NCBI RefSeq assembly: GCF_054482595.1 | Contig: NZ_CM137008.1 | Length of the DNA: 64,000 nt | Reading direction: 5' to 3' (one strand) | Part shown: positions 1-64,000 of the stretch, piece by piece | How positions within the stretch are numbered: the stretch's first letter is position 1 | Layout: every line of letters starts with the position of its first letter | The notes under the pieces: generated by a model | What the model was told of the DNA's origin: nothing | The model's input: the letters and a program-made list of their open reading frames with translations, nothing else | The model's database searches: none | Position numbers and translations under genes: made by a program

Positions 1-79
1 TTAATCGCTATATAAATATGTTTATAACCATTTGAAATGTGAGCGAAAGCCCGTTTTTGCCACGCTTCCCGCCACTCTT

Positions 80-114
80 TTGATCCTGCTACAGGTTTTA
101 CCCCGATCGGGGTA
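80..114 (+). promoter_or_regulatory. napF promoter control region: FNR-like half-palindrome TTGAT-N4-CTACA (80-93) plus a NarP/NarL 7-2-7 inverted heptamer TACCCCG-AT-CGGGGTA (99-114)
   Basis: There is a perfect 16-bp palindrome at 99-114. Its centre lies 20 bp downstream of the TTGAT-N4 site centre, which matches the known -64.5 FNR and -44.5 NarP geometry of napF. A TAATAT -10-like hexamer lies at 135-140. Confidence 0.7.
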
Positions 115-227
115 TGCATCTTTGACACATCCTTTAATATCTTAGCGGCTATAAAAATGGCTTATTAATTATGCGGTTTATTTGGTCGCTCTCAATTTTC
201 AGAGCGCGTTAATGATGGAAGGTCAAT

Positions 228-722
228 GTGAAGATTGATGCATCCCGTCGGGGCATACTCACTGGTCGCTGGCGCAAAGCCAGTAACGGTATCCGTCCGC
301 CCTGGTCCGGTGATGAATCTCATTTTCTGACCCATTGCACCCGCTGCGATGCCTGTATTAATGCTTGTGAAAACAACATTCTGCAACGCGGCGCGGGCGG
401 CTATCCGAGCGTTAATTTCAAAAACAACGAGTGCAGCTTCTGTTACGCCTGCGCGCAGGCTTGCCCCGAATCGCTATTTTCTCCGCGCCACACCAGGGCC
501 TGGGATTTGCAGTTCACCATTGGGGACGCGTGCCTGGCGTATCAGTCAGTTGAATGCCGCCGCTGTCAGGATAGCTGTGAGCCAATGGCAATTATCTTTC
601 GCCCGACGCTCTCCGGGATCTACCAGCCGCAACTTAATAGCCAACTTTGCAACGGATGTGGAGCATGTGCAGCCAGCTGTCCGGTATCAGCCATAACTGC
701 GGAGTATCTCCATGCACACTAA
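228..722 (+). CDS. napF: ferredoxin-type protein NapF (4Fe-4S clusters)
   Basis: The 164-aa ORF has a GTG start and several CxxCxxCxxxCP motifs. It is the first gene of the nap operon. Confidence 0.95.
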   Translation: MKIDASRRGILTGRWRKASNGIRPPWSGDESHFLTHCTRCDACINACENNILQRGAGGYPSVNFKNNECSFCYACAQACPESLFSPRHTRAWDLQFTIGDACLAYQSVECRRCQDSCEPMAIIFRPTLSGIYQPQLNSQLCNGCGACAASCPVSAITAEYLHAH

Positions 723-975
723 CTGGCAAGTTTGCAGCCTGGTCGTGCAGGCCAAAAGCGAACGAATTTCAGACATCAGCACCCAACTGAACGCCTTTCC
801 CGGCTGTGAAGTTGCTGTCAGCGACGCGCCGAGCGGTCAGTTGATTGTGGTGGTGGAAGCAGAAGACAGCGAAACGCTGATCCAAACCATTGAGTCAGTA
901 CGCAACGTAGAGGGCGTGCTGGCGGTGTCGCTGGTTTATCACCAGCAGGAAGAGCAAGGTGAGGAAACACCATGA
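712..975 (+). CDS. napD: NapA signal-peptide-binding chaperone NapD
   Basis: The 87-aa ORF overlaps the end of napF and the start of napA, as in the canonical operon order. Confidence 0.95.
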
Positions 976-3458
976 AACTCAGTCGTCGTAGCTTTATGAA
1001 AGCTAACGCCGTTGCGGCCGCTGCGGCGGCTGCCGGTCTCAGCGTGCCGGGCGTTGCCCGCGCCGTTGTTGGTCAGCAGGAAGCCATTAAATGGGATAAA
1101 GCGCCGTGCCGTTTCTGCGGTACTGGTTGCGGCGTTCTGGTCGGAACGCAGCAGGGGCGTGTGGTGGCCTGTCAGGGCGACCCGGACGCACCGGTTAACC
1201 GTGGCCTGAACTGCATTAAGGGCTATTTCCTGCCCAAGATCATGTACGGTAAAGACCGTTTGACGCAGCCGCTGCTGCGTATGAAAAACGGTAAATATGA
1301 CAAAGAAGGCGAATTTACCCCAATCACCTGGGATCAGGCCTTCGATGTGATGGAAGAGAAATTCAAAACCGCCCTGAAAGAAAAAGGGCCGGAATCGATC
1401 GGTATGTTCGGTTCTGGTCAGTGGACTATCTGGGAAGGTTATGCCGCGTCCAAACTGTTTAAAGCGGGCTTCCGTTCGAACAACATCGACCCGAACGCGC
1501 GTCACTGTATGGCGTCGGCAGTAGTTGGCTTTATGCGTACCTTTGGTATGGATGAGCCGATGGGCTGCTATGACGACATCGAGCAGGCTGACGCGTTTGT
1601 GCTGTGGGGCGCAAACATGGCGGAAATGCACCCGATCCTCTGGTCGCGCATCACTAACCGTCGTCTCTCTAACCAGAACGTCACCGTGGCGGTGCTTTCT
1701 ACCTACCAGCATCGTAGCTTCGAGCTGGCGGATAACGGCATCATCTTTACGCCGCAATCTGACCTGGTGATCCTGAACTACATCGCCAACTATATCATTC
1801 AAAACAATGCGATAAATCAGGACTTCTTTAGCAAACACGTTAACCTGCGCAAAGGTGCGACGGACATCGGCTACGGTTTACGTCCGACCCATCCGCTGGA
1901 AAAAGCAGCGAAGAATCCGGGTTCTGATGCTTCCGAACCGATGAGCTTTGAAGATTACAAAGCCTTCGTTGCTGAGTATACGCTGGAAAAAACCGCTGAA
2001 ATGACCGGCGTGCCGAAAGACCAGTTAGAACAACTGGCGCAGCTGTATGCCGATCCGAACAAGAAAGTCATCTCCTACTGGACGATGGGCTTCAACCAGC
2101 ATACCCGTGGTGTATGGGCCAACAACCTGGTCTACAACCTGCACCTGCTGACCGGCAAAATTTCCCAGCCGGGTTGCGGTCCGTTCTCCCTGACCGGGCA
2201 GCCTTCTGCGTGTGGTACTGCGCGTGAAGTGGGCACCTTTGCTCACCGTCTGCCTGCGGACATGGTGGTGACTAACGAGAAACATCGTGATATCTGCGAG
2301 AAGAAGTGGAATATCCCGAGTGGCACCATTCCGGCAAAAATCGGTCTGCACGCGGTGGCACAAGACCGTGCGCTGAAAGACGGCAAGCTGAATGTTTACT
2401 GGACCATGTGTACCAACAACATGCAGGCCGGGCCGAACATCAATGAAGAGCGTATGCCGGGCTGGCGCGATCCGCGCAACTTCATCATCGTCTCCGATCC
2501 GTATCCGACAGTCAGTGCGCTGGCCGCCGACTTGATCCTGCCGACCGCAATGTGGGTAGAAAAAGAGGGCGCTTACGGTAACGCCGAACGCCGTACTCAG
2601 TTCTGGCGTCAGCAAGTACAGGCACCTGGTGAAGCGAAATCGGATCTCTGGCAGTTAGTTCAGTTCTCCCGTCGCTTCAAAACCGAAGAAGTATGGCCGG
2701 AAGAGCTGCTGGCGAAGAAACCGGAACTGCGTGGCAAAACGTTGTACGAGGTTCTGTATGCCACCCCGGAAGTGAGCAAATTCCCGGTATCCGAACTGGC
2801 GGAAGATCAGCTGAACGATGAATCCCGCGAGCTGGGCTTCTATCTGCAAAAAGGGCTGTTCGAAGAGTACGCATGGTTTGGTCGTGGTCACGGTCACGAT
2901 CTGGCACCGTTCGATGACTACCATAAAGCGCGCGGTCTGCGCTGGCCGGTGGTGAACGGTAAAGAAACTCAGTGGCGTTACAGCGAAGGTAACGACCCGT
3001 ACGTGAAAGCGGGCGAAGGCTACAAGTTCTACGGTAAACCGGATGGCAAAGCGGTGATCTTCGCACTGCCGTTCGAACCAGCGGCGGAAGCACCGGATGA
3101 AGAGTACGACCTGTGGCTCTCTACCGGACGCGTCCTGGAGCACTGGCACACCGGCAGTATGACTCGCCGTGTACCGGAACTGCACCGCGCCTTCCCGGAA
3201 GCGGTCCTGTTTATTCACCCGCTGGATGCGAAAGCGCGCGATCTGCGTCGTGGCGACAAAGTGAAAGTGGTTTCTCGCCGTGGCGAAGTGATCTCGATTG
3301 TCGAAACGCGCGGTCGTAACCGTCCGCCGCAGGGCCTGGTGTACATGCCGTTCTTCGACGCCGCACAGCTGGTTAACAAACTAACGCTGGACGCGACCGA
3401 TCCGCTCTCGAAAGAGACGGACTTCAAGAAGTGCGCGGTCAAACTGGAGAAGGTGTAA
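972..3458 (+). CDS. napA: periplasmic nitrate reductase catalytic subunit NapA (molybdopterin, Tat signal)
   Basis: The 828-aa ORF has a twin-arginine leader (SRRSFMK). It has an N-terminal CxxCxxxC Fe-S motif. Confidence 0.98.
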
Positions 3459-3464
3459 GCCATT

Positions 3465-4160
3465 ATGTCCCGGTCAGCGAAACCTCAAAATGGTCGCCGC
3501 CGCTTTCTGCGCGATGTTGTTCGCACAGCAGGCGGGCTGGCTGCCGTGGGTGTGGCGCTGGGGTTACAACAGCAAACCGCACGCGCATCTGGCGTGCGGT
3601 TGCGCCCGCCCGGAGCCATAAACGAGAACGCCTTTGCCAGTGCCTGTGTGCGTTGTGGTCAGTGTGTTCAGGCTTGCCCTTACGACACCTTAAAACTGGC
3701 GACGCTGGCCTCTGGTCTGTCGGCGGGCACGCCATATTTTGTCGCACGGGATATTCCTTGCGAAATGTGTGAGGACATTCCGTGCGCCAAAGTGTGCCCG
3801 AGCGGTGCGCTGGATCGTGAGATCGAATCGATCGACGACGCGCGGATGGGGCTGGCGGTGCTGGTAGACCAGGAAAACTGTCTCAACTTTCAGGGGCTGC
3901 GCTGCGATGTTTGTTATCGCGAATGCCCGAAAATTGATGAGGCCATCACCCTGGAGCTGGAGCGCAACACGCGTACCGGTAAGCACGCCCGCTTTCTGCC
4001 GACGGTTCACAGCGACGCCTGTACCGGCTGCGGTAAGTGCGAAAAAGTGTGCGTGCTGGAACAACCGGCAATCAAGGTGTTACCGCTGTCACTGGCGAAA
4101 GGGGAGTTAGGTCACCATTACCGCTTCGGCTGGCTGGAGGGGAACAATGGCAAATCGTAA
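3465..4160 (+). CDS. napG: ferredoxin-type protein NapG
   Basis: The 231-aa ORF has an RRRFLR Tat-like leader and four Cys-cluster motifs. Confidence 0.95.
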
Positions 4161-5010
4161 ACGTGACGCCGGGCGCGAGGCGCTGGAGAAAAAAGGCTGG
4201 TGGCGCAGTCACCGTTGGCTGGTGTTACGTCGCCTTTGTCAGTTCTTCGTGCTGGGGATGTTTTTGAGCGGTCCGTGGTTTGGTGTGTGGATCTTGCACG
4301 GCAACTACAGCAGTAGCCTGTTATTCGACACCGTTCCGCTGACCGATCCGCTGATGACGCTGCAAAGTCTTGCCAGTGGTCATCTGCCTGCCACGGTGGC
4401 GTTGACCGGTGCGGTGATTATCACCGTGCTCTACGCCCTGGCGGGAAAGCGATTATTTTGCAGCTGGGTCTGCCCGCTGAACCCGATTACCGACTTAGCG
4501 AACTGGTTACGCAGGCGCTTTGACCTCAATCAGTCTGCGACGATCCCTCGCCACATTCGCTACGTGCTGTTGGTGGTCATTCTGGTGGGATCAGCCTTAA
4601 CCGGCACGCTCATCTGGGAATGGATCAACCCCGTTTCCCTGATGGGGCGTAGCCTGGTAATGGGCTTCGGCAGCGGCGCGCTGCTTATTCTCGCGCTGTT
4701 TTTATTTGATCTACTGGTCGTTGAACACGGCTGGTGCGGGCACATTTGTCCGGTTGGCGCGCTTTATGGCGTGCTGGGTAGCAAAGGTGTGATTACCGTT
4801 GCGGCCAGCGATCGGCAGAAATGTAACCGCTGTATGGATTGTTTTCATGTTTGCCCGGAACCGCATGTGCTACGTGCCCCGGTGCTGGATGAACAAAGCC
4901 CGGTGCAGGTCACCAGCCGCGATTGCATGACGTGCGGTCGCTGCGTGGATGTCTGTTCTGAGGATGTATTTACAATAACTACACGATGGAGTTCGGGAGC
5001 GAAATCATGA
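4147..5010 (+). CDS. napH: membrane-bound quinol dehydrogenase ferredoxin subunit NapH
   Basis: The 287-aa ORF has TM helices, CxxCP motifs and C-terminal 4Fe-4S motifs. Confidence 0.95.
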
Positions 5011-5456
5011 AAAGCCATGACCTGAAGAAAGCGCTGTGTCAATGGACGGCGATGCTGGCCCTGGTGGTAAGCGGCGCGGTTTGGGCGGCTAATGGCGTCG
5101 ATTTTAGCCAGTCGCCGGAAGTATCCGGGACGCAGGAAGGGGCCATTCGGATGCCAAAAGAGCAGGATCGGATGCCGCTGAACTATGTGAATCAGCCGCC
5201 AATGATCCCGCATAGCGTTGAAGGTTATCAGGTAACGACCAATACCAACCGCTGCTTGCAGTGCCACGGTGTCGAAAGCTATCGCACCACTGGCGCGCCG
5301 CGTATCAGTCCTACTCACTTTATGGACAGCGACGGCAAAGTGGGCGCGGAAGTGGCTCCGCGTCGTTATTTCTGTCTGCAATGTCACGTACCGCAGGCCG
5401 ATACCGCGCCAATCGTGGGGAATACCTTTACCCCATCAAAAGGTTACGGGAAATAA
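5007..5456 (+). CDS. napB: dihaem cytochrome c NapB
   Basis: The start was chosen at MKSHDLKK (149 aa), where ATGA overlaps the napH stop. The protein has two CxxCH haem motifs (CLQCH). Confidence 0.93.
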   Translation: MKSHDLKKALCQWTAMLALVVSGAVWAANGVDFSQSPEVSGTQEGAIRMPKEQDRMPLNYVNQPPMIPHSVEGYQVTTNTNRCLQCHGVESYRTTGAPRISPTHFMDSDGKVGAEVAPRRYFCLQCHVPQADTAPIVGNTFTPSKGYGK

Positions 5457-5465
5457 GAGGTTATT

Positions 5466-6068
5466 ATGGGAAATTCTGACCGTAAGCCTGGTCTGATTAA
5501 GCGCCTGTGGAAATGGTGGCGTACCCCCAGCCGTCTGGCGCTGGGGACGCTGCTGTTGATCGGTTTTGTCGGCGGCATCGTCTTCTGGGGCGGCTTTAAC
5601 ACCGGGATGGAAAAAGCCAATACCGAAGAGTTCTGCATTAGCTGCCACGAAATGCGTAACACGGTGTATCAGGAATACATGGATTCCGTGCACTACAACA
5701 ACCGTAGCGGCGTCCGTGCGACCTGTCCGGATTGTCACGTTCCGCACGAGTTTGTGCCGAAGATGATACGCAAGCTCAAAGCAAGTAAAGAGCTGTATGG
5801 TAAAATTTTTGGCGTTATTGACACGCCGCAGAAATTTGAAGCTCATCGTCTGACGATGGCACAGAATGAGTGGCGGCGCATGAAGGACAATAACTCGCAG
5901 GAGTGCCGTAACTGTCACAACTTCGAGTATATGGATACAACCGCCCAGAAATCGGTTGCCGCGAAGATGCATGACCAGGCGGTGAAAGATGGGCAAACCT
6001 GTATTGATTGCCATAAAGGGATAGCGCACAAGCTGCCCGATATGCGTGAAGTCGAGCCAGGTTTTTAA
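5466..6068 (+). CDS. napC: tetrahaem cytochrome c quinol dehydrogenase NapC
   Basis: The 200-aa ORF has an N-terminal TM helix and four CxxCH motifs (CISCH, CPDCH, CRNCH, CIDCH). Confidence 0.96.
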   Translation: MGNSDRKPGLIKRLWKWWRTPSRLALGTLLLIGFVGGIVFWGGFNTGMEKANTEEFCISCHEMRNTVYQEYMDSVHYNNRSGVRATCPDCHVPHEFVPKMIRKLKASKELYGKIFGVIDTPQKFEAHRLTMAQNEWRRMKDNNSQECRNCHNFEYMDTTAQKSVAAKMHDQAVKDGQTCIDCHKGIAHKLPDMREVEPGF

Positions 6069-6080
6069 CAAGGTTATTGC

Positions 6081-6704
6081 GTGGGTATGCTTGAAGCCAG
6101 AGAGTTACTTTGTGAGCGGGATGAACGAACCTTATTTAGTGGCTTGTCATTTACGCTGAACGCAGGAGAGTGGGTACAAATCACCGGTAGCAACGGCGCG
6201 GGGAAGACAACGCTTCTCCGTTTGCTGACGGGGTTGTCTCGCCCTGACGCAGGCGAGGTTCTCTGGCAAGGGCAGCCCTTGCATCAGGTACGTGACAGCT
6301 ACCATCAAAACCTGTTATGGATAGGCCATCAGCCGGGGATCAAAACCCGGCTGACGGCGTTAGAAAATCTGCACTTTTATCATCGCGATGGCGATACCGC
6401 ACAATGTCTGGAAGCCCTGGCGCAGGCCGGGCTTGCCGGATTCGAAGATATTCCGGTAAATCAACTTTCTGCCGGGCAACAACGCCGCGTCGCTTTAGCG
6501 CGTCTGTGGCTGACCCGTGCCACGTTATGGATCCTCGACGAGCCTTTTACCGCGATTGACGTCAACGGCGTCGATCGTCTGACCCAGCGTATGGCGCAGC
6601 ATACGGAGCAGGGGGGGATTGTGATTCTGACTACCCACCAGCCGCTCAACGTTGCTGAAAGTAAAATTCGCCGCATTTCACTGACGCAAACGAGGGCTGC
6701 ATGA
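6081..6704 (+). CDS. ccmA: haem exporter ATP-binding subunit CcmA
   Basis: The 207-aa ORF has a GTG start, a Walker A motif GSNGAGKT and an ABC signature LSAGQQ. Confidence 0.96.
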
Positions 6705-7363
6705 TGTTCTGGCGCATTTTCCGTCTTGAGCTGCGCGTAGCGTTTCGCCATAGCGCCGAAATCGCCAACCCGCTGTGGTTCTTCCTGATTGTAATTACCC
6801 TTTTTCCGCTCAGTATCGGTCCGGAGCCGCAACTGCTGGCGCGTATTGCACCGGGCATTATCTGGGTTGCTGCGCTGCTTTCATCCTTGCTGGCGCTGGA
6901 ACGACTGTTCCGTGACGATTTGCAGGACGGCAGTCTTGAACAATTGATGTTGTTGCCGTTACCCTTGCCCGCCGTTGTGCTGGCGAAGGTGATGGCGCAC
7001 TGGATGGTAACCGGTCTGCCGTTACTCATCCTTTCGCCACTGGTAGCAATGCTACTGGGAATGGATGTTTATGGCTGGCAAGTGATGGCGCTGACGCTGC
7101 TGCTGGGAACGCCTACGCTTGGCTTTCTCGGTGCACCGGGCGTGGCGCTGACAGTGGGACTTAAGCGCGGTGGTGTGCTGCTCAGCATACTGGTGTTACC
7201 GCTGACTATCCCATTACTCATCTTTGCCACCGCCGCGATGGACGCGGCTTCTATGCATTTGCCCGTTGACGGGTATCTGGCAATTTTAGGCGCGTTGCTG
7301 GCAGGCACCGCGACATTAAGTCCTTTTGCGACGGCGGCAGCGTTACGAATCAGCATTCAATAA
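6701..7363 (+). CDS. ccmB: haem exporter membrane subunit CcmB
   Basis: The 220-aa polytopic membrane ORF is translationally coupled to ccmA. Confidence 0.95.
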
Positions 7364-7404
7364 CGCTGGATTACTGATTTTTGTTCGAGTCTGGTATCGA
7401 AACT

Positions 7405-8142
7405 ATGTGGAAAACACTGCATCAACTGGCGATCCCACCACGGCTGTATCAAATCTGTGGCTGGTTTATACCGTGGCTGGCAATTGCCAGTGTGGTCGTG
7501 CTTACCGTTGGCTGGATCTGGGGATTCGGCTTTGCTCCGGCTGATTATCAGCAGGGAAATAGCTACCGCATTATCTACTTGCATGTACCTGCGGCGATCT
7601 GGTCGATGGGCATTTATGCATCAATGGCGGTGGCAGCGTTTATTGGCCTTGTCTGGCAGATGAAAATGGCCAACCTGGCGGTGGCGGCGATGGCCCCCAT
7701 TGGTGCCGTGTTTACCTTTATTGCCCTGGTTACCGGCTCTGCATGGGGAAAACCGATGTGGGGCACCTGGTGGGTATGGGATGCACGTCTGACTTCTGAA
7801 CTGGTGCTGCTGTTTCTGTATGTTGGTGTCATTGCCCTGTGGCACGCCTTCGATGACCGCCGTCTGGCGGGCCGTGCGGCAGGTATCCTGGTGCTGATTG
7901 GCGTGGTGAATCTGCCGATTATTCATTACTCCGTGGAGTGGTGGAACACCCTGCATCAGGGATCAACGCGGATGCAGCAAAGTATCGATCCGGCGATGCG
8001 TTCGCCGCTGCGCTGGTCGATTTTTGGCTTCCTGCTCCTGTCTGCCACGCTGACGCTGATGCGGATGCGGAATTTGATTTTGCTGATGGAAAAACGCCGT
8101 CCGTGGGTGAGTGAACTGATACTGAAAAGAGGCCGTAAATGA
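7405..8142 (+). CDS. ccmC: haem lyase/exporter subunit CcmC
   Basis: The start was chosen at MWKTLHQL (245 aa). The protein carries the WGxxWxWD tryptophan-rich motif (WGTWWVWD). Confidence 0.93.
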   Translation: MWKTLHQLAIPPRLYQICGWFIPWLAIASVVVLTVGWIWGFGFAPADYQQGNSYRIIYLHVPAAIWSMGIYASMAVAAFIGLVWQMKMANLAVAAMAPIGAVFTFIALVTGSAWGKPMWGTWWVWDARLTSELVLLFLYVGVIALWHAFDDRRLAGRAAGILVLIGVVNLPIIHYSVEWWNTLHQGSTRMQQSIDPAMRSPLRWSIFGFLLLSATLTLMRMRNLILLMEKRRPWVSELILKRGRK

Positions 8143-8348
8143 CCCCTGCATTTGCTTCCTGGAATGAATTTTTCGCAATGGGCGGTTACGCCTTTTTTGT
8201 CTGGCTGGCGGTGGTGATGACCGTTATTCCGCTGGTGGTTTTGGTCGTGCACTCGGTGATGCAACATCGCGCAATTCTGCGTGGCGTGGCGCAACAGCGG
8301 GCGCGTGAGGCGCGTTTACGTGCTGCGCAACAGCAGGAGGCTGCATGA
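8139..8348 (+). CDS. ccmD: haem exporter subunit CcmD
   Basis: The 69-aa single-TM ORF has coupled overlaps with its neighbours. Confidence 0.92.
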
Positions 8349-8824
8349 ATATTCGCCGTAAAAACCGCTTGTGGATTGTCTGTGCCGTGTTGGCAGGGCT
8401 GGCGCTGACTATCGGTCTGGTGCTATATGCGCTGCGCTCGAATATCGATCTCTTTTATACGCCGGGGGAAATTCTCTACGGCAAGCGTGAAACTCAGCAA
8501 ATGCCGGAAGTCGGTCAGCGTCTGCGCGTTGGCGGGATGGTGATGCCGGGTAGTGTGCAGCGCGATCCCAATTCGCTGAAAGTGACCTTCACCATTTACG
8601 ACGCTGAAGGCTCAGTGGATGTCTCTTACGAAGGCATTTTGCCGGATCTGTTCCGTGAAGGGCAGGGCGTTGTGGTGCAGGGCGAGCTGGAAAAAGGCAA
8701 TCATATCCTCGCGAAAGAAGTGCTGGCGAAACACGACGAAAACTACACGCCGCCAGAAGTTGAGAAAGCGATGGAAGCTAACCACCGTCGCCCGGCGAGT
8801 GTTTATAAGGACCCAGCATCATGA
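8345..8824 (+). CDS. ccmE: haem chaperone CcmE
   Basis: The 159-aa ORF has an N-terminal anchor and the haem-binding HDENY region. Confidence 0.95.
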
Positions 8825-10764
8825 TGCCGGAAATTGGTAACGGGCTGCTGTGCCTGGCGTTAGGGATTGCGCTGCTGCTGTCCGTGTATCCGCTATGGGG
8901 CGTGGCGCGCGGAGATGCGCGCATGATGGCGTCTTCCCGCTTGTTTGCCTGGCTGCTGTTTATGTCTGTGGCTGGCGCATTTCTGGTGCTGGTCAATGCT
9001 TTCGTGGTCAACGACTTTACCGTCACCTATGTTGCCAGCAACTCCAATACCCAGCTTCCGGTGTGGTATCGCGTGGCGGCTACCTGGGGCGCACATGAAG
9101 GCTCACTGCTGCTGTGGGTGCTGCTGATGAGCGGCTGGACCTTTGCGGTGGCGATTTTTAGTCAGCGTATTCCGCTGGATATTGTGGCCCGCGTACTGGC
9201 GATAATGGGGATGGTCAGTGTCGGCTTTTTGCTGTTCATTCTCTTTACTTCTAACCCGTTCTCACGCACGTTGCCGAATTTCCCGATTGAAGGTCGCGAT
9301 CTTAACCCGCTATTGCAGGATCCGGGGCTGATCTTCCATCCGCCTCTGCTTTATATGGGGTACGTGGGTTTCTCGGTGGCGTTTGCTTTTGCCATTGCTT
9401 CTTTGCTGAGCGGGCGTCTGGACAGCACTTATGCGCGTTTTACTCGTCCGTGGACGCTGGCAGCGTGGATCTTCCTGACGCTCGGCATCGTGCTCGGTTC
9501 CGCATGGGCCTATTACGAACTCGGCTGGGGTGGCTGGTGGTTCTGGGATCCGGTAGAAAACGCCTCGTTTATGCCGTGGCTGGTGGGGACTGCGCTGATG
9601 CACTCGCTGGCGGTGACTGAACAGCGTGCCAGCTTCAAAGCGTGGACATTACTGCTGGCAATCAGTGCCTTCTCGTTGTGTCTGTTGGGGACTTTCCTCG
9701 TGCGTTCCGGCGTGCTGGTATCGGTACACGCGTTTGCGTCTGATCCGGCGCGCGGTATGTTTATCCTCGCCTTTATGGTGCTGGTGATTGGCGGTTCGCT
9801 GCTGCTGTTTGCCGCGCGTGGACACAAAGTTCGCTCACGCGTAAACAATGCGCTGTGGTCGCGGGAATCTCTGCTGTTAGCGAACAACGTTTTGCTGGTC
9901 GCCGCGATGCTGGTGGTGTTGCTGGGGACGCTGCTGCCGCTGGTGCACAAGCAACTGGGACTGGGCAGTATTTCGATTGGCGAACCGTTCTTCAACACCA
10001 TGTTTACCTGGCTGATGGTGCCGTTTGCGCTACTGCTGGGTGTCGGTCCTCTGGTGCGCTGGGGGCGCGATCGCCCACGTAAAATCCGCAATTTATTGAT
10101 TATCGCCTTCATCTCTACGCTGGTGCTGTCTCTGCTGTTGCCGTGGCTGTTCGAAAGCAAAGTGGTGGCGATGACGGTGCTCGGCCTGGCAATGGCCTGC
10201 TGGATTGCGGTGCTGGCAATTGCGGAAGCTGCGCTACGTATTTCACGCGGCACGAAAACCACCTTCAGTTATTGGGGGATGGTGGCGGCTCACCTGGGGC
10301 TGGCAGTGACAATTGTTGGCATTGCCTTTAGCCAGAACTATAGCGTTGAGCGTGATGTGCGCATGAAGTCCGGCGATAGCGTCGATATTCATGAATATCG
10401 CTTCACCTTCCGTGATGTCAAAGAGGTGACTGGCCCGAACTGGCGTGGCGGTGTGGCGACTATCGGCGTAACGCGAGAGGGTAAACCGGAAACGGTGCTG
10501 TATGCGGAAAAACGTTATTACAACACTGCCGGGTCGATGATGACCGAAGCGGCAATTGACGGCGGCATCACGCGTGACCTGTACGCGGCCCTCGGTGAAG
10601 AGCTGGAAAACGGCGCGTGGGCCGTGCGTCTTTACTACAAACCATTTGTTCGCTGGATTTGGGCGGGCGGGCTGATGATGGCGTTGGGCGGACTGCTGTG
10701 TCTGTTTGATCCTCGCTATCGTAAGCGCGTGAGCCCGCAAAAAACTGCGCCGGAGGCTGTATGA
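8821..10764 (+). CDS. ccmF: cytochrome c haem lyase subunit CcmF
   Basis: The 647-aa polytopic ORF has a W-rich motif ([12 protein letters not shown]). Confidence 0.96.
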
Positions 10765-11318
10765 AGCGCAAAGTATTGTTAATTCCGTTGATTATCTTCC
10801 TGGCGATTGCCGCGGCGCTGCTGTGGCAGCTGGCGCGTAATGCCGAAGGGGATGATCCGACCAATCTGGAATCGGCGCTCATTGGCAAGCCAGTGCCGAA
10901 GTTTCGTCTCGAATCACTGGACAATCCGGGGCAGTTTTATCAGGCGGATGTGCTGACTCAGGGCAAACCAGTGCTGCTTAACGTCTGGGCGACCTGGTGT
11001 CCGACCTGCCGTGCGGAACATCAATATCTGAATCAGCTTTCTGCGCAGGGCATCCGCGTGGTCGGCATGAACTATAAAGACGATCGCCAGAAGGCAATCA
11101 GCTGGCTGAAAGAACTGGGCAATCCTTACGCGCTAAGCCTGTTTGATGGCGACGGCATGTTAGGGCTGGATCTCGGTGTCTATGGCGCGCCAGAAACGTT
11201 TCTTATTGACGGCAACGGCATCATTCGCTATCGCCATGCGGGCGATCTCAATCCTCGCGTCTGGGAAGAAGAGATCAAGCCGCTGTGGGAGAAATACAGT
11301 AAGGAGGCCGCACAATGA
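10761..11318 (+). CDS. ccmG: thiol:disulfide interchange protein CcmG/DsbE
   Basis: The 185-aa ORF has the thioredoxin motif WCPTC. Confidence 0.95.
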   Translation: MKRKVLLIPLIIFLAIAAALLWQLARNAEGDDPTNLESALIGKPVPKFRLESLDNPGQFYQADVLTQGKPVLLNVWATWCPTCRAEHQYLNQLSAQGIRVVGMNYKDDRQKAISWLKELGNPYALSLFDGDGMLGLDLGVYGAPETFLIDGNGIIRYRHAGDLNPRVWEEEIKPLWEKYSKEAAQ

Positions 11319-12367
11319 GGTTTTTATTGGGCGTGCTGATGCTGATGATCTCCGGCTCAGCGCTGGCGACCATCGATGTGTTGCAGTTTAAAGATGAAGC
11401 ACAGGAACAACAGTTCCGTCAGCTCACTGAAGAACTGCGTTGCCCGAAATGCCAGAACAACAGCATTGCCGATTCCAACTCGATGATTGCCACCGACCTG
11501 CGCCAGAAAGTGTATGAACTGATGCAGGAAGGTAAAAGTAAGAAAGAGATTGTCGATTATATGGTGGCGCGTTACGGCAACTTCGTCACTTACGATCCGC
11601 CGTTAACGCCGCTGACCGTGCTGCTGTGGGTGCTGCCAGTAGTGGCTATTGGCATTGGCGGTTGGGTCATTTACGCCCGCTCGCGGCGTCGGGTACGCGT
11701 GGTGCTGGAAGCGTTTCCTGAACAAAGCGTGCCGGAAGGTAAGCGTGCCGGATATGTTGTTTATCTGCCGGGTATTGTGGTGGCGTTAATTGTGGCTGGC
11801 GTCAGCTACTACCAGACTGGCAATTATCAGCAGGTGAAAATCTGGCAGCAGGCCACGGCACAGGCTCCGGCGTTGCTGGACAGGGCGCTGGATCCGAAAG
11901 CCGATCCGCTCAACGAAGAAGAGATGTCGCGCCTTGCGCTGGGGATGCGTACTCAACTGCAAAAAAATCCGGGAGATATAGAAGGTTGGATTATGTTGGG
12001 TCGCGTTGGCATGGCGCTGGGTAACGCCAGTATCGCCACCGATGCATACGCTACTGCGTATCGCCTCGATCCGAAAAACAGCGATGCCGCACTGGGTTAT
12101 GCTGAAGCGTTGACACGTTCATCTGATCCCAACGACAACCGCCTCGGCGGCGAACTGCTGCGCCAGTTGGTGAGAACGGACCATAGCAATATTCGTGTGT
12201 TAAGCATGTATGCGTTTAATGCCTTTGAGCAGCAGCGATTTGGCGAAGCCGTTGCCGCGTGGGAGATGATGTTGAAACTCTTACCTGCCAACGATACTCG
12301 CCGTGCGGTGATTGAACGTAGTATCGCGCAGGCGATGCAACATTTGTCGCCGCAGGAGAGTAAATAA
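11315..12367 (+). CDS. ccmH: cytochrome c maturation protein CcmH (NrfF-like plus TPR domain)
   Basis: The 350-aa ORF has an LRCPKC motif and a C-terminal TPR-like region. Confidence 0.95.
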   Translation: MRFLLGVLMLMISGSALATIDVLQFKDEAQEQQFRQLTEELRCPKCQNNSIADSNSMIATDLRQKVYELMQEGKSKKEIVDYMVARYGNFVTYDPPLTPLTVLLWVLPVVAIGIGGWVIYARSRRRVRVVLEAFPEQSVPEGKRAGYVVYLPGIVVALIVAGVSYYQTGNYQQVKIWQQATAQAPALLDRALDPKADPLNEEEMSRLALGMRTQLQKNPGDIEGWIMLGRVGMALGNASIATDAYATAYRLDPKNSDAALGYAEALTRSSDPNDNRLGGELLRQLVRTDHSNIRVLSMYAFNAFEQQRFGEAVAAWEMMLKLLPANDTRRAVIERSIAQAMQHLSPQESK

Positions 12368-12423
12368 AAAGAGGCCCGATGGTGATTCCATCAGGCCAGA
12401 CTGATGACAAAGTGCGCTTAGTT

Positions 12424-12526
12424 TATGCCGGATGCGGCGTGAACGCCTTATCCGGCCTACACAATCGTGTGAATTCAATAAATTGATCGATCCGCGTAGG
12501 CCTGATAAGCGTAGCGCATCAGGCAG
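12424..12526. repeat. REP/BIME elements in the ccmH-narP intergenic region
   Basis: GCCGGATGCGGCGTGAACGCCTTATCCGGCCTAC and an oppositely oriented GTAGGCCTGATAAGCGTAGCGCATCAGGC are both typical E. coli REP palindromes. Confidence 0.85.
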
Positions 12527-12577
12527 TTTTGCGTTTGTCATAAATCTCAGCCCGATGATAAATCCATCGGGCTATTT

Positions 12578-13225
12578 TTATTGTGCCCCGCGTTGTTGCA
12601 GGAACAGAATGGTGGCTGCCACGCGTGAGCGGACATTGAGTTTGCGCAGCAGATTGCGAATATGTACTTTTACTGTCTGCTCGGAAATATTCAACACCGA
12701 GGCAATCTGTTTATTTGACAGCCCCTGTGCCAGCTCGTGCAGAACATCCAGCTCGCGCTCCGTCAGCACGCTGAAGGGATCTTCTTCCGCGCCAAACATT
12801 TCACGTTCATGTAAGTACTGATTGACGCGTTCGCTAAAGACTTTGCTGCCTTTCGCTCCGGCACGAATCGCTTCCAGCAAAACTTCCGGGTCGCTGTCTT
12901 TCAACAGATAACCGTCTGCGCCTGCGTCTATCAGCGCAAAGACATCGCTGGAGGCATCTGATACGGTCAGGATAATAATTTGCGCGGTAACGCCATCCCT
13001 GCGCAAGGCATTGAGGGTATCCAGGCCACTCATACCTTTCATATTGAGATCCAGCAAGATCACGTCGATATCCAGTCTATTAGCCAGATCGATCGCGCTC
13101 GCGCCGTCGCCTGCTTCGGCGACCACTTCAAAGCCAGGATCAAGCTCCAGTAACTGACGAACACCGCGTCGCATAAGTGGATGATCATCCACAATCATCA
13201 CCTGAAAAGGCGTTGCTTCAGGCAT
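12578..13225 (-). CDS. narP: nitrate/nitrite response regulator NarP
   Basis: The start was chosen at MPEATPFQVMIVDDHPLMRRG (215 aa). The protein has a receiver domain and a LuxR-type HTH. Confidence 0.95.
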   Translation of the reverse strand: MPEATPFQVMIVDDHPLMRRGVRQLLELDPGFEVVAEAGDGASAIDLANRLDIDVILLDLNMKGMSGLDTLNALRRDGVTAQIIILTVSDASSDVFALIDAGADGYLLKDSDPEVLLEAIRAGAKGSKVFSERVNQYLHEREMFGAEEDPFSVLTERELDVLHELAQGLSNKQIASVLNISEQTVKVHIRNLLRKLNVRSRVAATILFLQQRGAQ

Positions 13226-13544
13226 AGTAGTCTCCTGAGGTTTTATTAGAATCATTATGTTTGAGCGTAGCGTTGGTATCGCTACCAGGCGCGTGAATGT
13301 TACCCCATTTTATGTATGGACATGTAGTGAAAACTACAACCTTGTCGTTCGTTTTGGCATCATTTTCATTATAAAGACGGAATTTTGCATCAGCTTCTCA
13401 TCAAGAAAAACAACTAAAAAATCAATCACAATACTTGTGCATTTCTTTAAACAGTTTTTAAAAACTGATTCCGGGTATGGAGCTATGGGTATTTTCTGTA
13501 CCCAATGCTTTTAACAGCAATTAATTTCATAGGATGAAAGCTCA

Positions 13545-16136
13545 ATGCATCAATCTGGTTCTGTTTCTCTTTGTCGTTCCGCAATATCTGTTCTGGTGGC
13601 TACAGCGTTATATTCACCCATAGCATTGGCATCAACAGTTGAGTATGGTGAGACAGTTGATGGTGTTGTCCTGGAAAAAGATATCCAGCTGGTTTATGGG
13701 ACCGCCAATAATACGAAAATCAATCCTGGCGGAGAACAGCATATTAAAGAATTTGGTATAAGTAGTAATACTGAAATTAACGGCGGGTATCAGTACATTG
13801 AAATGAATGGCACCGCAGAATACTCCGTATTAAATGATGGTTATCAAATTGTTCAAATGGGTGGCGCGGCAAACCAGACTACCCTCAATAATGGTGTGCT
13901 ACAGGTTTATGGCGCAGCGAATGATCCCACGATTAAAGGCGGGCGCTTAATCGTTGAAAAAGATGGGATTACCGTCCTTGCCGCTATCGAAAAGGGAGGA
14001 TTACTGGAGGTTAAAGAGGGGGGATTAGCGATTGCGGTAGATCAGAAAGCAGGCGGTGCTATTAAAGCAACCACGCGGGTCATGGAGGTATTCGGAACAA
14101 ACCGTCTCGGTCAGTTCGATATCAAGAATGGAATTGCAAACAATATGCTGTTGGAAAACGGCGGAAGTTTGCGAGTTGAAGAAAATGACTTCGCTTATAA
14201 TACTACTGTAGATAGTGGCGGCTTACTGGAGGTTATGGATGGCGGGACTGCAACTGGCGTTGATAAAAAAGCAGGCGGAAAATTAATTGTCTCAACGAAT
14301 GCGCTGGAAGTGAGTGGTACAAACAGTAAAGGCCAATTTAGTATAAAAGATGGTGTGTCAAAAAATTATGAACTGGATGATGGTTCCGGGCTTATTGTTA
14401 TGGAGGACACGCAGGCCATTGACACTATCCTTGATGAGCATGCCACTATGCAATCGCTGGGAAAGGATACTGGTACGAGAGTGCAGGCAAATGCGGTATA
14501 TGATCTCGGTCGATCAGATCAGAATGGAAGTATAACGTATTCCTCTAAAGCCATCTCTGAAAATATGGTTATCAACAATGGCCGCGCTAACGTCTGGGCT
14601 GGCACAATGGTTAACGTTTCAGTCAGAGGGAATGATGGCATTCTTGAGGTCATGAAGCCGCAAATAAATTATGCACCCGCAATGTTGGTGGGTAAGGTAG
14701 TGGTTTCTGAGGGCGCTTCTTTTAGAACGCATGGTGCCGTGGATACCAGCAAAGCGGACGTTTCGCTCGAAAATAGCGTATGGACCATCATTGCCGATAT
14801 CACTACGACGAACCAAAACACCCTCCTCAACTTAGCCAACCTTGCGATGTCTGACGCAAATGTGATTATGATGGATGAGCCAGTGACTCGTTCATCAGTG
14901 ACGGCAAGTGCGGAAAATTTCATTACGTTGACCACCAATACCCTGTCGGGAAACGGCAATTTTTATATGCGTACCGATATGGCTAATCATCAGAGCGATC
15001 AGCTCAACGTCACCGGTCAGGCAACAGGTGATTTCAAAATATTCGTGACGGACACCGGTGCCAGCCCGGCAGCAGGAGATAGCCTTACACTGGTAACAAC
15101 GGGCGGCGGTGATGCTGCATTTACGTTGGGCAATGCCGGAGGCGTTGTTGATATCGGTACGTATGAATATACCTTGCTGGATAATGGTAACCATAGCTGG
15201 AGTCTGGCAGAGAATCGCGCGCAAATTACCCCTTCAACCACTGATGTGCTGAATATGGCGGCCGCACAACCGCTGGTATTTGATGCAGAACTGGACACCG
15301 TGCGTGAGCGTCTTGGTAGCGTAAAAGGCGTTAGTTACGATACGGCGATGTGGAGTTCGGCAATTAACACCCGCAACAACGTGACCACTGATGCGGGAGC
15401 TGGTTTTGAGCAAACATTGACGGGCCTGACGCTCGGTATCGATAGCCGTTTCTCCCGTGAAGAAAGCAGCACAATTCGCGGCTTGTTCTTTGGTTACTCT
15501 CATTCTGATATTGGTTTTGATCGCGGCGGAAAAGGTAATATCGATAGCTATACCCTGGGGGCTTATGCCGGTTGGGAGCATCAGAACGGTGCCTATGTTG
15601 ATGGGGTGGTGAAAGTTGACCGTTTTGCCAACACCATCCATGGCAAGATGAGTAATGGGACAACAGCGTTTGGCGATTACAATAGTAACGGCGCGGGTGC
15701 TCATGTTGAGAGCGGGTTCCGTTGGGTTGACGGATTGTGGAGTGTTAGACCCTATCTGGCCTTTACCGGCTTTACCACAGATGGTCAGGACTACACGTTA
15801 TCAAACGGCATGCGCGCGGACGTGGGAAATACCCGGATATTACGCGCTGAAGCGGGAACGGCGGTAAGCTATCACATGGACCTGCAAAACGGTACGACGC
15901 TGGAACCCTGGCTGAAAGCCGCCGTACGTCAGGAATACGCCGATTCTAACCAGGTGAAAGTTAATGACGATGGCAAATTTAATAATGATGTGGCTGGAAC
16001 CCGTGGCGTTTATCAGGCTGGGATAAGGTCATCGTTTACCCCGACGTTAAGCGGTCATTTGTCAGTCAGCTATGGCAATGGCGCAGGGGTAGAATCGCCG
16101 TGGAATACTCAGGCGGGTGTGGTCTGGACGTTCTGA
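13545..16136 (+). CDS. yejO: AIDA-type autotransporter adhesin YejO, uninterrupted
   Basis: The 863-aa ORF has a signal peptide. Its passenger domain has repetitive GG/NxG beta-helix repeats. The C-terminal beta-barrel ends in VWTF. Confidence 0.9.
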   Translation: MHQSGSVSLCRSAISVLVATALYSPIALASTVEYGETVDGVVLEKDIQLVYGTANNTKINPGGEQHIKEFGISSNTEINGGYQYIEMNGTAEYSVLNDGYQIVQMGGAANQTTLNNGVLQVYGAANDPTIKGGRLIVEKDGITVLAAIEKGGLLEVKEGGLAIAVDQKAGGAIKATTRVMEVFGTNRLGQFDIKNGIANNMLLENGGSLRVEENDFAYNTTVDSGGLLEVMDGGTATGVDKKAGGKLIVSTNALEVSGTNSKGQFSIKDGVSKNYELDDGSGLIVMEDTQAIDTILDEHATMQSLGKDTGTRVQANAVYDLGRSDQNGSITYSSKAISENMVINNGRANVWAGTMVNVSVRGNDGILEVMKPQINYAPAMLVGKVVVSEGASFRTHGAVDTSKADVSLENSVWTIIADITTTNQNTLLNLANLAMSDANVIMMDEPVTRSSVTASAENFITLTTNTLSGNGNFYMRTDMANHQSDQLNVTGQATGDFKIFVTDTGASPAAGDSLTLVTTGGGDAAFTLGNAGGVVDIGTYEYTLLDNGNHSWSLAENRAQITPSTTDVLNMAAAQPLVFDAELDTVRERLGSVKGVSYDTAMWSSAINTRNNVTTDAGAGFEQTLTGLTLGIDSRFSREESSTIRGLFFGYSHSDIGFDRGGKGNIDSYTLGAYAGWEHQNGAYVDGVVKVDRFANTIHGKMSNGTTAFGDYNSNGAGAHVESGFRWVDGLWSVRPYLAFTGFTTDGQDYTLSNGMRADVGNTRILRAEAGTAVSYHMDLQNGTTLEPWLKAAVRQEYADSNQVKVNDDGKFNNDVAGTRGVYQAGIRSSFTPTLSGHLSVSYGNGAGVESPWNTQAGVVWTF

Positions 16137-16228
16137 TAACAGAAAATAAACAGGCTGTGATGTGTCACGGTCTGTTTATCGAATTAATTGCAGATATAAA
16201 AAAACCAACCGTAAGGGTTGGTTTTTTT

Positions 16229-16285
16229 GGGATTTTTGGTCGGCACGAGAGGATTTGAACCTCCGACCCCCGACACCCCATGACG
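16229..16285. repeat. attL: 57-bp duplicate of the 3' part of tRNA-Pro(GGG)
   Basis: This segment is identical to 55706-55762. It is preceded by a stem-loop AAAAACCAACCgtaaGGGTTGGTTTTT (16197-16228), which I read as the native proL terminator. Confidence 0.92.
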
Positions 16286-16654
16286 CCGCTTGAAAAATGC
16301 TGAGAACCGCGCAATCGCTGGTGGTAGGTACTATTCGCATGTATAAACAAACAGTGCTTTTTTAGCAAAATCCGTTCTATATACATCAATGACTTAGGTG
16401 GTGGTTTCTCCCCATGCCACAAGTAGTGTTGAGCTTTACTGAAGCCACTCCATTGGCCTCTACATGGAAACTAACAAGAAAATGTCAGTTGAAGGAGTTT
16501 TATAAATTCATGTTTTCTTCTTCAGGACAACCCATCACCCGCAGGCACCGCCTGCGGGAATTTTGCGACTGTGTTCGTTTTAAATTATAGATGCATCACC
16601 TGATATTCGTGACATACAAACTATGCATTAGCCAGATCTATACTGGATAAGTAT

Positions 16655-18406
16655 TCATTCTAATGCCTTCTCAATGTTTGTATTTATTTCTGATAAACTA
16701 TTAATTACACCGTCAAATACAAAATCAAGAGCGTTACTATAACCAATTGCTAAAGTAGCTGAATCAAATCCTAGTTTTGCTAAATGCTCAATTGATTTGT
16801 TTACTGCTTCATGAGCTTCAGCATTTCTTAAATCATTATTTATAAAAAACGATGCCACTTTTTTATTTTGAGTTTTAAAATCTGCAAATTCTGTGGCGTG
16901 CTTAAGTACAGATGAGTCTTCATTCTGTTCAATAATTGGCTCGATAAGGTTAAGTAATGATTGAAGTAGTTTCAGAGTTTGGAATTTTTCGATGTCTGAT
17001 TTATTAACACCCATTGCAATTAATAATTTTTTTAAAGAGCCTGATTTAATCTTATTTAAAATCTCATTAATAGTCTTACATCTATTCAAAAAATCCGGTT
17101 CTTGCATGTCATTTGGCGCAACAAATGCTAGCTTCTGCAATACTGGATAGTTAGAGATTCCTTCTGATTCTAACTCTGTGCGATTAATTTCTAAAATGTC
17201 TGCATTGGATAAAGTAACACCAATACTTCTACCAAGTGCTACAAGATTATCGCTAAGTCTTGCTAGTTCTCTAGCGAATTTAAATGTTTTAGATACAATA
17301 TGTTCTCCGCTTAAATCATTTTCAGTGATTTGGTTTGGATCCTTAGCATAATCAAAAACATGATAAACCTCCTCTTCAGGAATTCCTCGATACAGCTCAT
17401 AAAACGGAATTCTGACTAAGTTTCTTCCAACCCTGATGCAATCCCTAAAGGACCATTGTCCACCGTAGCTTGGAGCAACCCTATAAGAATAGCCGTCATA
17501 AAATGGAATAGCATCATATGAAGAATCTTTTTCATATTTAGTAAGGAAAGAGTCATTAACCAAGACATATTCATTGTTTCTGATGTCTTTGGCTCTTGAA
17601 CTCGTCATAGGAGTATCATATCCCGGCCATATTAATTCATCTATATTTAATTTTTTACAAAGTTCAGGCTGAACAGATTGTACACTTCCCCATGCTTGCA
17701 ATAATATATTGTCCCCATTATCTACTATCTCAAAATCTATCCAAGGCAAATCAAACTTGAAATGTTTTGACCCAGACAATAAGTTAATTACTTCCGTCGT
17801 TCTTTGAATACGTGCTTCATAGTAAAAAACACGTACACCAACATAATTTCTCATCCAGAGGTATTTTCTTAGATAATCATTACGCATTGTCCATTTTACA
17901 TCTTTATTACTTCTAAAGTAATACTCGCTTGACACATCCCCTTGTGCGACTCCATAATCGGGCAAGCTTACCTCATCGAAAATGACTTTTTGCTCAGTGT
18001 CACCTATAAGTCTGGGTTTTAGACCAAGCATCATCCATACATCTTCAGCTAAAAAAAATGAAAAGTGAGAACTATCACCCCAAGAAGCTACAATATACTT
18101 ATAACCTGAAATTGATAAACTATAATCTCTTGCTCCGCCTTTAGACCTACAGTCAGGAGTCGAAAATGAAACTAAACCATTAGTAGACTCCTGGAGAACT
18201 TTGATATTATTGATATCTTCTTGTGGTACGGTAGCCATTGTCATATGAGCACACTCATGATTATCTTTAAAAAGATTTTTTTCGTATCTATGTGTGACAA
18301 TGACCTCTTTCTGTGGATTAGTAATATCCTCTATAGATAATAAATCTTTAAGACCTTGAGGGATCTGATCTACTGGTAAAGGTAATTGTGATATATAGTC
18401 AATCAT
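16655..18406 (-). CDS. 583-aa accessory protein with an unrecognised N-terminal region and a C-terminal HEPN-like domain (R-N-A-E-A-H)
   Basis: The ORF is AT-rich. The Rx4H motif is encoded at 16811-16828 (AGA AAT GCT GAA GCT CAT on the minus strand) within an alpha-helical-looking C-terminus. The gene lies between attL and int. Confidence 0.75.
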   Translation of the reverse strand: MIDYISQLPLPVDQIPQGLKDLLSIEDITNPQKEVIVTHRYEKNLFKDNHECAHMTMATVPQEDINNIKVLQESTNGLVSFSTPDCRSKGGARDYSLSISGYKYIVASWGDSSHFSFFLAEDVWMMLGLKPRLIGDTEQKVIFDEVSLPDYGVAQGDVSSEYYFRSNKDVKWTMRNDYLRKYLWMRNYVGVRVFYYEARIQRTTEVINLLSGSKHFKFDLPWIDFEIVDNGDNILLQAWGSVQSVQPELCKKLNIDELIWPGYDTPMTSSRAKDIRNNEYVLVNDSFLTKYEKDSSYDAIPFYDGYSYRVAPSYGGQWSFRDCIRVGRNLVRIPFYELYRGIPEEEVYHVFDYAKDPNQITENDLSGEHIVSKTFKFARELARLSDNLVALGRSIGVTLSNADILEINRTELESEGISNYPVLQKLAFVAPNDMQEPDFLNRCKTINEILNKIKSGSLKKLLIAMGVNKSDIEKFQTLKLLQSLLNLIEPIIEQNEDSSVLKHATEFADFKTQNKKVASFFINNDLRNAEAHEAVNKSIEHLAKLGFDSATLAIGYSNALDFVFDGVINSLSEINTNIEKALE

Positions 18407-18728
18407 TATAATTTATGCCTTCTATGCTCAGTATTAAATTAAATATTAAATCGAAGTCATCCCCTTGGCAACCTAAATCGTTTGCTGCTAGTACTTCAGT
18501 GTAAGATTAATTATGCAATAGTTTGCAATTGAAATATCTTAAGCTGTAGAAAAATCAATCATACTGATACCTTTTACTTAAGTTTCACTCCTAGGCATGA
18601 TGAACGCTTCCTCAAGATACAGTATTACGCTATGCCTGCAACTTTCACTTGTGGCATAGTAAACCTTTCAATTTAGGTTTAGCCCTGTATAGTAGTAATG
18701 CACGCTTCAAATCTGAGCTAATAAAATT

Positions 18729-19913
18729 TTAACTGGCTTTAATTTCTCCATGTGGTACGACAACCCAATCAATATGGTTTTGCGTATAAATCTTGGTTGA
18801 CTTGGAGTCGCTGTGCGCCATTCGTGCTTGCGGATCGATACCTTGCTGATCGAAAAGATACGCTGCTAATGCTCTAATTTCGTGAAAGGTTGGTCTTTCA
18901 TCTATCGGTAGATTGTCGCATAAACCTAGCTTGTCACGTGTGGCTGAAAACGACCGGCTCAAATAGTCCGGTGCAACTTGAGTAGGGTGTGAAACCTCTT
19001 TGCTGCGTTTAACCTGCCGTTCAGGGATCCTGTGAACGACAAACGGACTGGCCACATTATCTCGGCTATCATCAATTATTCGTTTCAACTCTTCACCAAT
19101 CGGTATTGCAACGTGTGATGCCTCTTTTTTTTGCACTTTTTGCCTGTGGATGTAAAGCGTCCCATATATGCCATTTTGTGGTTGTTCGAACCAGACACAT
19201 CCACATATACCGTCTTTAGGTTCGCGAATTGAGTAACGGATTCGCGATACTTCGAGTCGTGCATGTGTAGTCTGCAATGCTAGGTCCATTGCTGTTCTTA
19301 ACCATGGTGCAGCGGCCTGCCTGATAGCTATAAAATGCTCGAGTGACAGGCGCCGTCTTTTCTTCTCATCAGTCCTACGCATTTTTTTTCTGATGGCCGG
19401 GTTATCCAGCATTAGTGATTCATCGACCGCATAAGAGAACAACTTTTTAAGGAAGCTGACCTTTCTGTTCTGCACATTTGCGGATGCGCAGGCATGATAT
19501 TTATTGATGTAGGTATTAACGTGTTCAAGTGCAATATCGCATGCTGGAACATTTACGAAAAACGCTTTTACGCGTAGAGCGTCATTTTTCCAGTCATCTA
19601 AGGTGCTCTGGGAAGGACGTTCGTCTTCGATAATCCGGGTCATTATGTGATCAACATGTTCAGCAAATGGTTTTGCTTCTCCGATAACACCGCCAGATTC
19701 TCTAATAAGATTATCTACTGATGGAGATAATTCTGGTCGCATCCTCAGGTTGTACTCTCTGGCGATTGCAATGGCTATTGCCCTATCCTTACCTATATTT
19801 TTCTTCTTTCCGGTAATAAGTGTGAATTTATAAACACCTCGATCTTTATCAAAAATCAGATAATCAGGAAGATGTCTGTATTCTTTTTTACGTGGCCTTG
19901 CCGCCATGGTCAC
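18729..19913 (-). CDS. int: tyrosine site-specific integrase
   Basis: The 394-aa ORF has a C-terminal HEIR ... HSDSKSTKIY catalytic signature. It is adjacent to attL. Confidence 0.93.
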   Translation of the reverse strand: MTMAARPRKKEYRHLPDYLIFDKDRGVYKFTLITGKKKNIGKDRAIAIAIAREYNLRMRPELSPSVDNLIRESGGVIGEAKPFAEHVDHIMTRIIEDERPSQSTLDDWKNDALRVKAFFVNVPACDIALEHVNTYINKYHACASANVQNRKVSFLKKLFSYAVDESLMLDNPAIRKKMRRTDEKKRRRLSLEHFIAIRQAAAPWLRTAMDLALQTTHARLEVSRIRYSIREPKDGICGCVWFEQPQNGIYGTLYIHRQKVQKKEASHVAIPIGEELKRIIDDSRDNVASPFVVHRIPERQVKRSKEVSHPTQVAPDYLSRSFSATRDKLGLCDNLPIDERPTFHEIRALAAYLFDQQGIDPQARMAHSDSKSTKIYTQNHIDWVVVPHGEIKAS

Positions 19914-20119
19914 CCCTCATTTATTAACTTGCGAACAGCTTGACTAACCATTGAGTCGACTCCCCATTTTTCTGTTTCGCAGACAAAAACAGAACCGTCC
20001 ACGATGCGTCCCATGAGTAGACCGTTCTCGACCCAACGTTTTATCGTTCGGTTGTCAGGAATTGAGCCATTAGAGAATTCACGGCGTCCCCATTGGCTCG
20101 CTTTCATTAGTTTTGCCAT
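19910..20119 (-). CDS. xis: excisionase-like small DNA-binding protein
   Basis: The start was chosen at MAKLMKASQW, with a GGAG Shine-Dalgarno about 7 nt upstream. The gene overlaps the int start by 4 nt. Confidence 0.7.
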   Translation of the reverse strand: MAKLMKASQWGRREFSNGSIPDNRTIKRWVENGLLMGRIVDGSVFVCETEKWGVDSMVSQAVRKLINEG

Positions 20120-20180
20120 GGCTGTTTCTCCACTTAGCCCGCTGCACACGGGTAGTAATATCAAATTCCAGTCCTGATAA

Positions 20181-20396
20181 TTAATTTTGTTCTCTGGTTG
20201 CTACTTGTTTTATTGGCCTGATGCTGTCCAGGAGCAGACGGCGGCGCATGTTTGGCGCGCCCCAACGGTAACCAGTCTTTTTGTCGTAGGATTCACAACG
20301 TCCGACAACCCAGGAGGTTTCAGTGGAATGTAATTTCATCCGCTTTTCACCGTCTCGGGTGATAACAATTCCTGTATGAGTTTTTATCACGCTCAT
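20181..20396 (-). CDS. hypothetical phage protein (71 aa)
   Basis: A GGAG Shine-Dalgarno lies 6 nt upstream. The gene is co-oriented with xis and int. Confidence 0.5.
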   Translation of the reverse strand: MSVIKTHTGIVITRDGEKRMKLHSTETSWVVGRCESYDKKTGYRWGAPNMRRRLLLDSIRPIKQVATREQN

Positions 20397-20598
20397 TTTT
20401 TATTCTCCGGTGCTTTCGGCATTACTGCCCAGTGGGTAATATTGACGTTTTCAAGGTCCCCGACCTGAAATGTCCACTGCCATTCTCCGGTTTCTTTTTG
20501 CCCCCAATGTGTACCAGAGAGAACGCCAGCCAATCAGCCAGCCTTCTCCATTAGCATCAAATAACAGAACACTTTCATGTCTGTTTTGTAAAAAGGAC

Positions 20599-20706
20599 GG
20601 TACCAGCCGGAAGCAAGGGTACAAGCTGGTACCTCCAAGACTACACACAGCATAAAGTTGTGGTGCCGGGTGCCTCCCGGTGCCTGGCGAAGGTTGCACA
20701 CCAGGC
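20599..20706 (+). other. GC-rich cluster of three consecutive hairpins (possible leader or ncRNA)
   Basis: Hairpin A pairs GGTACCAGC (20599-20607) with GCTGGTACC (20625-20633). Hairpin B pairs GGTGCCGGG (20662-20670) with CCCGGTGCC (20676-20684); its two G-U pairs are valid only on the + strand. Hairpin C pairs GCCTGG (20682-20687) with CCAGGC (20701-20706). Confidence 0.4.
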
Positions 20707-20920
20707 GGGTGGGTATCCACAGAAGGTCGACTGTCAGCCTCAACCTTTACCCGCGTGCGCTGAGCCGCATTCACCACAACGCTAAGGATTCTCTCTGGTT
20801 GAAAATACTTAGCTGTTATGTGCCTGCTTTTAGCCACATCAGGCGAGGTGGACCTAGTTATTCCCCAACAACAAGGATTTGGTTATTATGTAACCCTCCC
20901 CAACAACGATAAGGATTTAT

Positions 20921-21010
20921 ATGGAACGATGTGTAGATAAGTATGAGGAGAGGCATGTGCCGTTAAGGCAAAAGCCTCCAGTTCCTCCAAAACCACCCAA
21001 GGAAAACTGA
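20921..21010 (+). CDS. small ORF, 29 aa: MERCVDKYEERHVPLRQKPPVPPKPPKEN
   Basis: An AAGGA Shine-Dalgarno lies 5 nt upstream. The stop is 7 nt before the start of the 2-TM gene. The proline-rich tail is shared with two downstream small ORFs. Confidence 0.55.
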   Translation: MERCVDKYEERHVPLRQKPPVPPKPPKEN

Positions 21011-21017
21011 GACTAAT

Positions 21018-21512
21018 ATGACCAGAGACGATTATAAATTTTATATTCACTACTCTTATGTATTGGAGAAGATGAATTACACGTTGTTAACTCGTATTGA
21101 TAAATTAATAACGTTGATGTTAATCGTTCTCGGTTTTTCAGTTTTCGCCCCGTACAGTAATTTATTTATTTTCGGTTTGTTTGTTGCCGTACTTTCGGTT
21201 CTTCAGTTGGTCTATCAGTTCGGCCAGGAGGCTGGGATGTCTAAAGAACAAGCGAGGCATTACAAAAGACTGCTGATTGAGTCTGATACTCTTTCTGAAG
21301 ATCAGTTGCAAGCTAGGTATTTAAAAATCCAAGATACCGATAGTAATCCATGGAAATCACTTGAACGAGCGGCTTTCATTCGGGCCTGCATTTTTGCTGG
21401 TGTTCCAACTAAGTACGATCTAACAACCAAAGAAAAATTTATTGCTTGGTGTGCGGGAGATCTACCTCTAGAGAATGAACTAACGGATATTAATGATGAC
21501 CAACAAGCATAA
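21018..21512 (+). CDS. 164-aa two-transmembrane protein (SLATT-like topology)
   Basis: Two adjacent hydrophobic helices (LITLMLIVLGFSVFAPY and LFIFGLFVAVLSVLQLVY) are followed by a helical cytoplasmic tail. The gene is AT-rich and sits in the slot between xis and cI. Confidence 0.7.
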   Translation: MTRDDYKFYIHYSYVLEKMNYTLLTRIDKLITLMLIVLGFSVFAPYSNLFIFGLFVAVLSVLQLVYQFGQEAGMSKEQARHYKRLLIESDTLSEDQLQARYLKIQDTDSNPWKSLERAAFIRACIFAGVPTKYDLTTKEKFIAWCAGDLPLENELTDINDDQQA

Positions 21513-21567
21513 TCCAGTTCACGGACATGTACCTCCGAAGCCGAAACCACCGAAACCGAAGAAATGA
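21493..21567 (+). CDS. small ORF, 24 aa: MMTNKHNPVHGHVPPKPKPPKPKK
   Basis: It overlaps the last 20 nt of the 2-TM gene in another frame. I translated it by hand, because it is below the ORF-track cutoff. Confidence 0.45.
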   Translation: MMTNKHNPVHGHVPPKPKPPKPKK

Positions 21568-21586
21568 GACATAATAGGATTGGATA

Positions 21587-21655
21587 ATGAGTCGACCAAT
21601 AGAGCCTTTTCATATTCCACCTCGTCCCAGGCCACCAGATCCAGGCCCAAAGTGA
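21587..21655 (+). CDS. small ORF, 22 aa: MSRPIEPFHIPPRPRPPDPGPK
   Basis: An AGGA Shine-Dalgarno lies 7 nt upstream. An intrinsic terminator follows immediately. Confidence 0.5.
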   Translation: MSRPIEPFHIPPRPRPPDPGPK

Positions 21656-21679
21656 GGGTTACTGATTTTTAAAGAGCGA

Positions 21680-21702
21680 AGCGTCCGGTAGGGCGCTTTT
21701 TT
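21680..21702 (+). terminator. rho-independent terminator closing the small-ORF/2-TM operon
   Basis: The stem AGCGTCC-ggta-GGGCGCT is followed by TTTTTT. Confidence 0.75.
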
Positions 21703-21854
21703 GTTGCTAACGAATCATCTTGGACTTCATATGCCCCAGGCGGCTACTTCGTGAGCGTCCTGCCTGTTTGTTGTTTCTCTTGGGTACATTATGTATCTCA
21801 AAGGTACATTGTCAAGCATAAAAAAACCTGCCGAAGCAGGTTCATAAACATTGA

Positions 21855-22529
21855 TTAGGCTTTGATTTTGTATCTTCTTGGTTTTCCTGAGAAAATCACA
21901 GTACCAATTATAGAGCAATTACCGTTGATCTTAATGTAAGGCTCAGGCCAGTTTGGGTTTAACGCTTTGAGATAACGCTGTGTCCCATCTTCTATCAACC
22001 TTTTGAAGGTGGTTTCACCTGTATCGTGCATCAATGCAATAACGTCGTCACCGTGGCAGGCAGGTACTTCAGGATCGACAAAAATCATGTCTCCCGGGCG
22101 GTACTCATCAATCATTGAATCACCTATCACCCGCAAGATATAAGTCATTTCCCCACAGGGTACAGGGCAGGGATACGTTTCTGCTGTGCTCAAATCAACC
22201 TCAGAATATCCAACTTCTTTCCATGCTCCGGCCTGTACCCATGATATGACAGGGACTAATGTGATTTGTTTATTAGTGATTGAAACATCAGGTTTTTTTG
22301 TGATGTTCGTTGTCTGGTGTTCTTGATCGAGCCATCCGACAGGCAGGTCGAAACATTTTTCGATGTGTCGTGCCATGCTGTCACCGATATTTTTAGTAGC
22401 ACCATCTCCCATAAACCTGCTGGTTTGGGTTGGCTCGCGATCAATCATAGTGGCAAAGGAAGAATTCCCGCCAACACCATCTCTCAGTTTTCTGGCGTTA
22501 GACCGCCGGATGTCATGGATTGTTTTCAT
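21855..22529 (-). CDS. CI-type prophage repressor (HTH plus S24 LexA-like peptidase)
   Basis: The 224-aa ORF has an N-terminal HTH. The C-terminal region has GDSM serine and FKRL lysine motifs. It is divergent from a cro-like gene. Confidence 0.9.
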   Translation of the reverse strand: MKTIHDIRRSNARKLRDGVGGNSSFATMIDREPTQTSRFMGDGATKNIGDSMARHIEKCFDLPVGWLDQEHQTTNITKKPDVSITNKQITLVPVISWVQAGAWKEVGYSEVDLSTAETYPCPVPCGEMTYILRVIGDSMIDEYRPGDMIFVDPEVPACHGDDVIALMHDTGETTFKRLIEDGTQRYLKALNPNWPEPYIKINGNCSIIGTVIFSGKPRRYKIKA

Positions 22530-22619
22530 AACGAAATTAAAACCCTTGTACCGTTAAGGTACAAGTATCTTGAAGGTTCATTTTAATCATGTAATATGTA
22601 TACCGGAGGTACATATTGT

Positions 22620-22820
22620 ATGAAAGCGTATTGGGACTCTTTAACCAAAGAACAGCAGGGCGAGTTGGCCGGAAAAGTTGGCTCAACACCTGGCTACTTA
22701 CGGCTGGTTTTCAATGGCTATAAAAAAGCCAGTTTTGTGCTGGCTAAAAAACTTGAGCAATGCACGTCAGGTGCAATTACGAAATCTGACTTAAGACCGG
22801 ATATCTATCCGAAAGATTAG
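22620..22820 (+). CDS. Cro/YdaS-like small HTH regulator
   Basis: The start was chosen at MKAYWDSL (66 aa), with a GGAGG upstream. It is divergent from cI. Confidence 0.75.
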   Translation: MKAYWDSLTKEQQGELAGKVGSTPGYLRLVFNGYKKASFVLAKKLEQCTSGAITKSDLRPDIYPKD

Positions 22821-22851
22821 CAGAACACTTTCAATTTTTAACCACAGAACG

Positions 22852-23415
22852 ATGAGGCTAATCGTGGGTAAGCATCACTGGAAAATAGAAAAACAGCCTG
22901 AGTGGTACATGAAAGCTGTCAGAAAAACTATCGCGGCGTTGCCGGGTGGTTACGCTGAAGCCGCTGACTGGCTGGATGTAACAGAGAACGCATTATTTAA
23001 CCGCCTTCGTGCCGATGGCGATCAGATTTTCCCGCTGGGATGGGCAATGATTTTGCAACGTGCTGGTGGAACTCACTTCATTGCTGATGCTGTGGCGCAG
23101 TCTGCAAATGGCGTCTTTGTGTCTCTTCCTGACGTCGAGGATGTGGACAACGCCGATATTAACCAGCGTCTGCTGGAAGTCATTGAACAGATTGGCAGTT
23201 ATTCAAAACAGATTCGTTCAGCAATCGAAGACGGTGTAGTGGAACCGCATGAGAAGACAGCAATTAATGACGAGCTGTACCTCTCAATTTCGAAGCTGCA
23301 GGAGCATGCAGCACTGGTCTACAAAATTTTTTGCATTTCAGAAAGTAATGACGCCCGCGAGTGTGCAGCTCCGGGCGCCGTGGCGTGTCGTGACTGTGGA
23401 GAAACTAACGCATGA
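22852..23415 (+). CDS. YmfL-like early protein (CII position)
   Basis: The ORF resembles e14 YmfL as I recall it ([12 protein letters not shown]...). The true start may be GTG 22864, which has a GAGG 6 nt upstream. Confidence 0.7.
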
Positions 23416-23750
23416 ACAGTTTAACAACACATTACCGTCGCTCGCAACTGATTGCACTTCCTGTACCGGGTGGAAAAGCGAAGGTGGAGTATTGCTATGC
23501 AGTGAATGTACCAGGTGACAGGGAAATTGTAACCCACAGCTTTGCAGAGTGGGCTGTGGGCGATTTCAACCGGCAAAAGGAGACAGTCCTTTGCGACAAG
23601 TTAACCGCTGGTTCAAAGATCACTACGGAGTGCCCGTCAGAGTCATTCGTTGGGAGCCGGAAACACAACGGGTTATCTACCTCCGCGAAGGCTATGAGCA
23701 TGAGTGCTTCAGCCCGCTCGAACAGTTTCGTCGTAAATTCAGGGAAATAG
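23412..23750 (+). CDS. YmfM-like protein (e14 SOS-inducible division-inhibitor family)
   Basis: The 112-aa ORF begins [27 protein letters not shown]. Its 3' half overlaps a protein-like 73-aa ORF in another frame (23549-23770). Confidence 0.6.
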
Positions 23751-23759
23751 AGGTCGGTC

Positions 23760-24701
23760 ATGAGCACTAAATTAACCGGCTATGTATGGGATGGTTGCGC
23801 TGCGTCAGGCATGAAGTTATCCAGCGTGGCAATTATGGCCCGCCTGGCTGATTTCAGTAATGACGAAGGTGTGTGCTGGCCATCAATTGAAACCATTGCC
23901 CGCCAGATTGGCGCGGGGATGAGCACCGTCAGAACGGCTATCGCACGGCTGGAAGCAGAAGGCTGGTTAACTCGTAAGGCGCGTCGCCAGGGTAACCGCA
24001 ATGCGTCGAATGTTTATCAGCTTAACGTTGCGAAGCTTCAGGCAGCGGCATTTTCTCAACTGTCAGATTCTGACCCGTCAAAATCTGACGCATCAAAATC
24101 TGACCCGTCAAAATTTGATGCGTCGAAATCTGGCAAAAAAGCGGGTTTTCACCCGTCAGAATCTGGCGGGGATCCGTCAGTAAAATCAAAACATGATCCG
24201 TCAGATAAAAAAAACTCTCGTCCGGACGCTTCGCAACCGGACACGCAGATGGATGAACAGGATTTTTTAACTCGCCATCCTGATGCGGTTGTATTCAGCC
24301 CTAAAAAGCGCCAGTGGGGGACGCAGGATGATTTGACCTGCGCACAGTGGCTCTGGAAAAAAATCATCGCCCTGTACGAGCAGGCTGCCGAATGTGACGG
24401 CGAGGTGGTTCGTCCCAAAGAACCGAACTGGACAGCCTGGGCAAACGAAATTCGCCTGATGTGTGTGCAGGATGGTCGTACTCACAAACAAATCTGCGAG
24501 ATGTACAGCCGCGTCAGCCGCGATCCGTTCTGGTGCCGTAACGTGCTCAGCCCGTCGAAGCTGCGGGAAAAATGGGATGAGCTTTCCCTGCGCTTATCGC
24601 CGTCCGTAAGCACGTACACCGAAAAACGCGAAGACCCGTACTTCAAATCCAGTTACGACAACGTGGACTACAGCCAGATCCCGGCAGGATTCAGGGGGTG
24701 A
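23760..24701 (+). CDS. replication initiator (lambda O-like, N-terminal wHTH)
   Basis: The 313-aa ORF has a helix-turn-helix N-terminus. An internal tandem DPSKSD/ASKSD repeat corresponds to DNA iterons. Confidence 0.8.
   Translation: MSTKLTGYVWDGCAASGMKLSSVAIMARLADFSNDEGVCWPSIETIARQIGAGMSTVRTAIARLEAEGWLTRKARRQGNRNASNVYQLNVAKLQAAAFSQLSDSDPSKSDASKSDPSKFDASKSGKKAGFHPSESGGDPSVKSKHDPSDKKNSRPDASQPDTQMDEQDFLTRHPDAVVFSPKKRQWGTQDDLTCAQWLWKKIIALYEQAAECDGEVVRPKEPNWTAWANEIRLMCVQDGRTHKQICEMYSRVSRDPFWCRNVLSPSKLREKWDELSLRLSPSVSTYTEKREDPYFKSSYDNVDYSQIPAGFRG
24061..24212. repeat. probable phage replication origin: about 7 iterons (C)CGTCA(A/G)AATCTG inside the O-like gene, followed by an A-run
   Basis: Direct repeats start near 24075, 24088, 24105, 24120, 24152, 24174 and 24198. 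An ori embedded in the O gene parallels lambda. Confidence 0.7.
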
Positions 24702-24703
24702 TC

Positions 24704-25192
24704 ATGAGTCTTTTGAATGACGTTCAGAAATTCATTGAAGCCCATCCGGGGTGTACTTCCGGAGACATTGCGGATGCTTTTGCTGGTTACTCACGGCAGC
24801 GCGTTCTGCAGTCAGCAAGCAAGTTACGTCAGAGTGGGCGTGTGGCTCACCGTTGTGAAGGGGATACACGCAGACATTTCCCGCGCCTGACTGAGAGAGC
24901 GCAGGAACTGGAACCACAACCAGTTCGAGAAACCAGATCTGTGCGCAATTTCTATGTCGGCACTAACGATCCCCGGGTGATTTTGTGCCTGACCCGCCAG
25001 GCTGAAAAACTGGAGTCCAGGGGCTTATACCGTCGTGCTGCAACGGTGTGGATGGCGGCATTCCGTGAAAGCCACTCCCAGCCAGAACGAAACAATTTTC
25101 TGGCGCGTCGTGAGCAGTGTTTACGGAAAAGCAGCAAGCGCGCTGTATCGAGTGATGAGTGGTATCTGTCAGGGAATTACGTGGGGGCGTAA
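24704..25192 (+). CDS. wHTH plus PerC-like domain protein
   Basis: The ATG at 24704 has a GGGGG Shine-Dalgarno 5 nt upstream. The C-terminal segment LESRGLYRRAATVWMAAF resembles the PerC family core as I recall it. Confidence 0.55.
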   Translation: MSLLNDVQKFIEAHPGCTSGDIADAFAGYSRQRVLQSASKLRQSGRVAHRCEGDTRRHFPRLTERAQELEPQPVRETRSVRNFYVGTNDPRVILCLTRQAEKLESRGLYRRAATVWMAAFRESHSQPERNNFLARREQCLRKSSKRAVSSDEWYLSGNYVGA

Positions 25193-25518
25193 TGACGACG
25201 TTAACTCAATGCCAGCAGCAGGTGCTGGATATGCTGATTTCTTATCAGAAAGAGCGTGGCTTTCCGCCAACCAATCAGGAGGTGGCAACCATGCTGGGAT
25301 ACCGTTCAGTGAATGCAGCGGTAGAGCATCTTCGCGCACTGGAGAAAAAAGGCGTCATCACGATAAAGCGTGGCGTGGCCCGGGGGATAACGCTTCATAC
25401 CGCGGTGAAGGACGACGACAGCGAGGCGGTCGGGATTATCCGCGCACTGCTTGCCGGTGAGGAAAACGCAAGGCTGCGTGCAACCCACTGGTTACATGAG
25501 AGGGGCCTGAAAGTATGA
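25192..25518 (+). CDS. LexA N-terminal DNA-binding-domain-only protein (no S24 peptidase domain)
   Basis: The 108-aa ORF aligns with residues 1-70 of LexA. For example, LTQCQQQVLDMLISYQKERGFPPTNQEVATMLGYRSVNAAVEHLRALEKKGVI aligns with LexA [53 protein letters not shown]. Confidence 0.8.
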   Translation: MTTLTQCQQQVLDMLISYQKERGFPPTNQEVATMLGYRSVNAAVEHLRALEKKGVITIKRGVARGITLHTAVKDDDSEAVGIIRALLAGEENARLRATHWLHERGLKV

Positions 25519-25904
25519 AGCTGATCCTGCCTTTTCCGCCCAGCGTGAACACGTACTGGCGACACCCCAACAAAGGGGCGTTTGCTGGTAAGAGCCTGAT
25601 AAGCGCGGCGGGGCGAAAATTCCAGAGCGCGGCGTGTGCAGCAATAGTTGAGCAGTTACGTCGTCTGCCGAAACCAACGTCGGCACCTGCTTCAGTGGAG
25701 ATCGTGTTGTTTCCTCCGGATAACCGGATCCGCGATCTGGACAACTATAACAAGGCGCTGTTTGACGCCCTGACCCACGCGGGTGTGTGGGAAGACGACA
25801 GCCAGGTGAAAAGAATGTTGGTGGAGTGGGGACCGGTTATCCCGGAAGGGAAGGTCGAGATCACTATCAGTAAGTACGAGAAAACGGCGGGTGCAGCCGC
25901 CTGA
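25515..25904 (+). CDS. rusA: RusA-type Holliday junction resolvase
   Basis: The 129-aa ORF begins MKLILPFPPSVNTYWR and has a DLDNYNKALFDAL motif. Confidence 0.9.
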   Translation: MKLILPFPPSVNTYWRHPNKGAFAGKSLISAAGRKFQSAACAAIVEQLRRLPKPTSAPASVEIVLFPPDNRIRDLDNYNKALFDALTHAGVWEDDSQVKRMLVEWGPVIPEGKVEITISKYEKTAGAAA

Positions 25905-25923
25905 TCAAGAGGAGAAACGAAGT

Positions 25924-26721
25924 ATGAATAATCTGATGGTCATTGATGGTATTGAAGTTCGTCGTGATGCTTATGGGCGTTACAGCCTGAACGATCTGCA
26001 CAGGGCTGCCGGTTCTCTGGATAAGCATAAGCCTGCATTCTGGCTCCGCAATGAGCAAACTGAACGTTTAATAAGCGAGTTGCAGATTTGCAACTCGGTC
26101 AATATAGAGCCAGTTAACGTTATTCGCGGCGGAAATAATCAGGGGACGTATGTCTGTAAGGAACTGGTGTATGCCTATGCAATGTGGATCAGCCCGTCAT
26201 TCCATCTGAAGGTGATCCGTACTTTCGACATGGTAACCAGCGCACCGGAAAAATTATCCGGACAGGCTGCTGACAAGATGCAGGCTGGAGTGATTCTGCT
26301 GGACTTTATGCGTCGGGAGTTAAACCTGTCTAACTCATCTGTGCTTGGGGCCTGTCAAAAACTCCAGGAGGCTGTTGGCTTACCGAATCTGGCACCGCGC
26401 TATGCCATTGATGCTCCTGCTGATGCACACGATGGCTCAAGTCGCCCCACGCTGTCGCTGAGTGCACTGCTGAAGCAGTATGGTATCCGCCTGACGGCTA
26501 ATCAGGCATATCACCAGATGGTGAAGCTGGGGATCGTTGAACAACGCGAACGATACAGCCGTACCGCGATTAACAACATCAAAAAATTCTGGTCGCTGAC
26601 AGCGAAAGGCTGCATGTTCGGCAAGAACATCACCAGTCCCGCAAATCCGCGCGAGACGCAGCCGCATTTCTTCGAATCCCGATTCCCTGAGCTGTTAAAG
26701 CTGCTCGATACCGTTCATTGA
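25924..26721 (+). CDS. KilA-N domain protein (antirepressor-like)
   Basis: The start was chosen at MNNLMVIDG, with a GGAG Shine-Dalgarno. The protein has a KilA-N signature (YSLNDLHRAAG ... GTYVCKELVYAYAMWISPSFHLKV). Confidence 0.8.
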   Translation: MNNLMVIDGIEVRRDAYGRYSLNDLHRAAGSLDKHKPAFWLRNEQTERLISELQICNSVNIEPVNVIRGGNNQGTYVCKELVYAYAMWISPSFHLKVIRTFDMVTSAPEKLSGQAADKMQAGVILLDFMRRELNLSNSSVLGACQKLQEAVGLPNLAPRYAIDAPADAHDGSSRPTLSLSALLKQYGIRLTANQAYHQMVKLGIVEQRERYSRTAINNIKKFWSLTAKGCMFGKNITSPANPRETQPHFFESRFPELLKLLDTVH

Positions 26722-26722
26722 G

Positions 26723-27718
26723 GTGACCGTGAGAGCACTACTGACCCCTGAAATTGCCCCGCGTATGGGGATCGTATTGTTCAGACCAGGTTCAGAACTG
26801 ATGCCCCTGTTTATGCAGGGGCGTGTCCTGCTGGAGCCTGAGCCGGAACGTTATTCATCTTTCGCCAGTGGTGCCGTTCCGGCAGCATCACAACCGCTGG
26901 CGGATGATCCTGCCGTTCGGGCCGTGTTCCGCAATGAGGCAGTGATCCGTCGTGCTGGTGGCGTGGAATGTCTTGAAAGCTGGTTACTTCGTGAAAAAGG
27001 CTGTCAGTGGCCTCACTCCGACTGGCACAGCGAAAACATGACCACAACGCGCCATGCGCCGGGCGCAATCCGTCTGTGCTGGCACTGCGATAACCAGTTG
27101 CGTGACCAGTTCACGGAACGGCTGGAATCAATGGCAACGGATAACTGTGCCCGCTGGGTGTTATCTGTTGTGCGCCGTGATCTCGGTTTTGATGATAGTC
27201 ACGTTGTGACAATGCCGGAACTGTGCTGGTGGCTGGTTCGTAATGACCTGGCGGATGCCTTACCGGAAAGTGCAGCCCGTAAGGCACTGAGATTACCGAA
27301 GCCTGTTGTGCCGTCTGTCACCCGGGAAAGTGACCTTGTTCCTTCGGTTCCTGCCACCAGCATCATCCAGGATAAGGCGAAAAAGGTGCTGGCGCTGAAA
27401 GTGGATCCGGAGTCACCGGAGTCTTTTATGTTACGCCCAAAACGTCGCCGCTGGGTTAATGAAAAGTACACGCGCTGGGTTAAGACACAGCCGTGTGCAT
27501 GTTGTGGAAAGCCCGCTGATGATCCCCACCACCTGATAGGCCATGGTCAGGGTGGAATGGGGACAAAAGCGCATGACCTCTTTGTGTTGCCTTTGTGCAG
27601 AAAGCATCACGACGAGCTGCATGCGGATACCGTGGCATTTGAAGAGATGTATGGCTCCCAGCTGGAGCTGATATTTCGTTTTATCGATCGTGCGCTGGCA
27701 ATTGGTGTGCTGGCCTGA
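26723..27718 (+). CDS. DUF968-family phage protein (Cys/His-rich C-terminus)
   Basis: The 331-aa ORF has a GTG start and the C-terminal motif CACCGKPADDPHHL ... LCRKHHDELH. Confidence 0.75.
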   Translation: MTVRALLTPEIAPRMGIVLFRPGSELMPLFMQGRVLLEPEPERYSSFASGAVPAASQPLADDPAVRAVFRNEAVIRRAGGVECLESWLLREKGCQWPHSDWHSENMTTTRHAPGAIRLCWHCDNQLRDQFTERLESMATDNCARWVLSVVRRDLGFDDSHVVTMPELCWWLVRNDLADALPESAARKALRLPKPVVPSVTRESDLVPSVPATSIIQDKAKKVLALKVDPESPESFMLRPKRRRWVNEKYTRWVKTQPCACCGKPADDPHHLIGHGQGGMGTKAHDLFVLPLCRKHHDELHADTVAFEEMYGSQLELIFRFIDRALAIGVLA

Positions 27719-27735
27719 TTTTGTGGAGAAAGTTG

Positions 27736-28083
27736 ATGCGTGATATGTATGAAGTAATGGATCGTTGGGGAGCTTGGGCTGCTTCAGACAATAGCGGAGT
27801 GGACTGGCAACCGGTAGCCGCTGGCTTCAAGGGACTTTTACCTCATGGCAAAAAGTCCCGGATTCAGTGTGATGATGACGAAGGCATTATGATAGACAGT
27901 TGTGTGGCTCGGTTGCGTAAATATAGGCCTGAAGAATATGAGCTAATCATTGCTCACTTTGTTATCGGTATCTCATTACGCACTATTGCGAAGAAGAGAA
28001 AATGCTCTGATGGGACTATAAGAAAAAAGTTGCAAGCTGCATTGGGATTTATTGATGCAGTTATATATATAATACATGGGTAA
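27736..28083 (+). CDS. late-gene antiterminator Q (QuuD/YbcQ family)
   Basis: The start was chosen at MRDMYEVMDRWGAWAA, with a GGAG 7 nt upstream. It is similar to the DLP12 and Qin Q proteins. Confidence 0.85.
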   Translation: MRDMYEVMDRWGAWAASDNSGVDWQPVAAGFKGLLPHGKKSRIQCDDDEGIMIDSCVARLRKYRPEEYELIIAHFVIGISLRTIAKKRKCSDGTIRKKLQAALGFIDAVIYIIHG

Positions 28084-28090
28084 TTTATTA

Positions 28091-28110
28091 GACGGCCATA
28101 TTGGCCGTCA
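28091..28110. terminator. bidirectional hairpin between Q and the convergent cargo operon
   Basis: The hairpin is GACGGCCAatatTGGCCGTC. It overlaps the stop codon of the 395-aa gene. Confidence 0.6.
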
Positions 28111-29295
28111 GCTAAATAAATATGTAATAGCATAAGGTGTAAGTAAAAAGTAGAATCTAAATGTAAGATATAAGCCACATAAAACTATAATTCCTAATGA
28201 GGCAAAAACAACTTTCTGAACAAGCAATCTTGTGGTTAAACTATCAAATGTATCCTTTATATCTTCGTAAATAGCCTTGAAGTTATATTCTGCTTGTTGT
28301 TTTTTATGATTTAACTCATCATTTATTGCTGTTAAAGTTTGCCATTGATTAAATAGAACAAATATAATCATAATAGTGAAGAACAATGCACCCAACACTA
28401 CAGCTGTGTTTATTAATGCTTGACTATCCCAACCATTAGCCTGCTTCATTTGAGTCGCAACGATAATTGTTGCGACGGGGATACCTAATATCTGATTTTG
28501 TATGTCACTGAATACTTTATGTATTTTCCCCATCTCTTCTATTTTGGCTACTCGTAACTGATCTAGTATTTTCTCGTAAGAAAAACCAGAAACGAATACT
28601 TTGTATCCTTTTTGATAACTTTCATAAAGTTGTCCTAAATCCCTTAACATGAAGGAAAAAGAGGTTTCTTTAGTTTTAGATTCACATGATGATTTTATAC
28701 TACTTGCTAAAATAGTAAGTTTTTGATCTTTATGCGTATCTTCTGCAAAGTTTGCGATCAAATTATGAATCAGATCTCCATTAACATTCATAAGATCATC
28801 GCTAGAATAATTTACTGGAATTTTTAGTACGTTGGATTCGACGAATACCAATTCAAAATTTGTTTCATCTAAATAAGCAGAACAATCTTTGAATAAAGTA
28901 ATTAAGCTCAAAACATCTCTGTACTTGGATATAATAGCAGGCGACTTTTTATCCCTGTTGTGATAATTAAGTTCGATTATAAAGAAGTTACTGGCTTCCT
29001 TTATCCTATTTTTAGGATTTTTTAAATACTCATTAAAAGAGAAATGTAGCTGCCCCAATCGTAATTTGGGGGGGGTTATATGTAAGGTTATAGTTTGGCC
29101 TAACTCAATGTTGCCAGATTCAAGGGTGATGCCAAAATCATGGGGATTCTCTGTGATATCGTTGATGATGTCACAGAGCTCCTCGTTTGAAAGAATGAGT
29201 GATGCTTCAGATAGGGTACCTGCAAATGTAGCGGCCTTGTAAATAGTCACTAAGTCTTTGAAGGTTCTCTGGTTTTTACTGCTCATCCTCTTCAC
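28108..29295 (-). CDS. 395-aa protein with a soluble N-terminal region and 2-3 C-terminal TM helices (candidate effector)
   Basis: The gene is AT-rich and overlaps the upstream gene by 20 nt (or 11 nt if ATG 29286 is used). Hydrophobic segments are ALINTAVVLGALFFTIMIIFVLF and VVFASLGIIVLCGLYLTFRFYFLL. Confidence 0.75.
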   Translation of the reverse strand: MKRMSSKNQRTFKDLVTIYKAATFAGTLSEASLILSNEELCDIINDITENPHDFGITLESGNIELGQTITLHITPPKLRLGQLHFSFNEYLKNPKNRIKEASNFFIIELNYHNRDKKSPAIISKYRDVLSLITLFKDCSAYLDETNFELVFVESNVLKIPVNYSSDDLMNVNGDLIHNLIANFAEDTHKDQKLTILASSIKSSCESKTKETSFSFMLRDLGQLYESYQKGYKVFVSGFSYEKILDQLRVAKIEEMGKIHKVFSDIQNQILGIPVATIIVATQMKQANGWDSQALINTAVVLGALFFTIMIIFVLFNQWQTLTAINDELNHKKQQAEYNFKAIYEDIKDTFDSLTTRLLVQKVVFASLGIIVLCGLYLTFRFYFLLTPYAITYLFS

Positions 29296-30310
29296 CTAAT
29301 TCTGATAAAATCTCTGATCTTAGCGTATCCGGAATCTCGGTAAGTATCAATTTATCGTTTTCTGAATCATAAAGAACGCTGCCATCATGCAAGGCCGCAC
29401 GCTCGAATTTCAGAGACCAATGTTTGGACTTTCCTTTGAAACTAACAAGCCCACGTATAACGTTGCCATCAGGCACGAACCCATCAGAGAACTCCAGATC
29501 GTCATTGGTTAACTTTTCAACTAACAACTCAGGAGCAGTTGGCCATATCTCGTTTGCAAAAATTTGAGTGTCGAAAGTTTCACCAGAACGATTTAAATTT
29601 TTTAATTTTTCATGAGCCTTATTTAGGAACTCTTCACGTGCCTCTGGTTCAAAACCTCTTTCAGTAGCAAATTCTAAAAGTGCATTCCGTAATTTTGTTG
29701 TTTCTTGTTTGGCAATTAGAATATCGTTGCAACCTAAAAACTTTTTGAAATAACCTGCTACTGAATTTTGCCCCTTTAGAAAGCTAATATATCTCTCTTT
29801 GCCATTCTGGCGCCCAGTTAAGTCAATTCGTCCCGCTACTCGAAGTTTAGCAATGTCTAGATATTCACTTTCTTGAATTTCAAAATCGTGGACTGAAGAG
29901 CCAACTGCTGAAGTTAGGATTGCAACCATCAAATAATGATTTCCATTTACCTCATTATGGGCAATTATTACATAACCACCAGTAGACATTGATTCATCAT
30001 CGGCTCTGGCTTTTAAATGATTGATCATTCGGATACTAGTATCATAAAAACTATGTGTTTTATTTACGAAATAATCATCAACGATATTACCCATAGGGTA
30101 ACTATCGCGGTCATCTTCAAATTTCCCATATCCTTTACCTGCTCTCCCAGAGTACCTTTCAGTAAGTGCGTTAGAGAGGTCTTTTGATGCTTGCTGAACA
30201 GGTTTTTCTGAAGGACAAGGAATAATGGTGGCTAACCCCTGTTGTTCCTTGTTCATAATGTGAACAATAAACTTATGAGTGATATTAGTGGGGGTCGCTG
30301 ATGCAGTCAT
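29276..30310 (-). CDS. NdpA/YejK-family nucleoid-associated-protein homologue (344 aa)
   Basis: An AAGGA Shine-Dalgarno lies 7 nt upstream. The protein aligns with host YejK encoded in this same window. YLDIAKLRVAGRIDLTGRQNGKERYISFLKGQNSVAGYFKKFLG aligns with [65 protein letters not shown] aligns with [17 protein letters not shown]. Confidence 0.85.
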   Translation of the reverse strand: MTASATPTNITHKFIVHIMNKEQQGLATIIPCPSEKPVQQASKDLSNALTERYSGRAGKGYGKFEDDRDSYPMGNIVDDYFVNKTHSFYDTSIRMINHLKARADDESMSTGGYVIIAHNEVNGNHYLMVAILTSAVGSSVHDFEIQESEYLDIAKLRVAGRIDLTGRQNGKERYISFLKGQNSVAGYFKKFLGCNDILIAKQETTKLRNALLEFATERGFEPEAREEFLNKAHEKLKNLNRSGETFDTQIFANEIWPTAPELLVEKLTNDDLEFSDGFVPDGNVIRGLVSFKGKSKHWSLKFERAALHDGSVLYDSENDKLILTEIPDTLRSEILSELGEEDEQ

Positions 30311-30426
30311 AACAACATCCTTTTAATGGTTTTGAACAATTGGTGTTGATAATACTTCAAAAAATACTAATGCGTACGCAAAAAATACAGTACTCTGTTA
30401 AGAGTGGTTACTTCGCCACACAGCTT

Positions 30427-30449
30427 AAACCCGCCGTTGAGCGGGTTTT
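30427..30449 (+). terminator. tR'-like terminator in the late leader upstream of the holin
   Basis: The hairpin is AAACCCGCcgttgaGCGGGTTT followed by a T-rich tract. This position is analogous to the lambda 6S RNA terminator read through by Q. Confidence 0.6.
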
Positions 30450-30600
30450 GTCGTTTCTGGGGCTGGGGATTCGTTGGTCCTGGTCTATTCCGCAGTTATC
30501 CATTGGTTCGGCTTCTTTGACGTTTCCGCTTCTAATTTGCTGTACATGATGTTCCCTCAATTTGCACCTGCTGTATCAGCGAGGTGAGAGATAACTACAA

Positions 30601-30927
30601 ATGCCTCATAACCCAAATACCTGGCTGGAGTTGGTCCAGAGCTGGTGGCGTGGAGACACACCACTGGGCGCAGTGATTATGTCGATCGTTATGGCTGGCT
30701 TGCGCATTGCCTATTTTGGCGGTGGTGGTGGCTGGAAGCGAAAAACGCTTGAGATTTTACTCTGTGGCGCTCTGACGCTGACATTTGCATCCGCGCTTGA
30801 GTATGTCGGATGGCCTAAATCACTATCTGTTGCCATTGGTGGTGGGGTGGGGCTGATCGGTGTCGATGCTATTCGTGGGGCTGCAATGCGAGTAATCGGT
30901 AACAAGTTTGGTGGCTCTAAGGAGTAA
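30601..30927 (+). CDS. holin, lambda S family
   Basis: The 108-aa ORF has 3 TM segments. Its C-terminus LIGVDAIRGAAMRVIGNKFGG parallels lambda S. Confidence 0.85.
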   Translation: MPHNPNTWLELVQSWWRGDTPLGAVIMSIVMAGLRIAYFGGGGGWKRKTLEILLCGALTLTFASALEYVGWPKSLSVAIGGGVGLIGVDAIRGAAMRVIGNKFGGSKE

Positions 30928-30930
30928 TTT

Positions 30931-31407
30931 ATGCAGGTACTAAATTCCCAGCGTAAAGCTTTTCTCGATATGTTGGCGTGGTCAGAAGGAACGGATAACG
31001 GGCGACAGCCAACCCGCAATCACGGCTACGACGTTATTGTAGGTGGTGAGCTATTCACGGATTACTCCGATCATCCTCGCAAACTTGTCACGCTAAACCC
31101 GCAACTTAAATCAACCGCAGCTGGACGTTACCAGCTTCTTTCCCGTTGGTGGGATGCCTACCGCAAGCAGCTTGGCCTGAAAGACTTCTCTCCGAAAAAC
31201 CAGGACGCTGTTGCACTGCAGCAGATTAAGGAGCGTGGCGCTTTACCGATGATTGATCGCGGTGATATCCGTCAGGCTATCGACCGTTGCAGCAATATCT
31301 GGGCTTCACTGCCGGGCGCTGGTTATGGCCAGTTCGAGCATAAGGCTGACAGCCTGATTGCAAAATTCAAAGAAGCAGGCGGAACGGTCAGAGAGATTGA
31401 GGTATGA
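30931..31407 (+). CDS. endolysin, lambda R-type lytic transglycosylase
   Basis: The 158-aa ORF is nearly identical to lambda R as recalled ([22 protein letters not shown]...). Confidence 0.95.
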
Positions 31408-31865
31408 GCAGATTAACCGCGATTATCTCCGCTCTGCTCATCTGCATCATCGTCTGCATGTCATTGGCTGTTAATCATTATCGTGATAACGCCATTACCT
31501 ACAAAGCCCAGCGCGACAAAAATGCCAGAGAACTGAAGCTGGCGAACGCGGCAATTACTGACATGCAGGTGCGCCAACGTGATGTCGCTGCGCTCGATGC
31601 AAAATACACGAAGGAGTTAGCTGATGCGAAAGCTGAAAATGATGCTCTGCGTGATGATGTTGCCGCTGGTCGTCGTCGGTTGCACATCAAAGCAGTCTGT
31701 CAGTCAGTGCGTGAAGCCACCACCGCCTCCGGCATGGATAATGCAGCCTCCCCCCGACTGGCAGACACCGCTGAACGGGATTATTTCACTCTCAGAGAGA
31801 GGCTGATCACTATGCAAAAACAACTGGAAGGAACCCAGAAGTATATTAATGAGCAGTGCAGATAG
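31404..31865 (+). CDS. i-spanin Rz
   Basis: The 153-aa ORF has an N-terminal TM helix and is lambda Rz-like. Confidence 0.92.
31624..31806 (+). CDS. o-spanin lipoprotein Rz1, embedded in Rz in the +1 frame
   Basis: The 60-aa ORF has a lipobox (VVGC) and a proline-rich mature part, as in lambda Rz1. Confidence 0.9.
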
Positions 31866-31896
31866 AGCTGCCCATATCGATGGGCAACTCATGCAA

Positions 31897-32190
31897 TTAT
31901 TGTGAGCAATACACCCGCGCTTCCAGCGGAGTATAAATGCCTAAAGTAATAAAACCGAGCAATCCATTTACGAATGTTTGCTGGGTTTCTGTTTTAACAA
32001 CATTTTCTGCGCCGCCACAAATTTTGGCTGCATCAACAGTTTTCTGCTGTCCAATTCCCGAAACGAAGAAATGATGGGTGATGGTTTCCTTTGGTGTTAC
32101 TGCTGTCGGTTTGTTTCCAACAGTAAACGTCTGTTGAGCACATCCTGTAATAAGCATTGCCAGAGCGGCAGAAAACAACATTTTTTTCAT
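31897..32190 (-). CDS. bor: Bor-family outer-membrane lipoprotein (serum resistance)
   Basis: The start was chosen at MKKMLFSAALAMLITGC (97 aa). It is a close match to lambda Bor. Confidence 0.92.
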   Translation of the reverse strand: MKKMLFSAALAMLITGCAQQTFTVGNKPTAVTPKETITHHFFVSGIGQQKTVDAAKICGGAENVVKTETQQTFVNGLLGFITLGIYTPLEARVYCSQ

Positions 32191-32714
32191 CTTATTATCC
32201 TGCATTGTTAAAAACGGCAGAATCCTATGTGACAACAATTAAACGATAGTTAAATGGATTGATGAAAATTAAAACTATATAGGTGTACGGTCAGACTATT
32301 GGAGGTAGTCAGGATTTGAATGTCAGTCTGTTGTCGGCATTCTGGCAATGCAATTTGGATAAAGCGGGGATTAAAAAGATAGAGGCGAGCCGGTCAGGTA
32401 GAAATGAATCAGGCTCAAATTGAAGCGGAAAAGGTCTGTGGCACAAACTGATGCTGCCATAATTACAGCCTGATGACTTGTGGAATGAAACATGTTGAAC
32501 CTCCTTAATTGATGTGATTCGAGTGAGGAAGGCATTCTGTCCCTCTATAGTGTCCATTAAATCAAACGGGAAATTTGTCTCATGCGTGAGACAAGTCTCT
32601 CCATTAGTGAGTTGTATTGATTGCGACTCTTCAAAGAATCCATTACTGCGTTGATGAAAAAGGTTTACTACGAATGAAGGCAGCTATTTCGCTGGTTTCT
32701 TCATTGGAGTACAT

Positions 32715-33065
32715 ATGCCCCCACGAACCCCAAAAGCCTGCCGTGTTCGCGGCTGCCGCTTTACAACCACGGACCCTTCAGGCTACTGCGAAAGCCACAA
32801 AAGCGAAGGCTGGAAGCAATACAAACCTGGACAATCCCGTCATCAGCGCGGCTACGGTTCGAAGTGGGACAGTATCCGCGCGCGTGTCCTGAAGCGTGAC
32901 AAAGGCCTGTGTCAGTTATGTCTGCGTGCTGGTGTGGTGCGTGAGGCGAAGACCGTTGACCACATCATCCCTAAATCGCATGGCGGCACTGATGTCGACA
33001 GTAATCTGCAGAGTTTGTGCTGGCCGTGTCATAAGGCGAAGACGGCCCGTGAACGGCTGAAGTAA
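32715..33065 (+). CDS. HNH endonuclease associated with terminase
   Basis: The 116-aa ORF has DHIIPKSHGG ... N ... CWPCH motifs. It lies immediately upstream of terS, as in HK97-type cos phages. Confidence 0.88.
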   Translation: MPPRTPKACRVRGCRFTTTDPSGYCESHKSEGWKQYKPGQSRHQRGYGSKWDSIRARVLKRDKGLCQLCLRAGVVREAKTVDHIIPKSHGGTDVDSNLQSLCWPCHKAKTARERLK

Positions 33066-33190
33066 GAACCAGTTCCCACTGCCAGAGGGGAGGGGCGGGT
33101 CAAATCCCTGTGACCTGACGTCTTCTGGACTGCCCGCCCCATCGTTTTTTTATACCCGCGAAAAATGAAATTTAACCAGGAGTGCCGCAT

Positions 33191-33685
33191 ATGGCTGGAA
33201 CGGCGGGGCGTTCCGGGCGTCGCCCCAAGCCAACGGCGCGCAAGGCGCTGGCCGGAAACCCCGGCAAGCGAGCCCTGAATAAAGATGAACCTGTTTTTAC
33301 GCCCATCAAAGGTGTTGAGCCACCGGAGTGGTTCGCTGAAGAAGATCTCCCTCTCGCCACGATCATGTGGCAACTGACAACCAAAGAACTCTGCGGTCAG
33401 GGCCTGCTGTGCGTGACTGACCTCGCGGTGCTTGAGCGGTGGTGTGTGGCCTATGAGTTCTGGCGACGTGCCGTGAAAAATATTGCCAGACAGGGCAACA
33501 CCATCACCGGTGCAATGGGCGGTATGGTCAAAAATCCTGAGCTGACCGCCAAAAAAGAACAGGAGTCCGAGATGAGCAGTACGGGGGCAATGCTCGGACT
33601 CGACCCCAGCAGCCGCCAGCGTCTGATTGGCCTGGCGGGGCAGAAGAAAGCCACTAACCCGTTTCTGAAAATTATCGAATCATGA
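33191..33685 (+). CDS. terminase small subunit, P27 family
   Basis: The ORF begins [27 protein letters not shown], with a GGAG 8 nt upstream. Confidence 0.88.
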
Positions 33686-35415
33686 GCCGGAAATCTTATC
33701 CCAACGTAAATGCTGCCAATCAGTATGCCCGGGATGTCGTTCGCGGAAAGATTGTGGCCTGCCAGTTTGTGATTCAGGCCTGCCAGCGCCATCTTGATGA
33801 CCTGATGGCGGAAAAAAGTAAGTCGTTTCGTTACCGCTTCGACAAGGACCTGGCTGAACGGGCCGCCAAATTTATTCAGCTGTTGCCGCATACCAAGGGT
33901 GAGTGGGCATTCAAACGGATGCCCATCACGCTGGAGCCGTGGCAGCTCTTTGTGATCTGCTGTGCGTTTGGCTGGGTCAATAAAGGTACCCGGCTGCGCC
34001 GCTTCCGGGAGGTGTATACCGAAATCCCCCGTAAGAACGGCAAATCGGCAATCTCTGCCGGTGTCGCCCTGTATTGTTTTGCCTGTGATAACGAGTTTGG
34101 CGCGGAAGTGTATTCCGGTGCCACGACAGAGAAACAGGCGTGGGAAGTCTTTCGCCCGGCGCGACTGATGTGTAAACGCACACCCATGCTGACGGAAGCG
34201 TTCGGGATTGAGGTTAACGCCTCAAACATGAACCGTCCGGAGGATGGCGCGCGGTTTGAGCCGCTGATCGGTAACCCCGGTGATGGTTCATCACCCCACT
34301 GTGCGGTGGTGGATGAATATCACGAGCATGCCACCGATGCACTTTACACCACGATGCTTACCGGGATGGGGGCGCGACGTCAGCCACTGATGTGGGCCAT
34401 CACCACCGCCGGGTACAACATTGAGGGGCCGTGCTACGACAAGCGGCGGGAAGTTCTCGAGATGCTCAACGGTTCGGTACCCAACGATGAACTGTTCGGG
34501 ATCATCTATACCGTTGACGAAGGCGATGACTGGACCGACCCGCAGGTGCTGGAAAAAGCCAATCCAAATATTGGCGTGTCGGTTTATCGCGAATTTTTGT
34601 TAAGTCAGCAGCAGCGTGCGAAAAATAACGCCCGTCTGGCAAACGTCTTTAAAACAAAACACCTCAATATCTGGGTGTCGGCGCGTTCGGCGTATTTCAA
34701 CCTGGTGAGCTGGCAGAGCTGCGAGGATAAATCACTGACCCTTGAGCAGTTCGAGGGGCAGCCGTGCATTCTGGCCTTTGACCTGGCGCGTAAGCTGGAT
34801 ATGAACAGCATGGCGCGACTTTATACCCGCGAGATTGACGGTAAAACGCATTACTACAGTGTGGCCCCGCGTTTCTGGGTACCGTATGACACGGTGTACA
34901 GCGTCGAGAAAAATGAAGATCGACGGACAGCCGAACGCTTTCAGAAATGGGTGGAAATGGGCGTTCTGACCGTTACCGATGGTGCGGAAGTGGATTATCG
35001 CTACATCCTCGAGGAGGCCAAAGCGGCGAACAAAATCAGCCCGGTCAGTGAGTCACCCATCGACCCCTTCGGGGCGACCGGGTTGTCACATGACCTTGCT
35101 GATGAAGACCTGAATCCCGTCACTATCGTCCAGAACTTCACCAATATGTCCGACCCGATGAAAGAGCTGGAAGCGGCGATTGAATCGGGACGTTTTCATC
35201 ATGACGGCAATCCCATCATGACCTGGTGTATCGGCAACGTGGTCGGCAAAACCATTCCGGGTAACGATGATGTGGTGAAGCCCGTCAAAGAGCAGGCGGA
35301 AAACAAAATCGATGGTGCAGTTGCGCTGATTATGGCGGTTGGCAGAGCCATGCTGTACGAGAAAGAAGACACGCTGTCTGACCACATTGAGTCCTATGGG
35401 ATCCGCTCGCTTTAA
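33682..35415 (+). CDS. terminase large subunit
   Basis: The 577-aa ORF has an ATPase Walker-like motif (IPRKNGKS) and a nuclease C-terminus. It is coupled to terS. Confidence 0.92.
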
Positions 35416-35426
35416 CTGAGGTAATT

Positions 35427-35609
35427 ATGATCATGCTGATTCTCGCGCCTCTGGTGGGCGTGCTGGGGGCGCTTTTGCTGGCGTATGGTGCCTGGCTGAT
35501 TTATCCCCCGGCGGGGTTTGTTGTTGCCGGGGCGTTGTGCCTGTTCTGGTCGTGGCTGGTGGCGCGATATCTCGACCGTACACAGTCGTCTGCCGGCGGA
35601 GGTAAATAG
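35427..35609 (+). CDS. small membrane protein (60 aa)
   Basis: It has a GAGG Shine-Dalgarno and two hydrophobic helices. It lies between the terminase and portal genes. Confidence 0.55.
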
Positions 35610-36850
35610 TGTTCTTTTCGGGATTATTTCAACGAAAAAGTGACGCACCGGTGACCACGCCAGCAGAGCTGGCGGATGCTATCGGGTTGTCCTACGACAC
35701 CTATACCGGAAAGCAGATCAGCAGCCAGCGGGCCATGCGACTGACGGCGGTTTTTTCCTGTGTCAGGGTGCTGGCGGAGTCGGTCGGGATGTTGCCCTGC
35801 AACCTGTATCACCTGAACGGCAGCCTGAAGCAGAGAGCCACTGGCGAACGTCTGCATAAGCTGATCTCCACGCATCCCAATGGCTATATGACGCCGCAGG
35901 AGTTCTGGGAGCTGGTGGTCACCTGTCTGTGCCTGCGGGGAAACTTTTACGCCTACAAAGTGAAAGCATTTGGCGAAGTGGCTGAACTGCTGCCCGTCGA
36001 TCCCGGCTGTGTGGTACCGAAGCTTAACAGTAGCTGGGAGCCGGTCTATCAGGTCACATTCCCGGATGGCTCCACGGATGTACTGAGCCAGGAGGATATC
36101 TGGCATGTGCGCACGCTGACGCTGGACGGACTGGTGGGGCTGAATCCCATCGCCTATGCCCGCGAGGCAATATCGCTGGCGGCAGCGACCGAAGAGCACG
36201 GGGCCAGACTGTTCAGCAATGGCGCGGTGACGTCGGGTGTGTTGCGTACAGAGCAGACGCTGTCAGATCAGGCTTATGAGCGCCTGAAGAAAGATTTTGA
36301 GGAGCGTCACACCGGGCTTGGCAATGCTCACCGCCCGATGATCCTTGAGATGGGGCTGGACTGGAAGTCGATGGCGCTGAACGCCGAGGACAGCCAGTTC
36401 CTGGAAACCCGCAGGTTTCAGCTTGAAGAAATCTGTCGTCTGTTCCGGGTGCCGTTGCACATGGTGCAGAACACCGATCGCGCCACCTTCAACAATATCG
36501 AAGAGCTGGGGCTGGGATTTATCAACTATTCACTGGTGCCGTATCTGACCCGCATCGAACAGCGGATCAACACCGGACTGGTACGAAAAAGTAAGCAGGG
36601 CGTTTATTACGCCAAATTTAACGCCGGGGCGTTACTGCGCGGGGATATGAAGTCCCGTTTTGAAGCCTACGCCACCGGGATCAACTGGGGAATTTACTCT
36701 CCCAATGACTGCCGCGACCTGGAAGATATGAATCCGCGTCCCGGTGGTGATGTCTATCTCACACCGATGAACATGACCACGAAACCCTCCGATGGCAGTA
36801 AAGCCGGTAAGCAGAAGGATAACGCCAATGCAGACGAAACAACGTCTTGA
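35609..36850 (+). CDS. portal protein, HK97 family
   Basis: The 413-aa ORF sits in the expected position, and its sequence character matches HK97-type portals. Confidence 0.9.
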   Translation: MFFSGLFQRKSDAPVTTPAELADAIGLSYDTYTGKQISSQRAMRLTAVFSCVRVLAESVGMLPCNLYHLNGSLKQRATGERLHKLISTHPNGYMTPQEFWELVVTCLCLRGNFYAYKVKAFGEVAELLPVDPGCVVPKLNSSWEPVYQVTFPDGSTDVLSQEDIWHVRTLTLDGLVGLNPIAYAREAISLAAATEEHGARLFSNGAVTSGVLRTEQTLSDQAYERLKKDFEERHTGLGNAHRPMILEMGLDWKSMALNAEDSQFLETRRFQLEEICRLFRVPLHMVQNTDRATFNNIEELGLGFINYSLVPYLTRIEQRINTGLVRKSKQGVYYAKFNAGALLRGDMKSRFEAYATGINWGIYSPNDCRDLEDMNPRPGGDVYLTPMNMTTKPSDGSKAGKQKDNANADETTS

Positions 36851-37478
36851 TGTACCGCTGAGTCTGAAATCTGTCAGTGACTCCGGTGAGTTTGAAGGGT
36901 ATGGCTCTGTCTTTGGTGTAAAGGACAGCCACGATGATGTGGTGATGTCCGGGGCATTTGCTGCTTCCCTGCGGGCGTGGAGTGACAGAAAAGCGTTACC
37001 TGCACTGCTCTGGCAGCACCGTATGGATGAGCCCATCGGTGTTTACACCGAAATGAAGGAAGACGATGTCGGGCTTTACGTCAGGGGGCGGTTGCTCATT
37101 GATGATGATCCCCTGGCAAAACGCGCACATGCACACATGAAGGCCGGTTCGCTAACCGGCCTTTCTATTGGGTACGTCCTGAAGGACTGGGAATACGACC
37201 GGACGAAAGAAGCCTTTCTGCTGAAAGAAATCGACCTCTGGGAAGTCAGTCTGGTGACGTTTCCGTCTAACGACGAGGCGCGGATCAGCGACGTCAAGAA
37301 CGCGCTGGCCCGCGGGGAAATCCCCGAACAGAAAAAAATCGAAAGAGTCCTGCGTGATGTCGGACTCTCCCGTACCCAGGCCAAAGCATTCATGGCCGGG
37401 GGCTATGGCGCACTGTCCCTGCGCGACGCTGAGGATGTGGGCTCTGCACTGAATGCACTGAAAAATCTGAACTTCTAA
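36828..37478 (+). CDS. prohead maturation protease, HK97 family
   Basis: The start was chosen at MQTKQRLD, with an AAGGA Shine-Dalgarno. The protein has GYGSVFG ... SIGY ... EVSLVTFPSN motifs. Confidence 0.88.
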   Translation: MQTKQRLDVPLSLKSVSDSGEFEGYGSVFGVKDSHDDVVMSGAFAASLRAWSDRKALPALLWQHRMDEPIGVYTEMKEDDVGLYVRGRLLIDDDPLAKRAHAHMKAGSLTGLSIGYVLKDWEYDRTKEAFLLKEIDLWEVSLVTFPSNDEARISDVKNALARGEIPEQKKIERVLRDVGLSRTQAKAFMAGGYGALSLRDAEDVGSALNALKNLNF

Positions 37479-37492
37479 TCAGGAGAAATACG

Positions 37493-38698
37493 ATGGCGGT
37501 TGATATTAAAGATGTCGAACAGGTCGCGCAGGAGCTGCAGCAGAAGTTTGACGACTTCAAAGCAAAGAACGACAAGCGCGTGGATGCGATTGAGCAGGAA
37601 AAAGGCAAGCTTGCCGGGCAGGTGGAAACCCTGAACGGGAAACTCAGCGAGCTGGAAAATCTCAAAAGCGACCTTGAAAAAGAGCTGCTTGAGCTGAAAC
37701 GTCCGGCAGGTGGTGCGCAAAATAAACTGGCCACCGAGCATAAAGAAGCGTTTGTGGGCTTCCTGCGTAAAGGCCGTGAAGACGGTCTGCGCGATCTGGA
37801 GCGTAAGGCATTGCAGGTGGGCACCGATGAAGACGGTGGCTACGCCGTGCCGGAAGCGCTGGATCGCAACATTCTCAACCTGCTGAAAGATGAAGTGGTG
37901 ATGCGTCAGGAAGCCACGGTGATCACCGTTGGCGGTTCCGACTACAAAAAACTGGTGAATCTGGGCGGCACGGCTTCCGGATGGGTGGGGGAAACGGATA
38001 CGCGATCCCAGACTGCCACCTCCAGACTGGAGCTGATTGAACCTCTCATGGGGGAAATCTACGGCAACCCGCAGGCTACCCAGAAAATGCTGGACGATGC
38101 CTTCTTCAACGTGGAAGCATGGATCAACAGCGAGCTGGCAACCGAATTTGCCGAACAGGAAGAAATTGCCTTTACCACCGGCGATGGTACCAAGAAGCCG
38201 AAAGGGTTCCTGGCGTATGAATCCACGGATGAAACCGATAAGGTCCGGGCGTTCGGCAAACTTCAGCATATTGTATCCGGCGACGCGACTGCGGTGACCG
38301 CTGATGCCATTATCAAACTGATTTACACGCTGCGAAAGGCACACCGCACCGGCGCGAAGTTCATGATGAACAACAACAGCCTGTTTGCCATCCGTTTGCT
38401 GAAAGACACCGAGGGTAACTATCTGTGGCGTCCGGGGCTGGAACTGGGGCAGCCGTCCTCTCTGGCGGGTTACGGTATCGCTGAAAACGAACAGATGCCG
38501 GATATCGCCGCTGATGCGAAAGCCATTGCATTTGGTAACTTCAAACGGGGTTACACCATCGTTGACCGTATCGGCACCCGCATTCTGCGTGACCCGTACA
38601 CCAATAAACCGTTTGTCGGTTTTTATACCACCAAGCGCACCGGCGGGATGCTGGTCGATTCGCAGGCCATCAAACTGCTGAAGATTGCAGCGGCGTAA
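37493..38698 (+). CDS. major capsid protein, HK97 fold, with N-terminal coiled-coil delta domain
   Basis: The 401-aa ORF follows the protease gene. Confidence 0.92.
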   Translation: MAVDIKDVEQVAQELQQKFDDFKAKNDKRVDAIEQEKGKLAGQVETLNGKLSELENLKSDLEKELLELKRPAGGAQNKLATEHKEAFVGFLRKGREDGLRDLERKALQVGTDEDGGYAVPEALDRNILNLLKDEVVMRQEATVITVGGSDYKKLVNLGGTASGWVGETDTRSQTATSRLELIEPLMGEIYGNPQATQKMLDDAFFNVEAWINSELATEFAEQEEIAFTTGDGTKKPKGFLAYESTDETDKVRAFGKLQHIVSGDATAVTADAIIKLIYTLRKAHRTGAKFMMNNNSLFAIRLLKDTEGNYLWRPGLELGQPSSLAGYGIAENEQMPDIAADAKAIAFGNFKRGYTIVDRIGTRILRDPYTNKPFVGFYTTKRTGGMLVDSQAIKLLKIAAA

Positions 38699-38747
38699 TC
38701 ATTCAGGGGCGCGGAACCGCGCCCCCTGTTCTGACGGGTGAAGAATC

Positions 38748-38948
38748 ATGATCCTGAAACAAGATCTGAAATGGTCACCGGACGGTATGCGTGTTGAGGT
38801 CATTCGGGCCGGTGAGTATGACGACGGGGCGCTGCCTGCCCGGGTGCAGGAGATTGCACTTCAGGCCGGGTTAGCAGAGCGCGGAACCAGTGCAAAAAGC
38901 AGTAAAGCGGCAAAAGAGAAAAAAGCCACGACCAGTAAAGAGGGCTGA
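38748..38948 (+). CDS. hypothetical head-module protein (66 aa)
   Basis: The call rests on position and orientation only. Confidence 0.5.
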   Translation: MILKQDLKWSPDGMRVEVIRAGEYDDGALPARVQEIALQAGLAERGTSAKSSKAAKEKKATTSKEG

Positions 38949-38950
38949 GT

Positions 38951-39274
38951 ATGCTTCTGACAATAGAAGAGATTAAAGCCCAACTCCGGCTGGATGAGGA
39001 TTTCGATACTGATGACCGTCATCTGCAACTGCTGGCCTGTGCGGCGCAAAAGCGGACGGAAACGTATCTGAACCGGAAGCTCTATGCACCGGATGAAACC
39101 ATTCCGGACAGCGATCCGGACGGACTACACCTGCCGGATGATATTCGTCTGGGGATGCTGATGCTTATCAGCCATTTTTACGAAAACCGCTCGTCGGTTA
39201 CGGAAGTGGAGAAACTCGACATGCCGCAGAGTTTTGGCTGGCTTGTCAGCCCGTACAGGTACTTTCCGCAATGA
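38951..39274 (+). CDS. head-tail connector (gp6-like)
   Basis: The 107-aa ORF begins MLLTIEEIKAQLRLD, typical of the gp6 family. Confidence 0.8.
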   Translation: MLLTIEEIKAQLRLDEDFDTDDRHLQLLACAAQKRTETYLNRKLYAPDETIPDSDPDGLHLPDDIRLGMLMLISHFYENRSSVTEVEKLDMPQSFGWLVSPYRYFPQ

Positions 39275-39681
39275 AAATTCGTCAGGCGCAGACCAGCGCA
39301 ACCTACATCCTGCCGGACCCCGGCGAACTGAATAAACGCGTCCTGATCCGCCAGCGGGTGGATATGCCCGCGGATAACTTTGGCGTGGAGCCTCAATACC
39401 CGGTTGCGTTCCGGGCATGGGCGAAGGTTATCCAGACCAGTGCCACCACCTGGCAGGAAACCGCGCAGACCGGAGACGCCATCACCCATTACATCACCAT
39501 TCGCTACCGCCGGGGGATCACTGCTGATTATGAGGTGGTCTGTGGTGACAGTGTGTACCGCGTGAAACGTCAGCGTGATCTGAACGGAGCGCGGCGCTTT
39601 CTGCTGCTGGAGTGTACGGAGCTGGGCGAATTTACGCAGAGTCACGGAGGCAACAATGGCGACTTCCTTTTTGCACGTTGA
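39271..39681 (+). CDS. head-tail adaptor / head closure protein
   Basis: The 136-aa ORF has coupled overlaps with its neighbours and sits in the head-tail joining module. Confidence 0.75.
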   Translation: MKIRQAQTSATYILPDPGELNKRVLIRQRVDMPADNFGVEPQYPVAFRAWAKVIQTSATTWQETAQTGDAITHYITIRYRRGITADYEVVCGDSVYRVKRQRDLNGARRFLLLECTELGEFTQSHGGNNGDFLFAR

Positions 39682-40162
39682 TTTTCAGCAGCCCGCGGAG
39701 ATGCGCTTTAACCGCGCCCGTGTCCGGCGGGCGTTTGTCACGATTGGTCAGCGTCATATGCGTGATGCCCGTCGGCTGGTGATGCGCCGTGTGCGGTCGG
39801 CACCGGGTGAAAACCCCGGTTATCAGACCGGACGCCTGGCTCGTTCGATTGGTTACATGGTACCCAGAGCCAGTAAACATCGCCCTGGTTTTATGGCACG
39901 TATAGCCCCTAACCAGCGTAATGGAGAGGGAAACCGCCGTATCACCGGTGATTTTTATCCGGCTTTTTTGTTCTATGGCGTGAGGCGAGGGGCAAAGCGT
40001 CGTCGCAGCCATCATCGTGGTGCATCCGGTGGCAGCGGCTGGCGACTGGCTCCACGTAATAACTTCATGGTGGAAACGCTTGAAAAGAACCGCAGTTGGA
40101 CACGCTATTTTCTGGCGCGGGAATTGCGTAAATCACTGAAGCCGGAGCGACGACACAGATGA
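39656..40162 (+). CDS. HK97 gp10-family tail-attachment protein
   Basis: The 168-aa basic ORF sits in the position that follows the adaptor. Confidence 0.65.
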   Translation: MATSFLHVDFQQPAEMRFNRARVRRAFVTIGQRHMRDARRLVMRRVRSAPGENPGYQTGRLARSIGYMVPRASKHRPGFMARIAPNQRNGEGNRRITGDFYPAFLFYGVRRGAKRRRSHHRGASGGSGWRLAPRNNFMVETLEKNRSWTRYFLARELRKSLKPERRHR

Positions 40163-40719
40163 AACTGACGCCTGTTATTGCTGCACTGCGTGCCCGCTGT
40201 CCGTATTTTGAAAACCGGGTTGCAGGCGCGGCCCAGTTCAAAAATCTGCCGGAGGTCGGAAAGCTGAAACTCCCGGCGGCATATGTTGTACCGGGTGATG
40301 ATTCTCCGGGAGAAAACAAAAGCCAGACCGACTACTGGCAGGAGCTGAAAGAGGGTTTCTCCGTGGTTGTCATACTGAGTAACGGGCGTGATGAGCGCGG
40401 TCAGTTTGCCTCGTATGATGTGGTGGACGATGTCCGGCAGATGCTCTTTAAGGCTCTGCTGGGCTGGAACCCGGAGGCGTGCGGTAACCCGATTACCTAT
40501 GACGGCGGCACGCTGCTGGATCTGAATCGTCATGAGCTGATTTATCAGTTCGATTTTTCGGTCATCAGCGAGCTGACTGAAGACGATACCCGCCAGCAGG
40601 ATGATCTGAACAGTCTGGATGAACTGCAAACGCTGGCGATTGATGTTGATTATCTCGATCCCGGTAACGGGCCTGACGGCGATATCGAACATCACACCGA
40701 AATAACCCTTCCTTCCTGA
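40159..40719 (+). CDS. tail completion / neck protein
   Basis: The 186-aa ORF is translationally coupled and lies upstream of the sheath gene. Confidence 0.6.
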   Translation: MKLTPVIAALRARCPYFENRVAGAAQFKNLPEVGKLKLPAAYVVPGDDSPGENKSQTDYWQELKEGFSVVVILSNGRDERGQFASYDVVDDVRQMLFKALLGWNPEACGNPITYDGGTLLDLNRHELIYQFDFSVISELTEDDTRQQDDLNSLDELQTLAIDVDYLDPGNGPDGDIEHHTEITLPS

Positions 40720-40727
40720 GAATCTTC

Positions 40728-40898
40728 ATGTTTGTGAAACCTGTTAAAGGGCGGTCAGTGCCTGACCCTGCCCGCGGTGACCTTTTGCCCACCGAAGGGC
40801 GAAATGTTGACGAGAACAACTACTGGCTGCGCCGTGAAGCAGCGGGTGATATCCGGCGCGTGAATAAAAAGGTGAACACCGATGACGATAAGCTTTAA
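40728..40898 (+). CDS. DUF2635-like small protein (56 aa, hand-translated: MFVKPVKGRSVPDPARGDLLPTEGRNV...)
   Basis: It is below the ORF-track cutoff. It overlaps the sheath start. I recall this family as conserved upstream of Mu-like sheath genes. Confidence 0.6.
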   Translation: MFVKPVKGRSVPDPARGDLLPTEGRNVDENNYWLRREAAGDIRRVNKKVNTDDDKL

Positions 40899-42378
40899 CA
40901 CCATTCCGTCGAATACGCTGGTTCCGCTGTTTTATGCGGAAATGGATAACTCGGCGGCAAATACTGTACAGGACAGCGGGGCATCGTTGCTGATTGGTCA
41001 CGCCAATAACGGTGCAGAGATTGTTGCCAACAGTCTGGTGCTGATGCCGTCGGCAGACTATGCACGCCAGATTTGTGGTGCGGGAAGTCAGCTGGCGCGT
41101 ATGGTCGAGGCTTATCGCCAGACCGACCCGTTTGGCGAGCTGTATGTGATTGCCGTTCCGGAAGCCACAGGCGCAGCGGCAACGGTTACGCTGACGGTGA
41201 CCGGGGCGGCAACCGAGACCGGCACGGTGAATGTTTATGTGGGACGTACCCGCGTGCAGACACCGGTGACCAACGGCGATAACGTCACGACGATTGCCAG
41301 CAGTATCAAAGATGCCATCAATGCCGTTCCGGCCCTGCCGTTTACGGCCTCATCTTCGGCAGGCGTGGTCACGCTGACCGCGCGTCATAAGGGGCTTTGC
41401 GGGAATGAAATTCCTGTCAGCCTCAATTACTACGGCTTTGGTGGGGGCGAAGTGCTGCCAGCGGGCGTACAGATTGCCGTGGCGACGGGGACCGCCGGAA
41501 CGGGCGCTCCGGTTCTCACCGGCGCGGTGGCTGCAATGGCGGATGAGCCGTTTGATTATATCTGCCTGCCGTTCAACGACACGGCCTCCGTTAACACGCT
41601 GGTGACCGAAATGAACGATACCAGCGGTCGCTGGAGCTATGCGCGTCAGCTGTATGGCCATGTGTATACGGCAAAGACCGGCACGCTGTCAGAACTGGTG
41701 ACCGCAGGTGACCAGTTTAACCAGCAGCACATTACCCTGGCGGGGTACGAAAAAGACACCCAGACGCCTGCCGACGAGCTGGCGGCAAGCCGTACCGCCC
41801 GCGCAGCGGTGTTTATCCGCAACGATCCGGCACGTCCCACGCAGACCGGTGAGCTGGTGGGAATGCTGCCTGCGCCGAAGGGGAAACGGTTCACGATGAC
41901 CGAACAACAGACCCTGCTGTCTCATGGCGTGGCAACGGCGTATGTCGAAAGCGGGGTGCTGCGCATTCAGCGTGATGTCACCACGTACAGGAAAAACGCT
42001 TACGGGGTTGCGGATAACAGCTACCTCGACAGCGAGACGCTGCACACCAGTGCGTATGTACTGCGCAAACTGAAATCCGTCATTACCAGTAAGTACGGGC
42101 GTCACAAGCTTGCCAGTGACGGTACCCGCTTTGGTCCCGGTCAGGCGATTGTCACCCCGGCGGTGATTAAAGGGGAACTGCTGGCAACCTACCGTCAGCT
42201 CGAGCGTGCGGGGATCGTGGAAAACTACGAACTGTTCAAGCAGTACCTGGTTGTGGAGCGTGATGCCAGCGATCCGAACCGCCTGAACACGCTGTTCCCG
42301 CCTGACTATGTTAACCAGTTGCGTGTCTTTGCCGTGGTTAACCAGTTCCGTCTTCAGTATTCAGAGGAGTCTGCATAA
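40882..42378 (+). CDS. contractile tail sheath protein
   Basis: The 498-aa ORF is followed by the tube gene. Confidence 0.9.
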   Translation: MTISFNTIPSNTLVPLFYAEMDNSAANTVQDSGASLLIGHANNGAEIVANSLVLMPSADYARQICGAGSQLARMVEAYRQTDPFGELYVIAVPEATGAAATVTLTVTGAATETGTVNVYVGRTRVQTPVTNGDNVTTIASSIKDAINAVPALPFTASSSAGVVTLTARHKGLCGNEIPVSLNYYGFGGGEVLPAGVQIAVATGTAGTGAPVLTGAVAAMADEPFDYICLPFNDTASVNTLVTEMNDTSGRWSYARQLYGHVYTAKTGTLSELVTAGDQFNQQHITLAGYEKDTQTPADELAASRTARAAVFIRNDPARPTQTGELVGMLPAPKGKRFTMTEQQTLLSHGVATAYVESGVLRIQRDVTTYRKNAYGVADNSYLDSETLHTSAYVLRKLKSVITSKYGRHKLASDGTRFGPGQAIVTPAVIKGELLATYRQLERAGIVENYELFKQYLVVERDASDPNRLNTLFPPDYVNQLRVFAVVNQFRLQYSEESA

Positions 42379-42734
42379 TGGCCCGTATCGGGGGAACCTG
42401 TTATTTCAAAATTGACGGTCAGCAGCTATCGCTGACCGGCGGCATTGAGGTGCCCATGAACAGGACGGTCAATGATGACATCATCGGCCTGGACGGTTCA
42501 GTGGACCGCAAGGAAACTCACCGTGCGCCTTATGTCAAAGGGACCTTCAAGGTGCCGAAGAATTTTCCGGTGAGCAAAATCACCTCGTCTGATGAGATGA
42601 CCATCACTGCCGAGCTGGCGAACGGTCAGGTCTATGTACTGTCGTCTGCCTGGCTGCACGGCGAAGCGAACCATAATGCCGAAGAAGGCACGGTCGATCT
42701 TGAGTTCCACGGTGAAGAAGGGGATTACCAGTAA
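42378..42734 (+). CDS. tail tube protein
   Basis: The 118-aa ORF has an ATAATG coupling to the sheath gene. Confidence 0.85.
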   Translation: MARIGGTCYFKIDGQQLSLTGGIEVPMNRTVNDDIIGLDGSVDRKETHRAPYVKGTFKVPKNFPVSKITSSDEMTITAELANGQVYVLSSAWLHGEANHNAEEGTVDLEFHGEEGDYQ

Positions 42735-43152
42735 TGAAAGAGCTTGAGTTAAAGAAACCGATTACCGCTCATGGCGAGACACTCTCCGTACTGGAGTTTG
42801 ATGAGCCCACCGGGAAAGATGTCCGCGAGCTGGGGTATCCCTACCAGATGAATCAGGATGAGTCCGTCAGACTTCTGGCGCATGTGGTATCGAAATACAT
42901 TGTGCGGCTGGCGAAAGTGCCGCAAAGCTCTGTCGACCAGATGTCTCCGGCAGACCTGAATGCAGCGGCGTGGCTTGTGGCTGGTTTTTTCCTCCAGGCC
43001 TGACGGCTGAATACCTCACTGATCGCTTCTTTGACTGCGCCAGCTACTGGCGCATTAATCCCTTCGAATTGCTGAATATGCCGATCAGTGAAATTCCCTT
43101 GCTGGTCAGTCAGGCAAACAGGATAGAGCAGGAGAAACGCACACATGGCTGA
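42734..43152 (+). CDS. tail assembly chaperone pair with a predicted -1 programmed frameshift (short form ends at 43003)
   Basis: The slippery heptamer T_TTT_TTC lies at 42985-42991 in the zero frame. The downstream ORF 42970-43152 is in the -1 frame. The pair sits upstream of the tape measure gene. Confidence 0.75.
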
Positions 43153-44977
43153 ATTTGAGCTTAAGGCGTTGATCACCGGTGTCGACAGGCTTTCTCCCGC
43201 GCTGTCGAAAATGCAAAAGAAAATCCGGGGATTTAAACGCCAGGCGGAAGAAGCGTCACAGGGTGGGCTGGCGCTTGGTGGCGGACTGGCAGCGGGTCTG
43301 ACGCTTTCCCTGAAATCTTATGCCGATCAGGAAAACGCCGCCACCGGGCTGAAAGTCGCCATGATGGATGCGAACGGCGAGGTCGGAAAGAGCTTTCAGG
43401 ACATCAATAAACTGGCTATTGGCCTGGGTAACCAGCTACCCGGTACAACGGCTGATTTTCAGAACATGATGCAGATGCTGGTGCGTCAGGGGATCCCGGC
43501 AGAAAACATTCTTGGCGGTGTGGGTAAAGCGACGGCTTATCTTGCGGTACAACTGAAAAAAACACCGGAAGCGGCTGCTGAGTTTGCCGCAAAGATGCAG
43601 GATGCTACAGGAACGGCGTCAGAAGACATGATGGGGCTGTTCGACACTATCCAGAAAGCGTTTTATCTGGGCGTTGACGATACCAACATGTTGTCCTTCT
43701 TCACTAAAACCAGTTCTGTTCTGAAGATGGTGAATAAGGACGGTCTTCAGGCTGCACAGAGCCTTGCCCCTATCAGCGTCATGATGGATCAGATGGGGAT
43801 GAACGGGGAGTCGGCAGGTAATGCCCTGCGAAAAGTTATCCAGTCCGGATTAAGCGTTAAGAAAATCAGGGACGTCAATAAAGTCATGGCCCGCCAGAAA
43901 CTCGGAGTGCAGCTCGATTTTACTGACGGCAAAGGGAGTTTTGGCGGTCTTGATAACATGTTTAAGCAACTGGCAAAGCTGCGAAAACTGACCGACGTTA
44001 AGCGAACCGGTGTACTTAAGGCAATATTTGGTGATGATGCTGAAACCCTTCAGGTGGTCAATGCTCTGATCGATAAAGGAAAGGATGGTTACGATCAGAT
44101 CCAGCAGAAGATGAATAAACAGGCCAGCCTGAATAAACGTGTTCAGGCACAGCTTGGTACGCTGTCCAACCTGTGGGAGGCAATGACGGGGACCGCAACT
44201 AACGGTCTTGCAGCTATTGGCGGCGCATTTTCTGGTGACGCCAAAAATATCACGCAATGGCTGGGGGAGTTAGGGGAAAAATTCACGAAGTTTGCGGATG
44301 AAAATCCCAGGGTTATTCGCGGCGTCGTCGGGCTTGCTGCCGGTCTTGCGATTCTGAAACTGGGATTGATGGGCGTTGGCGGTGCCATCAGTATTGTCAG
44401 CAGGATTATGTCGATGACGCCGATTGGCATGATTGCGACGGCGATAGCCCTGGCTGCGGGATTAATTATCACTAACTGGGATGTTGTCGGACCTTATTTT
44501 AAGAAACTCTGGGAAACCATTGGTCCTTATTTTGAGGCTGGCTGGGAACTTCTTAAGAAGGTTTTTGCCTGGTCGCCGCTGGGGATAGTGATCAATAACT
44601 GGGGACCGGTTGTTAAGTGGTTTCAGGATATGTGGGACAAGCTGAAGCCAATTATTGAGTGGTTTACCGACAGTTCCGGTGACACGGTCGATGCCATTAA
44701 CTCTGCGCAGTGGGGCGCGGGTGCTTATGATGCTTATGGGACGGGAATACCGGCGCGGGGATACACACCTTATCCGGCGGTAGATCCGGCTCAGTCAAAC
44801 AACGCCTCCGATGCCACAGGCCCGAATCCCTTCATGATTAACAAAGCTATCGCGCCAAAAGTTGATGGCGAGATCAAGGTTTCATTTATGAATATGCCAC
44901 CAGGTATGCGGGTTACGGAAACACGTTCCAGTGGCATTGATATTAATCACGATGTTGGGTACACCAGATTTAGGTAA
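43145..44977 (+). CDS. tail tape measure protein
   Basis: The 610-aa ORF is helical, has a hydrophobic central segment and sits in the expected position. Confidence 0.9.
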   Translation: MAEFELKALITGVDRLSPALSKMQKKIRGFKRQAEEASQGGLALGGGLAAGLTLSLKSYADQENAATGLKVAMMDANGEVGKSFQDINKLAIGLGNQLPGTTADFQNMMQMLVRQGIPAENILGGVGKATAYLAVQLKKTPEAAAEFAAKMQDATGTASEDMMGLFDTIQKAFYLGVDDTNMLSFFTKTSSVLKMVNKDGLQAAQSLAPISVMMDQMGMNGESAGNALRKVIQSGLSVKKIRDVNKVMARQKLGVQLDFTDGKGSFGGLDNMFKQLAKLRKLTDVKRTGVLKAIFGDDAETLQVVNALIDKGKDGYDQIQQKMNKQASLNKRVQAQLGTLSNLWEAMTGTATNGLAAIGGAFSGDAKNITQWLGELGEKFTKFADENPRVIRGVVGLAAGLAILKLGLMGVGGAISIVSRIMSMTPIGMIATAIALAAGLIITNWDVVGPYFKKLWETIGPYFEAGWELLKKVFAWSPLGIVINNWGPVVKWFQDMWDKLKPIIEWFTDSSGDTVDAINSAQWGAGAYDAYGTGIPARGYTPYPAVDPAQSNNASDATGPNPFMINKAIAPKVDGEIKVSFMNMPPGMRVTETRSSGIDINHDVGYTRFR

Positions 44978-44984
44978 AGACGAA

Positions 44985-45006
44985 CAGGGAGGGCCGCCCC
45001 TCCCTG
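44985..45006. terminator. GC hairpin between convergent tape-measure and moron genes
   Basis: The hairpin is CAGGGAGGGccgcCCCTCCCTG. Confidence 0.6.
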
Positions 45007-45009
45007 AAC

Positions 45010-45456
45010 TTACTGTGCGAACACGCAATTTCGGCCTGATGGGGAGCCGACAATTCTGGACATTTTTTCGCAAATAACAGTTACTTGTTCTCCTTTTTTA
45101 AGAGCAGCAGCTGTTGATTTTTCAGAGTCTTGCATTTCCATTCTTGCTGGCATGAATTCATTTTCAGTTCTGAATTTAATAATTATAGAGTCAGTAAAGT
45201 CCTTATCAATGGATTGTACGATACCTCTAACGGCGATTAATTTACCTTGTAACTGTTCATCGGTAGCGACTTCATTTTCTTCATACTGTTTAAACAGCTG
45301 TCGAGCAGTAGTGTTGTAGATTTCTTTTTGCGGTGCCGCAGCTTCCGTATCGGATGAGTATGAAGAATTAGAGCCTTTATCGTTATTGCCTGCAAAATAT
45401 CCAATAATCACCAACCCGATGAAAATATATAAAATCCATTTTAATAATTTCTTCAT
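45010..45456 (-). CDS. membrane-anchored OB-fold (tRNA_anti-like) protein, moron
   Basis: The 148-aa ORF is AT-rich and lies on the opposite strand within the tail operon. It has an N-terminal TM helix. The pattern QLFKQYEENEVATDEQLQGKLIAVRGIVQSIDKD ... KKGEQVTVICE fits the family as I recall it. Confidence 0.7.
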   Translation of the reverse strand: MKKLLKWILYIFIGLVIIGYFAGNNDKGSNSSYSSDTEAAAPQKEIYNTTARQLFKQYEENEVATDEQLQGKLIAVRGIVQSIDKDFTDSIIIKFRTENEFMPARMEMQDSEKSTAAALKKGEQVTVICEKMSRIVGSPSGRNCVFAQ

Positions 45457-45566
45457 GTTATCACCTTAATGCTAATAATTTATATAGTTACAAATGGTAA
45501 TGGCTACCACTACAAATTATGGCATTACCAGTAAATATTACTACTGATAATAAATATGGGACTTAT

Positions 45567-46895
45567 ATGACGTGGAAAGACAGGCTTCAGGATGCGTCAT
45601 TTCGCAGCGTGCCGTTTAAGGTTGAAGAAGAAAGTGCGGGAACCGGTCGTCGTGTGGAAACACATGAATACCCGAACCGCGACAAACCCTATACCGAAGA
45701 CCTGGGGAAAATCACTTTCCGCCCGTCCATCACGGCTTATGTGGTGGGAGATGACTGCTTTGACCAGCGTGATCGCCTGATTGAAGCGCTGAATAAACCC
45801 GGTCCCGGCACGCTTGTCCATCCGACATACGGTGAGTTGAAAGTCTGTGTTGACGGGGAAGTTCGGGTCAGCACATCGAAGAGTGAAGGGCGTATTGTCC
45901 GCTTTGACCTGAAGTTTGTCGAAGCGGGAGAACTCTCTTACCCCACATCAGGCGTGGCGACGGCGCAGACGCTGATGTCATCCTGTTCTGCACTGGATGA
46001 CTGCATCAGTGACAGCTTCAGCGGTTTCAGTATCGATGGCGTGGCGGATTTTGTGCAGAACGACGTTATCGGTAATGCCAGCACAATGCTTGGGTATGTT
46101 TCTGATGCGATGAAAGTGGTGGATTCTGCTGTATCGGATGCCGCCAGGCTGTTGCAGGGGGATATCTCGGTACTTATGCCGCCGCCATCGTCAGGAAAAA
46201 ATTTCGTTGAGCAGGTGCAGAAAATGTGGCGTACCGGAAAACGCCTTTATGGTAACGCCAGCGACCTGGTCACCATGATCAAAACGCTTTCTGGTGTCAG
46301 CCTCGGCAGCGATTTGCAACCGCGCGGCGTCTGGAAAACGGACAGTAAAACCACCGCCACAGCGACGCAGCAGCGTAACATGGTTGCCAGCACCCTTCGT
46401 ACGACTGCAATCAGCGAAGCGGCGTATGCCGTTACCCGATTGCCTGCGCCAACAACTTCTGCGGTGATGCAGAATGCCGCAGTGGGGCAGTCAACAACAC
46501 CCGCGCAGAGCTCCGGCTGGCCTGCCGTCACGCATCCGGTGCTGAACAATGCACCGGCGGTGAAAAACACGGTTGACCTGCCAACGTGGGAAGAACTGAC
46601 CGACATTCGCGACACACTGAATACGGCAATTGATAAGGAGTTGTCCCGTACAACCAGTGATGCGCTGTTTCTGGCGCTGCGCCGGGTGAAAGCAGATCTG
46701 AATGCGGATATCAACACGCGCCTTGAACAGTCTGCTCGGATCATTCAGCGCACGCCGGATGAGGTTTTACCCGCGCTGGTGCTGGCGGCGACCTGGTTTG
46801 ATAACGCGGCGCGTGACGCGGACATTATCCGGCGTAATGCCATTACGCATCCCGGTTTTGTGCCGGTGATCCCTCTGAAGGTGCCAGTGCAATGA
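45567..46895 (+). CDS. DNA circulation protein (Mu gp43/N-like)
   Basis: The start was chosen at MTWKDRLQDASFRSVPF. An alternative start lies at 45519. Confidence 0.8.
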   Translation: MTWKDRLQDASFRSVPFKVEEESAGTGRRVETHEYPNRDKPYTEDLGKITFRPSITAYVVGDDCFDQRDRLIEALNKPGPGTLVHPTYGELKVCVDGEVRVSTSKSEGRIVRFDLKFVEAGELSYPTSGVATAQTLMSSCSALDDCISDSFSGFSIDGVADFVQNDVIGNASTMLGYVSDAMKVVDSAVSDAARLLQGDISVLMPPPSSGKNFVEQVQKMWRTGKRLYGNASDLVTMIKTLSGVSLGSDLQPRGVWKTDSKTTATATQQRNMVASTLRTTAISEAAYAVTRLPAPTTSAVMQNAAVGQSTTPAQSSGWPAVTHPVLNNAPAVKNTVDLPTWEELTDIRDTLNTAIDKELSRTTSDALFLALRRVKADLNADINTRLEQSARIIQRTPDEVLPALVLAATWFDNAARDADIIRRNAITHPGFVPVIPLKVPVQ

Positions 46896-47971
46896 ACGAC
46901 AATGTCACGCTACGGGTAAATGGCCGGGAGTGGAATGGCTGGACATCGGTGCGCATCGGTGCCGGTATTGAACGGCTGGCACGGGATTTCAGTGTGGAGA
47001 TCACCCGCCAGTGGCCGGGAGATGAGGGTATCACCACGCTTCAGCCGCGTATTAAAAACGGTTCAAAAGTGGAAGTTCTGATTAGTGATGAACTGGTGAT
47101 CACCGGCTGGGTGGAGGCGACGCCCGTTCGTTACGATGCCCGTTCGGTCAGCACCGGTATTGCCGGACGCAGTCTGACCGCTGACCTGATTGACTGTGCA
47201 GCCGAACCGACACAGTTTAACGGACGATCGCTGGTACAGATTGCGCAGGCGCTTGCTGCGCCTTTCGGCATTGAGGTGGTGAACAACGGTGCGCCGTCGG
47301 GCGTTATTCCTGATGTCCAGCCTGATCACGGCGAAACGGTGATTGAGGTGATCAACAAAATACTCGGTCAGCAGCAGGCACTGGCTTACGACGACCCGCA
47401 CGGCAGGCTGGTGATTGGCGGTATTGGCTCAACGCGGGCACATACCGCGCTTGTACTCGGGGAAAACATCCTTTCCTGCGATACGGAGAAGAGTATCCGG
47501 GAGCGGTTTTCTGTTTACCAGGTGGCGGGGCAGCGTGCCGGAAACGACGATGATTTCGGTGAGGCCACCACCACCGCGCTGCGGGCCCGCACAGAGGACG
47601 CATTTATTTCCCGTTACCGTCCGATGTATATCAGGCAGACAGGGCAGGCCACGGGGGCAGGCTGTATTGCCCGTGCTGACTTTGAAGCCCGACAACGGGC
47701 GGCGCGGACGGATGAAACCACCTATGTGGTGCAGGGCTGGCGACAGGGTAACGGTACGCTGTGGCAGCCCAACCAGCGGGTGATTGTCTTCGATCCGGTC
47801 TGTGGTTTCGACAATACCGAACTGCTTGTCTCGGAAGTCACGTTTACTCTGGACCAGAACGGCACCCTGACGGAAATCCGTGTCGGCCCACCTGATGCTT
47901 ATCTGCCTGAACCCGAAGCCCCCGGCGCGCGGAAAAAGAAAAAAGCCAGAGTACAGGAGGACCCGTTCTGA
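46892..47971 (+). CDS. baseplate hub protein (Mu gp44/P-like)
   Basis: The 359-aa ORF fits the Mu-type baseplate gene order. Confidence 0.8.
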   Translation: MNDNVTLRVNGREWNGWTSVRIGAGIERLARDFSVEITRQWPGDEGITTLQPRIKNGSKVEVLISDELVITGWVEATPVRYDARSVSTGIAGRSLTADLIDCAAEPTQFNGRSLVQIAQALAAPFGIEVVNNGAPSGVIPDVQPDHGETVIEVINKILGQQQALAYDDPHGRLVIGGIGSTRAHTALVLGENILSCDTEKSIRERFSVYQVAGQRAGNDDDFGEATTTALRARTEDAFISRYRPMYIRQTGQATGAGCIARADFEARQRAARTDETTYVVQGWRQGNGTLWQPNQRVIVFDPVCGFDNTELLVSEVTFTLDQNGTLTEIRVGPPDAYLPEPEAPGARKKKKARVQEDPF

Positions 47972-48519
47972 TGAGTACGATTGAAGCCATGCAGCGACAA
48001 CTCCTCGGCCTGATTGGGCGGGCCGTGGTGAAAAGCATCAGTGCCGCCACGAAATGTCAGACCGTGGATGTGTCCCTGATTGCCGGTGAACCCAAAGCCG
48101 GGGTTGAACATCTTGAACCCTACGGTTTTACCGCAAGGGCAAACAGCGGTGCGGAAGCGGTGGTGTTGTTTCCGGATGGCGACCGTTCTCATGCGGTGGT
48201 TGTTACGGTGTCGGACCGGCGCTACCGCCTGAAAGGGCTGCAGACGGGTGAGGTGGCTGTCTATGACGATCAGGGGCAGTCCGTGACACTGACCCGGGAG
48301 GGGATCGTGGTGGACGGTGCAGGTAAAACGATCACGTTTTGCAATTCACCTAAAGCACGTTTTGAAATGGACCTTGAAGTGACCGGACAGGTGAAAGACC
48401 TGTGCGACTCCGGCGGCACCACCATGTCAGCGATGCGGCTTGCCTATAACGGGCATCGTCACAGAGAGAACGGTCAGGGCAGTAACACCGACAAACCTGA
48501 TAAAGCGATGGAGGCATGA
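47971..48519 (+). CDS. baseplate spike / assembly protein V (Mu gp45-like)
   Basis: The 182-aa ORF has the order and size expected for this gene. Confidence 0.8.
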   Translation: MSTIEAMQRQLLGLIGRAVVKSISAATKCQTVDVSLIAGEPKAGVEHLEPYGFTARANSGAEAVVLFPDGDRSHAVVVTVSDRRYRLKGLQTGEVAVYDDQGQSVTLTREGIVVDGAGKTITFCNSPKARFEMDLEVTGQVKDLCDSGGTTMSAMRLAYNGHRHRENGQGSNTDKPDKAMEA

Positions 48520-48944
48520 TGGAACTGTGGCTGACGGTGAACGGTAAACGCACCTGCGCCAGCGCACCGCTGGATCCGCTGACCCGCGCCGTGGTGATTT
48601 CCATGTTTACCTGGCGGCGGGCGGAGCCTGATGACAATGCCGACGTCCCGATGGGATGGTGGGGGGATACCTGGCCTGCGGTACAGAATGACCGTTACGG
48701 CTCCCGACTGTGGCTGCTTCAGCGCAGCAAACTGACCAATCAACTGGTGCAGACGGTAAGGGGGTATATCCGCGAATGCCTGCAATGGATGATTGATGAC
48801 GGCGTGGTGTCCCGTATTGATCTGGATATCCGCCGCACCGGGATTAATGAACTGGGTAACAGTATCACTCTCTGGCGTCGTGACGGACCGGTAATGATTT
48901 CTTTTGATGATCTGTGGAGTGCGATAACGCATGGCGGACAGTGA
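48516..48944 (+). CDS. baseplate protein (Mu gp46-like)
   Basis: The 142-aa ORF has the order and size expected for this gene. Confidence 0.75.
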   Translation: MMELWLTVNGKRTCASAPLDPLTRAVVISMFTWRRAEPDDNADVPMGWWGDTWPAVQNDRYGSRLWLLQRSKLTNQLVQTVRGYIRECLQWMIDDGVVSRIDLDIRRTGINELGNSITLWRRDGPVMISFDDLWSAITHGGQ

Positions 48945-49989
48945 ATTTCAGCGCCCGACGCTGGCAGAAAATATCAGTATGCTCCGTAACGATTTATTCG
49001 CCAGGCTGGACGTCAGCGACACGCTCCGGCGCATGGATGAAGACGTGCGGGCAAAGGTGTATGCGGCGGCGCTGCATACGGTTTACGGGTACATCGATTA
49101 TCTGGCAATGAACATGCTGCCTGATCTGTGCGATGAGTCCTGGCTGGCGCGACATGCTGCGATGAAACGGTGTCCGCGCAAGGGGGCCACGGCTGCCAGC
49201 GGGTATATGCGCTGGGAAGGTGTCAGCGATGGCCTGAAGGTGACCGCCGGAAGTGTTATTCAGCGCGATGACCTGGTTCAGTACACGGCAACTGCCGATG
49301 CAACCAGCACCGGTGGTGTCCTGCGCGTGCCGATCGCCTGCTCAAGTGCAGGCGCGGTCGGTAACGCTGACGACGGTACGTCATTAATTTTGGTCACGCC
49401 GGTTAATGGTCTGCCGTCTTCCGGCGAGGCAGATACCCTGACAGGTGGATTTGATACTGAAGAGCTGGAAACGTGGCGCGCCCGCGTCATTGAGCGGTAT
49501 TACTGGACGCCTCAGGGCGGGGCTGACGGGGACTATGTCGTCTGGGCTAAAGAAGTGCCCGGCATTACCCGCGCATGGACATACCGACACTGGATGGGAA
49601 CGGGGACTGTCGGTGTGATGATTGCCAGCAGTGACCTGATTAACCCCATTCCGGAAGAATCAACGGAAACGGCGGCAAGACAACATATCGAGCCACTGGC
49701 CCCGGTGGCAGGCTCTGATTTGTATGTATTCAGGCCGGTGGCGCACAAAGTGGATTTTCATATCCGCGTGACGCCGGACACACCGGAAATACGGGCTGCC
49801 ATCACCGCGGAGTTGCGTTCATTCCTGCTACGTGATGGTTATCCGCAGGGAGAGCTGAAGGTATCGCGTATCAGTGAAGCGATTTCCGGTGCGAACGGGG
49901 AATACAGCCATCAGTTGCTTGCTCCGGCGGACAATATCTCCATTGCAAAAAATGAACTGGCGGTTCTGGGGACGATTTCATGGACGTGA
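48931..49989 (+). CDS. baseplate J-like wedge protein (Mu gp47-like)
   Basis: The 352-aa ORF has the order and size expected for this gene. Confidence 0.8.
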
Positions 49990-50564
49990 CAAACGATGAT
50001 TACATCCGTCTGTTGTCGGCACTGTTGCCCCCTGGTCCGGCGTGGTCAGCCAGCGATCCGGCGATTGCCGGTGCGGCACCGTCATTAACCCGTGCTCATC
50101 AGCGTGCGGATGCCCTGATGCGGGAGCTGGATCCGCGCACCACCACCGAACTGATAAACCGCTGGGAGCGTCTGTGCGGCCTGCCGGATGAATGTATTCC
50201 GGCAGGGACGCAGACCCTTCGCCAGCGTCAGCAACGGCTGGATGCGAAGGTTAACCTGGCGGGCGGCATCAATGAGGATTTTTACCTTGCGCAGCTTGCT
50301 GCCCTGGGCAGACCAGATGCCACCATCACGCGATACGACAAAAGCACGTTCACCTGCTCATCGGCCTGTACTGACGCGGTGAATGCGCCGGAATGGCGGT
50401 ATTACTGGCAGGTCAATATGTCAGCTGCCACCAACACCACCTGGATGACATGTGGCGATCCCTGCGATTCCGCACTGCGTATCTGGGGGGACACCGTTAT
50501 CGAGTGCGTGCTTAACAAACTCTGCCCATCGCATACCTACGTAATTTTTAAATATCCGGAGTAA
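49980..50564 (+). CDS. baseplate/tail protein (Mu gp48-like, DUF2313)
   Basis: The 194-aa ORF has the order and size expected for this gene. Confidence 0.75.
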
Positions 50565-50567
50565 TCC

Positions 50568-51494
50568 ATGCATCGTATAGACACGAAAACCGCGCAAAAG
50601 GATAAGTTCGGCGCGGGTAAGAACGGTTTTACCCGTGGTAACCCCCAGACAGGCACGCCTGCCACCGATCTGGATGATGACTACTTTGACATGTTGCAGG
50701 AAGAGCTCTGCAGCGTGGTGGAGGCATCCGGTGCCAGCCTGGAGAAGGGGCGGCATGACCAGCTGCTTACCGCGCTTCGTGCGCTGCTGTTAAGTCGCAA
50801 AAATCCGTTTGGCGATATCAAATCGGACGGCACGGTGAAAACGGCTCTTCAAAACCTTGGTTTGGGAGATACAAGCGGATACGTGGGACGCCGGCTGAGT
50901 ACCCGGGTTTTCACGTCATCAGGTACGTACACCCCGACGCCAGGAACAAAACGGATCAGGGTCACAATAACGGGCGGCGGTGGCGGAGGGGGCGGCTGCA
51001 AGGCTATATCCAATAATGAAACGTTTTTCGGTGCTGGCGGTGGGGCCGGTGGAACAATAATTTCAATAATGACCCCGACACAGAATAGTTATCCAGTCAC
51101 TATCGGCGCAGGTGGGGCCGGTGGTGTTAGTGCGACGAACGGCACCAGGGGCGGGAATAGCGTATTCGCATCGTTAATTGCTCCTGGTGGCGCAGGCGGC
51201 GGAAAGTCAGGAGTCACAAACACAAACGGTGGTAACGGCGGCGTGCCAAGTACTGGCGGTATCAACATCATTGGTGGAAATGGAGGCGACGGTCAGTCCG
51301 GAAATATCGGCGTCAGCGGTGAAGGCGGAACATCGTACTGGGGGGGCGGTGGACGCGCAGGCGCTGGCGGTGGTGTTAGTGGTAAGGCATATGGTTCAGG
51401 TGGCGGTGGCGCATACGATGCCGGTTATAGCGGAACCAGTATGACAGGCGGGAAAGGTGCTGCTGGGATTTGTATTATCGAGGAGTTTGCATAA
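50568..51494 (+). CDS. tail fibre: constant N-terminus fused to the currently expressed glycine-rich variable C-terminus
   Basis: The 308-aa ORF has an [10 protein letters not shown]-terminus typical of e14/Mu S-like fibres. The recombination site lies inside the gene at 50848-50869. Confidence 0.85.
50848..50869. repeat. left inverted crossover site of the invertible fibre segment
   Basis: TTCAAAACCTTGGTTTGGGAGA matches the reverse complement of 52668-52690 (TTCATAAACGTTGGTTTGGGAGA) with 2 mismatches and one 1-nt gap. The Gin/Pin/Hin-type site context fits. Confidence 0.8.
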
Positions 51495-51904
51495 TGAATG
51501 CGTCATATGCAGTTATTGAAAATGGGATGGTTGTGAATGTCATTGTCTGGGATGGCGAGGCTGAATTCACAGTGCCGGATAATCAGCAGCTCATTGATAT
51601 TTCTGATATCAGTGAGCATCCCGGAATCGGCTGGGGGTATTCAGACGGGGTATTTACTGCGCCGCTCCCTCCGGAACGTTCTCATGATGAACTGGTAGCT
51701 GACGCTGAACAGAAAAAACAGTCGCTGATAGACGCAGCAATGGCCAATATCAGCGTGATTCAGTTAAAGCTGCAGGCCGGGCGCAAACTGACGCAAGAAG
51801 AAACTACCCGACTTAACGTTGTGCTGGATTACATTGACGCGGTGACAGCAACTGATACCAGCACCGCGCCAGATGTCATCTGGCCTGAACTGCCGGAGGC
51901 GTAG
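51494..51904 (+). CDS. tail fibre assembly chaperone (expressed orientation)
   Basis: The start was chosen at [11 protein letters not shown]. It has a GAGGAG Shine-Dalgarno and a TAATG overlap with the fibre gene. Confidence 0.8.
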   Translation: MNASYAVIENGMVVNVIVWDGEAEFTVPDNQQLIDISDISEHPGIGWGYSDGVFTAPLPPERSHDELVADAEQKKQSLIDAAMANISVIQLKLQAGRKLTQEETTRLNVVLDYIDAVTATDTSTAPDVIWPELPEA

Positions 51905-52316
51905 GCCATTCAATATCTGGCCCACTGGAAGTATCGACCAGCTCCAGTGCGTCCAGATAATCCAGCCACAAATTATATTGCGCCAGTTCCTCACCTTTCA
52001 GACGACCAATAGCCGCTTTACCAGCCCATTGTTTACTGTTCATATAATCGTTAGCCTGATTAATCAATTGCTGCTTTTCCAGTTCGGCTGCAGCAATCTG
52101 TTCCTCATGTGTTGGTGGTGGAATTTCAGACCATGCAGGAAAACCATTTTCTCCAGCGATACGGATTTTTCCTTTCGGCGGTAATCCGGAAAACTCAATA
52201 TACGCTTGCTCATCAACTTCAACAGCATCATCTGGCCATGAGTCAGCTTGAGTGTAATCCTCTTTCATTTCCAGTGGATAGAAAGAGTTTGTAGTCGCGG
52301 AATATATGTAATTCAT
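51876..52316 (-). CDS. alternative tail fibre assembly chaperone (Tfa family, silent orientation)
   Basis: The 146-aa ORF begins MNYIYSATTNSFYPLEMKEDY, typical of the TfaE and TfaP families. Confidence 0.85.
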   Translation of the reverse strand: MNYIYSATTNSFYPLEMKEDYTQADSWPDDAVEVDEQAYIEFSGLPPKGKIRIAGENGFPAWSEIPPPTHEEQIAAAELEKQQLINQANDYMNSKQWAGKAAIGRLKGEELAQYNLWLDYLDALELVDTSSGPDIEWPTPPAVQAR

Positions 52317-52337
52317 TTTTCACTCCATATAGCTAAA

Positions 52338-52690
52338 TTAACAGCCTAACGCTAAAAATGAAGCGCCGAGACCTGGAGTACTGGCTCTGGATATAAATTT
52401 AACCGGGTCGGAACTAAAACCTGCGCAGGCAATATAACCAACAGACCCGCTATCTGGTGTGTAGTCTTGTGAGACCAAAACACGCAGACATCGGTTTGGA
52501 AATGCAATCGGAAAATGGGTTACCACATCCTGTGCAATGCCTGGTGCGCCGATTGAGCCCCACTGAAGAATAAAACCAGATGGTAATTTTTGATATCCAG
52601 TACCTGAAACAGAAAGCGTGAAGCTACCCATATCAGGTATCTGATTCGTCCCTGTCCCCACATTCCTTTTTGCCGCTTCTCCCAAACCAA
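52338..52690 (-). other. alternative tail-fibre C-terminal exon (silent, lacks its own start; would fuse to the fibre N-terminus after inversion)
   Basis: The open frame runs from the crossover site (..[23 protein letters not shown]..) to a stop at 52338. Confidence 0.75.
52668..52690. repeat. right inverted crossover site of the invertible fibre segment
   Basis: It is the inverted partner of 50848-50869. Confidence 0.8.
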
Positions 52691-52756
52691 CGTTTATGAA
52701 AATGCAGAAATAACAAGCAAATGGCATCATTCCTGCTTTTGTCAGGGAGATCTATC

Positions 52757-52885
52757 ATGCTTATTGGTTATGTACGCGTATCAACAAATGACCAGAATAC
52801 CGATCTACAACGCAATGCGCTGAACTGTGCAGGGTGTGAGCTGATTTTTGAAGACAAGATAAGCGGTACAAAGTCCGAGACCTAG
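52757..52885 (+). pseudogene. pin: truncated Pin/Gin-type serine invertase (only 42 codons remain)
   Basis: MLIGYVRVSTNDQNTDLQRNAL matches the N-terminus of serine invertases and includes the catalytic Ser region. The frame ends at about codon 42, where homology stops. Confidence 0.85.
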
Positions 52886-52932
52886 GGCTGACACTGCTGT
52901 TCTTGATGCAAATTAAAGGATTTAATAGTGAG

Positions 52933-52960
52933 TAGCGGCCTTACTAATGTAAGGCCGCTA
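52933..52960. terminator. 11-bp perfect hairpin downstream of the DUF262/DUF1524 gene
   Basis: The hairpin is TAGCGGCCTTActaatgTAAGGCCGCTA. Confidence 0.6.
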
Positions 52961-52980
52961 TAATCATTTTATTAATTGCA

Positions 52981-54870
52981 TTAATCGTGTTTTGGCCATA
53001 CTTTCAATGCAATTTCCCCCAACTTTTTACCCCGCTCCAGGATTTCATCCTCATCCCATTTATCCTTAACTATAAGTGGAATGTTCAGTCGTAGATTGGT
53101 GTGGACGATGAGAGCATCACGTTTTTTCAGAAATACAGCATTCTGAACAGAACGGTTTACGCTAAGGTTAAGCAAAGTTAGATTTCCCAACGTAGCTATC
53201 GCTTGTTGCCGTTTCCTTACCAGTAGCTGTTCAGGGGTAAGATCGGTTCCAGACAGAACAATTTGGTTCAATACCGTAGCATCTGAATTTGTCACCATAT
53301 GACCATTTTCGAGAGGCCAACAGGAAAACCAACTTTGAGGCATAAGATGATCGATATCGAGATTGGAAAGATTTGGACCATCAGGCTTCTCTGTCTTCAC
53401 TTGGCGACAAAGTTCTCTTTCAAGTTCCGTTAACATTGAGCGCATTTTCGGTGCGTCGAGCCTGCCAGGATAAAGTGGAGCATTGATGCAAGCATTGAGA
53501 AATTCTGAGTCACCAGGCCAACGTGAGGCTTCGCCATTTAAGCTATTGAGGATATTACGTAACTCAACACTGGAAATTTCCGTTTTAGACAAGTGCCGCA
53601 ATACATTCATAAATACATTGTTGTAATTCTTTGGCGTCAGGCCACATACGGCTCTTCGTACTACGTAGGAGACAAGATCATTATACATGGCTGCTTTCTC
53701 ATCATCAGCGATGTTAGCTATCGAAATGAACAAAGCAAGCGGATAAAGTGTCGTCACATCATAGTCTGCGATGCGATATCCAAAGTGTGAGATGGGGGTT
53801 GTGCCAAAACCATCAACCAATTCTTTATATTGTGATGCATATTGTTTGAGGCGCTTTACTTGCAGATCTGCTCGTTGTGAAGACAAGTCCTTACTTACAT
53901 AATCACGATACTCATTGTAAAGGCGAGACAGATCAATTTCACGCTGCCTTTCTGATTGCAATGTCGCATGTACTAGCCACTCCATGCGTGGTTTATTAAT
54001 ACGTCCACGGCGTTGCTTTTCCGACCAGTATTTATCTTCAAAGCTCTTCCACTCATTTTCATATAATTCAATAGCATTAATATTTTCATGCTCAGCGCAC
54101 ATAAAGATATAGTTGCGAATAAGATCCGTGGCATGAAGTTCCGCCCCTCGCCCATTTAATGTTTCAAAAATTATTTGGGCATCATCTTCAGCTTCGAGAA
54201 ATATGCTTACCAGTTTCAGATCTGTTAAGACAGCCTCAATTAGAGCTACAGCATTTTCTTGTGGTGAGTGGTTTTCTATTTTAATCCATTTTATAAAGGC
54301 TTCAGTAAAAAAACATAATGCTTCTAGTGATGGCGGGTGATTAAAATGCTTACGCAACGTACCATGCTGCGTGAAACTATCAGAGAATACGTCCCGGAGA
54401 TCGTCAATATTTTCAACATTAAAACTTTGAATAAAATGAGTTTGATCCCGAAAAGTTGGCCATAGTTTGAAGCGTTCTACTTCTTTATTTCGCATTGTGT
54501 CTTCGTTTGAGTTTTTCAGGCAAGGCGAAATGAGAGCCTCTAAGCTGAAAAGATCCGTAGCACGTAATGCTAATCGGATGGATGCCAGAACATATTGAAG
54601 AGTGGTCAATCGTTGCTGACCATCAATAATATGTATGGAATCTACACCTAATAATCCTTTTTTTGATTGAGGTTCCAGTACAACCGCACCAAGGAAATGG
54701 GGAGTTGGTTTTGTACCCGAGAGCCGGGATTGTGCTTTCTCTAGGATATCCTCCAGTAGAGCTGACCATTGGTCTTGCTGAGTCCATACATAGGCACGTT
54801 GATAGAATGGAACACAGTATTGTCGGCGGTCTTGAAAAAGTTGTTGGACAGTTAGCGTCTCGGATTTCAT
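52981..54870 (-). CDS. DUF262 (ParB-like NTPase) plus DUF1524 (His-Me/HNH nuclease) protein, GmrSD/BrxU-like type IV restriction candidate
   Basis: The N-terminus has FYQRAYVW and IIDGQQRLTT motifs. The C-terminus has DIDHLMPQSW ... LGNLTLLNLSVNRSVQN. The start was chosen at MKSETLTVQQ; the ORF track extends to 54930. Confidence 0.85.
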   Translation of the reverse strand: MKSETLTVQQLFQDRRQYCVPFYQRAYVWTQQDQWSALLEDILEKAQSRLSGTKPTPHFLGAVVLEPQSKKGLLGVDSIHIIDGQQRLTTLQYVLASIRLALRATDLFSLEALISPCLKNSNEDTMRNKEVERFKLWPTFRDQTHFIQSFNVENIDDLRDVFSDSFTQHGTLRKHFNHPPSLEALCFFTEAFIKWIKIENHSPQENAVALIEAVLTDLKLVSIFLEAEDDAQIIFETLNGRGAELHATDLIRNYIFMCAEHENINAIELYENEWKSFEDKYWSEKQRRGRINKPRMEWLVHATLQSERQREIDLSRLYNEYRDYVSKDLSSQRADLQVKRLKQYASQYKELVDGFGTTPISHFGYRIADYDVTTLYPLALFISIANIADDEKAAMYNDLVSYVVRRAVCGLTPKNYNNVFMNVLRHLSKTEISSVELRNILNSLNGEASRWPGDSEFLNACINAPLYPGRLDAPKMRSMLTELERELCRQVKTEKPDGPNLSNLDIDHLMPQSWFSCWPLENGHMVTNSDATVLNQIVLSGTDLTPEQLLVRKRQQAIATLGNLTLLNLSVNRSVQNAVFLKKRDALIVHTNLRLNIPLIVKDKWDEDEILERGKKLGEIALKVWPKHD

Positions 54871-55294
54871 GGTATACCTGTAAGCGACATTGTACAAAAG
54901 TGAGGAGTTAATCTGATTTAGAACAATCATTTTATTTTGCTATGATACAACGTATTTGTTACCGGTTAAGCAAAAAACGCGTCTGAACGCTGACGTTTTA
55001 GGGCTTTACTGGTTATTCTTTCTTATCTCTTCATCATCCCATCGGCATCCTGTCGAGGTTGTTGACTTGTTGTTATTTATTTTGTCTAGGCGCTGTTTAA
55101 TTATTATTGATAGAACTGATGGTGAGAGGTGATTGAAACCGTAGGCACGTCGTTTGCAAGGACGTGCTACGACTGGCTGGTGAATTTCCGATAGTGCGAG
55201 TATTGAATGATTTCCTACGTGCTAACTAGTGAACAAACAACTCTTCAGTAGACTCTCAGGTATCATTCAGAGTTTCCTGAACGAAAGTTTTAGC

Positions 55295-55472
55295 TCAATC
55301 TTTATCTGCAGTATGTCTAACTGAAAAACTATCGTTGCTGGTGGCTTTTACGATCATCTCCACATCGTCATAACGCTTGCCAATGTGTTGGGTTAATTCT
55401 TCCTTTAACGCGTCCACAGCGCCGTTTGGCATTTGGTCATTTGTCTTTGGCTATGGAGATCTCAATACGCAT
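55295..55472 (-). pseudogene. DinI-like gene remnant (frameshifted and truncated)
   Basis: Hand translation gives [11 protein letters not shown]. After a frame change it gives [37 protein letters not shown]. Together these resemble DinI (MRIEVTIAKTSPLPAGAIDALAGELSRRI...). Confidence 0.5.
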
Positions 55473-55705
55473 AACACTTCTTTTGTACTGCGTTTGTAGA
55501 CAGTATTATTCTTATCTGTGTAAATAAACAGTATCAAGACTTCGTTTTAGCTGCATAAGAAAAAAGAGATGGATACATTCGGAAAGCTTTTGATGGTGGT
55601 AGGCTAAGTGAATAGCCTAAAGGTGTTTTACCCCAATTATTCCCCGGTATTTCTCCGCATAAAAAACAATCATAAAAAAACCAGCCATAATAGGCTGGTT
55701 TTTAA

Positions 55706-55762
55706 GGGATTTTTGGTCGGCACGAGAGGATTTGAACCTCCGACCCCCGACACCCCATGACG
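55706..55762. repeat. attR: 57-bp repeat forming the 3' part of the intact proL
   Basis: It is identical to 16229-16285. Confidence 0.92.
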
Positions 55763-55790
55763 GTGCGCTACCAGGCTGCGCTACGTGCCG
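55714..55790 (-). tRNA. proL: tRNA-Pro (anticodon GGG)
   Basis: The reverse complement reads CGGCACGTAGCGCAGCCTGGTAGCGCACCGTCATGGGGTGTCGGGGGTCGGAGGTTCAAATCCTCTCGTGCCGACCA. It folds by hand into a cloverleaf, with anticodon loop AUGGGGU and a terminal CCA. Confidence 0.93.
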
Positions 55791-55864
55791 ACTCGTGGCT
55801 GTTAATACTACCGTTTTCCACACCGATTGCAAGTAAGATATTTCGCTAACTGATTTATAATTAA

Positions 55865-57625
55865 TCAGTTAGCGATAAAACGCTTCTCGTCTGTCAGTAC
55901 TTGCAATAACAAACTTAACTGTGGTTTTTCATCTTTCACTCTTTCACCACGTAAGTTGTAAGTGCGGTATTTACCGTTATTGTTCAGCACCAGCGTCTTT
56001 TTCGGGGTGGTAATTGCCAGCGTATCGTTATCCGCTGCGGTAACCCAGTAATGACGGCGTTGAGGGTTGAACAAATCCTGACCTTGCGAATATTCGCTGG
56101 CAGGTGTGCTGACATGTAGCAGGCGTTGCATCAGCGTCGTCATCAGATCGGTATGATCAGTCAGCGCATTAATACGCTGCGCCGGCGTGCCTGGCCAGTG
56201 AATCACTAATGGCACCTGCAGATGACCGTGGGACCAGTCAAAGGTTTCTTCCTCTTCGCTCAGTGGAATACCCCGACCGGCAGTGATAATCACCACCGTG
56301 TTGTCCAGTTTGCCAGAATCACGCAGTGCATTGAGCACGCGGTTGATCTGGTCATCGACATTGCCTGCCGCCCGGCTATATTTCCGTGCAAATGCCTGCT
56401 GATTGCTGTCGTCAATGTTAGTGCCATTGAAAGAGACCCACGAGAACCAGCGGTTATCTTCTTGTGCGTAGCGGCCCAGCCAGTTGATCCACTGCGTGGC
56501 GGTCTGCTCGTCGGATTGGGTGCGTACGCTCGGCATCGAGAAATCTGACAACAATGCCTGGCGATACAGCGGGCTGGTAAAGCCATCTGATGAGAATAAC
56601 CCCAGCTGATAGCCTTGCTGATTAAGCGCAGTAATTAATGCCGCAGGCGTACGGGTCGACAGAATGCCGTCCATATAGCTCGGCGAGATGCCATAGAACA
56701 GGCCAAAGATGCCGTTGTCTGTAGTGTTGCCGGAGCTCATATGGCGCGTAAACGAAATATTTTGCTCAGCAAAACCTGCCAGCGCAGGCATCTGCTTCTC
56801 GAAGCGTGAGTAGTTCAGGCCATCGACAGTAATCAACAGCACATTCTGCCCAGTGCCCATATCGCGATAGCGCAGTTCGCTTAACGGATACTGAACGGAA
56901 ACGGCGTCTGGATTACCTTGCTCAATAAGACGGCGTTGATACTCCTGCGCATCAAGCAGGCCATGCTTCTCAAGAAAACGTCGCGCCGTCATCGGGTACG
57001 AAAGCGGCAGGTTAGCGCGCTGCATGGTGATCGGGCGATAGAAGTTGGCATCGGCCCAGATATACACCACATGCGAGGCGATAAAGGCGATAAATAAGAA
57101 TGCGGCCAGCGGGCGCGCGAAGCGCCGACGACGCGTCAGGCTGCGCAGCTTTTGCCAGCTCCACGTCGCAAACACCAGTTCAAGCAATAAAATAACCGGC
57201 ACGCTGATGAACATCAGCTGCCAGTCGCGCGCCATCTCATTTTCGTCTGGGTTGATAACCAGTTGCCAGACGATGGGATTAAGATGGAGATGGAAACGAG
57301 TAAAGACTTCGCTATCGATCAGTAATAGCGTCATTCCCGCCGTTGCCAGAATGACGGACAAAAACCTCATCAGCCTCTGGGAGCCGACGATAAAGGTCAG
57401 CGGGAAGAGGATCAGCAAGTAGGCGGCGAACACCAGGAAGCTGAAATGGCCGATAATGCTTACGTAGGAATAAATGCGACCAGCAAGCGTGGTCGGCCAG
57501 TCGGCGATAAACAGGTAACGGCTGCCAATGACGAGCGAAAGCAGAATATTGAACAGTGCAAACCAGTGCCCCCAACTGACCATCTGGGAGACTTTTTCAC
57601 GGTAGCGCTGACGATGAGTTACCAT
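55865..57625 (-). CDS. yejM: inner-membrane LPS/cardiolipin regulator YejM (PbgA/LapC)
   Basis: The 586-aa ORF has 5 N-terminal TM helices and a sulfatase-like periplasmic domain. Confidence 0.95.
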   Translation of the reverse strand: MVTHRQRYREKVSQMVSWGHWFALFNILLSLVIGSRYLFIADWPTTLAGRIYSYVSIIGHFSFLVFAAYLLILFPLTFIVGSQRLMRFLSVILATAGMTLLLIDSEVFTRFHLHLNPIVWQLVINPDENEMARDWQLMFISVPVILLLELVFATWSWQKLRSLTRRRRFARPLAAFLFIAFIASHVVYIWADANFYRPITMQRANLPLSYPMTARRFLEKHGLLDAQEYQRRLIEQGNPDAVSVQYPLSELRYRDMGTGQNVLLITVDGLNYSRFEKQMPALAGFAEQNISFTRHMSSGNTTDNGIFGLFYGISPSYMDGILSTRTPAALITALNQQGYQLGLFSSDGFTSPLYRQALLSDFSMPSVRTQSDEQTATQWINWLGRYAQEDNRWFSWVSFNGTNIDDSNQQAFARKYSRAAGNVDDQINRVLNALRDSGKLDNTVVIITAGRGIPLSEEEETFDWSHGHLQVPLVIHWPGTPAQRINALTDHTDLMTTLMQRLLHVSTPASEYSQGQDLFNPQRRHYWVTAADNDTLAITTPKKTLVLNNNGKYRTYNLRGERVKDEKPQLSLLLQVLTDEKRFIAN

Positions 57626-57644
57626 AACCTGTTATCTGTTTCCC

Positions 57645-57872
57645 TTAGTGCGCTTTGTCTTCGTTGATAGAGGACTGTAAGGCGCGGGCAAAAGAGTTGG
57701 CAATTGCCTGGCGTTGGGCCGGGGCAATGCTGGTGTTGATAAGGTTAGTGACCATGTTGCCTAACACCATCAGGGAAAGGTCGGTCGGAGCCTTATGTTT
57801 TTCCAGTACGTTGAGCAGCTCTGCGAGCAATTGTTCAACCTGTTCATCACTGTAGCGGGAAATTTGTGGCAT
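57645..57872 (-). CDS. yejL: UPF0352 protein YejL
   Basis: The 75-aa ORF begins [20 protein letters not shown]. Confidence 0.93.
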
Positions 57873-58053
57873 AAATCGAAATCAGTTAGTTGATGAAAGG
57901 GCAACATATTACCGTAGCAACGGTTTTTTTTCTGCTTTTTTATGCGTTAAATCATTCTCGTTACGCCGCCTTCTGTAAAATGACCGCCATCTTTTATTGC
58001 GTCGCTTAACCGGCGGTGGTTGAATACCGCCCGGTCTTAAAGGAGAGTTTATC

Positions 58054-59061
58054 ATGAGTCTGGATATCAACCAGATTGCTCTGCACCAGCTTATCAAGCG
58101 TGATGAGCAGAACCTTGAGCTGGTGTTGCGCGATTCATTGCTGGAACCGACAGAAACCGTCGTTGAGATGGTGGCAGAACTGCATCGGGTCTATAGCGCC
58201 AAAAATAAAGCTTACGGCTTGTTTAGCGAAGAGAGTGAACTGGCGCAGACGCTGCGCTTACAGCGTCAGGGTGAAGAGGACTTTCTGGCATTTAGCCGCG
58301 CGGCAACCGGTCGCCTGCGTGACGAATTAGCGAAATATCCTTTTGCTGACGGTGGATTCGTGCTGTTTTGCCACTATCGCTATCTGGCGGTGGAGTATTT
58401 GCTGGTGGCAGTTCTGAGCAACCTGAGCAGTATGCGCGTTAACGAAAATCTCGACATCAACCCAACCCATTATCTTGATATCAATCATGCGGATATTGTT
58501 GCGCGTATCGATTTAACCGAATGGGAAACCAATCCAGAGTCCACCCGCTATCTCACTTTCCTGAAAGGGAGAGTAGGGCGCAAAGTGGCGGATTTCTTTA
58601 TGGATTTCCTCGGGGCCAGCGAAGGTTTAAACGCGAAAGCGCAAAACCGTGGGCTGTTGCAAGCGGTTGATGATTTCACTGCCGAAGCACAACTGGATAA
58701 AGCAGAGCGACAGAACGTGCGCCAGCAGGTTTATAGCTACTGTAATGAGCAGCTGCAGGCAGGCGAAGAGATCGAACTGGAATCGCTGTCGAAAGAGCTG
58801 GCAGGCGTAAGCGAAGTGAGCTTCACGGAGTTTGCGGCTGAAAAAGGCTACGAACTGGAAGAGAGCTTCCCGGCAGACCGTAGCACACTGCGTCAGTTGA
58901 CGAAGTTTGCCGGTAGCGGCGGTGGCTTGACTATTAACTTTGATGCGATGCTGTTAGGTGAACGCATCTTCTGGGATCCAGCAACCGATACCTTGACCAT
59001 TAAAGGCACGCCGCCGAATTTGCGCGACCAATTGCAGCGCCGGACGTCCGGCGGCAATTAA
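58054..59061 (+). CDS. yejK: nucleoid-associated protein YejK (NdpA)
   Basis: The 335-aa ORF begins [19 protein letters not shown]. Confidence 0.95.
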
Positions 59062-59080
59062 TCGGTTTTGTGTTCTGAAT

Positions 59081-59114
59081 GCCAGATGCGGCGTGAACGC
59101 CTTATCTGGCCTGC
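59081..59114. repeat. REP element
   Basis: GCCAGATGCGGCGTGAACGCCTTATCTGGCCTGC is a near copy of the REP at 12424. Confidence 0.8.
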
Positions 59115-59154
59115 AAAAAATAGCAATACCGTAATCAGGCATAATCTGCAGATA

Positions 59155-59182
59155 CAAAAAACCCCGCCGGTGCGGGGTTTTT
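59155..59182. terminator. bidirectional intrinsic terminator downstream of rplY
   Basis: The hairpin is AAAAAACCCCGCcggtGCGGGGTTTTTT. Confidence 0.8.
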
Positions 59183-59199
59183 TACAACTTATTCAGCAA

Positions 59200-59592
<393 letters not shown>

Positions 59593-59608
59593 TCAATCAA
59601 AACTACCA

Positions 59609-61369
59609 TTAACCGCGTAATTCGTGCGCCCGACGAAAACGACCTTCGTAATCGAACACTTTTTCACGCACTTGCCAGTACTGACCTTTCATGCGGGCAA
59701 CGACAAAATCCGGGTGTCGCAATAAGGCTTGCTGGGCGAGGATATCGGCGGCGGTGATCCAGCGCAGAGGGATGCCCGGTGTGCGCGTATGCGGGCGGAT
59801 AAAAAGCTGCTCGAAAGCAGTTCGCTGGGCGGGCGTTTGCAGACGGAAACGCTCACTCACATCCGCGCCGTCTTCATCGTAATAGGTGATTTTCAACCAT
59901 TCGCCTTTCTCGTCGTGCCCATGCTGCAAAGACATGCCGCTACAGCGTAATACCAGCGCATCTTTCAGTCGTAGCGCCGCTTTTAACATATCATCCGGAT
60001 CAACCAGTACCGTGTCACATTCGCGGCAGCGGCGAGCGGCAATATCATTTTCTGCGTTACATTGCGGGCAATTTTTAAAACGGAAACGGAAGTCACACTG
60101 TTCGCGATGACCGTCGTCATCTTCAAACCATCCCTGACAGCGGCGACCAAAGTGTTCAATCAATGTCCCGTCGGCGGTCGTTTTCCCCCAAAAGGTGTTG
60201 GCAAAACCGCAGGCAGGGCAGAAAACCTGTACCGGAACGTTGTCACTTTTGCCTTTCGGTGTACCAACTTCCGGCGCGTAGAGATCGTGAGGATTACCCG
60301 CATAATCAAGAATTAAACAATCAGTCTTGCCCGGAGCGAGACGCAGACCGCGCCCGACAATTTGTTGGTAAAGACTCACTGATTCGGTAGGGCGCAGAAT
60401 GGCGATAAGATCGACGTGCGGGGCGTCAAATCCGGTGGTCAGTACCGCGACGTTGACCAGATAGCGAAAACGCTGGGCTTTAAAATCTTCAATTAACACA
60501 TCGCGCTCAGCGCCGGGGGTGTCGCCAGTAATCAGTGCAGCATCTTCGGCGGGTAGTAATCCCACAATCTCTTTTGCGTGTTCAACGGTGGCGGCGAAAA
60601 TCATCACCCCTTTGCGCGTTGCAGCAAACTCCATAATCTGGCTGATGATGTGCGGGGTAATACGTTGTTGTTTTTTTAGCTCGCGGTTGAGATCGGCTTC
60701 GCTGAACAGCCCATTACTCTGTGCCTGCAAGCGGCTGAAATCGTATTGCACTACTGGCATATCCAGTCGTTCTGGCGGCGTCAGATAGCCGTGTTTAATC
60801 ATATAACGCAGCGGCAGTTCATAAATGCAGTCACGGAAAAGGGCTTTCTCATCGCCGCGTACCATGCCGTGATAATGGAACTGGTAGATCCAGCCTTTGC
60901 CCAGTCGAAAAGGCGTGGCAGTCAGCCCCAGCAGGCGTAAGTGGGGATTCACTTTTGTCAGGTGAGTGAGGATTTGCTGATACTGGCTCTCTTCATCGTC
61001 ACCAATACGGTGACATTCATCGACAATCAACAGCGAAAATTCACCCTGAAAGGCATCAAGATTACGGGCGACCGACTGCACACTGCCAAATACCACTTTA
61101 CCGTGGCTCTCTTTGCGCTTTAGCCCGGCGGCAAAAATATCGGCTTCCAGTCCCAGTGCCTGATATTTTGCATGGTTTTGCGCCACCAGTTCTTTAACGT
61201 GTGCCAGCACCAGCACGCGACCACGAGCCAGCCGTGCCAGTTCCGCTATCACCAGGCTTTTACCTGCGCCGGTGGGCAGCACGATAACGGCAGGGGTTTT
61301 ATGACGACGAAAATGGTTGAGCGTGGCATCCACGGCTTCTTGCTGATATGGGCGAAGTGTAAAAATCAT
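59609..61369 (-). CDS. radD: SF2 DNA repair helicase RadD (YejH)
   Basis: The 586-aa ORF has a Walker A motif TGAGKS, a DECH box and a C-terminal zinc-ribbon Cys cluster. Confidence 0.94.
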
Positions 61370-61518
61370 GGTCTCGCGTAGGTAGATTATTCTGCTAATA
61401 GTATGCCACGGATCTTTTTCCCTTGAGGGATGTTATTAGACCGCTATACTGGGCAGACAACAGTTCAGATTTTCGGGTCATTACCCGACCTCCGTTTTTT
61501 ACAGGCAAAATCACACAC

Positions 61519-62214
61519 ATGCGACTTGATAAATTTATCGCACAGCAACTCGGTGTTAGCCGTGCTATTGCCGGGCGTGAAATCCGCGGCAATCGTGTCA
61601 CCGTTGATGGCGAAATCGTCCGTAATGCAGCGTTCAAACTGCTTCCTGAACATGATGTCGCTTACGATGGCAACCCGCTGGCGCAGCAACACGGTCCACG
61701 TTACTTCATGCTCAATAAGCCTCAGGGCTATGTTTGCTCCACGGACGACCCTGATCACCCAACGGTGCTCTATTTTCTTGATGAACCAGTGGCGTGGAAA
61801 CTGCACGCCGCAGGGCGGCTGGATATCGATACCACCGGTCTGGTGCTGATGACTGATGATGGTCAGTGGTCGCACCGCATTACTTCTCCGCGCCATCATT
61901 GCGAGAAGACCTATCTGGTGACGCTGGAATCACCCGTAGCTGACGATACGGCAGAGCAATTTGCTAAAGGCGTGCAGCTGCATAACGAAAAAGATCTCAC
62001 TAAGCCGGCGGTGCTGGAAGTGATTACCCCAACGCAGGTTCGTCTGACCATCAGCGAAGGGCGTTATCATCAGGTGAAACGCATGTTCGCCGCTGTGGGT
62101 AACCATGTGGTTGAGCTGCATCGTGAACGTATTGGCGGCATTACGCTGGATGCTGATTTAGCCCCCGGTGAATATCGTCCGTTAACTGAAGAAGAAATTG
62201 CCAGCGTCGTCTAA
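61519..62214 (+). CDS. rsuA: 16S rRNA pseudouridine-516 synthase RsuA
   Basis: The start was chosen at [15 protein letters not shown] (231 aa). The protein has an S4 domain and a GRLDIDTTG catalytic motif. Confidence 0.95.
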
Positions 62215-62241
62215 CTTTTCAATGACTTTCAGGAGCCCGTT

Positions 62242-63432
62242 GTGACCACCCGACAGCATTCGTCGTTTGCTATTGTTTTTATCCTTGGCCTGCTGGCCAT
62301 GTTGATGCCGCTGTCGATTGATATGTATCTGCCCGCGCTACCGGTAATTTCAGCGCAGTTTGGCGTACCGGCGGGCAGTACGCAGATGACCCTCAGTACT
62401 TATATTCTGGGCTTTGCGTTGGGGCAGTTAATCTACGGGCCGATGGCAGACAGCTTCGGGCGTAAGCCGGTGGTTCTTGGCGGTACGCTGGTGTTTGCCG
62501 CCGCCGCGGTGGCGTGTGCGTTGGCACAAACCATCGATCAGCTGATTGTGATGCGTTTCTTCCACGGGCTGGCGGCGGCTGCGGCCAGCGTGGTTATCAA
62601 CGCTTTGATGCGTGATATCTACCCGAAAGAAGAGTTCTCGCGGATGATGTCGTTTGTCATGCTGGTGACAACCATTGCACCGCTGATGGCACCGATAGTT
62701 GGCGGCTGGGTGCTGGTGTGGCTGAGCTGGCATTACATCTTCTGGATCCTCGCCGTGGCGGCGATTCTGGCTTCGGCAATGATCTTCTTTCTGATCAAAG
62801 AAACCTTACCACCGGAGCGTCGCCAGCCTTTTCACATTCGTACCACTATTGGTAACTTTGCGGCGCTGTTCCGTCATAAGCGTGTCCTGAGTTATATGCT
62901 GGCCAGTGGTTTCAGCTTTGCCGGGATGTTCTCGTTCTTAAGCGCCGGACCGTTTGTCTACATTGAAATTAACCACGTCGCGCCGGAAAACTTTGGTTAT
63001 TACTTTGCACTAAACATTGTTTTCCTGTTCGTGATGACCATTTTTAACAGCCGCTTCGTCCGCCGCATTGGCGCGTTAAATATGTTCCGCTCGGGGTTGT
63101 GGATACAATTTATTATGGCAGCGTGGATGGTCATCAGTGCGCTGCTGGGGCTGGGATTTTGGTCGCTGGTGGTTGGCGTTGCGGCGTTTGTGGGCTGCGT
63201 GTCGATGGTGTCATCCAATGCGATGGCGGTCATTCTTGATGAGTTTCCCCATATGGCGGGAACGGCATCTTCGCTGGCAGGAACCTTCCGTTTTGGCATA
63301 GGGGCAATTGTTGGCGCATTGCTTTCTCTTGCGACCTTTAACTCTGCATGGCCGATGATTTGGTCAATTGCATTCTGCGCAACCAGCTCCATTCTCTTCT
63401 GTCTGTACGCCAGTCGGCCGAAAAAACGGTGA
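62242..63432 (+). CDS. bcr: MFS bicyclomycin/multidrug efflux transporter Bcr
   Basis: The 396-aa ORF has a GTG start and is a 12-TM MFS protein. Confidence 0.94.
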
Positions 63433-63764
63433 TCTATTGCACAACGAGGAAGCTAAAAGGCTTCCTTTGTTGATGCATGTCAACCACAAATCTATCATTC
63501 CCCCGATATATGTTTATTTTATGTAAAATCAATTTATGTAAAAAGTCACATCATTGTAGTTAAAAAGGTTGAGTTAGATCGCAGAAACGGGTACATATAG
63601 CCCCGCAAACGTGACCACGCCCGCAGATATTACTTAAATCAGAGCCATAGAGGCCACGCAGGCGAGGCATCAATCTTTACGATCTGTATAAAGACGGATT
63701 GTTGATGATGTGTTAAAATTGATGTAAACAAATTGTGAAGTAAATGTACTTCCGGGGAAAATAA

Positions 63765-64000
63765 GTGACTTCATTACAACTCTCAATCGTCCATCGACTG
63801 CCGCAGAACTATCGCTGGTCTGCTGGTTTCGCAGGTTCGAAGGTTGAACCGATTCCGCAAAATGGACCGTGCGGTGACAACAGCCTGGTGGCGCTTAAAT
63901 TGCTTAGCCCGGATGGTGATAATGCATGGTCGGTGATGTACAAACTAAGCCAGGCGTTAAGCGACATCGAAGTTCCATGTTCGGTGCTGGAGTGTGAAGG
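63765..64000 (+). CDS. yejG: YejG (partial, runs off the window end)
   Basis: A GTG start gives [33 protein letters not shown]. The frame is still open at 64000. Confidence 0.8.

Follow-up and report, generated by a model that had tools for sequence, protein, structure and literature searches.

Results

A single-gene cargo cassette next to the att site of a prophage

The window analyzed here (a stretch of 64,000 nucleotides from contig NZ_CM137008.1, RefSeq assembly GCF_054482595.1) contains an E. coli prophage whose two junctions are marked by a 70-nt direct repeat (16216–16285 and 55693–55762, 96% identical). The left copy, which adjoins yejO, is a partial one (the 3′ part of tRNA-Pro with adjacent bases), and its partner overlaps the 3′ part of the intact tRNA-Pro(ggg) gene (55714–55790, minus strand; detected by ARAGORN and Rfam), which served as the integration target and marks the opposite prophage junction. 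The attL postulated in a first-pass annotation of this DNA is thus borne out by a repeat and its tRNA target. Between the left junction and the integrase gene (18729–19913, minus strand; 'phage integrase Arm DNA-binding domain-containing protein' in a 99%-identical record) lies an ORF of 583 aa at 16655–18406 (minus strand, ATG start, stop codon within these coordinates), present exactly as the annotation had described it and labeled in RefSeq as 'hypothetical protein' (WP_105289942.1). Its reported AT-richness is also apparent (GC 0.34–0.35 across the gene vs. 0.40–0.57 in the flanks).

Comparison by blastn with the related prophages L002 and L003 revealed a loss of similarity between breakpoints at 16414/16415 and 18677/18738, delimiting a swapped 2.26-kb cassette (16415–18676, minus strand, GC 0.34) that consists of the 583-aa ORF alone, with 240 bp downstream and 270 bp upstream. 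The same slot, with the integrase as its conserved right flank, is occupied in related prophages by unrelated genes of 239 or 289 aa. A discrete insert, conserved flanks, deviant composition and variable content in relatives are all observed here, as for att-proximal prophage cargo (a moron). A search of 5,426 complete E. coli genomes found the gene in just 2. The cassette is a self-contained, horizontally acquired single-gene cargo of an E. coli prophage integrated at tRNA-Pro, in line with the cargo slot between att and integrase that had been proposed at the outset.

The upstream region carried by the cassette (18407–18676, minus strand) includes a sigma-70-like site (18471->18442) and, some 11 nt ahead of the ATG, a GAAGG ribosome-binding site; as the number of promoter-like matches in this region does not exceed the expectation from shuffled sequence, the former is described here as a putative promoter. 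At the opposite att-proximal end, the prophage in the window harbors a GmrSD type IV restriction enzyme, and its large terminase gene is located at 33682–35415.

A protein family of fixed architecture with an invariant R-x4-H motif

The 583-aa protein belongs to a family for which 333 homologues (E<=1e-3) and at least 433 representatives (clusters) at 50% identity were retrieved. The family spans Gamma-, Alpha- and Betaproteobacteria and has no entry in Pfam, NCBIfam, PADLOC or PHROGs. Its architecture is fixed at about 585 aa: nearly all representatives are 580–600 aa long and align over approximately residues 100–585. Among the best 150 of the 433 representatives, neither half was found alone or with other partners, all of them having the full-length layout or being fragments.

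The first-pass annotation had singled out the peptide RNAEAH, read as an R-x(4-6)-H motif of HEPN ribonucleases, and the codons of R527 (16826–16828) and H532 (16811–16813) do place it at 16811–16828 on the minus strand. The motif alone proves nothing, with R-x(4-6)-H arising in 73% of residue shuffles of the 583-aa protein and R-x4-H in 36%. It gains significance beyond chance from the family-wide conservation of its two key residues, which are invariant in both alignments compiled for this purpose (A1, 47 sequences; A3, 64 sequences down to ~20% identity). In the larger alignment only nine positions are invariant, R527 and H532 among them; H532 is the sole invariant histidine out of 10, and R527 is one of just three invariant arginines out of 25. 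The residue after the arginine, described initially as the usual polar one, is indeed Asn in the window protein and in its subfamily, a description that does not extend to the ~30% of the wider family with Ile or Val at this position (Q 24, N 12, I 12 and V 7; n = 64).

The C-terminal domain as a putative diverged HEPN ribonuclease

The AlphaFold model of the full-length protein (pLDDT 87) has a two-part fold, in which a beta-rich N-terminal region (residues 1–355; 17342–18406, minus strand) is followed by an all-helical C-terminal domain (residues 356–583; 16658–17341, minus strand) with conserved R442, R527, H532, D561 and D565. Modeled separately, this domain reached a pLDDT of 89.8 and a pTM of 0.87. 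R527 ends helix 515–530 in the full model (515–527 in the domain model), H532 falls in the next loop, and the motif is followed in the models by short helices and a long terminal helix (557–582). This predicted arrangement, common to both models, is that of HEPN domains, where the motif occupies helix 3's end and the beginning of the 3–4 loop of an all-helical bundle (PMC3710099). The helical C-terminal region with an R-x4-H motif, as originally proposed, is therefore upheld by an all-helical model with a family-invariant motif at a helix end and loop.

The profile HMM comparison of the C terminus proposed in the first-pass annotation gave no sequence link to HEPN in any library. Searches with the window protein against Pfam, NCBIfam, PADLOC and PHROGs returned nothing above noise (best matches Peptidase_M19, E 0.1; RbfA, E 0.047; phrog_302, E 0.061), and 110 relatives scanned individually produced only single sub-threshold matches (MtlR, E 0.017; Cas13d, E 0.014). 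Likewise, querying PDB sequences with the protein and with the family and C-terminal profiles recovered nothing meaningful and no HEPN chain, hhalign of the C-terminal profile with an MtlR-family (HEPN-superfamily) protein gave a probability of 0.6% (no match), and Foldseek with the model found no PDB match at E<=1e-3. Significant profile similarity to a recognised HEPN family is hence not seen in Pfam, NCBIfam, PADLOC, PDB profile or hhalign comparisons, and the structural likeness of the domain to HEPN is weak. Taking the modeled fold together with the motif, we read the C-terminal ~230 aa as a putative, strongly diverged HEPN ribonuclease.

The N-terminal region as a candidate sensor

The N-terminal region, considered here as a putative sensor, contains its own set of residues conserved throughout the family (W109, R132, D144, W260, D285, E292, W318, R325 and R328). 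It was correctly noted as unrecognised in the first-pass annotation, although at ~355 aa it is shorter than the ~500 aa suggested there, and it matches nothing in any profile library (Pfam, NCBIfam, PADLOC, PHROGs). On that account, a new N-terminal sensor variant is the better of the two options that had been offered, the other being an ApeA-like gene; membership in the AbiD/F group, also mentioned, finds no support, as neither the window protein nor its 110 relatives match the Abi_2/Abi_C models of Pfam or the AbiD/F models of PADLOC.

The only clear structural relative of the N-terminal region is a part of the phage-terminase receptor SeAvs3 (143 aligned residues), a match that vanishes when residues 356–583 alone are searched. 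Avs2 and Avs3 have in common a beta-strand-rich C-terminal sensor that binds the terminase ATPase (PMC13601566). No Cap4, restriction-endonuclease or P-loop chains are present among the fold matches alongside Avs3; by such elimination, as opposed to a reading of the alignment itself, the matched part of Avs3 is most likely this beta-strand-rich C-terminal sensor.

A PD-(D/E)xK (Cap4-like) nuclease was considered for the N-terminal region and dropped as a leading reading, since a conserved Lys or ExK signature is absent, as are Cap4 or restriction-endonuclease folds among the matches. In a rival reading, the family would be defence proteins with an enzymatic effector at the N terminus (e.g., a divergent nuclease built around D144, D285, E292, R325 and R328), and the C-terminal domain would serve in oligomerisation, regulation or ligand binding, with R527 and H532 contacting a nucleotide or phosphate. 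We regard this as improbable, with several observations on its side: invariant charged residues are as many in the N-terminal region as in the C-terminal one, and D144, D285, R325 and R328 could form a catalytic rather than a binding site; Avs3, the sole structural relative, does contain a nuclease domain; and the HEPN similarity of the C-terminal domain is too faint for profiles to detect. The assignment of the sensor to the N-terminal region and of the RNase to the C-terminal domain is the reading followed below.

Genomic contexts of homologues

Mobile elements and defence islands both harbor homologues of the gene. An Enterobacter P4-like satellite carries a homologue of 67% identity with a gene of the MtlR (mannitol repressor) family directly before it; what comes after this same MtlR-like gene in E. 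coli is an unrelated 420-aa protein, and the window cassette has no MtlR-like gene. In a P2-like prophage, a homologue resides in the GpA-GpQ hotspot (as defined in PMC13586616) beside a GmrSD_N gene, and in a Paracoccus prophage a homologue is found as a moron. Genes neighboring homologues in separate contexts include RT+SLATT and HNH, a Ppl-like ATPase, SIR2+pAgo and an Upx-like protein. A tblastn search of plasmids identified eight distant copies, with plasmid homologues adjoining integrases, and a tblastn search of 50,697 phage genomes produced no match. The accession of the protein is absent from the literature and supplements searched, as are its signature peptides from the DefensePredictor tables; a 584-aa row in these tables corresponds to an unrelated P-loop protein.

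Some of these contexts could suggest a role other than anti-phage defence, such as that of an addiction/stabilisation toxin, a factor in competition between bacteria, or a regulatory or RNA-processing protein carried along by mobile elements. One homologue adjoins a MazE-like gene among housekeeping genes, T6SS toxin and immunity genes lie close to another, and several neighbor genes have no assigned function. Such a role nevertheless seems unlikely to us: no partner, antitoxin or operon is conserved across 13 contexts, a signal peptide and matches to secretion-associated domains are absent from the protein, homologues repeatedly have known defence genes as neighbors and occupy the canonical P2 and P4 hotspots, and GmrSD occupies the opposite end of the very same prophage.

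Discussion

Taken together, the data lead us to favor, with somewhat better than even confidence, the interpretation of this gene as a self-contained, horizontally acquired anti-phage abortive-infection cassette, in which an N-terminal sensor is combined with a C-terminal diverged HEPN RNase. According to this model, the protein would be constitutively expressed in the lysogen from its own promoter and held inactive. Upon infection by another phage, a phage-made protein, the leading candidate being the large terminase or another ATPase-fold protein, would bind the N-terminal region and change the conformation or oligomeric state of the protein such that its HEPN sites become competent. By analogy with HEPN enzymes, two C-terminal domains would pair to form a composite, metal-independent RNase site cutting tRNA anticodon loops or other cellular RNAs; translation would stop, and the infected cell would release no progeny. 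What the data show is the cassette structure, the family with its invariant residues, the two-part fold, the motif position, and the contexts on mobile elements and within defence islands; the HEPN assignment, the RNase activity and its RNA target, the matched part of Avs3, the trigger and the abortive outcome are what we infer.

A narrower version of this interpretation is that of a STAND-less pattern-recognition receptor, in which a beta-rich, terminase-binding sensor of the Avs2/Avs3 type is fused directly to a HEPN RNase, such that sensing of the phage large terminase (or of a comparable protein with the ATPase fold) would trigger RNA cleavage with no NTPase oligomerisation switch. We consider it a possible but rather doubtful elaboration. 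The protein, of only 583 aa, has no Pfam or PADLOC match to a STAND or P-loop NTPase and no P-loop chain among its fold matches; unlike Avs2 and Avs3, it lacks not only the STAND NTPase but also the TPR array and the Cap4-like nuclease. A STAND-less reuse of an Avs sensor has been described for the Avs7 sensor, in Dsr1 and a Streptomyces HEPN-like protein (PMC13601566, PMC13581612), a precedent that does not concern the C-terminal sensor of Avs2/3. If true, this reading would broaden the reuse of Avs sensors beyond STAND proteins, from Avs7/Dsr1 to terminase sensors, and would make available a compact system of 583 aa in which to study the gating of a HEPN nuclease by protein recognition.

If the favored sensor-plus-HEPN interpretation is confirmed, a widespread defence family (at least 433 clusters) now invisible to Pfam, NCBIfam, PADLOC and PHROGs would be added to the known repertoire, along with a stripped-down example in which a HEPN RNase is coupled directly to a large protein-type sensor. 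As the prophage encodes its own large terminase, the system would also raise the question of self-avoidance, i.e., how a prophage can carry a sensor of a conserved phage protein and yet propagate, which was recently answered for HepS of Gifsy-1.

A side-by-side comparison with known systems places the protein among several with a related logic. In ApeA, a single protein acts as a HEPN anticodon nuclease once deoxydinucleotides activate it, and the closest structural homologue of its diverged HEPN domain is reported to be HepT 5YEP (bioRxiv 10.64898/2026.01.26.701840). Similarly to the window protein, ApeA consists of one ~580-aa protein without a partner gene and occurs in mobile elements and defence islands; like the putative HEPN-type domain here, its diverged HEPN domain is C-terminal, ~250 aa long, with insertions and a catalytic Arg near residue 500. 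The respective N-terminal parts differ: the catenin-like and PafA-like Mid domains of ApeA, which form a small-molecule (dinucleotide) pocket with the HEPN domain, are not found in the window protein, with its beta-rich, Avs3-like part. That the protein is a diverged member of the ApeA (Gao_Ape) family is a very remote prospect, in spite of the similar size and single-gene layout (Ec2ApeA: HEPN 335–583, catalytic R502), the insertion-bearing HEPN domain of ApeA with HepT 5YEP as its nearest solved relative, and an older account of ApeA-NTD1 as a mostly beta-stranded segment of ~300 aa in which aromatic residues are conserved (PMC3710099), since the Pfam and PADLOC ApeA models (HEPN_Apea, ApeA_NTD1 and PADLOC ApeA) are unmatched by the window protein (E<=10) and by 110 relatives (E<=0.1–1), and the N-terminal part matches a portion of Avs3 and nothing else.

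HepS of the Gifsy-1 prophage and Tha of S. aureus prophages are abortive-infection proteins of the HEPN type that respond to structural proteins of phages (PMC13043305, PMC11087260). Both resemble the proposed system as prophage cargo acting alone, with a HEPN R-x4-H effector that is inactive until a phage protein is sensed; HepS cleaves tRNA once triggered, and the resident prophage must evade its own sensor. Neither has detectable sequence similarity to the 583-aa protein, and HepS differs in its small size and solo HEPN make-up (motif R100-H105), with no large, separate sensor region. Aernus combines a large protein with a mannitol-repressor-like gene at a P4 hotspot (PMC13586616); judged from this description, the MtlR pairing of the Enterobacter homologue may be comparable, a pairing not seen in the window cassette.

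DARNA and PrrC/RloC share the sensor-plus-HEPN logic and the abortive outcome via tRNA cleavage. DARNA, however, carries its HEPN domain at the N terminus (catalytic H122), where ssDNA that phage SSB presents activates it, and PrrC and RloC use an ABC ATPase. Overall, single-protein HEPN defence cutting tRNA has precedents in ApeA, HepS and DARNA, and the family established here is most likely a further variant of the single-protein sensor-plus-HEPN type of abortive infection.

Results

A swapped cargo cassette at one end of a complete prophage

In line with the first-pass annotation, the 583-aa ORF (ATG start) extends over 16655..18406 on the minus strand, and the minus-strand codons of R527 (16826-16828) and H532 (16811-16813) place its R-N-A-E-A-H motif at 16811-16828. 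The gene (GC 0.34-0.35 vs. 0.40-0.57 in the surroundings) adjoins yejO at one end of a ~39.5-kb Escherichia coli prophage bounded by a 70-nt att direct repeat (16216-16285 and 55693-55762, 96% identity) that corresponds to the 3' part of an intact tRNA-Pro(ggg) gene (55714-55790). Its assigned position between the att repeat at 16216-16285 and the prophage integrase (18729-19913, minus strand) holds. The prophage is complete, encoding a lambda O-like initiator, large terminase (33682-35415), portal, major head protein, tail sheath, tape measure and baseplate. Six tandem 15-bp repeats (TCAAAATCTGACCCG-like, 24048-24170) within the initiator gene (ORF 23760-24701, plus strand) are almost certainly the prophage ori iterons. 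Two overlapping minus-strand genes at 28108-30310, encoding a 395-aa protein without a Pfam match and a 344-aa homologue of the NA37 nucleoid-associated protein (E 8e-69), may form another accessory module; the other large prophage ORFs listed (~23.7-51.5 kb) are on the plus strand. The autotransporter gene yejO (13545-16136, plus strand) is an unbroken 863-aa ORF in the window, and RefSeq calls it a pseudogene, disrupted by a frameshift or internal stop, in all three related genomes inspected.

Among 5,426 complete E. coli genomes the gene is present in only two, those of strains LP50-1 and 50EVA, both of which label its product a hypothetical protein. Prophages related to this one and integrated at the same site match it at 94-97% identity through 16414 and once more from 18677 or 18738 onwards. 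The DNA between these boundaries is unrelated and encodes a protein of either 239 or 289 aa; the exchanged unit is thus a 2.26-kb cassette (16415-18676), and as it contains one ORF, the description of single-gene cargo in an att-integrase slot was correct. The 270 bp upstream of the ORF also belong to the cassette and include a sigma-70-like site and a ribosome-binding site, GAAGG; promoter-like sites are no more numerous there than chance predicts. A GC-rich inverted repeat (CCCGCAGG-N5-CCTGCGGG, 16526-16549), ~105 nt downstream of the ORF stop codon and followed on the plus strand by AATTTT, may terminate transcription arriving from either side; it was not among the calls of the terminator scan. 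The alternative slot genes in the two related prophages (L002 2526-3245, minus strand, 239 aa; L003 2726-3595, plus strand, 289 aa) match no Pfam or PADLOC model and are candidates for further cargo. At the opposite, attR-proximal end, in a region of lower GC (0.38-0.44), lies a gene for a 649-aa GmrSD-family type IV restriction endonuclease (52981-54930, minus strand; GmrSD_N E 7e-34, GmrSD_C E 8e-20), so that a recognised defence gene occupies one att-proximal end and the studied gene the other.

A conserved R-x4-H motif in a probable HEPN domain

The motif by itself is not more than chance, since shuffling the residues of the protein yields R-x(4-6)-H in 73% and R-x4-H in 36% of cases; its weight comes from conservation. 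The family comprises 333 matches at E<=1e-3 in a word-indexed search and at least 433 representatives at 50% identity in an exhaustive profile search, with nearly all members, among the matches listed, being 580-600 aa long and aligned over profile positions ~100-585. Neither R527 nor H532 varies among 47 relatives with identities down to 40%, and in 64 relatives (to ~20% identity) they are among only nine invariant positions (L129, W260, D285, L288, W318, R325, R442, R527, H532), H532 being the sole family-wide conserved histidine of the ten in the protein. The polar residue noted after the motif arginine is present here (Asn); in the wider family this position is Q or N in ~56% of members and I or V in ~30%.

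An AlphaFold2 model built with the family alignment (mean pLDDT 87) is beta-rich over ~1-355 and all-helical over ~360-583; the helical domain modelled separately reaches pLDDT 89.8 and pTM 0.87. R527 is predicted to terminate helix 515-530 (515-527 in the domain model), with H532 in the next loop. Structural matches of the helical-domain model are weak and include Cas13b (8wf8), HepT (5yep_B, 112/133 residues), YggD/MtlR (3c8g), LsoA (5hy3), YutE (1ylm, 117/143), a HEPN toxin (8xdj, 104/130) and RnlA (7aex); the model is compatible with, but not proof of, a diverged HEPN core with insertions. The HEPN domain of ApeA is likewise diverged, its closest solved relative being HepT 5YEP (bioRxiv 10.64898/2026.01.26.701840). 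The proposed C-terminal HEPN RNase is supported by the conserved R-x4-H at a helix end and the all-helical model, but not by sequence-based methods: Pfam, NCBIfam, PADLOC and PHROGs gave nothing above noise, profile searches of PDB sequences and an hhalign test were likewise negative, and 110 relatives scanned singly gave only isolated, sub-threshold matches to the HEPN-type MtlR (E 0.017) and Cas13d (E 0.014), neither significant. On balance, we consider the HEPN assignment probable.

A putative sensor region resembling Avs3

The structural match of the protein model to SeAvs3 (PDB 8DGC) is lost when residues 356-583 are queried alone, which places it within residues 1-355. In Avs2 and Avs3 the terminase ATPase is bound by a common beta-strand-rich "C-terminal sensor" (PMC13601566). 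As 8DGC is probably the sole representative of this sensor in the structure library, the sensor is the most likely matched part; if the match is real, we lean towards this assignment, which was reached by elimination. The conserved N-terminal residues (W109, R132, D144, W260, D285, E292, W318, R325, R328) fit a putative binding surface or pocket, while a catalytic role for them is conceivable.

Genomic contexts of relatives

No conserved neighbouring gene was found across the 13 loci examined, three of which were uninformative. The Serratia homologue lies beside a GmrSD_N gene in a P2-like prophage, between GpA and portal, an interval known as the main P2 defence hotspot, att-integrase slots being minor ones (PMC13586616). 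The Shewanella homologue is beside RT+SLATT and HNH genes, the Pseudomonas one beside a Ppl-like ATPase (E 3e-31), and one on a metagenomic contig beside SIR2+pAgo. The Vibrio vulnificus homologue is directly followed by a gene for a 1257-aa Upx-like protein (L021 8812-12585, plus strand) in an island ending in an integrase, Upx being known as a nuclease that senses terminase. The Paracoccus homologue is a moron in a prophage structural module, between tail and head genes, next to PIN_10 and HTH/DUF433 proteins (L009 9803-10893, minus strand) that look like a toxin-antitoxin pair. Burkholderia and Sphingomonas homologues adjoin integrases on plasmids; the Burkholderia glumae copy (NZ_CP099586.1, L013 8001-9698), matched in four tblastn pieces and with only a 147-nt CDS listed there in an incomplete plasmid gene table, is probably decayed. 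This pattern is that of a self-contained, often exchanged defence gene, and a defence function is quite likely.

The Enterobacter homologue (67% identical), in a P4-like satellite, lies directly downstream of a gene of the MtlR ("mannitol repressor", HEPN-superfamily) family (L004 7277-7783). In 11 E. coli genomes (locus at L023 7078-9114) an 88%-identical MtlR copy is instead followed by an unrelated 420-aa protein in a tRNA-Thr island; the genes downstream of the MtlR-like gene seem to be exchangeable partners.

Discussion

Overall, we favour a widespread, uncharacterised family in which a single abortive-infection protein combines a sensor with a probable HEPN domain; its representative here travels as cargo in a rare prophage cassette. 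On the model of ApeA, HepS, Tha and DARNA, the protein would be produced in the lysogen in an inactive form until its N-terminal region binds a product of the infecting phage; this would shift conformation or oligomeric state such that two R-x4-H motifs make a competent HEPN site, and cleavage of tRNA anticodon loops or other RNAs would stop translation and abort infection. The resemblance to Avs3 makes the large terminase ATPase or a similar fold the leading candidate for the trigger; this is the least secure step of the scheme. As the same prophage encodes a terminase (33682-35415), it would have to evade recognition, a need reminiscent of Gifsy-1, which escapes HepS.

Among known systems, the MtlR-like pairing may be linked to the validated Aernus system, in which a large protein is coupled with a mannitol-repressor-like gene in a P4 hotspot (PMC13586616). 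Identity of the family with Aernus, compared by description, is possible but unproven, since the E. coli MtlR-like gene precedes another protein and no MtlR-like gene lies in the window cassette; if true, a close relative would already have an anti-phage phenotype. A rather unlikely option is a terminase sensor joined to HEPN with no STAND domain; reuse of an Avs sensor without the STAND ATPase is known for Avs7, whose sensor recurs in Dsr1 and a Streptomyces HEPN-like protein (PMC13581612). Membership in Avs itself is rejected, as the protein has no NTPase, and it is not an AbiD/F protein either. The observations of the first-pass annotation stand and its interpretation does in part: the protein does not match ApeA sequence models and differs from ApeA in its N-terminal architecture, yet what the sensor-HEPN reading shares with ApeA is the single-protein HEPN mode of action.

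Follow-up and report, generated by a model that had tools for sequence, protein, structure and literature searches.

The minus strand of an e14/SfV-like lambdoid prophage quite probably encodes, between positions 20813 and 20587 of the DNA analysed here, a modular prophage RNA of about 225 nt which belongs to the STnc100/PasD family and which, judged by its relatives, would act as a small RNA and as an attenuator. The prophage lies in a stretch of 64,000 nt (NCBI RefSeq assembly GCF_054482595.1, contig NZ_CM137008.1), which is referred to as the window in the following. The original prediction, made from the sequence alone, had assigned three hairpins (A, B and C) and a threefold repeated, Shine-Dalgarno-containing module to a plus-strand leader or non-coding RNA in front of a mini-ORF operon, rather than to random spacer. 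That a structured non-coding RNA is present was borne out, but the strand, the roles of the hairpins and the decoy ribosome-binding sites had to be revised. The Rfam scan suggested at that time gave one meaningful match, STnc100 (RF02076), but on the minus strand: the model aligns over its full length (positions 1-206 of 206) with 20810-20587 at 39.9 bits and an E-value of 1.6e-6. This score lies below the gathering threshold of 47, at which no STnc100 match is found anywhere in the window. On sequence grounds we regard the element as a sub-threshold variant of a known sRNA family and not as something categorically new.

STnc100 and PasD are prophage-encoded sRNAs of Salmonella and pathogenic E. 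coli. The STnc100 copies of the EHEC lysogen EDL933 are expressed according to RNA-seq, one of them also according to Northern blotting (PMC5331693). PasD was found by RIL-seq, which sequences Hfq-bound RNAs, and a shared ancestor with STnc100 has been proposed (bioRxiv 10.64898/2026.05.13.724894). The copy of the element in SfV and the more distant copies in ST64B, Cronobacter phiES15 and P1-like phages match the STnc100 model on the same strand. The invariant 3' motif of the family, CACCGGGAGGCACCCGGCACCA, occurs once in the window, as an exact copy on the minus strand at 20682-20661; this motif of 20-22 nt does not vary across many Enterobacterales species, and neither do several bases at the junctions. 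BLAST comparisons show 20580-20851 to be a self-contained mobile block that is 92-99% identical in SfV, SfII, SfIV, phage Kati and others, and that is present at a coverage of at least 80% in 1,827 of 5,426 complete E. coli genomes, i.e. about one third. The block common to other phages ends at 20580, and this left edge coincides with the end of hairpin A and its minus-strand U-run.

The layout of the prophage was taken from the open reading frames of the window and from the annotation of an identical E. coli strain (Table 1). A search of the neighbouring ORFs with Pfam, PHROGs and PADLOC returned only families of unknown function. The strong promoter at 21815-21788 overlaps two operator-like palindromes, repeats which are common to the cI/cro intergenic region (repeat family D1), and appears from its sequence to be the pL equivalent. 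Transcripts starting there head leftward, antisense to the plus-strand ORFs, and minus-strand transcripts arriving at the RNA element after induction probably come from this promoter. Going downstream from the promoter, one reaches the element and, after it, a gene remnant, the 71-aa gene, xis and int. The element is co-oriented with the genes that follow it, as is the case for nearly all members of the family.

Table 1. Features of the prophage region, with coordinates of the window; paired strands are given in the order in which they occur in the minus-strand RNA.
Feature	Position	Strand	Basis
int	18729-19913	minus	ORFs/annotation
Excisionase-like gene (xis)	19910-20164	minus	ORFs/annotation
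71-aa gene	20181-20396	minus	ORFs/annotation
Frameshifted C-terminal remnant of phage gene phrog_583	20393-20591	minus	two-frame PHROG match
Rho-independent terminator = hairpin A (stem 20633-20625 with 20607-20599, then GUCCUUUUUACA)	20587-20633	minus	sequence and fold
Single-stranded stretch UUUAUGCUGUGUGUAGUCUUGGA	20634-20656	minus	local alignment to KilS
Pseudoknotted core closed by P1	20657-20780	minus	Rfam, covariation
P1, closing helix (GUUGUGGUG with CACCACAAC)	20780-20772 with 20665-20657	minus	covariation
P5 = hairpin B (CCGGG-AGGCA-CCCGG)	20680-20666	minus	covariation
P4 = hairpin C	20705-20699 with 20689-20683	minus	anchored search
H-type pseudoknot (AAGGUUG with CAACCUU)	20747-20741 with 20696-20690	minus	anchored search
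P2	20768-20764 with 20758-20753	minus	invariant, so covariation cannot test P2
P0, 5' hairpin (GCUAAGUAUUUUC 20813-20801 with GAGAAUCCUUAGC 20793-20781)	20781-20813	minus	MFE fold
Conserved upstream block CCACCUCGCCUGAUGUGGCUAAAAGCAGGCACAUAAC	20814-20860	minus	common to relatives whatever follows
Two repeat units (modules 2 and 3), family D2: (A)AAUCCUU..GUUGUUGGGGA on minus, CCCCAACAAC..AAGGATT on plus	20861-20920	both	
29-aa (29-codon) ORF	20921-21010	plus	ORFs/annotation
164-aa ORF	21018-21512	plus	ORFs/annotation
Two small Pro-rich ORFs	with the plus-strand ORF group after the gap	plus	ORFs/annotation
Leftward early promoter, pL-like (TTGACA-16-CATAAT)	21788-21815	minus	promoter scan, 11/12 matches
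LexA-family cI-like repressor gene	21855-22529	minus	ORFs/annotation
cro-like and ymfL-like genes	beyond the cI-like gene	plus	ORFs/annotation

To analyze the structure of the family, viral contigs were scanned for the invariant 3' motif and the variant 5' motif, which yielded 161 distinct sequences of the canonical and variant types. A whole-core MAFFT alignment loses register in the variable middle from clade to clade; P4 and the pseudoknot were therefore analyzed by an anchored search with controls. P1, P4, P5 and the pseudoknot, which joins the loop of P4 to the segment just after P2, the 5' hairpin of the core, covary across the 161 sequences in the anchored counts. Covariation across related loci, which had been named as a test, is present and points to the minus strand. 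At position 4 of P1 the pair is UA in 103 sequences, CG in 38 and UG in 17, and at position 5 it is GC in 107 and AU in 42. P5 occurs as CCGGG/CCCGG in 122 sequences and as CCUGG/CCAGG in 39 without exception (GC in 122 versus UA in 39); its loop contains GGAGG. More than 25 differing complementary sequence pairs occupy the same pseudoknot position, and directly 5' of P1, at the position of P0, a helix is formed by differing complementary sequences in at least 8 clades. Among 36 sequences of the variant subfamily, defined by GAAUGCGGC, 98.8% of the cells pair, and the covariation score is 0.188, a value that none of 500 shuffles attains, as compared to 0.084 after shuffling and at most 0.058 when the helix partners are slid against each other.

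The same data indicate which strand carries the RNA. In the wobble test on P1 positions 0-6, G-U combinations outnumber A-C combinations by 58 to 14, as fits a minus-strand RNA and the reverse of what fits a plus-strand RNA. The mean lengths of P4 and the pseudoknot are 7.1 and 6.1 bp when minus-strand G-U pairs are allowed, versus 4.6 and 5.4 bp in antisense mode and 3.1 and 3.7 bp in shuffled sequences. Because the STnc100 match, the excess of G-U over A-C in P1 and the longer P4 and pseudoknot with minus-strand G-U pairs all agree, the RNA is assigned to the minus strand and the plus-strand reading is set aside. As a result, several details of the hairpins had to be corrected. The CCGGG/CCCGG helix of hairpin B, placed originally at 20662-20684, is present at 20666-20680, but the two G-U pairs of the hairpin as originally drawn do not fix the plus strand: relatives keep only the inner 5 bp as a helix (P5), and the flanking bases that had been paired are part of the closing helix P1. 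Hairpin C (20682-20706) likewise exists, with CCTGGTG/CGCCAGG at 20683-20705, but B and C are not alternative structures; they are adjacent helices with two bases (CA, 20682-20681) between them.

Hairpin A at 20599-20633 was found as predicted, with GGTACCAGC (20625-20633) pairing with GCTGGTACC (20599-20607) in a 9-bp stem. On the minus strand, and there only, this stem runs into a U-run (CCUUUUU). In a scan made for this analysis, a stable hairpin with a T-run follows the core in 82 of 96 canonical members, at a median distance of 59 nt. For the part between core and terminator, a different relative was found. KilS, encoded upstream of kilR in the Rac prophage of E. coli K-12, was found by RIL-seq of Hfq-bound RNA pairs and validated by Northern blotting (PMC8175672); KilS and DicF (Qin prophage) are Hfq-dependent K-12 sRNAs encoded upstream of the cell-division-inhibitor genes kilR and dicB, respectively (PMC8175672 for KilS). 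In a local alignment, window positions 20660-20587 correspond to KilS positions 28-100, and both share UGCUGUGUGUAGUC as well as the terminator, whose stem covaries between the two (GGCAUCAG/CUGAUGUCC versus GGUACCAGC/GCUGGUACC). The single-stranded stretch at 20634-20656 is conserved in the SfV, ST64B and e14 copies and is, by analogy, a candidate base-pairing seed. The Rfam DicF model (RF00039) gives 76.7 bits for K-12 DicF and 39.1 bits for the 3' part of KilS, which is thus DicF-like; in window positions 19500-22500 it has no match at E-values up to 10.

E. coli K-12 itself carries relatives of the element in three prophages. The e14 copy is 92.5% identical to that of the window, has two changes in P5 and lies beneath ymfH (b1142), an ORF counted among the members of the intE-xisE-ymfH operon and of the YmfT iModulon. 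Variant cores are present in Qin between dicF and dicB (34.4 bits) and in Rac between kilS and kilR (28 bits), where they end 31-36 nt before the start codons of dicB and kilR. A distance of 31-43 nt, with no terminator in between, separates the end of the core from the starts of dicB, kilR and other ORFs in Qin-like, Rac-like and P1-like phages. A structured element between dicF and dicB or between kilS and kilR is described neither in the preprint on the regulation of the dicBF operon nor in the RIL-seq paper reporting KilS (PMC8175672). Because of the KilS/DicF-like tail and the placement of the cores in Qin and Rac, the family is modular, being composed of P0, an optional core, a seed and a terminator, with the core elsewhere standing directly before an ORF.

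Upstream of the RNA lies the block at 20814-20860, which could be promoter or leader sequence and whose conservation extends to SfV, SfIV, K-12 e14 and more than 100 viral contigs. The three-copy module of the original prediction was recovered as repeat family D2 at 20774-20790, 20863-20879 and 20901-20917, with 76-88% identity between copies. The first copy is, however, not a Shine-Dalgarno element but the complement of the P0 3' strand and of part of the P1 5' strand. In minus-strand reading, modules 2 and 3 are AAAUCCUUGUUGUUGGGGAAU and AAAUCCUUAUCGUUGUUGGGGAGG, similar to AAUCCUUAGCGUUGUGGUGAAU at the 5' edge of the element; GTTGTTGGGGA occurs exactly twice in 20861-20920. Module 2 together with the next 50 nt is found in at least 120 viral contigs. 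The core follows in 69 of 128 occurrences of module 2, and other P0-type hairpins or recombinant sequences follow in the rest. Beyond a module-3-like unit lie phage-specific cargo genes on the strand opposite to the RNA, which start right after CCCCAACAAC, as for example SfIV gp36. Modules 2 and 3 thus mark the place where the RNA element meets exchangeable cargo of the plus strand, as a shared junction or control region. The proposal that module 3 drives the 29-codon ORF fits this picture in so far as the module is plausibly, by its position, the ribosome-binding region of this ORF. The start-stop ATG-TAA after module 2 is indeed located at 20888-20893, but the idea of a conserved decoy finds no support; as the ATG-TAA is confined to 13 of the 128 contigs with module 2, we read it as incidental.

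Taken together, these comparisons make a plus-strand leader or non-coding RNA with three Shine-Dalgarno modules, two of them decoys, as controlling element of the mini-ORF operon very improbable. Such a leader would be in line with the AAGGA of module 3 lying 6 nt before the ATG at 20921, with the position of CCCCAACAAC before the starts of cargo genes in many phages, and with a fold of the plus strand (-85 kcal/mol, z -2.35) that is somewhat better than that of shuffled sequences. Both strands fold better than chance, the minus strand more so (-95.1 kcal/mol, z -4.0, a value reached by none of 200 shuffles). The evidence from covariation and wobble pairs, however, points throughout to the minus strand, as does the U-run of hairpin A; module 1 is buried in helices of the minus-strand RNA, the ATG-TAA is rare among related contigs, no plus-strand promoter consensus lies upstream, and transfer of the block 20580-20851 between phages is not tied to the plus-strand genes. 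For the most part, the comparative sequence data already refute the plus-strand model.

A minus-strand protein-coding gene, whether real or decayed, as implied by ymfH, by fragments called by PGAP and by SfIV gp34/gp35, is even less credible and can be given hardly any weight. ORF calls and annotation speak in its favour, with a 128-aa ORF at 20451-20837, ymfH over the e14 copy and a PGAP pseudogene at the equivalent of 20581-20777. The substitutions in the helices, however, are compensatory, and no open frame runs through the family: of 65 members of the subfamily, 17 have the best frame open on the RNA strand and 27 on the other strand. Over the RNA, neither Pfam nor PHROGs match the 128-aa ORF, whose only match, phrog_583, stems from the remnant downstream. 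Because no reading frame is conserved and the lengths of the core distribute evenly among the residues modulo 3, the ORF calls over the element (K-12 ymfH, the PGAP pseudogene, SfIV gp34 and gp35) are in all likelihood artefacts. The left flank is a different matter. Here, two separate frames match phrog_583, one over its positions 56-88 and the other over 83-119, directly downstream of the terminator, at the left recombination junction near 20580, and PGAP annotates a pseudogene in the identical E. coli strain at the equivalent of 20393-20582. Thus, the statement that the gap contains no convincing ORF is correct in that no real gene covers the hairpins, but it overlooked this remnant, and the possibility of a decayed coding gene, named originally as grounds for refutation, applies to 20393-20591 and not to the hairpins.

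With respect to function, the experimentally detected relatives STnc100, PasD, KilS and DicF serve as a model, and we therefore propose an sRNA role. Transcription that starts at pL upon induction, or at a weak promoter belonging to the element, would mostly stop at the terminator (around 20590). Termination would release a stable structured RNA that may act as an Hfq-dependent base-pairing sRNA through its KilS-like stretch, while the same terminator would attenuate read-through into xis and int. As the likeliest reading, the invariant pseudoknotted core would bind a conserved host factor or stabilize the RNA. As no sigma-70 consensus promoter lies directly upstream, with none found on either strand in a scan of 20300-21100, expression of the RNA in the lysogen is doubtful. 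A sigma-54-like GGCAC..GC, considered as a candidate minus-strand promoter, has the wrong spacing on inspection. A minus-strand RNA of the STnc100/PasD family with this combined sRNA and attenuator action is what we consider the best explanation, and we hold it to be probable, its functional part being drawn by analogy.

Some of the observations would be explained at least as well by a leader acting in cis as by an sRNA, in particular the co-orientation with the downstream genes and the cores that stand 31-43 nt before dicB and kilR without a terminator. According to this alternative, which we take seriously but regard as rather unlikely, the core would be a riboswitch-like, factor-binding or nut/put-like (antitermination or anti-Rho) leader that decides on the passage of RNA polymerase or ribosomes into the downstream genes, here via the terminator to the 71-aa gene, xis and int, and the released RNA would be a by-product. 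The longest ORF of at least 90 aa within 1.5 kb downstream is located on the strand of the element in 93% of the canonical and 98% of the subfamily members, and the same short spacing to ORF starts recurs for genes other than dicB and kilR in Qin-, Rac- and P1-like phages. The place of the element in SfV and ST64B, between cI and the first early-left gene, is that of nutL in lambda and putL in HK022. In the prophage studied here, transcripts from pL must run through the terminator to get to xis and int, and binding of a conserved host component would fit the invariance of the motif and of several junction bases across many Enterobacterales species. On the other hand, HK022 has no match to the family in positions 26000-38000, so that the element is not a put homologue, and the BoxA-like sequence is the variable 3' strand of P0 and therefore not a BoxA of the nut type. 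The cores of Qin and Rac are positioned downstream of the DicF and KilS terminators and cannot help polymerase past them. No match to an Rfam riboswitch family was obtained, inspection revealed no alternative, antiterminating pairing, and no ligand or partner is known.

A more specific form of such cis action, in which the core is a self-contained functional RNA domain that binds a conserved host component such as RNA polymerase, the ribosome, a nuclease or a chaperone and thereby governs, from the start of phage transcription units, the read-through into downstream genes or their translation, is put forward here only as a tentative idea that we consider unlikely. If it were correct, the core would represent a new class of phage cis-regulatory RNA that has been hidden under an sRNA label and under the ORF ymfH, and the genes under its control would include dicB and kilR in E. 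coli K-12 as well as xis and int in the present prophage. Such a role would be directly testable in K-12.

Overall, replacing the plus-strand reading leads to reannotation of the locus as a minus-strand RNA element. The comparisons indicate that a DNA segment found in about one third of the complete E. coli genomes, which is labelled hypothetical protein, pseudogene or ymfH at present, is an RNA element. They also tie four separately described prophage RNAs (STnc100, PasD, KilS and DicF) into one modular scheme, and they place a strongly conserved pseudoknotted domain directly before dicB and kilR, toxic genes whose regulation is under study. Four points appear to be undescribed in the cited literature: the pseudoknot, the modular connection with KilS and DicF, the core before dicB and kilR, and the misannotation as ymfH.

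When the element is compared to known systems, the sites of HK022 put and lambda nut resemble it in location, since in SfV and ST64B it likewise follows the repressor gene and opens the early-left operon, and put is, like the element, a structured nascent RNA. However, put consists of two stem-loops in about 70 nt (PMC9378689), whereas the core comprises about 125 nt and a pseudoknot. Homology to put was rejected, as HK022 positions 26000-38000 contain no STnc100-type match at E-values up to 10. A BoxA/nut assignment was also dismissed: the candidate sequences, UGCUCUUU in P1-like clades and AAUCCUUA in the window, form the 3' strand of the covarying helix P0 and are base-paired. Regarding the requirements of a lambda-type nut site, a non-exhaustive look identified no N gene. 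A tRNA-like origin had been considered because of the T-arm-like GGTTCGATTCC in the P0 loop of some relatives and was discarded, as ARAGORN finds no tRNA.

The e14 prophage of K-12 shares with the window the order of int, xis, the element, a plus-strand cargo gene and a cI-like repressor gene; there, ymfH is annotated as a gene for a hypothetical protein, whereas the comparative data indicate an RNA element. With KilS (b4833) and DicF the element shares its location in leftward early operons of lambdoid prophages, and the 3' two thirds of KilS align with window positions 20652-20587. The order of the modules differs, however: in Rac and Qin the sRNA and its terminator are followed by the core and then by kilR or dicB, whereas in the window the core is followed by the KilS-like tail and terminator. 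STnc100 and PasD correspond to the element in their closing helix, 5' hairpin, variable middle and invariant 3' motif, in the Rho-independent terminator after the core and in their location in lambdoid prophages, in agreement with the same-strand, full-length alignment to the model. They differ from it in the stretch between core and terminator, which is KilS-like in the element, and in the 5' hairpin motif, which is GAAUGCGGCUCAGCGCACGCGG in the element versus GAAUCCCCCUnnGCGGnGGGGC in canonical members. Finally, canonical members are found in the late region near Q, stx, nanS-p or the holin gene, whereas the element described here belongs to the early-left (pL) unit next to xis and int.

Variants of the STnc100-type core are also found in two prophages of E. 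coli K-12, Qin and Rac, where each fills the spacer between a small RNA gene and a protein gene (see table). The distance from the end of the core to the start codon of dicB or kilR, both of which are cell-division inhibitor genes, amounts to 31-36 nt. In the Qin clade, P1, the helix closing the core, is lengthened to about 20 bp. A core in the dicF-dicB or kilS-kilR spacer is absent from the preprint on regulation of the dicBF operon and from the RIL-seq paper that reported KilS.

On some phage contigs (e.g. L018, L035, L049, L069, L074 and L122) two family members are arranged in tandem, about 270-900 nt apart. In some relatives (phage contig L145, 7060-7150, and related contigs) the large loop of the 5' hairpin P0 contains the T-arm-like sequences CTGGTTCGATTCCAG and GTCCGTTCAATTCGGAC; no tRNA was called by ARAGORN on these loops.

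In the window, the element's 3' end coincides with a mosaic junction at about 20580. The minus-strand segment 20393-20591 is what remains, with a frameshift, of the C-terminal part of a phage gene (phrog_583). On the other side, a plus-strand cargo unit (20921-21700) runs convergent to transcription from the pL-like leftward early promoter. Its 164-aa predicted membrane protein is covered over the full length by a match to phrog_6315, the PGAP annotation being limited to the C-terminal 91 aa, and small ORFs rich in proline (29, 24 and 22 aa) flank the 164-aa ORF. Searches of the cargo unit with Pfam and PADLOC gave no match.

Control signals of the prophage and variant STnc100-type cores in K-12
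Feature	Location	Strand	Context
Operator-like palindromes TGTACC..GGTACA	window 21772-21815		left of cI
Operator-like palindromes TGTACC..GGTACA, further occurrence	window 22547-22612		between cI and cro
Near-consensus leftward promoter	window 21815-21788		overlapped by the palindromes left of cI
Hairpin terminator	window 21843-21824	minus	directly past the cI stop codon
Terminator	window 21678-21699	plus	closes cargo unit
Variant core	L229 2433-2642 (K-12 Qin)		fills dicF-dicB spacer
Variant core	L227 2723-2909 (K-12 Rac)		fills kilS-kilR spacer

Above threshold, Rfam matches in the window (55717-55790 and 59506-59531, minus strand) are confined to a tRNA gene and an L25 ribosomal-protein leader; these two probably mark the host chromosome past the prophage. 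Neither C4 antisense RNA nor IsrK is reported in the window at Rfam gathering thresholds; both exceed Rfam thresholds in SfV (L001, 726-914) and ST64B (L002, 909-1097), where they lie in the rightward early region.

In the K-12 prophage e14 the same RNA element lies beneath the ORF ymfH (L339, 3570-3881), and in this copy one nucleotide of P5, a hairpin inside the core, is deleted and one G is replaced by A. Over-expression of ymfH is listed in a preprint among the triggers of RcaT, the toxin of the retron toxin/antitoxin system examined in that work (10.1101/2020.06.22.160242). The RNA rather than a protein could be the cause of this effect on RcaT.

Follow-up and report, generated by a model that had tools for sequence, protein, structure and literature searches.

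Four small cistrons located at 20914-21663 of the analysed stretch of DNA (64,000 nucleotides, referred to here as the window) are best explained as a conserved multi-cistron accessory cassette, or moron, of lambdoid Enterobacterales prophages. They follow one another in the order ORF1, a gene for a protein with two transmembrane helices (2-TM), ORF2 and ORF3, and lie within a prophage, antisense inside its leftward early operon (Table 1). Judged by comparison among relatives, the three mini-ORFs are real genes under purifying selection, associated almost exclusively with the 2-TM family. The cassette of E. coli UMNK88 (NC_017641) is 99.9% identical to that of the window, the cassette occurs in 50 of 5426 complete E. 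coli genomes, and a scan of a collection of genome contigs gave only three loci. Its GC content is 0.41, against 0.51 for the window. Searches of the four products against Pfam, PADLOC and NCBIfam returned no matches, PHROGs returned only families of unknown function, and an Rfam scan gave nothing within the cassette; a sub-threshold STnc100-like match was observed upstream of it, on the minus strand.

Table 1. Position of the cistrons of the cassette and of its flanking elements in the window
Feature	Position	Strand	Description
sieB-type leader	20817..20920	+	hairpin GCCTG 20822-20826 / CAGGC 20840-20844; direct repeats
Inverted repeat, left arm	20890..20898	.	GTAACCCTC; brackets cargo
ORF1, U-type micropeptide	20921-21010	+	29 aa, 7 Pro, net charge +2; MERCVDKYEERHVPLRQKPPVPPKPPKEN
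2-TM gene	21018-21512	+	164 aa
ORF2, D-type micropeptide	21493-21567	+	24 aa, 7 Pro, net charge +6; MMTNKHNPVHGHVPPKPKPPKPKK
ORF3, D-type micropeptide, 'PIEPFH[VI]PP' subtype	21587-21655	+	22 aa, 9 Pro, net charge +2; MSRPIEPFHIPPRPRPPDPGPK
Inverted repeat, right arm	21654..21662	.	GAGGGTTAC; overlaps ORF3 stop codon
Intrinsic terminator	21678..21706	+	9-pair stem, 4-nt loop, T-run
Promoter-like site TTGACA-16-CATAAT	21788..21815	-	11/12 consensus matches; candidate leftward early promoter

The coordinates and translations of the three mini-ORFs given in a preliminary description of this locus proved exact, as did the arrangement it reported: AAGGA stands 5 nt upstream of ORF1 and AGGA 7 nt upstream of ORF3 as Shine-Dalgarno sites, the ORF1 stop lies 7 nt before the 2-TM ATG, and ORF2 overlaps the end of the 2-TM gene by 20 nt. 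The terminator, placed there at 21680-21702, was recovered at 21678-21699 and is followed by a T-run. The same description had noticed in all three peptides a His-Val/Ile-Pro motif followed by alternating Pro and basic residues, and had considered it conserved as peptide rather than as a DNA repeat. A core H-x-P-P-x-P-x-P-P is indeed present in all the micropeptides, and the stretches encoding it are alike at 18-19 of 33 nt with mixed Pro codons, which rules out a DNA repeat. With its flanking basic residues, this core should form a polyproline-II helix.

The evidence that the mini-ORFs are genes is comparative. Among 59 distinct homologous cassettes with both flanks present, the upstream Pro-rich ORF (U-type) was found in 58 and the downstream Pro-rich ORFs (D-type) in all 59, in one to three copies each, so that in 58 of the 59 the 2-TM gene is accompanied by its mini-ORFs, and not kept beside disrupted ones, the case that the preliminary description had named as refuting. 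In nearly all of 62 distinct cassettes the mini-ORFs start with ATG, usually together with a Shine-Dalgarno site. Across homologues their frame with respect to the 2-TM gene can be any of the three, and the peptide is kept in each, which bears out the suggestion of a frame-independent conservation. A dN/dS analysis of homologous loci, proposed as a check, gave values of ~0.13-0.15, indicating purifying selection, and codon position 3 is 2.5-3 times more variable than positions 1-2, as in the 2-TM gene. In particular, pN is 0.32 and pS 0.80 for the ORF1 homologues, and dN/dS is ~0.15 for the ORF3 type (from 14 distinct nucleotide versions), whose core M-[ST]-[RK]-P-I-E-P-F-H-[VI]-P-P is almost invariant where the 2-TM proteins share 55-64% identity with that of the window. 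ORF2 is present in all close relatives and is intact in E. cloacae, although a lost stop codon there carries the 2-TM frame across it. An equivalent of the upstream Pro-rich ORF accompanies 2-TM relatives of 27-45% identity, and the upstream peptide is the most deeply conserved partner, being found beside relatives at 27-34% identity. The conservation extends beyond the proline run to an invariant His and to PIEPF and YEE[RK] stretches, and most U-type peptides carry acidic C-terminal tails. A chromosomal Salmonella clade of the 2-TM family lacks such mini-ORFs, which indicates that the 2-TM fold can do without them.

The motif is moreover highly specific to this context. Over the six frames of the window, the pattern H-[VILMA]-P ... 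[RK]-P ... P is encountered three times, always within the cassette, against an average of 0.13 in shuffled sequence; as this pattern was defined after the fact, the decisive evidence is the comparative one. When an exact DNA pattern for H[VIM]PP[KRHQ]PRPP was searched in 2.9 million viral contigs, 41 of the 52 matches fell within ~600 nt of a 2-TM gene of the family, the other 11 being junk frames in high-GC DNA. Mini-ORFs of this kind could have been taken for chance ORFs, for frameshifted relics of a C-terminal tail or for a by-product of constraint on the RNA or on the opposite strand: they are very short, the public annotations examined list none of them (only the 2-TM gene, as 'hypothetical protein'), a downstream unit is fused to the 2-TM gene in one lineage, and conserved non-coding elements flank the cassette. 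Such an origin is nevertheless extremely improbable and is effectively refuted by the selection and third-position values, by the preservation of the peptides, with an ATG and a Shine-Dalgarno site of their own, in whichever of the three relative frames they lie, and by the near-exclusive association of the motif with the cassette, while a C-terminal relic is impossible for the upstream unit.

The cassette occupies a classic exclusion-gene slot, in agreement with what had been proposed from its position, since it lies behind the leader that precedes sieB in lambda and in a Hafnia phage, with whose sieB-upstream regions the leader aligns. In the window this leader comprises direct repeats (CCCCAACAAC..AAGGATT at 20863-20879 and 20898-20917), the second of which includes the Shine-Dalgarno site of ORF1, and its conservation over 21 diverse loci exceeds that of the coding regions. 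It was also found ahead of unrelated cargo genes, and the cargo at this position varies between phages as in a defence hotspot. In PhiR29_1, which carries a different cargo, homology to the window extends up to 20913 and resumes at 21664, so that the terminator belongs to the slot. The inverted repeat pairs over 9 nt in the window, which is weak alone, but the equivalent arms reach 11-16 nt elsewhere and 26 nt in PhiR29_1, with compensatory changes; the right arm begins a few nucleotides past the stop of the last cistron in most cassettes inspected by eye. Together, the sieB leader, the terminator and the flanking inverted repeats appear to constitute a cargo-swapping unit. The promoter-like site of the minus strand directly follows the terminator of the repressor gene (21843-21824), and a related phage has an N-like gene in the interval that separates the cassette from the repressor gene. 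A leftward transcript initiated at this candidate promoter would be expected to run antisense through the cassette. A scan for consensus sigma-70 promoters found none on the plus strand for the cassette; by eye, a weak candidate (TTCCCC-17-TATTAT) was noticed.

The hydrophobic helices of the 2-TM protein cover residues ~30-46 and ~49-66 and precede a C-terminal domain of ~95 aa, also helical. Its AF2 model (pLDDT 78) consists of helices throughout, two of which, H3-42 and H48-88, make up a long hairpin. The protein thus displays the SLATT trait of two adjacent transmembrane helices arranged as a hairpin with helical flanks. The preliminary description had called it SLATT-like and had advised a comparison of folds; on both sequence and model it is plausibly a remote SLATT-like protein. 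It matches PHROG 6315, of unknown function; no match was obtained in Pfam at E<=10, among the PADLOC defence models or with the SLATT profiles of NCBIfam. Its family comprises 157 cluster representatives at E<=0.001, and NCBIfam SLATT_4 is weakly matched by 47 of 126 relatives (E<=0.1, best E 8.6e-7) and SLATT_1 by 14 of the 126. The SLATT matches tabulated individually, for which bit scores were given (the best match, at E 8.6e-7, came with an E value only), reach 11.8-19.1 bits and stay below the curated cut-offs of 41-55, pointing to a remote homology at most. Five of the top eight hits of a fold search among the viral proteins of BFVD were SLATT proteins, with a probability of up to 0.97 but E values of 0.1-0.6 and a TM score of ~0.5; fold searches in the PDB gave generic helical bundles only, and some family members are named SLATT in UniRef. 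Only the 2-TM gene and the mini-ORFs lie between leader and terminator, and no nucleotide-signalling or conflict-system partner gene was found in the cassette. A homology of the 2-TM family with SieB was considered and rejected, hhalign probabilities being 0.2% and 0.4% against lambda and Hafnia SieB. The chromosomal Salmonella homologue adjoins a sopE-like effector gene.

With somewhat less than even confidence, we propose that the cassette could be a lysogen-expressed exclusion or abortive-infection module made of a membrane effector and translationally coupled micropeptide partners. By analogy with sieB, it would be expressed in the lysogen from the sieB-type leader and would act in superinfection exclusion or abortive infection. 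The 2-TM protein would be the membrane effector, and the micropeptides its cognate partners, made in fixed proportion, which may dock on its cytoplasmic C-terminal domain and hold or tune its activity. ORF1 might also set the amount of 2-TM protein, ribosomes having to pass its proline cluster and to terminate on the 2-TM ribosome-binding site before the 2-TM gene is translated. On prophage induction, leftward early transcription could then silence the cassette through antisense collision. The near invariance of PIEPFH[VI]PP across 2-TM proteins that share 55-64% identity would be at least as easily reconciled with a conserved host target as with a phage partner with which it co-evolves.

The peptides could also be partners of the membrane protein in a lysogenic conversion foreign to phage exclusion, with a role that might concern membrane or stress physiology, interaction with the host, or the control of induction or lysis timing of their own prophage. 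The varied functions of the morons found in such slots, the lack of any PADLOC defence model matching the cassette, its restriction to 50 of the 5426 E. coli genomes and the sopE-like neighbour of the Salmonella homologue are all compatible with such a role. We hold it to be rather improbable: both slot and leader belong to sieB, the faint affinity with SLATT proteins suggests conflict systems and the variable cargo at this position resembles a defence hotspot.

An exclusion module with coupled partners is consistent with the spacing of stops and starts across relatives, which corroborates the earlier view of a single operon tightly coupled with the 2-TM gene. Of 22 distinct forms of the U-type ORF, 17 end in TGA, with the stop mostly inside TGAGG(T) and 7-9 nt upstream of the 2-TM ATG, i.e. 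in the 2-TM Shine-Dalgarno site, and the first D-type ORF starts from 28 nt before to 16 nt after the 2-TM stop. ORF1 is the only short ORF coupled directly upstream of the 2-TM gene, ORF2 and ORF3 having no gene downstream. Pectobacterium offers three different genomic contexts in which the C-terminus of the 2-TM protein continues in frame into a D-type peptide, and in several phages D-type units are fused to one another. The Pectobacterium fusion protein keeps the D-type start codon, so that the free peptide could still be made; in its AF2 model the linker has a pLDDT <50 and the tail ~67, with no confident docking of the tail. That programmed frameshifting or readthrough joins the first downstream peptide to the 2-TM protein was considered unlikely because the relative frame varies (0, 1 or 2) and each peptide has its own start.

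The preliminary description had also envisaged that the peptides act as stalling sensors gating the membrane protein. This idea suits the upstream ORF, whose stop sits inside the 2-TM Shine-Dalgarno site, but not the downstream ORFs, which only a terminator follows. In its general form, it holds that translation itself matters, the mini-ORFs being proline-stall or arrest cistrons, dependent on EF-P or on a tunnel ligand, which gate the synthesis of the membrane protein or the fate of the mRNA: a ribosome paused at the proline cluster or stop of ORF1 would cover the 2-TM ribosome-binding site, and the right arm of the inverted repeat, which abuts the last stop codon, would likewise be masked by ribosomes standing there. 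PPP, PPD, PPN and PPG are known EF-P-dependent stalling motifs, and a whole peptide of 21-35 aa would fit in the ribosomal exit tunnel. Such triplets occur in many versions of the peptides, some 10-23 nt separate the end of the Pro cluster from the 2-TM start in those distant relatives that were examined, and the position of the ORF1-type stop, 7-9 nt before the 2-TM ATG, together with the conservation of the upstream ORF down to 27-34% identity, also argues for arrest. Against a general role stand the terminator that alone follows the downstream ORFs, the conserved residues far from the proline run (the invariant His, PIEPF and YEE[RK]), the tolerance of D-type units to fusion with each other and with the 2-TM protein, and the ordinary nature of the D-type stops (28 TAA, 9 TGA and 4 TAG), a distribution that shows no bias of the kind expected for a release-factor-2-specific arrest at these codons. 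We regard stalling as unlikely to be the main role of the cassette, though it keeps appreciable weight.

The composition of the peptides raised another hypothesis, that of a kinship with proline-rich antimicrobial peptides of the oncocin and apidaecin types. Two of the four criteria listed for such peptides are a proline content >=25% and a net charge >=+1 (PMC11678341); the micropeptides show 24-41% proline and a charge of +2 to +6, ORF1 being borderline at 24%, just under 25%. A profile of the D-type peptides was scored against 15 known proline-rich antimicrobial peptides, with 300 composition-preserving shuffles. The known peptides scored -15 to +7 bits, formaecin-1 returning no score, and 5 to 199 of the 300 shuffles per peptide (5-60% for most) scored as high. 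What stands of the proposed resemblance is the core P-x-P-R-P-P-x-P, the only part that aligns; beyond it nothing but composition is shared (profile <=7 bits), and homology, mostly no better supported than in shuffled controls, was rejected.

The micropeptides might still be effectors in their own right, intracellular analogues of proline-rich antimicrobial peptides blocking the ribosome (at the exit tunnel or through release factors) or DnaK, for which the membrane protein would serve as a factor of immunity, sequestration or release. Their proline content and positive charge, the core common to apidaecins and oncocin, the strong conservation of the peptides beside 2-TM proteins that have diverged, suggestive of a conserved host target, and their one to three copies, as in arms-race genes, lend some substance to this hypothesis. 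It is put in doubt by the profile scores, which shuffles mostly equal, by the absence of the C-terminal HPRL of apidaecin and of the YLP of oncocin, and by the acidic tails of most U-type peptides; in addition, a peptide fused to the membrane protein could hardly reach the exit tunnel and a lysogen would suffer from steady expression. We judge it improbable. The same low credence applies to the broader proposal that temperate phages make their own ribosome-directed proline-rich peptides which, with a SLATT-like protein, would form a new exclusion or abortive-infection system, whether these peptides were to act in trans like apidaecin and oncocin or in cis as termination- or elongation-arrest peptides.

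The full-text literature searched describes no system of this architecture, in line with the earlier statement that none was known. The cassette adds a strongly conserved micropeptide family (~21-35 residues) missing from the public annotations examined, and it is unusual in pairing these micropeptides, in the slot classically held by the exclusion gene sieB, with a membrane protein of SLATT-like type. If the module does exclude phages, it would represent a defence system with polyproline-II micropeptides as regulators or co-effectors, a type of component not found in the defence literature searched; were the ribosome-directed reading true, the principle of proline-rich antimicrobial peptides would be placed inside bacterial and phage genomes. 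The tight coupling and the proline runs offer a way to ask whether translation capacity or EF-P feeds into a prophage membrane effector, and the cargo-swapping sieB-leader unit could serve to mine more exclusion genes.

Among known systems, the SieB locus of lambda and P22 shares with the cassette its position and orientation (within the leftward early operon, close to the repressor gene and on the plus strand), a conserved upstream leader with a hairpin and two direct repeats, and a product that is a small protein of the inner membrane, hydrophobic in its two N-terminal helices and cytoplasmic in its C-terminal domain. Esc, a second product of smaller size, and an antisense RNA modulate the activity of SieB in P22 (PMC12197685). 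Esc is however an internal in-frame product with no separate gene, and SieB loci do not contain separate proline-rich mini-ORFs. A pair of adjacent transmembrane helices that continue into a helical part in the cytoplasm recalls the SLATT effectors of CBASS, reverse-transcriptase defence systems and others, from which the 2-TM cassette differs by its micropeptides, present in place of a nucleotide-signalling or reverse-transcriptase partner. As in leader or arrest-peptide control and in mok/hok coupling, ORF1 terminates on the ribosome-binding site of the membrane-protein gene, consecutive prolines occur in the upstream ORF and an antisense transcript is likely, a likeness drawn from sequence in which arrest is putative. 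Unlike in these systems, the regulated protein is of 164 aa and not a toxin of <60 aa, the amino-acid sequence of ORF1 is conserved over its whole length and paralogous peptides also follow the gene. Finally, the micropeptides resemble the insect and mammalian peptides apidaecin, oncocin and Bac7 in being short, basic and composed of 24-41% proline, and in carrying the P-x-P-R-P-P-x-P core after an aromatic residue (or His) and an aliphatic one. They differ by a one-residue register shift with respect to Y-[IL]-P-x-P-R-P-P, by lacking the C-terminal PRL (HPRL in apidaecin) and the oncocin YLP, and in that they are encoded by a prophage inside the bacterium instead of being secreted by an animal.

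The E. coli lambdoid prophage carried by the window harbours, in the slot where lambda keeps sieB, a cassette composed of a gene for a two-helix membrane protein (2-TM) and three proline-rich mini-ORFs, one upstream (U-type, ORF1) and two downstream (D-type, ORF2 and ORF3). Re-reading of the window sequence returned exactly the ORF coordinates and translations of the preliminary description, and confirmed that its Shine-Dalgarno sites are placed correctly, that ORF1 ends 7 nt short of the 2-TM gene and that ORF2 overlaps the 2-TM stop. In comparisons with phages having other genes at the slot, PhiR29_1 homology ends at 20913 and restarts at 21664, so that the cassette consists of exactly these four ORFs and, on this alignment, leader and terminator are parts of the slot. 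The GC content of the cassette is 0.41, against 0.51 for the window. It is present in 50 of 5426 complete E. coli genomes, one copy each, and in the public records inspected the 2-TM gene alone is annotated, as 'hypothetical protein', the mini-ORFs never. For E. coli 50EVA (L001, region 99.9% identical) the NCBI pipeline annotates just the C-terminal 91 aa of the 2-TM product, other strains having the full 164-aa frame. The tRNA-Pro(GGG) gene and the L25 leader mark host DNA and probably the right prophage border; no link between this tRNA gene and the proline-rich ORFs was found.

Features of the cassette, its slot and the surrounding prophage (window coordinates)
Feature	Position	Strand	Remarks
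Integrase gene	18729-19913	-	
STnc100-like stretch (Rfam)	20587-20810	-	39.9 bits against a gathering score of 47; E 9e-7; full model length
Leader	20817-20920		
Leader hairpin	20822-20844		
Leader direct repeats	20863-20879, 20898-20917		AAGGA motif in each
Inverted repeat arms	20890-20898 / 21654-21662		
ORF1	20921-21010	+	MERCVDKYEERHVPLRQKPPVPPKPPKEN
2-TM gene	21018-21512	+	164 aa, two adjacent hydrophobic helices
ORF2	21493-21567	+	MMTNKHNPVHGHVPPKPKPPKPKK
ORF3	21587-21655	+	MSRPIEPFHIPPRPRPPDPGPK
boxA-like sequence, by eye	about 21668-21680	-	CGCTCTTTAAAAA
Terminator hairpin	21678-21699	+	T-run after it
Promoter-like site	21815-21788	-	TTGACA-16-CATAAT
LexA-family repressor gene	21855-22529	-	named ymfK in near-identical genomes
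cro-like gene	start 22596		
tRNA-Pro(GGG) gene	55714-55790	-	
L25 ribosomal-protein leader	59506-59531	-	

Homologues of the 2-TM protein comprised 72 close ones in Enterobacterales and, in a search of 1.8 billion proteins, 157 cluster representatives at E<=0.001, and about 80 loci were retrieved for comparison of cassettes. Among the 59 distinct cassettes having both flanks, the U-type ORF is kept in 58 and the D-type in all 59; 23 cassettes have one separate D-type ORF, 31 have two and 3 have three, and in 2 a D-type unit is joined to the 2-TM gene. Nearly all mini-ORFs have an ATG and a Shine-Dalgarno sequence, and their frame relative to the 2-TM gene (0, 1 or 2) differs among phages. Pooled pairwise substitution counts gave pN 0.17 and pS 0.62 (dN/dS about 0.15) for the D-type subtype PIEPFH, which includes ORF3, a dN/dS of about 0.13 for another subtype, IPNH, and pN 0.32 and pS 0.80 for U-type ORFs; codon position 3 is 2.5-3 times as variable as positions 1-2, the same pattern as in the 2-TM gene. 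The D-type alignment holds one histidine and five prolines invariant (H-x-P-P-x-P-x-P-P). Translated in all six frames, the whole window yields three instances of the motif H-[VILMA]-P ... [RK]-P ... P, each in the cassette, against 0.13 in shuffles, and a DNA repeat as the source of the motif is ruled out because the 33-nt motif-coding stretches of the three ORFs share only 18-19 identical nucleotides. Across 2.9 million viral contigs, a DNA pattern for H[VIM]PP[KRHQ]PRPP had 52 matches, 41 of them within about 600 nt of a 2-TM gene of this family and the remainder junk frames in high-GC DNA. These comparisons indicate that the mini-ORFs are genes under purifying selection and that the micropeptides are strictly associated with the 2-TM family; that they are non-genes is barely credible. 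The preliminary description was to fall if the mini-ORFs proved disrupted where the 2-TM gene is kept, and it stands, since they are conserved, under selection and tied by their motif to this family. Such strong conservation would also agree with ribosome-directed or DnaK-directed effectors, a quite improbable reading, but the D-type profile scores known proline-rich antimicrobial peptides no higher than shuffled controls.

The arrangement of the ORFs argues for coupling of the four cistrons. The U-type stop is TGA in 17/22 distinct forms, nearly always within TGAGG(T), 7-9 nt ahead of the 2-TM ATG, and a terminating ribosome would therefore sit on the ribosome-binding site of the 2-TM gene; the start of the first D-type ORF falls anywhere from 28 nt before to 16 nt after the 2-TM stop. 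In three genomic contexts in Pectobacterium, the 2-TM protein continues in frame at its C-terminus into a D-type peptide (...AGDLPTEKESKMAKPPVDGHIPPRPRPPAPPKAQN), several phages have D-type units joined to one another, and in E. cloacae loss of the stop codon lets the 2-TM frame run across ORF2, whose own frame is undisturbed. When this natural fusion was modelled with AF2, pLDDT came out below 50 in the linker and about 67 in the tail. Purely translational gating through proline stalls agrees with ORF1 but does not suit the downstream ORFs, and we consider it unlikely.

The association extends to distant relatives: both ORF types are present at P0073, P0076 and P0079 (45% and 39% identity), and at P0084, P0094, P0128, P0144 and P0159 (27-34%) a small upstream ORF is kept, whose proline-rich basic tail ends about 10-23 nt ahead of the 2-TM start. 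No such ORFs were found at the chromosomal Salmonella clade of the family (P0219, 28% identity), which adjoins a sopE-like gene. At the P0094 locus (L145) the opposite strand carries, just downstream, a phage-borne gene of the CsrA family (2123-2302), a curious neighbour beside the paired AAGGA motifs of the slot leader.

This leader, roughly 100 nt before ORF1, is conserved above any coding part and aligns with the DNA upstream of sieB in lambda and in a Hafnia phage, its hairpin and direct repeats lying within the alignment, which bears out the earlier placement of the cassette in an exclusion-gene slot. The two repeats vary in concert between phages; resemblance of their AAGGA pairs to CsrA sites is an idea only. 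A scan of the leader found no consensus promoter, and TTCCCC-17-TATTAT is a weak candidate by eye. The same leader stands ahead of unrelated cargo in Kati and SfIV (L090/L091), F1055 (L092) and PhiR29_1 (L075). With SfV (L074) and Hafnia Pocitis76 (L089) also compared, cargo includes SieB, one protein of 144 aa and one of 83 aa, a protein in which paired C-x-x-C motifs lie close to the C-terminus (by eye a possible zinc ribbon) and the minus-strand orf33 of SfV. The slot thus resembles a hotspot of exclusion-type genes, and its leader could serve to mine it for more. The cargo is bracketed by an inverted repeat, in PhiR29_1 (1806-1831 / 2360-2385 of L075, around another cargo gene) and many other loci as well, with its left arm, AATCTGGATATCCCC(AACAAC), immediately 5' of the first ribosome-binding site, its right arm, (GTTGTT)GGGGATATCCAGATT, a few nt past the last stop codon, and compensatory changes between phages. 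It could provide 5'-to-3' mRNA closure, a processing site of the antisense early transcript or a cargo-exchange joint. Read in the leftward early direction, the slot is followed immediately by the stretch resembling the Rfam sRNA family STnc100; roughly one in two complete E. coli genomes share this stretch.

Relative to the early-left genes, the cassette is encoded on the other strand. The strong promoter-like site right after the repressor-gene terminator (window 21788-21843) is a candidate leftward early promoter, and a related phage has an N-like gene between cassette and repressor gene; leftward early transcription presumably passes antisense through the cassette. The boxA-like sequence overlaps the cassette terminator and, with the promoter-like site, would suggest antiterminated antisense readthrough upon induction. 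In P22 the prophage expresses SieB, which is modulated by an antisense RNA as well as by a second product, Esc (PMC10883804, PMC12197685, PMC7067206), and from this behaviour we infer, by analogy, expression of the cassette in the lysogen and an exclusion role. A non-defence conversion function appears rather improbable.

The 2-TM protein had no match in Pfam or PADLOC and matches PHROG 6315, a family without assigned function. Its AF2 model (pLDDT 78) is all-helical and shows a long hairpin (H3-42 + H48-88) and four short helices. PDB structure searches gave nothing informative, and the best viral predicted-structure matches were SLATT proteins (probability up to 0.97, E about 0.1, TM about 0.5). 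NCBIfam SLATT_4 was weakly matched by 47/126 relatives (best E 8.6e-7), scores of those individually tabulated being far under curated cut-offs; the protein is remotely SLATT-like, short of demonstrated membership. Homology to SieB was rejected by profile comparison. Lambda SieB (L093, 683-1237) ends in a short Pro/basic tail (...YNIEIKPRPISK), which may be coincidental.

In our preferred reading, held tentatively and with slightly less than even confidence, the 2-TM protein would act as membrane effector in a module for exclusion or abortive infection, the micropeptides would be cognate partners acting at its cytoplasmic domain, and ORF1 would also meter how much 2-TM protein is synthesized. 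The micropeptides read as possible polyproline-II helices, because P at i, i+3 and i+6 fall on one face. As the preliminary description had held, no account of these peptides or this architecture was found in the full-text literature searched. Exclusion-type prophage morons that encode a small membrane protein are already known as a kind of element; what is new is the conserved micropeptide partners.

Follow-up and report, generated by a model that had tools for sequence, protein, structure and literature searches.

The window analysed here, a stretch of 64,000 nucleotides of contig NZ_CM137008.1 (assembly GCF_054482595.1), contains a real two-gene cassette carried by an E. coli prophage. The cassette lies between the antiterminator gene Q of the prophage, which ends at 28083, and the late-leader terminator and holin. 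Its genes, called gene 1 (upstream) and gene 2 (downstream), and the features that surround them are the following.

~28085-30357 (~2.27 kb), minus strand: cargo-specific AT-rich segment with the two-gene cassette (GC drop and alignment to the L072 prophage)
28091-28109, no strand given: hairpin between the convergent Q and gene 2 (GACGGCC-ATATT-GGCCGTC)
28108-29286, minus strand: gene 2, WP_052516676.1, 392 aa, putative membrane effector and DS-1B homologue (phrog_5023, DS1_2_antiphage)
28147-28503, minus strand: membrane region of gene 2, aa 262-380 (hydropathy scan, AF2 helices)
28642-29286, minus strand: N-terminal soluble region of gene 2, aa 1-215 (AF2 model)
29276-29286, minus strand: 11-nt overlap of the gene 1 end and the gene 2 ATG (junction sequence, RefSeq coordinates)
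29276-30310, minus strand: gene 1, WP_000127202.1, 344 aa, YejK/NdpA-like nucleoid-associated protein and putative sensor (Pfam NA37)
30311-30357, minus strand: cargo-specific leader upstream of gene 1 (Shine-Dalgarno AAGGA in the sequence)
30427-30448, then a T-run (feature to 30458), plus strand: tR'-like intrinsic terminator of the late leader (terminator scan)
30601-30927: holin

The original prediction had described an AT-rich segment of about 2.3 kb, placed between Q and a tR'-like terminator with the holin behind it, transcribed against the late operon and bracketed by a hairpin; a first gene homologous to yejK/ndpA; and a second gene that overlaps the first by 11-20 nt and encodes two to three hydrophobic helices. 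This description was borne out in each of its elements. The GC content is 0.30-0.41 over 28000-30400, compared with 0.50-0.58 in the flanks. The limits of the segment were obtained by alignment to L072, a comparison prophage with the same backbone, an identical holin and other cargo: homology stops at the end of Q and returns at about 30358, which delimits the cargo to ~28085-30357. The two-gene segment stands in place of other cargo carried at the same slot by related prophages, and it is oriented antisense to Q, to the late-leader terminator and to the holin. The tR'-like terminator lies outside the cassette, in backbone DNA common to prophages with other cargo, and is conserved in L072.

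The hairpin at 28091-28109 (dG -16.3 kcal/mol, z = -5.0) overlaps the stop codon of gene 2. As it has no T-run, it was left uncalled by the terminator scan. A different hairpin is found at the same position with each alternative cargo; the hairpin belongs to the cargo and is likely to be the transcription stop for the cassette. At the other end of the segment, no minus-strand sigma-70 site was called by the scan ahead of gene 1, and the region was no richer in promoter-like sites than shuffles were. That no promoter was found by scan counts against a role of the cassette in defence.

Gene 1 matches Pfam NA37 (PF04245) with an E-value of 8e-69 over positions 1-324 of the 325-position profile, and it also matches phrog_3767. 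The true yejK of the host is present in the same window (58054-59061), and gene 1 shares 27% identity with its product over 229 aa (E 2e-23), in an alignment that includes the sequence blocks quoted in the original prediction. The score of gene 1 against the NCBIfam YejK model (NF001557) was 164.8 bits, below the equivalog cut-off of 341, and the match to the YejK structure PDB 9be2 had an E-value of 1.7e-19. A triad of basic residues is needed for DNA binding in YejK (R173/R176/K177; PMC11229321) and in Pag1A, the sensor of type I PANGU (K200/R203/K204; Li et al., bioRxiv 10.64898/2026.04.06.716658, April 2026). In gene 1 this triad is replaced by Q-N-S, and the pore loop that holds it, which reads GRVGRK in YejK, is two residues shorter and stripped of these basic residues. 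Gene 1 keeps K171 and R280 and has additional lysines in YFKKF and FKGKSK. In type I PANGU, a triad mutant is constitutively toxic (Li et al.). The triad loss in gene 1 counts against a reading as defence, as does the only mildly acidic character of the N-terminal domain of gene 2.

Gene 2 has a RefSeq ATG start at 29286 and an alternative GTG start at 29295. Its product matches phrog_5023 with an E-value of 1e-79. Pfam returned only a chance-level match to YbhQ, a sequence search of the PDB with the gene 2 family profile gave nothing meaningful, and the best hit of the gene 2 model in a Foldseek search of the PDB had an E-value of 0.68. The AF2 model (pLDDT 82) predicts strands and helices at residues 9-180 and helices at 186-215, followed by very long helices at 217-279, 288-335 and 337-382. 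The N-terminal region carries a net charge of -4 to -5 (pI 5.7-6.0), the values for aa 1-215 being -5 and pI 5.7; across the family, the N-terminal region up to aa 260 has a median net charge of -8 (range +3 to -15) and a pI of 5.3. Residues 1-215, an alpha/beta domain with short helices after it, are presumably cytoplasmic and the part to which the nucleoid protein docks. By hydropathy, the strongly hydrophobic segments of gene 2 are aa 291-313 and aa 357-380, and a third, weaker segment spans aa 262-280; a basic helical hairpin lies between the two strong ones. The invariant residues of gene 2 are concentrated at 227-281.

The overlap of the two genes measures 11 nt for the ATG start and 20 nt for the GTG start of gene 2, and the Shine-Dalgarno-like sequence of gene 2 (AGGTGA) sits within gene 1. 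Because of the 11-nt overlap and of this placement, the two genes are probably translationally coupled. Relatives keep either an overlap or a gap of at most 2 nt. Linkage of the genes outside this prophage had been named in the original prediction as one of the points on which it would stand or fall. An NA37 gene was found directly upstream, on the same strand, at all 31 informative viral loci, and directly upstream of all 28 full-length genomic homologues; these loci come from several phyla, and linkage of the two genes is far beyond chance. The family comprises 1123 representatives at 50% clustering. Among 5426 complete E. coli genomes, the cassette is present in 15 and the related system DS-1 in 106. 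In at least 19 Mu-like prophage loci of Enterobacterales and Betaproteobacteria, the pair is encoded on the sense strand directly upstream of holin and endolysin, and Mu-like prophages retain it while the terminase drops to ~60% identity. The conservation of this sense-strand module next to lysis genes in many Mu-like prophages counts against the defence reading. In lambdoid prophages the pair also adjoins the lysis cassette, and one non-phage copy was found amid toxin-antitoxin genes.

DS-1 (working name D390; WP_000355468.1 and WP_000150292.1) was described by DeWeirdt, Mahoney and Laub (Science 2026; PMC13092281) and is represented in NCBIfam by NF053868 and NF053869. In MG1655 it confers protection with a -log EOP of 7.6 for Bas1, 2.7 for Bas26 and 1.7 for Bas3 and T3, and the phages on which it acts (Bas1, Bas26, T3, T5 and T7) differ in receptors and entry routes (PMC13092281). 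Gene 1 was matched to DS-1A by BLASTP with an E-value of 3e-10, aligning only from residue 63, and scored 56.2 bits against DS1_1_antiphage (NF053868; cut-off 330) with a match restricted to residues 56-247. The corresponding values for gene 2 were an E-value of 4e-7 against DS-1B by BLASTP and 70.3 bits (E 1.5e-19) against DS1_2_antiphage (NF053869; cut-off 315). When the gene 2 and DS-1B families were compared by hhalign, they aligned nearly over full length (350 columns, 98.75% probability, E 1.5e-16), and the HMM of each family matches members of the other. The conserved juxtamembrane/TM1 motif of gene 2, QNQILGIPVATIIVATQMK, aligns with QTKALTIPGALIAAG of DS-1B. Judged by these alignments, the cassette is a distant homologue of DS-1 that lies outside the curated DS-1 cut-offs.

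Searches of both proteins against PADLOC-DB v2.0.0 (2023) matched no family at E-values up to 1. This result, together with scores far under the DS-1 cut-offs, counts against a defensive role. WP_000127202.1, the product of gene 1, is named as a predicted defence gene in DefensePredictor Table S10 of the paper that described DS-1 (PMC13092281), with a log-odds of 9.14.

DS-1 occupies the same Q-convergent slot as the cassette, in prophages with the same PerC-Dam-LexA-RusA-KilA-N-DUF968-Q backbone. In these E. coli prophages, the slot between Q and the lysis genes is shown to be a site of cargo swapping, and at least one of the cargoes, DS-1, is validated defence. The alternative cargoes at this slot had no PADLOC or NCBIfam defence match, nor do the DefensePredictor tables list them, so that the defence character of the slot derives from DS-1 alone.

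The sole mechanistic model available for the cassette is type II PANGU, which consists of Pag2A and Pag2B. [quoted passage not shown] We consider it probable (roughly 0.7) that the two genes form an anti-phage system carried by the prophage, a divergent DS-1 homologue with type II PANGU architecture. By analogy with type II PANGU, the gene 1 protein would form a dimeric clamp on the chromosomal DNA of the lysogen, and degradation or disturbance of the host DNA by an infecting phage would set it free. The freed protein would then bind the gene 2 product at its cytoplasmic N-terminal domain; two or three helices at the C-terminus are predicted to hold this product in the inner membrane. The effector may in turn harm the membrane, by ion leak, depolarisation or lysis, such that phage growth would no longer be supported and infection would be abortive. 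Being transcribed against the late operon, the cassette could be expressed from the repressed prophage. That the clade defends, by what it is triggered, how gene 2 is placed in the membrane and how the effector acts on it are points that we infer from the analogy.

The suggestion made in the original prediction of an abortive-infection or exclusion type of system gains support from the homology to DS-1, the shared Q-convergent slot and the likeness in architecture to type II PANGU. Its reading of the pairing as one not recognised among named defence systems is not supported, in light of the DS-1 models NF053868 and NF053869, the entry in Table S10 and the naming of type II PANGU in 2026. It had further set its claim against an assignment to an already characterised system. 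Such an assignment can be made for the wider family, at the level of DS-1/PANGU, and does not extend to the clade of the window itself.

The position of the pair beside lysis genes raises the question whether it serves the phage's own cycle, either by linking the state of the DNA to membrane events, for example the timing of lysis, or by handling the nucleoid in replication, in which case the lambdoid copy would have been transferred. Such a role would suit the Mu-like loci, where the pair is kept in sense orientation upstream of holin and endolysin as the terminase diverges, and the lambdoid copies that adjoin the lysis cassette; moreover, operons of nucleoid-associated proteins (NAP) paired with lysozymes are reported in the PANGU preprint (Li et al.). 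We nevertheless regard it as unlikely, given that the homologous DS-1 alone protects a phage-free strain against unrelated phages, that the cassette of the window runs antisense to the late operon in a cargo-swap slot, and that the non-phage copy lies amid toxin-antitoxin genes. Accessory genes that are conserved in prophages are, furthermore, often defence genes. It also appears improbable that the clade differs from the published model, whether as a phage-owned switch that would convert a DNA-related signal into an event at the membrane, for example lysis control or DNA exclusion, a possibility suggested by the lost basic triad together with the sense-strand module upstream of holin and endolysin in Mu-like prophages, or by responding to a trigger other than host-genome degradation; the lambdoid copy would then have been captured.

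A prophage-carried combination of a membrane anchor and a protein of a DNA-binding family might also act by superinfection exclusion rather than abortive infection, blocking or trapping incoming phage DNA at the inner membrane while the cell survives. The more than 7 logs by which DS-1 stops Bas1 have the all-or-none character typical of early blocks, and gene 1 is without the basic clamp triad, owing to which sequestration of its protein on the nucleoid is not assured. However, the stall of type II PANGU cultures at high multiplicity and the move of the sensor from nucleoid to cytoplasm fit abortive infection, and the differing receptors and entry routes of the DS-1 targets also argue against exclusion, which we therefore rate as quite unlikely. 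NA37 paralogues occur on mobile elements, an example being Pnd of plasmid pCAR1, and NdpA/YejK genes of phages are on record without an assigned function, but it is highly improbable that gene 1 is an accessory nucleoid protein of this sort, tuning the transcription of AT-rich prophage or host DNA, with gene 2 as an unrelated membrane moron: the genes overlap, their linkage held throughout the full-length cases examined from different phyla, and type II PANGU defence needs both genes.

The preferred reading, that of a prophage-carried anti-phage system, does not make the cassette a new kind of system: by homology and architecture, it would be a relative of the published DS-1 and type II PANGU, both of which appeared in 2025-2026. 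The family is large, has members in several phyla and, within one group of Mu-like prophages, is fixed. Since the NCBIfam cut-offs and PADLOC 2023 miss this clade, annotation pipelines call its members 'hypothetical protein'. The cassette and DS-1, homologous but highly diverged, share a slot in one prophage family of one species. They thereby form a natural pair, which suits questions about the determinants of phage specificity and the essential contacts between sensor and effector. The triad loss in gene 1 offers a direct test of nucleoid sequestration as a general sensing principle.

Among known proteins, chromosomal YejK (PDB 9be2; PMC11229321) belongs to the same fold family as gene 1, the two sharing a full-length NA37 domain and conserved blocks; YejK stands alone, whereas gene 1 always occurs with its partner gene. 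Type I PANGU (Pag1A and Pag1B) relies on a sensor of the same type: a YejK-like nucleoid clamp that activates the effector once released. Its effector Pag1B, by contrast, is a soluble GRel toxSAS alarmone synthetase with no similarity to gene 2, and the basic DNA-contact triad of its sensor is absent from gene 1, in which neighbouring lysines are present.

[quoted passage not shown] The likeness is one of architecture. The strong acidity of the DNA-mimic (DMK) domain of the type II effector has a weak and not decisive counterpart in the mildly acidic N-terminus of gene 2. The PANGU survey took only NAP operons at most 10 kb from known defence loci, and the preprint makes no mention of prophages.

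In the comparison with DS-1, identity within the aligned part of each protein is ~25-28%, and at profile level it is ~15%. DS-1A, which starts MDITCLECG...CDKCG, bears a CxxC...CxxC zinc ribbon at its N-terminus; gene 1 is without such a cysteine motif there and scores nearer to YejK than to DS-1A. Phage protection in E. coli has been shown for DS-1 and is predicted for the clade of the cassette. Both components are nevertheless homologous between the two systems, and their layout is shared: in the order A then B, an NA37/YejK gene is followed on the same strand by the gene for a protein of ~400 aa whose C-terminal part contains hydrophobic helices, with a gap of 2 nt in DS-1 and an overlap of 11 nt in the cassette.

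The two-gene cassette lies in a prophage of approximately 39 kb within the E. coli chromosome. The core genes nap, ccm and yejO fill the first 16.3 kb of the window, the integrase is located at approximately 18.7-19.9 kb, and tRNA-Pro, yejM, yejL and host yejK (58054-59061) are found on the far side. The prophage (window ~16300-57000), whose early region is lambdoid and whose late region encodes a contractile tail (sheath, tube and baseplate genes), sits between yejO and tRNA-Pro/yejM, three genes from host yejK. Approximately 28 kb separate the phage-borne YejK paralogue from host yejK, and this closeness is apparently an accident of where the prophage integrated.

Two minus-strand ORFs occupy the interval between Q and the holin gene:

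27721-28083, plus strand: Q antiterminator (ORF map)
28091-28109: hairpin overlapping the gene 2 stop codon (dG -16.3 kcal/mol, z = -5.0)
28108-29295, minus strand: gene 2, read from a GTG; RefSeq starts it at an ATG at 29286, giving 392 aa (ORF map, RefSeq)
29276-30310, minus strand: gene 1, 344 aa (ORF map)
30427-30448, plus strand: terminator-like stem with a T-run (terminator scan)
30601-30927, plus strand: holin (ORF map)

With the RefSeq start, gene 2 overlaps gene 1 by 11 nt. The GC content of the segment is 0.30-0.41, compared with 0.50-0.58 in both flanks. The ORFs, the GC dip, the hairpin and the terminator thus confirm the two-gene AT-rich cassette of the original prediction, whose coordinates for cassette, hairpin and terminator all hold in the ORF map, the RefSeq annotation and the hairpin and terminator scans. 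In an alignment to related prophages, homology was lost at the end of Q and returned at ~30358, upstream of the late-leader terminator, and the cargo-specific DNA therefore spans ~28085-30357. The backbone common to prophages with different cargo begins only ~70 nt before the tR'-like terminator (window 30358-30600, plus strand), and the stop codons of Q and gene 2 are 25 nt apart; therefore, either PR' and the Q-binding site lie within 30358-30600, or the late transcript crosses the cargo. A consensus promoter scan of 30358-30600 called none on either strand.

The related prophages share an approximately 90% identical backbone (PerC, RusA, KilA-N, DUF968, Q), one of them encoding an identical holin protein, and differ in the minus-strand cargo that this site holds. 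Each cargo brings its own hairpin beside the Q stop codon. The cargo of E. coli strain 167 (L072:5708-7435, minus strand) consists of a TIGR04255 protein and two hypothetical proteins, and that of strains R3 (L073:5691-7152) and 88.0502 (L074:5691-7152) of a 308-aa and a 182-aa hypothetical protein, likewise on the minus strand. Searches of these cargoes against PADLOC, NCBIfam defence models and the DefensePredictor tables gave no matches. The same PerC-Dam-LexA-RusA-KilA-N-DUF968-Q backbone is found in E. coli O104:H4, where the two-gene defence system DS-1 is convergent with Q; one prophage slot can thus hold either of two homologous cargoes, DS-1 or the window cassette. Of the cargoes at this slot, at least DS-1 is a validated defence system, and the cargoes of strains 167, R3 and 88.0502 are uncharacterised candidates at the same location. 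Among complete E. coli genomes, DS-1 was present in 106/5426 and the window cassette in 15/5426.

Gene 1 encodes an NA37 protein over its full length (Pfam, E 8e-69). The homology to host YejK proposed earlier from shared sequence blocks was borne out by 27% identity over 229 residues, these blocks included; YejK (PDB 9be2) is also the sole solved relative. With the YejK equivalog model, whose cut-off is 341, gene 1 scored 164.8 bits, and is therefore a paralogue of YejK. Where YejK has KGRVGRKV, gene 1 and its close relatives have KG--QNSV and do not keep the basic triad; more distant relatives retain one arginine. Both K171 and R280 are retained, and additional lysines are found close by. 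The exact RefSeq protein, WP_000127202.1, is classified as a 'predicted novel defense gene' (log-odds 9.14) in a table of 3,000 E. coli genomes (PMC13092281).

Gene 2 was assigned to phrog_5023, and had no match in Pfam or PADLOC. An AlphaFold2 model built with 33 homologues as input (pLDDT 82) predicts an alpha/beta domain (9-180), short helices (186-215) and three very long helices (217-279, 288-335 and 337-382); fold searches revealed no specific relative. Hydropathy is strong at 291-313 and 357-380 and weaker at 262-280, and the invariant residues cluster at 227-281. Since the hairpin at 314-356 is rich in lysine and arginine, a three-helix topology with a cytoplasmic N-terminal domain is favoured.

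The two genes proved to be linked well beyond this prophage. Searching IMG/VR with gene 2 yielded 32 loci, and in all 31 not cut by a contig end an NA37 gene lay directly upstream on the same strand, a pairing that held even where identity fell to 37% (gene 2) and 48% (gene 1). A genomic scan with one genome per species returned 32 loci from Gamma-, Beta- and Deltaproteobacteria, a Thermoanaerobaculia MAG and a candidate-phylum MAG. The NA37 partner was present for 28/28 full-length homologues, a few of which lie on contigs that the count includes more than once or shares with the IMG/VR set, the four exceptions being C-terminal fragments. These truncated homologues, from Cupriavidus (L068-L070, ~3962-4627) and a Nitrosomonadales MAG (L071, 3881-4096), comprise only the C-terminal conserved motif and the membrane region (~220 aa, or 72 aa) with no NA37 gene upstream, and may represent either remnants or a membrane module that stands alone. 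Among 1.84 billion representative proteins, a profile search identified 1123 relatives at E <= 0.001.

The pair was found in three settings. In lambdoid prophages it is convergent with Q, as in the window. In Mu-like prophages (at least 19 loci, including L017, L018, L020, L021, L024-L028, L033, L036, L037, L043-L045, L048, L050 and L051, with the cassette at ~4000-6200 in each) it is in sense orientation directly 5' of the holin and endolysin genes. In Gallionella it occupies a chromosomal islet among ParD and PemK toxin-antitoxin genes. The Mu-like hosts are Enterobacterales and Betaproteobacteria, and the pair is kept although the terminase diverges to ~60% identity; in some of these prophages a Dam methylase gene adjoins it. 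An integrase and a DprA-like gene neighbour the pair in Pseudoalteromonas (L039:4838-7206), where the protein encoded upstream of a DS-1B family member (387 aa) is without a recorded Pfam match, yet matches the NA37 HMM (E 2e-37); judging by this profile match, Pfam annotation can miss putative diverged NA37 sensors.

The prophage region carries other accessory genes. An intact gene at 52981-54930 (minus strand), toward its far end, encodes a GmrSD-type type IV (modification-dependent) restriction enzyme, matching PADLOC mREase_IV over its full length (1418 bits) as well as Pfam GmrSD_N and GmrSD_C, and is a second defence gene of the region. In strain 50EVA an IS3 element adjoins the equivalent gene, whose only annotation is that of a 602-aa DUF262-domain protein. 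A classic lambdoid moron, the gene of a Bor/Iss serum-resistance lipoprotein, lies antisense directly past the Rz gene (31897-32238, minus strand; Pfam Lambda_Bor, E 2e-30) and coincides with a second AT-rich dip (GC ~0.41). A small OB-fold protein (45010-45456, minus strand; Pfam tRNA_anti-like, E 1.5e-18) is encoded antisense in the tail module, between the tape-measure and DNA-circularization genes; it had no match in a PADLOC search, and its gene is likely a further moron.

The earlier remark that the pairing is not a named system is out of date, given the NCBIfam DS1_1 and DS1_2 models and the description of DS-1 (PMC13092281). Gene 1 matched 'DS1_1_antiphage, nucleoid-associated anti-phage protein' (E 2.8e-15; 56 bits, cut-off 330) and gene 2 'DS1_2_antiphage' (E 1.5e-19; 70 bits, cut-off 315). 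DS-1 is the D390 system reported by DeWeirdt, Mahoney and Laub, in which WP_000355468.1 (a 391-aa protein with a zinc ribbon and NA37) precedes the 404-aa WP_000150292.1; in MG1655, a clone of DS-1 that included the native promoter gave -log EOP values of 7.6 for Bas1, 2.7 for Bas26, 1.7 for Bas3, 1.7 for T3 and 1.0 for T5, and no mechanism was proposed (PMC13092281). In pairwise BLASTP, gene 1 was 25% identical to DS-1A over 197 aa, and gene 2 28% identical to DS-1B over 104 aa. Profile-profile alignment of the gene 2 and DS-1B families gave 98.75% probability (E 1.5e-16) over 350 columns and their HMMs matched reciprocally, and gene 2 is therefore a full-length DS-1B homologue. Homology to a validated system, the shared slot and the strict linkage together support the original reading of the cassette as a defence system. 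Unlike DS-1, however, the cassette falls below the curated equivalog cut-offs and gene 1 lacks the zinc ribbon of DS-1A, for which reasons the name DS-1 should not be given to the cassette.

A related architecture is found in the PANGU systems defined by Li et al. (bioRxiv 10.64898/2026.04.06.716658). Type II PANGU, for which the example tested derives from a uropathogenic E. coli, consists of a YejK-like protein, Pag2A, and the effector Pag2B, whose N-terminal 'DMK' domain is acidic and whose C-terminal region is transmembrane. Both genes are required and neither alone is toxic; infection at high multiplicity stalls the culture, Pag2A-GFP departs from the nucleoid upon T4 infection, and the KD of Pag2A for the DMK domain is 19 nM, the activation mode and action of Pag2B being left unexplained (10.64898/2026.04.06.716658). 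In type I PANGU a basic triad in the clamp pore is required for DNA binding, and its loss causes constitutive toxicity (10.64898/2026.04.06.716658); this triad has been shown to be important in YejK as well. The preprint text, as far as available, does not mention DS-1 and gives no Pag2A or Pag2B accession, so the link to the window is one of architecture only. Like type II PANGU, the cassette has an operon layout, an NA37 sensor and a predicted C-terminal membrane region. Gene 2 shows only mild acidity in its N-terminal domain, with a net charge of -4 to -5 where the family median is -8. Gene 1 does not keep the basic triad of type I PANGU and YejK, though nearby lysines may still allow it to clamp DNA. 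On these comparisons the cassette is best filed as a divergent, predicted member of the DS-1/type II PANGU kind.
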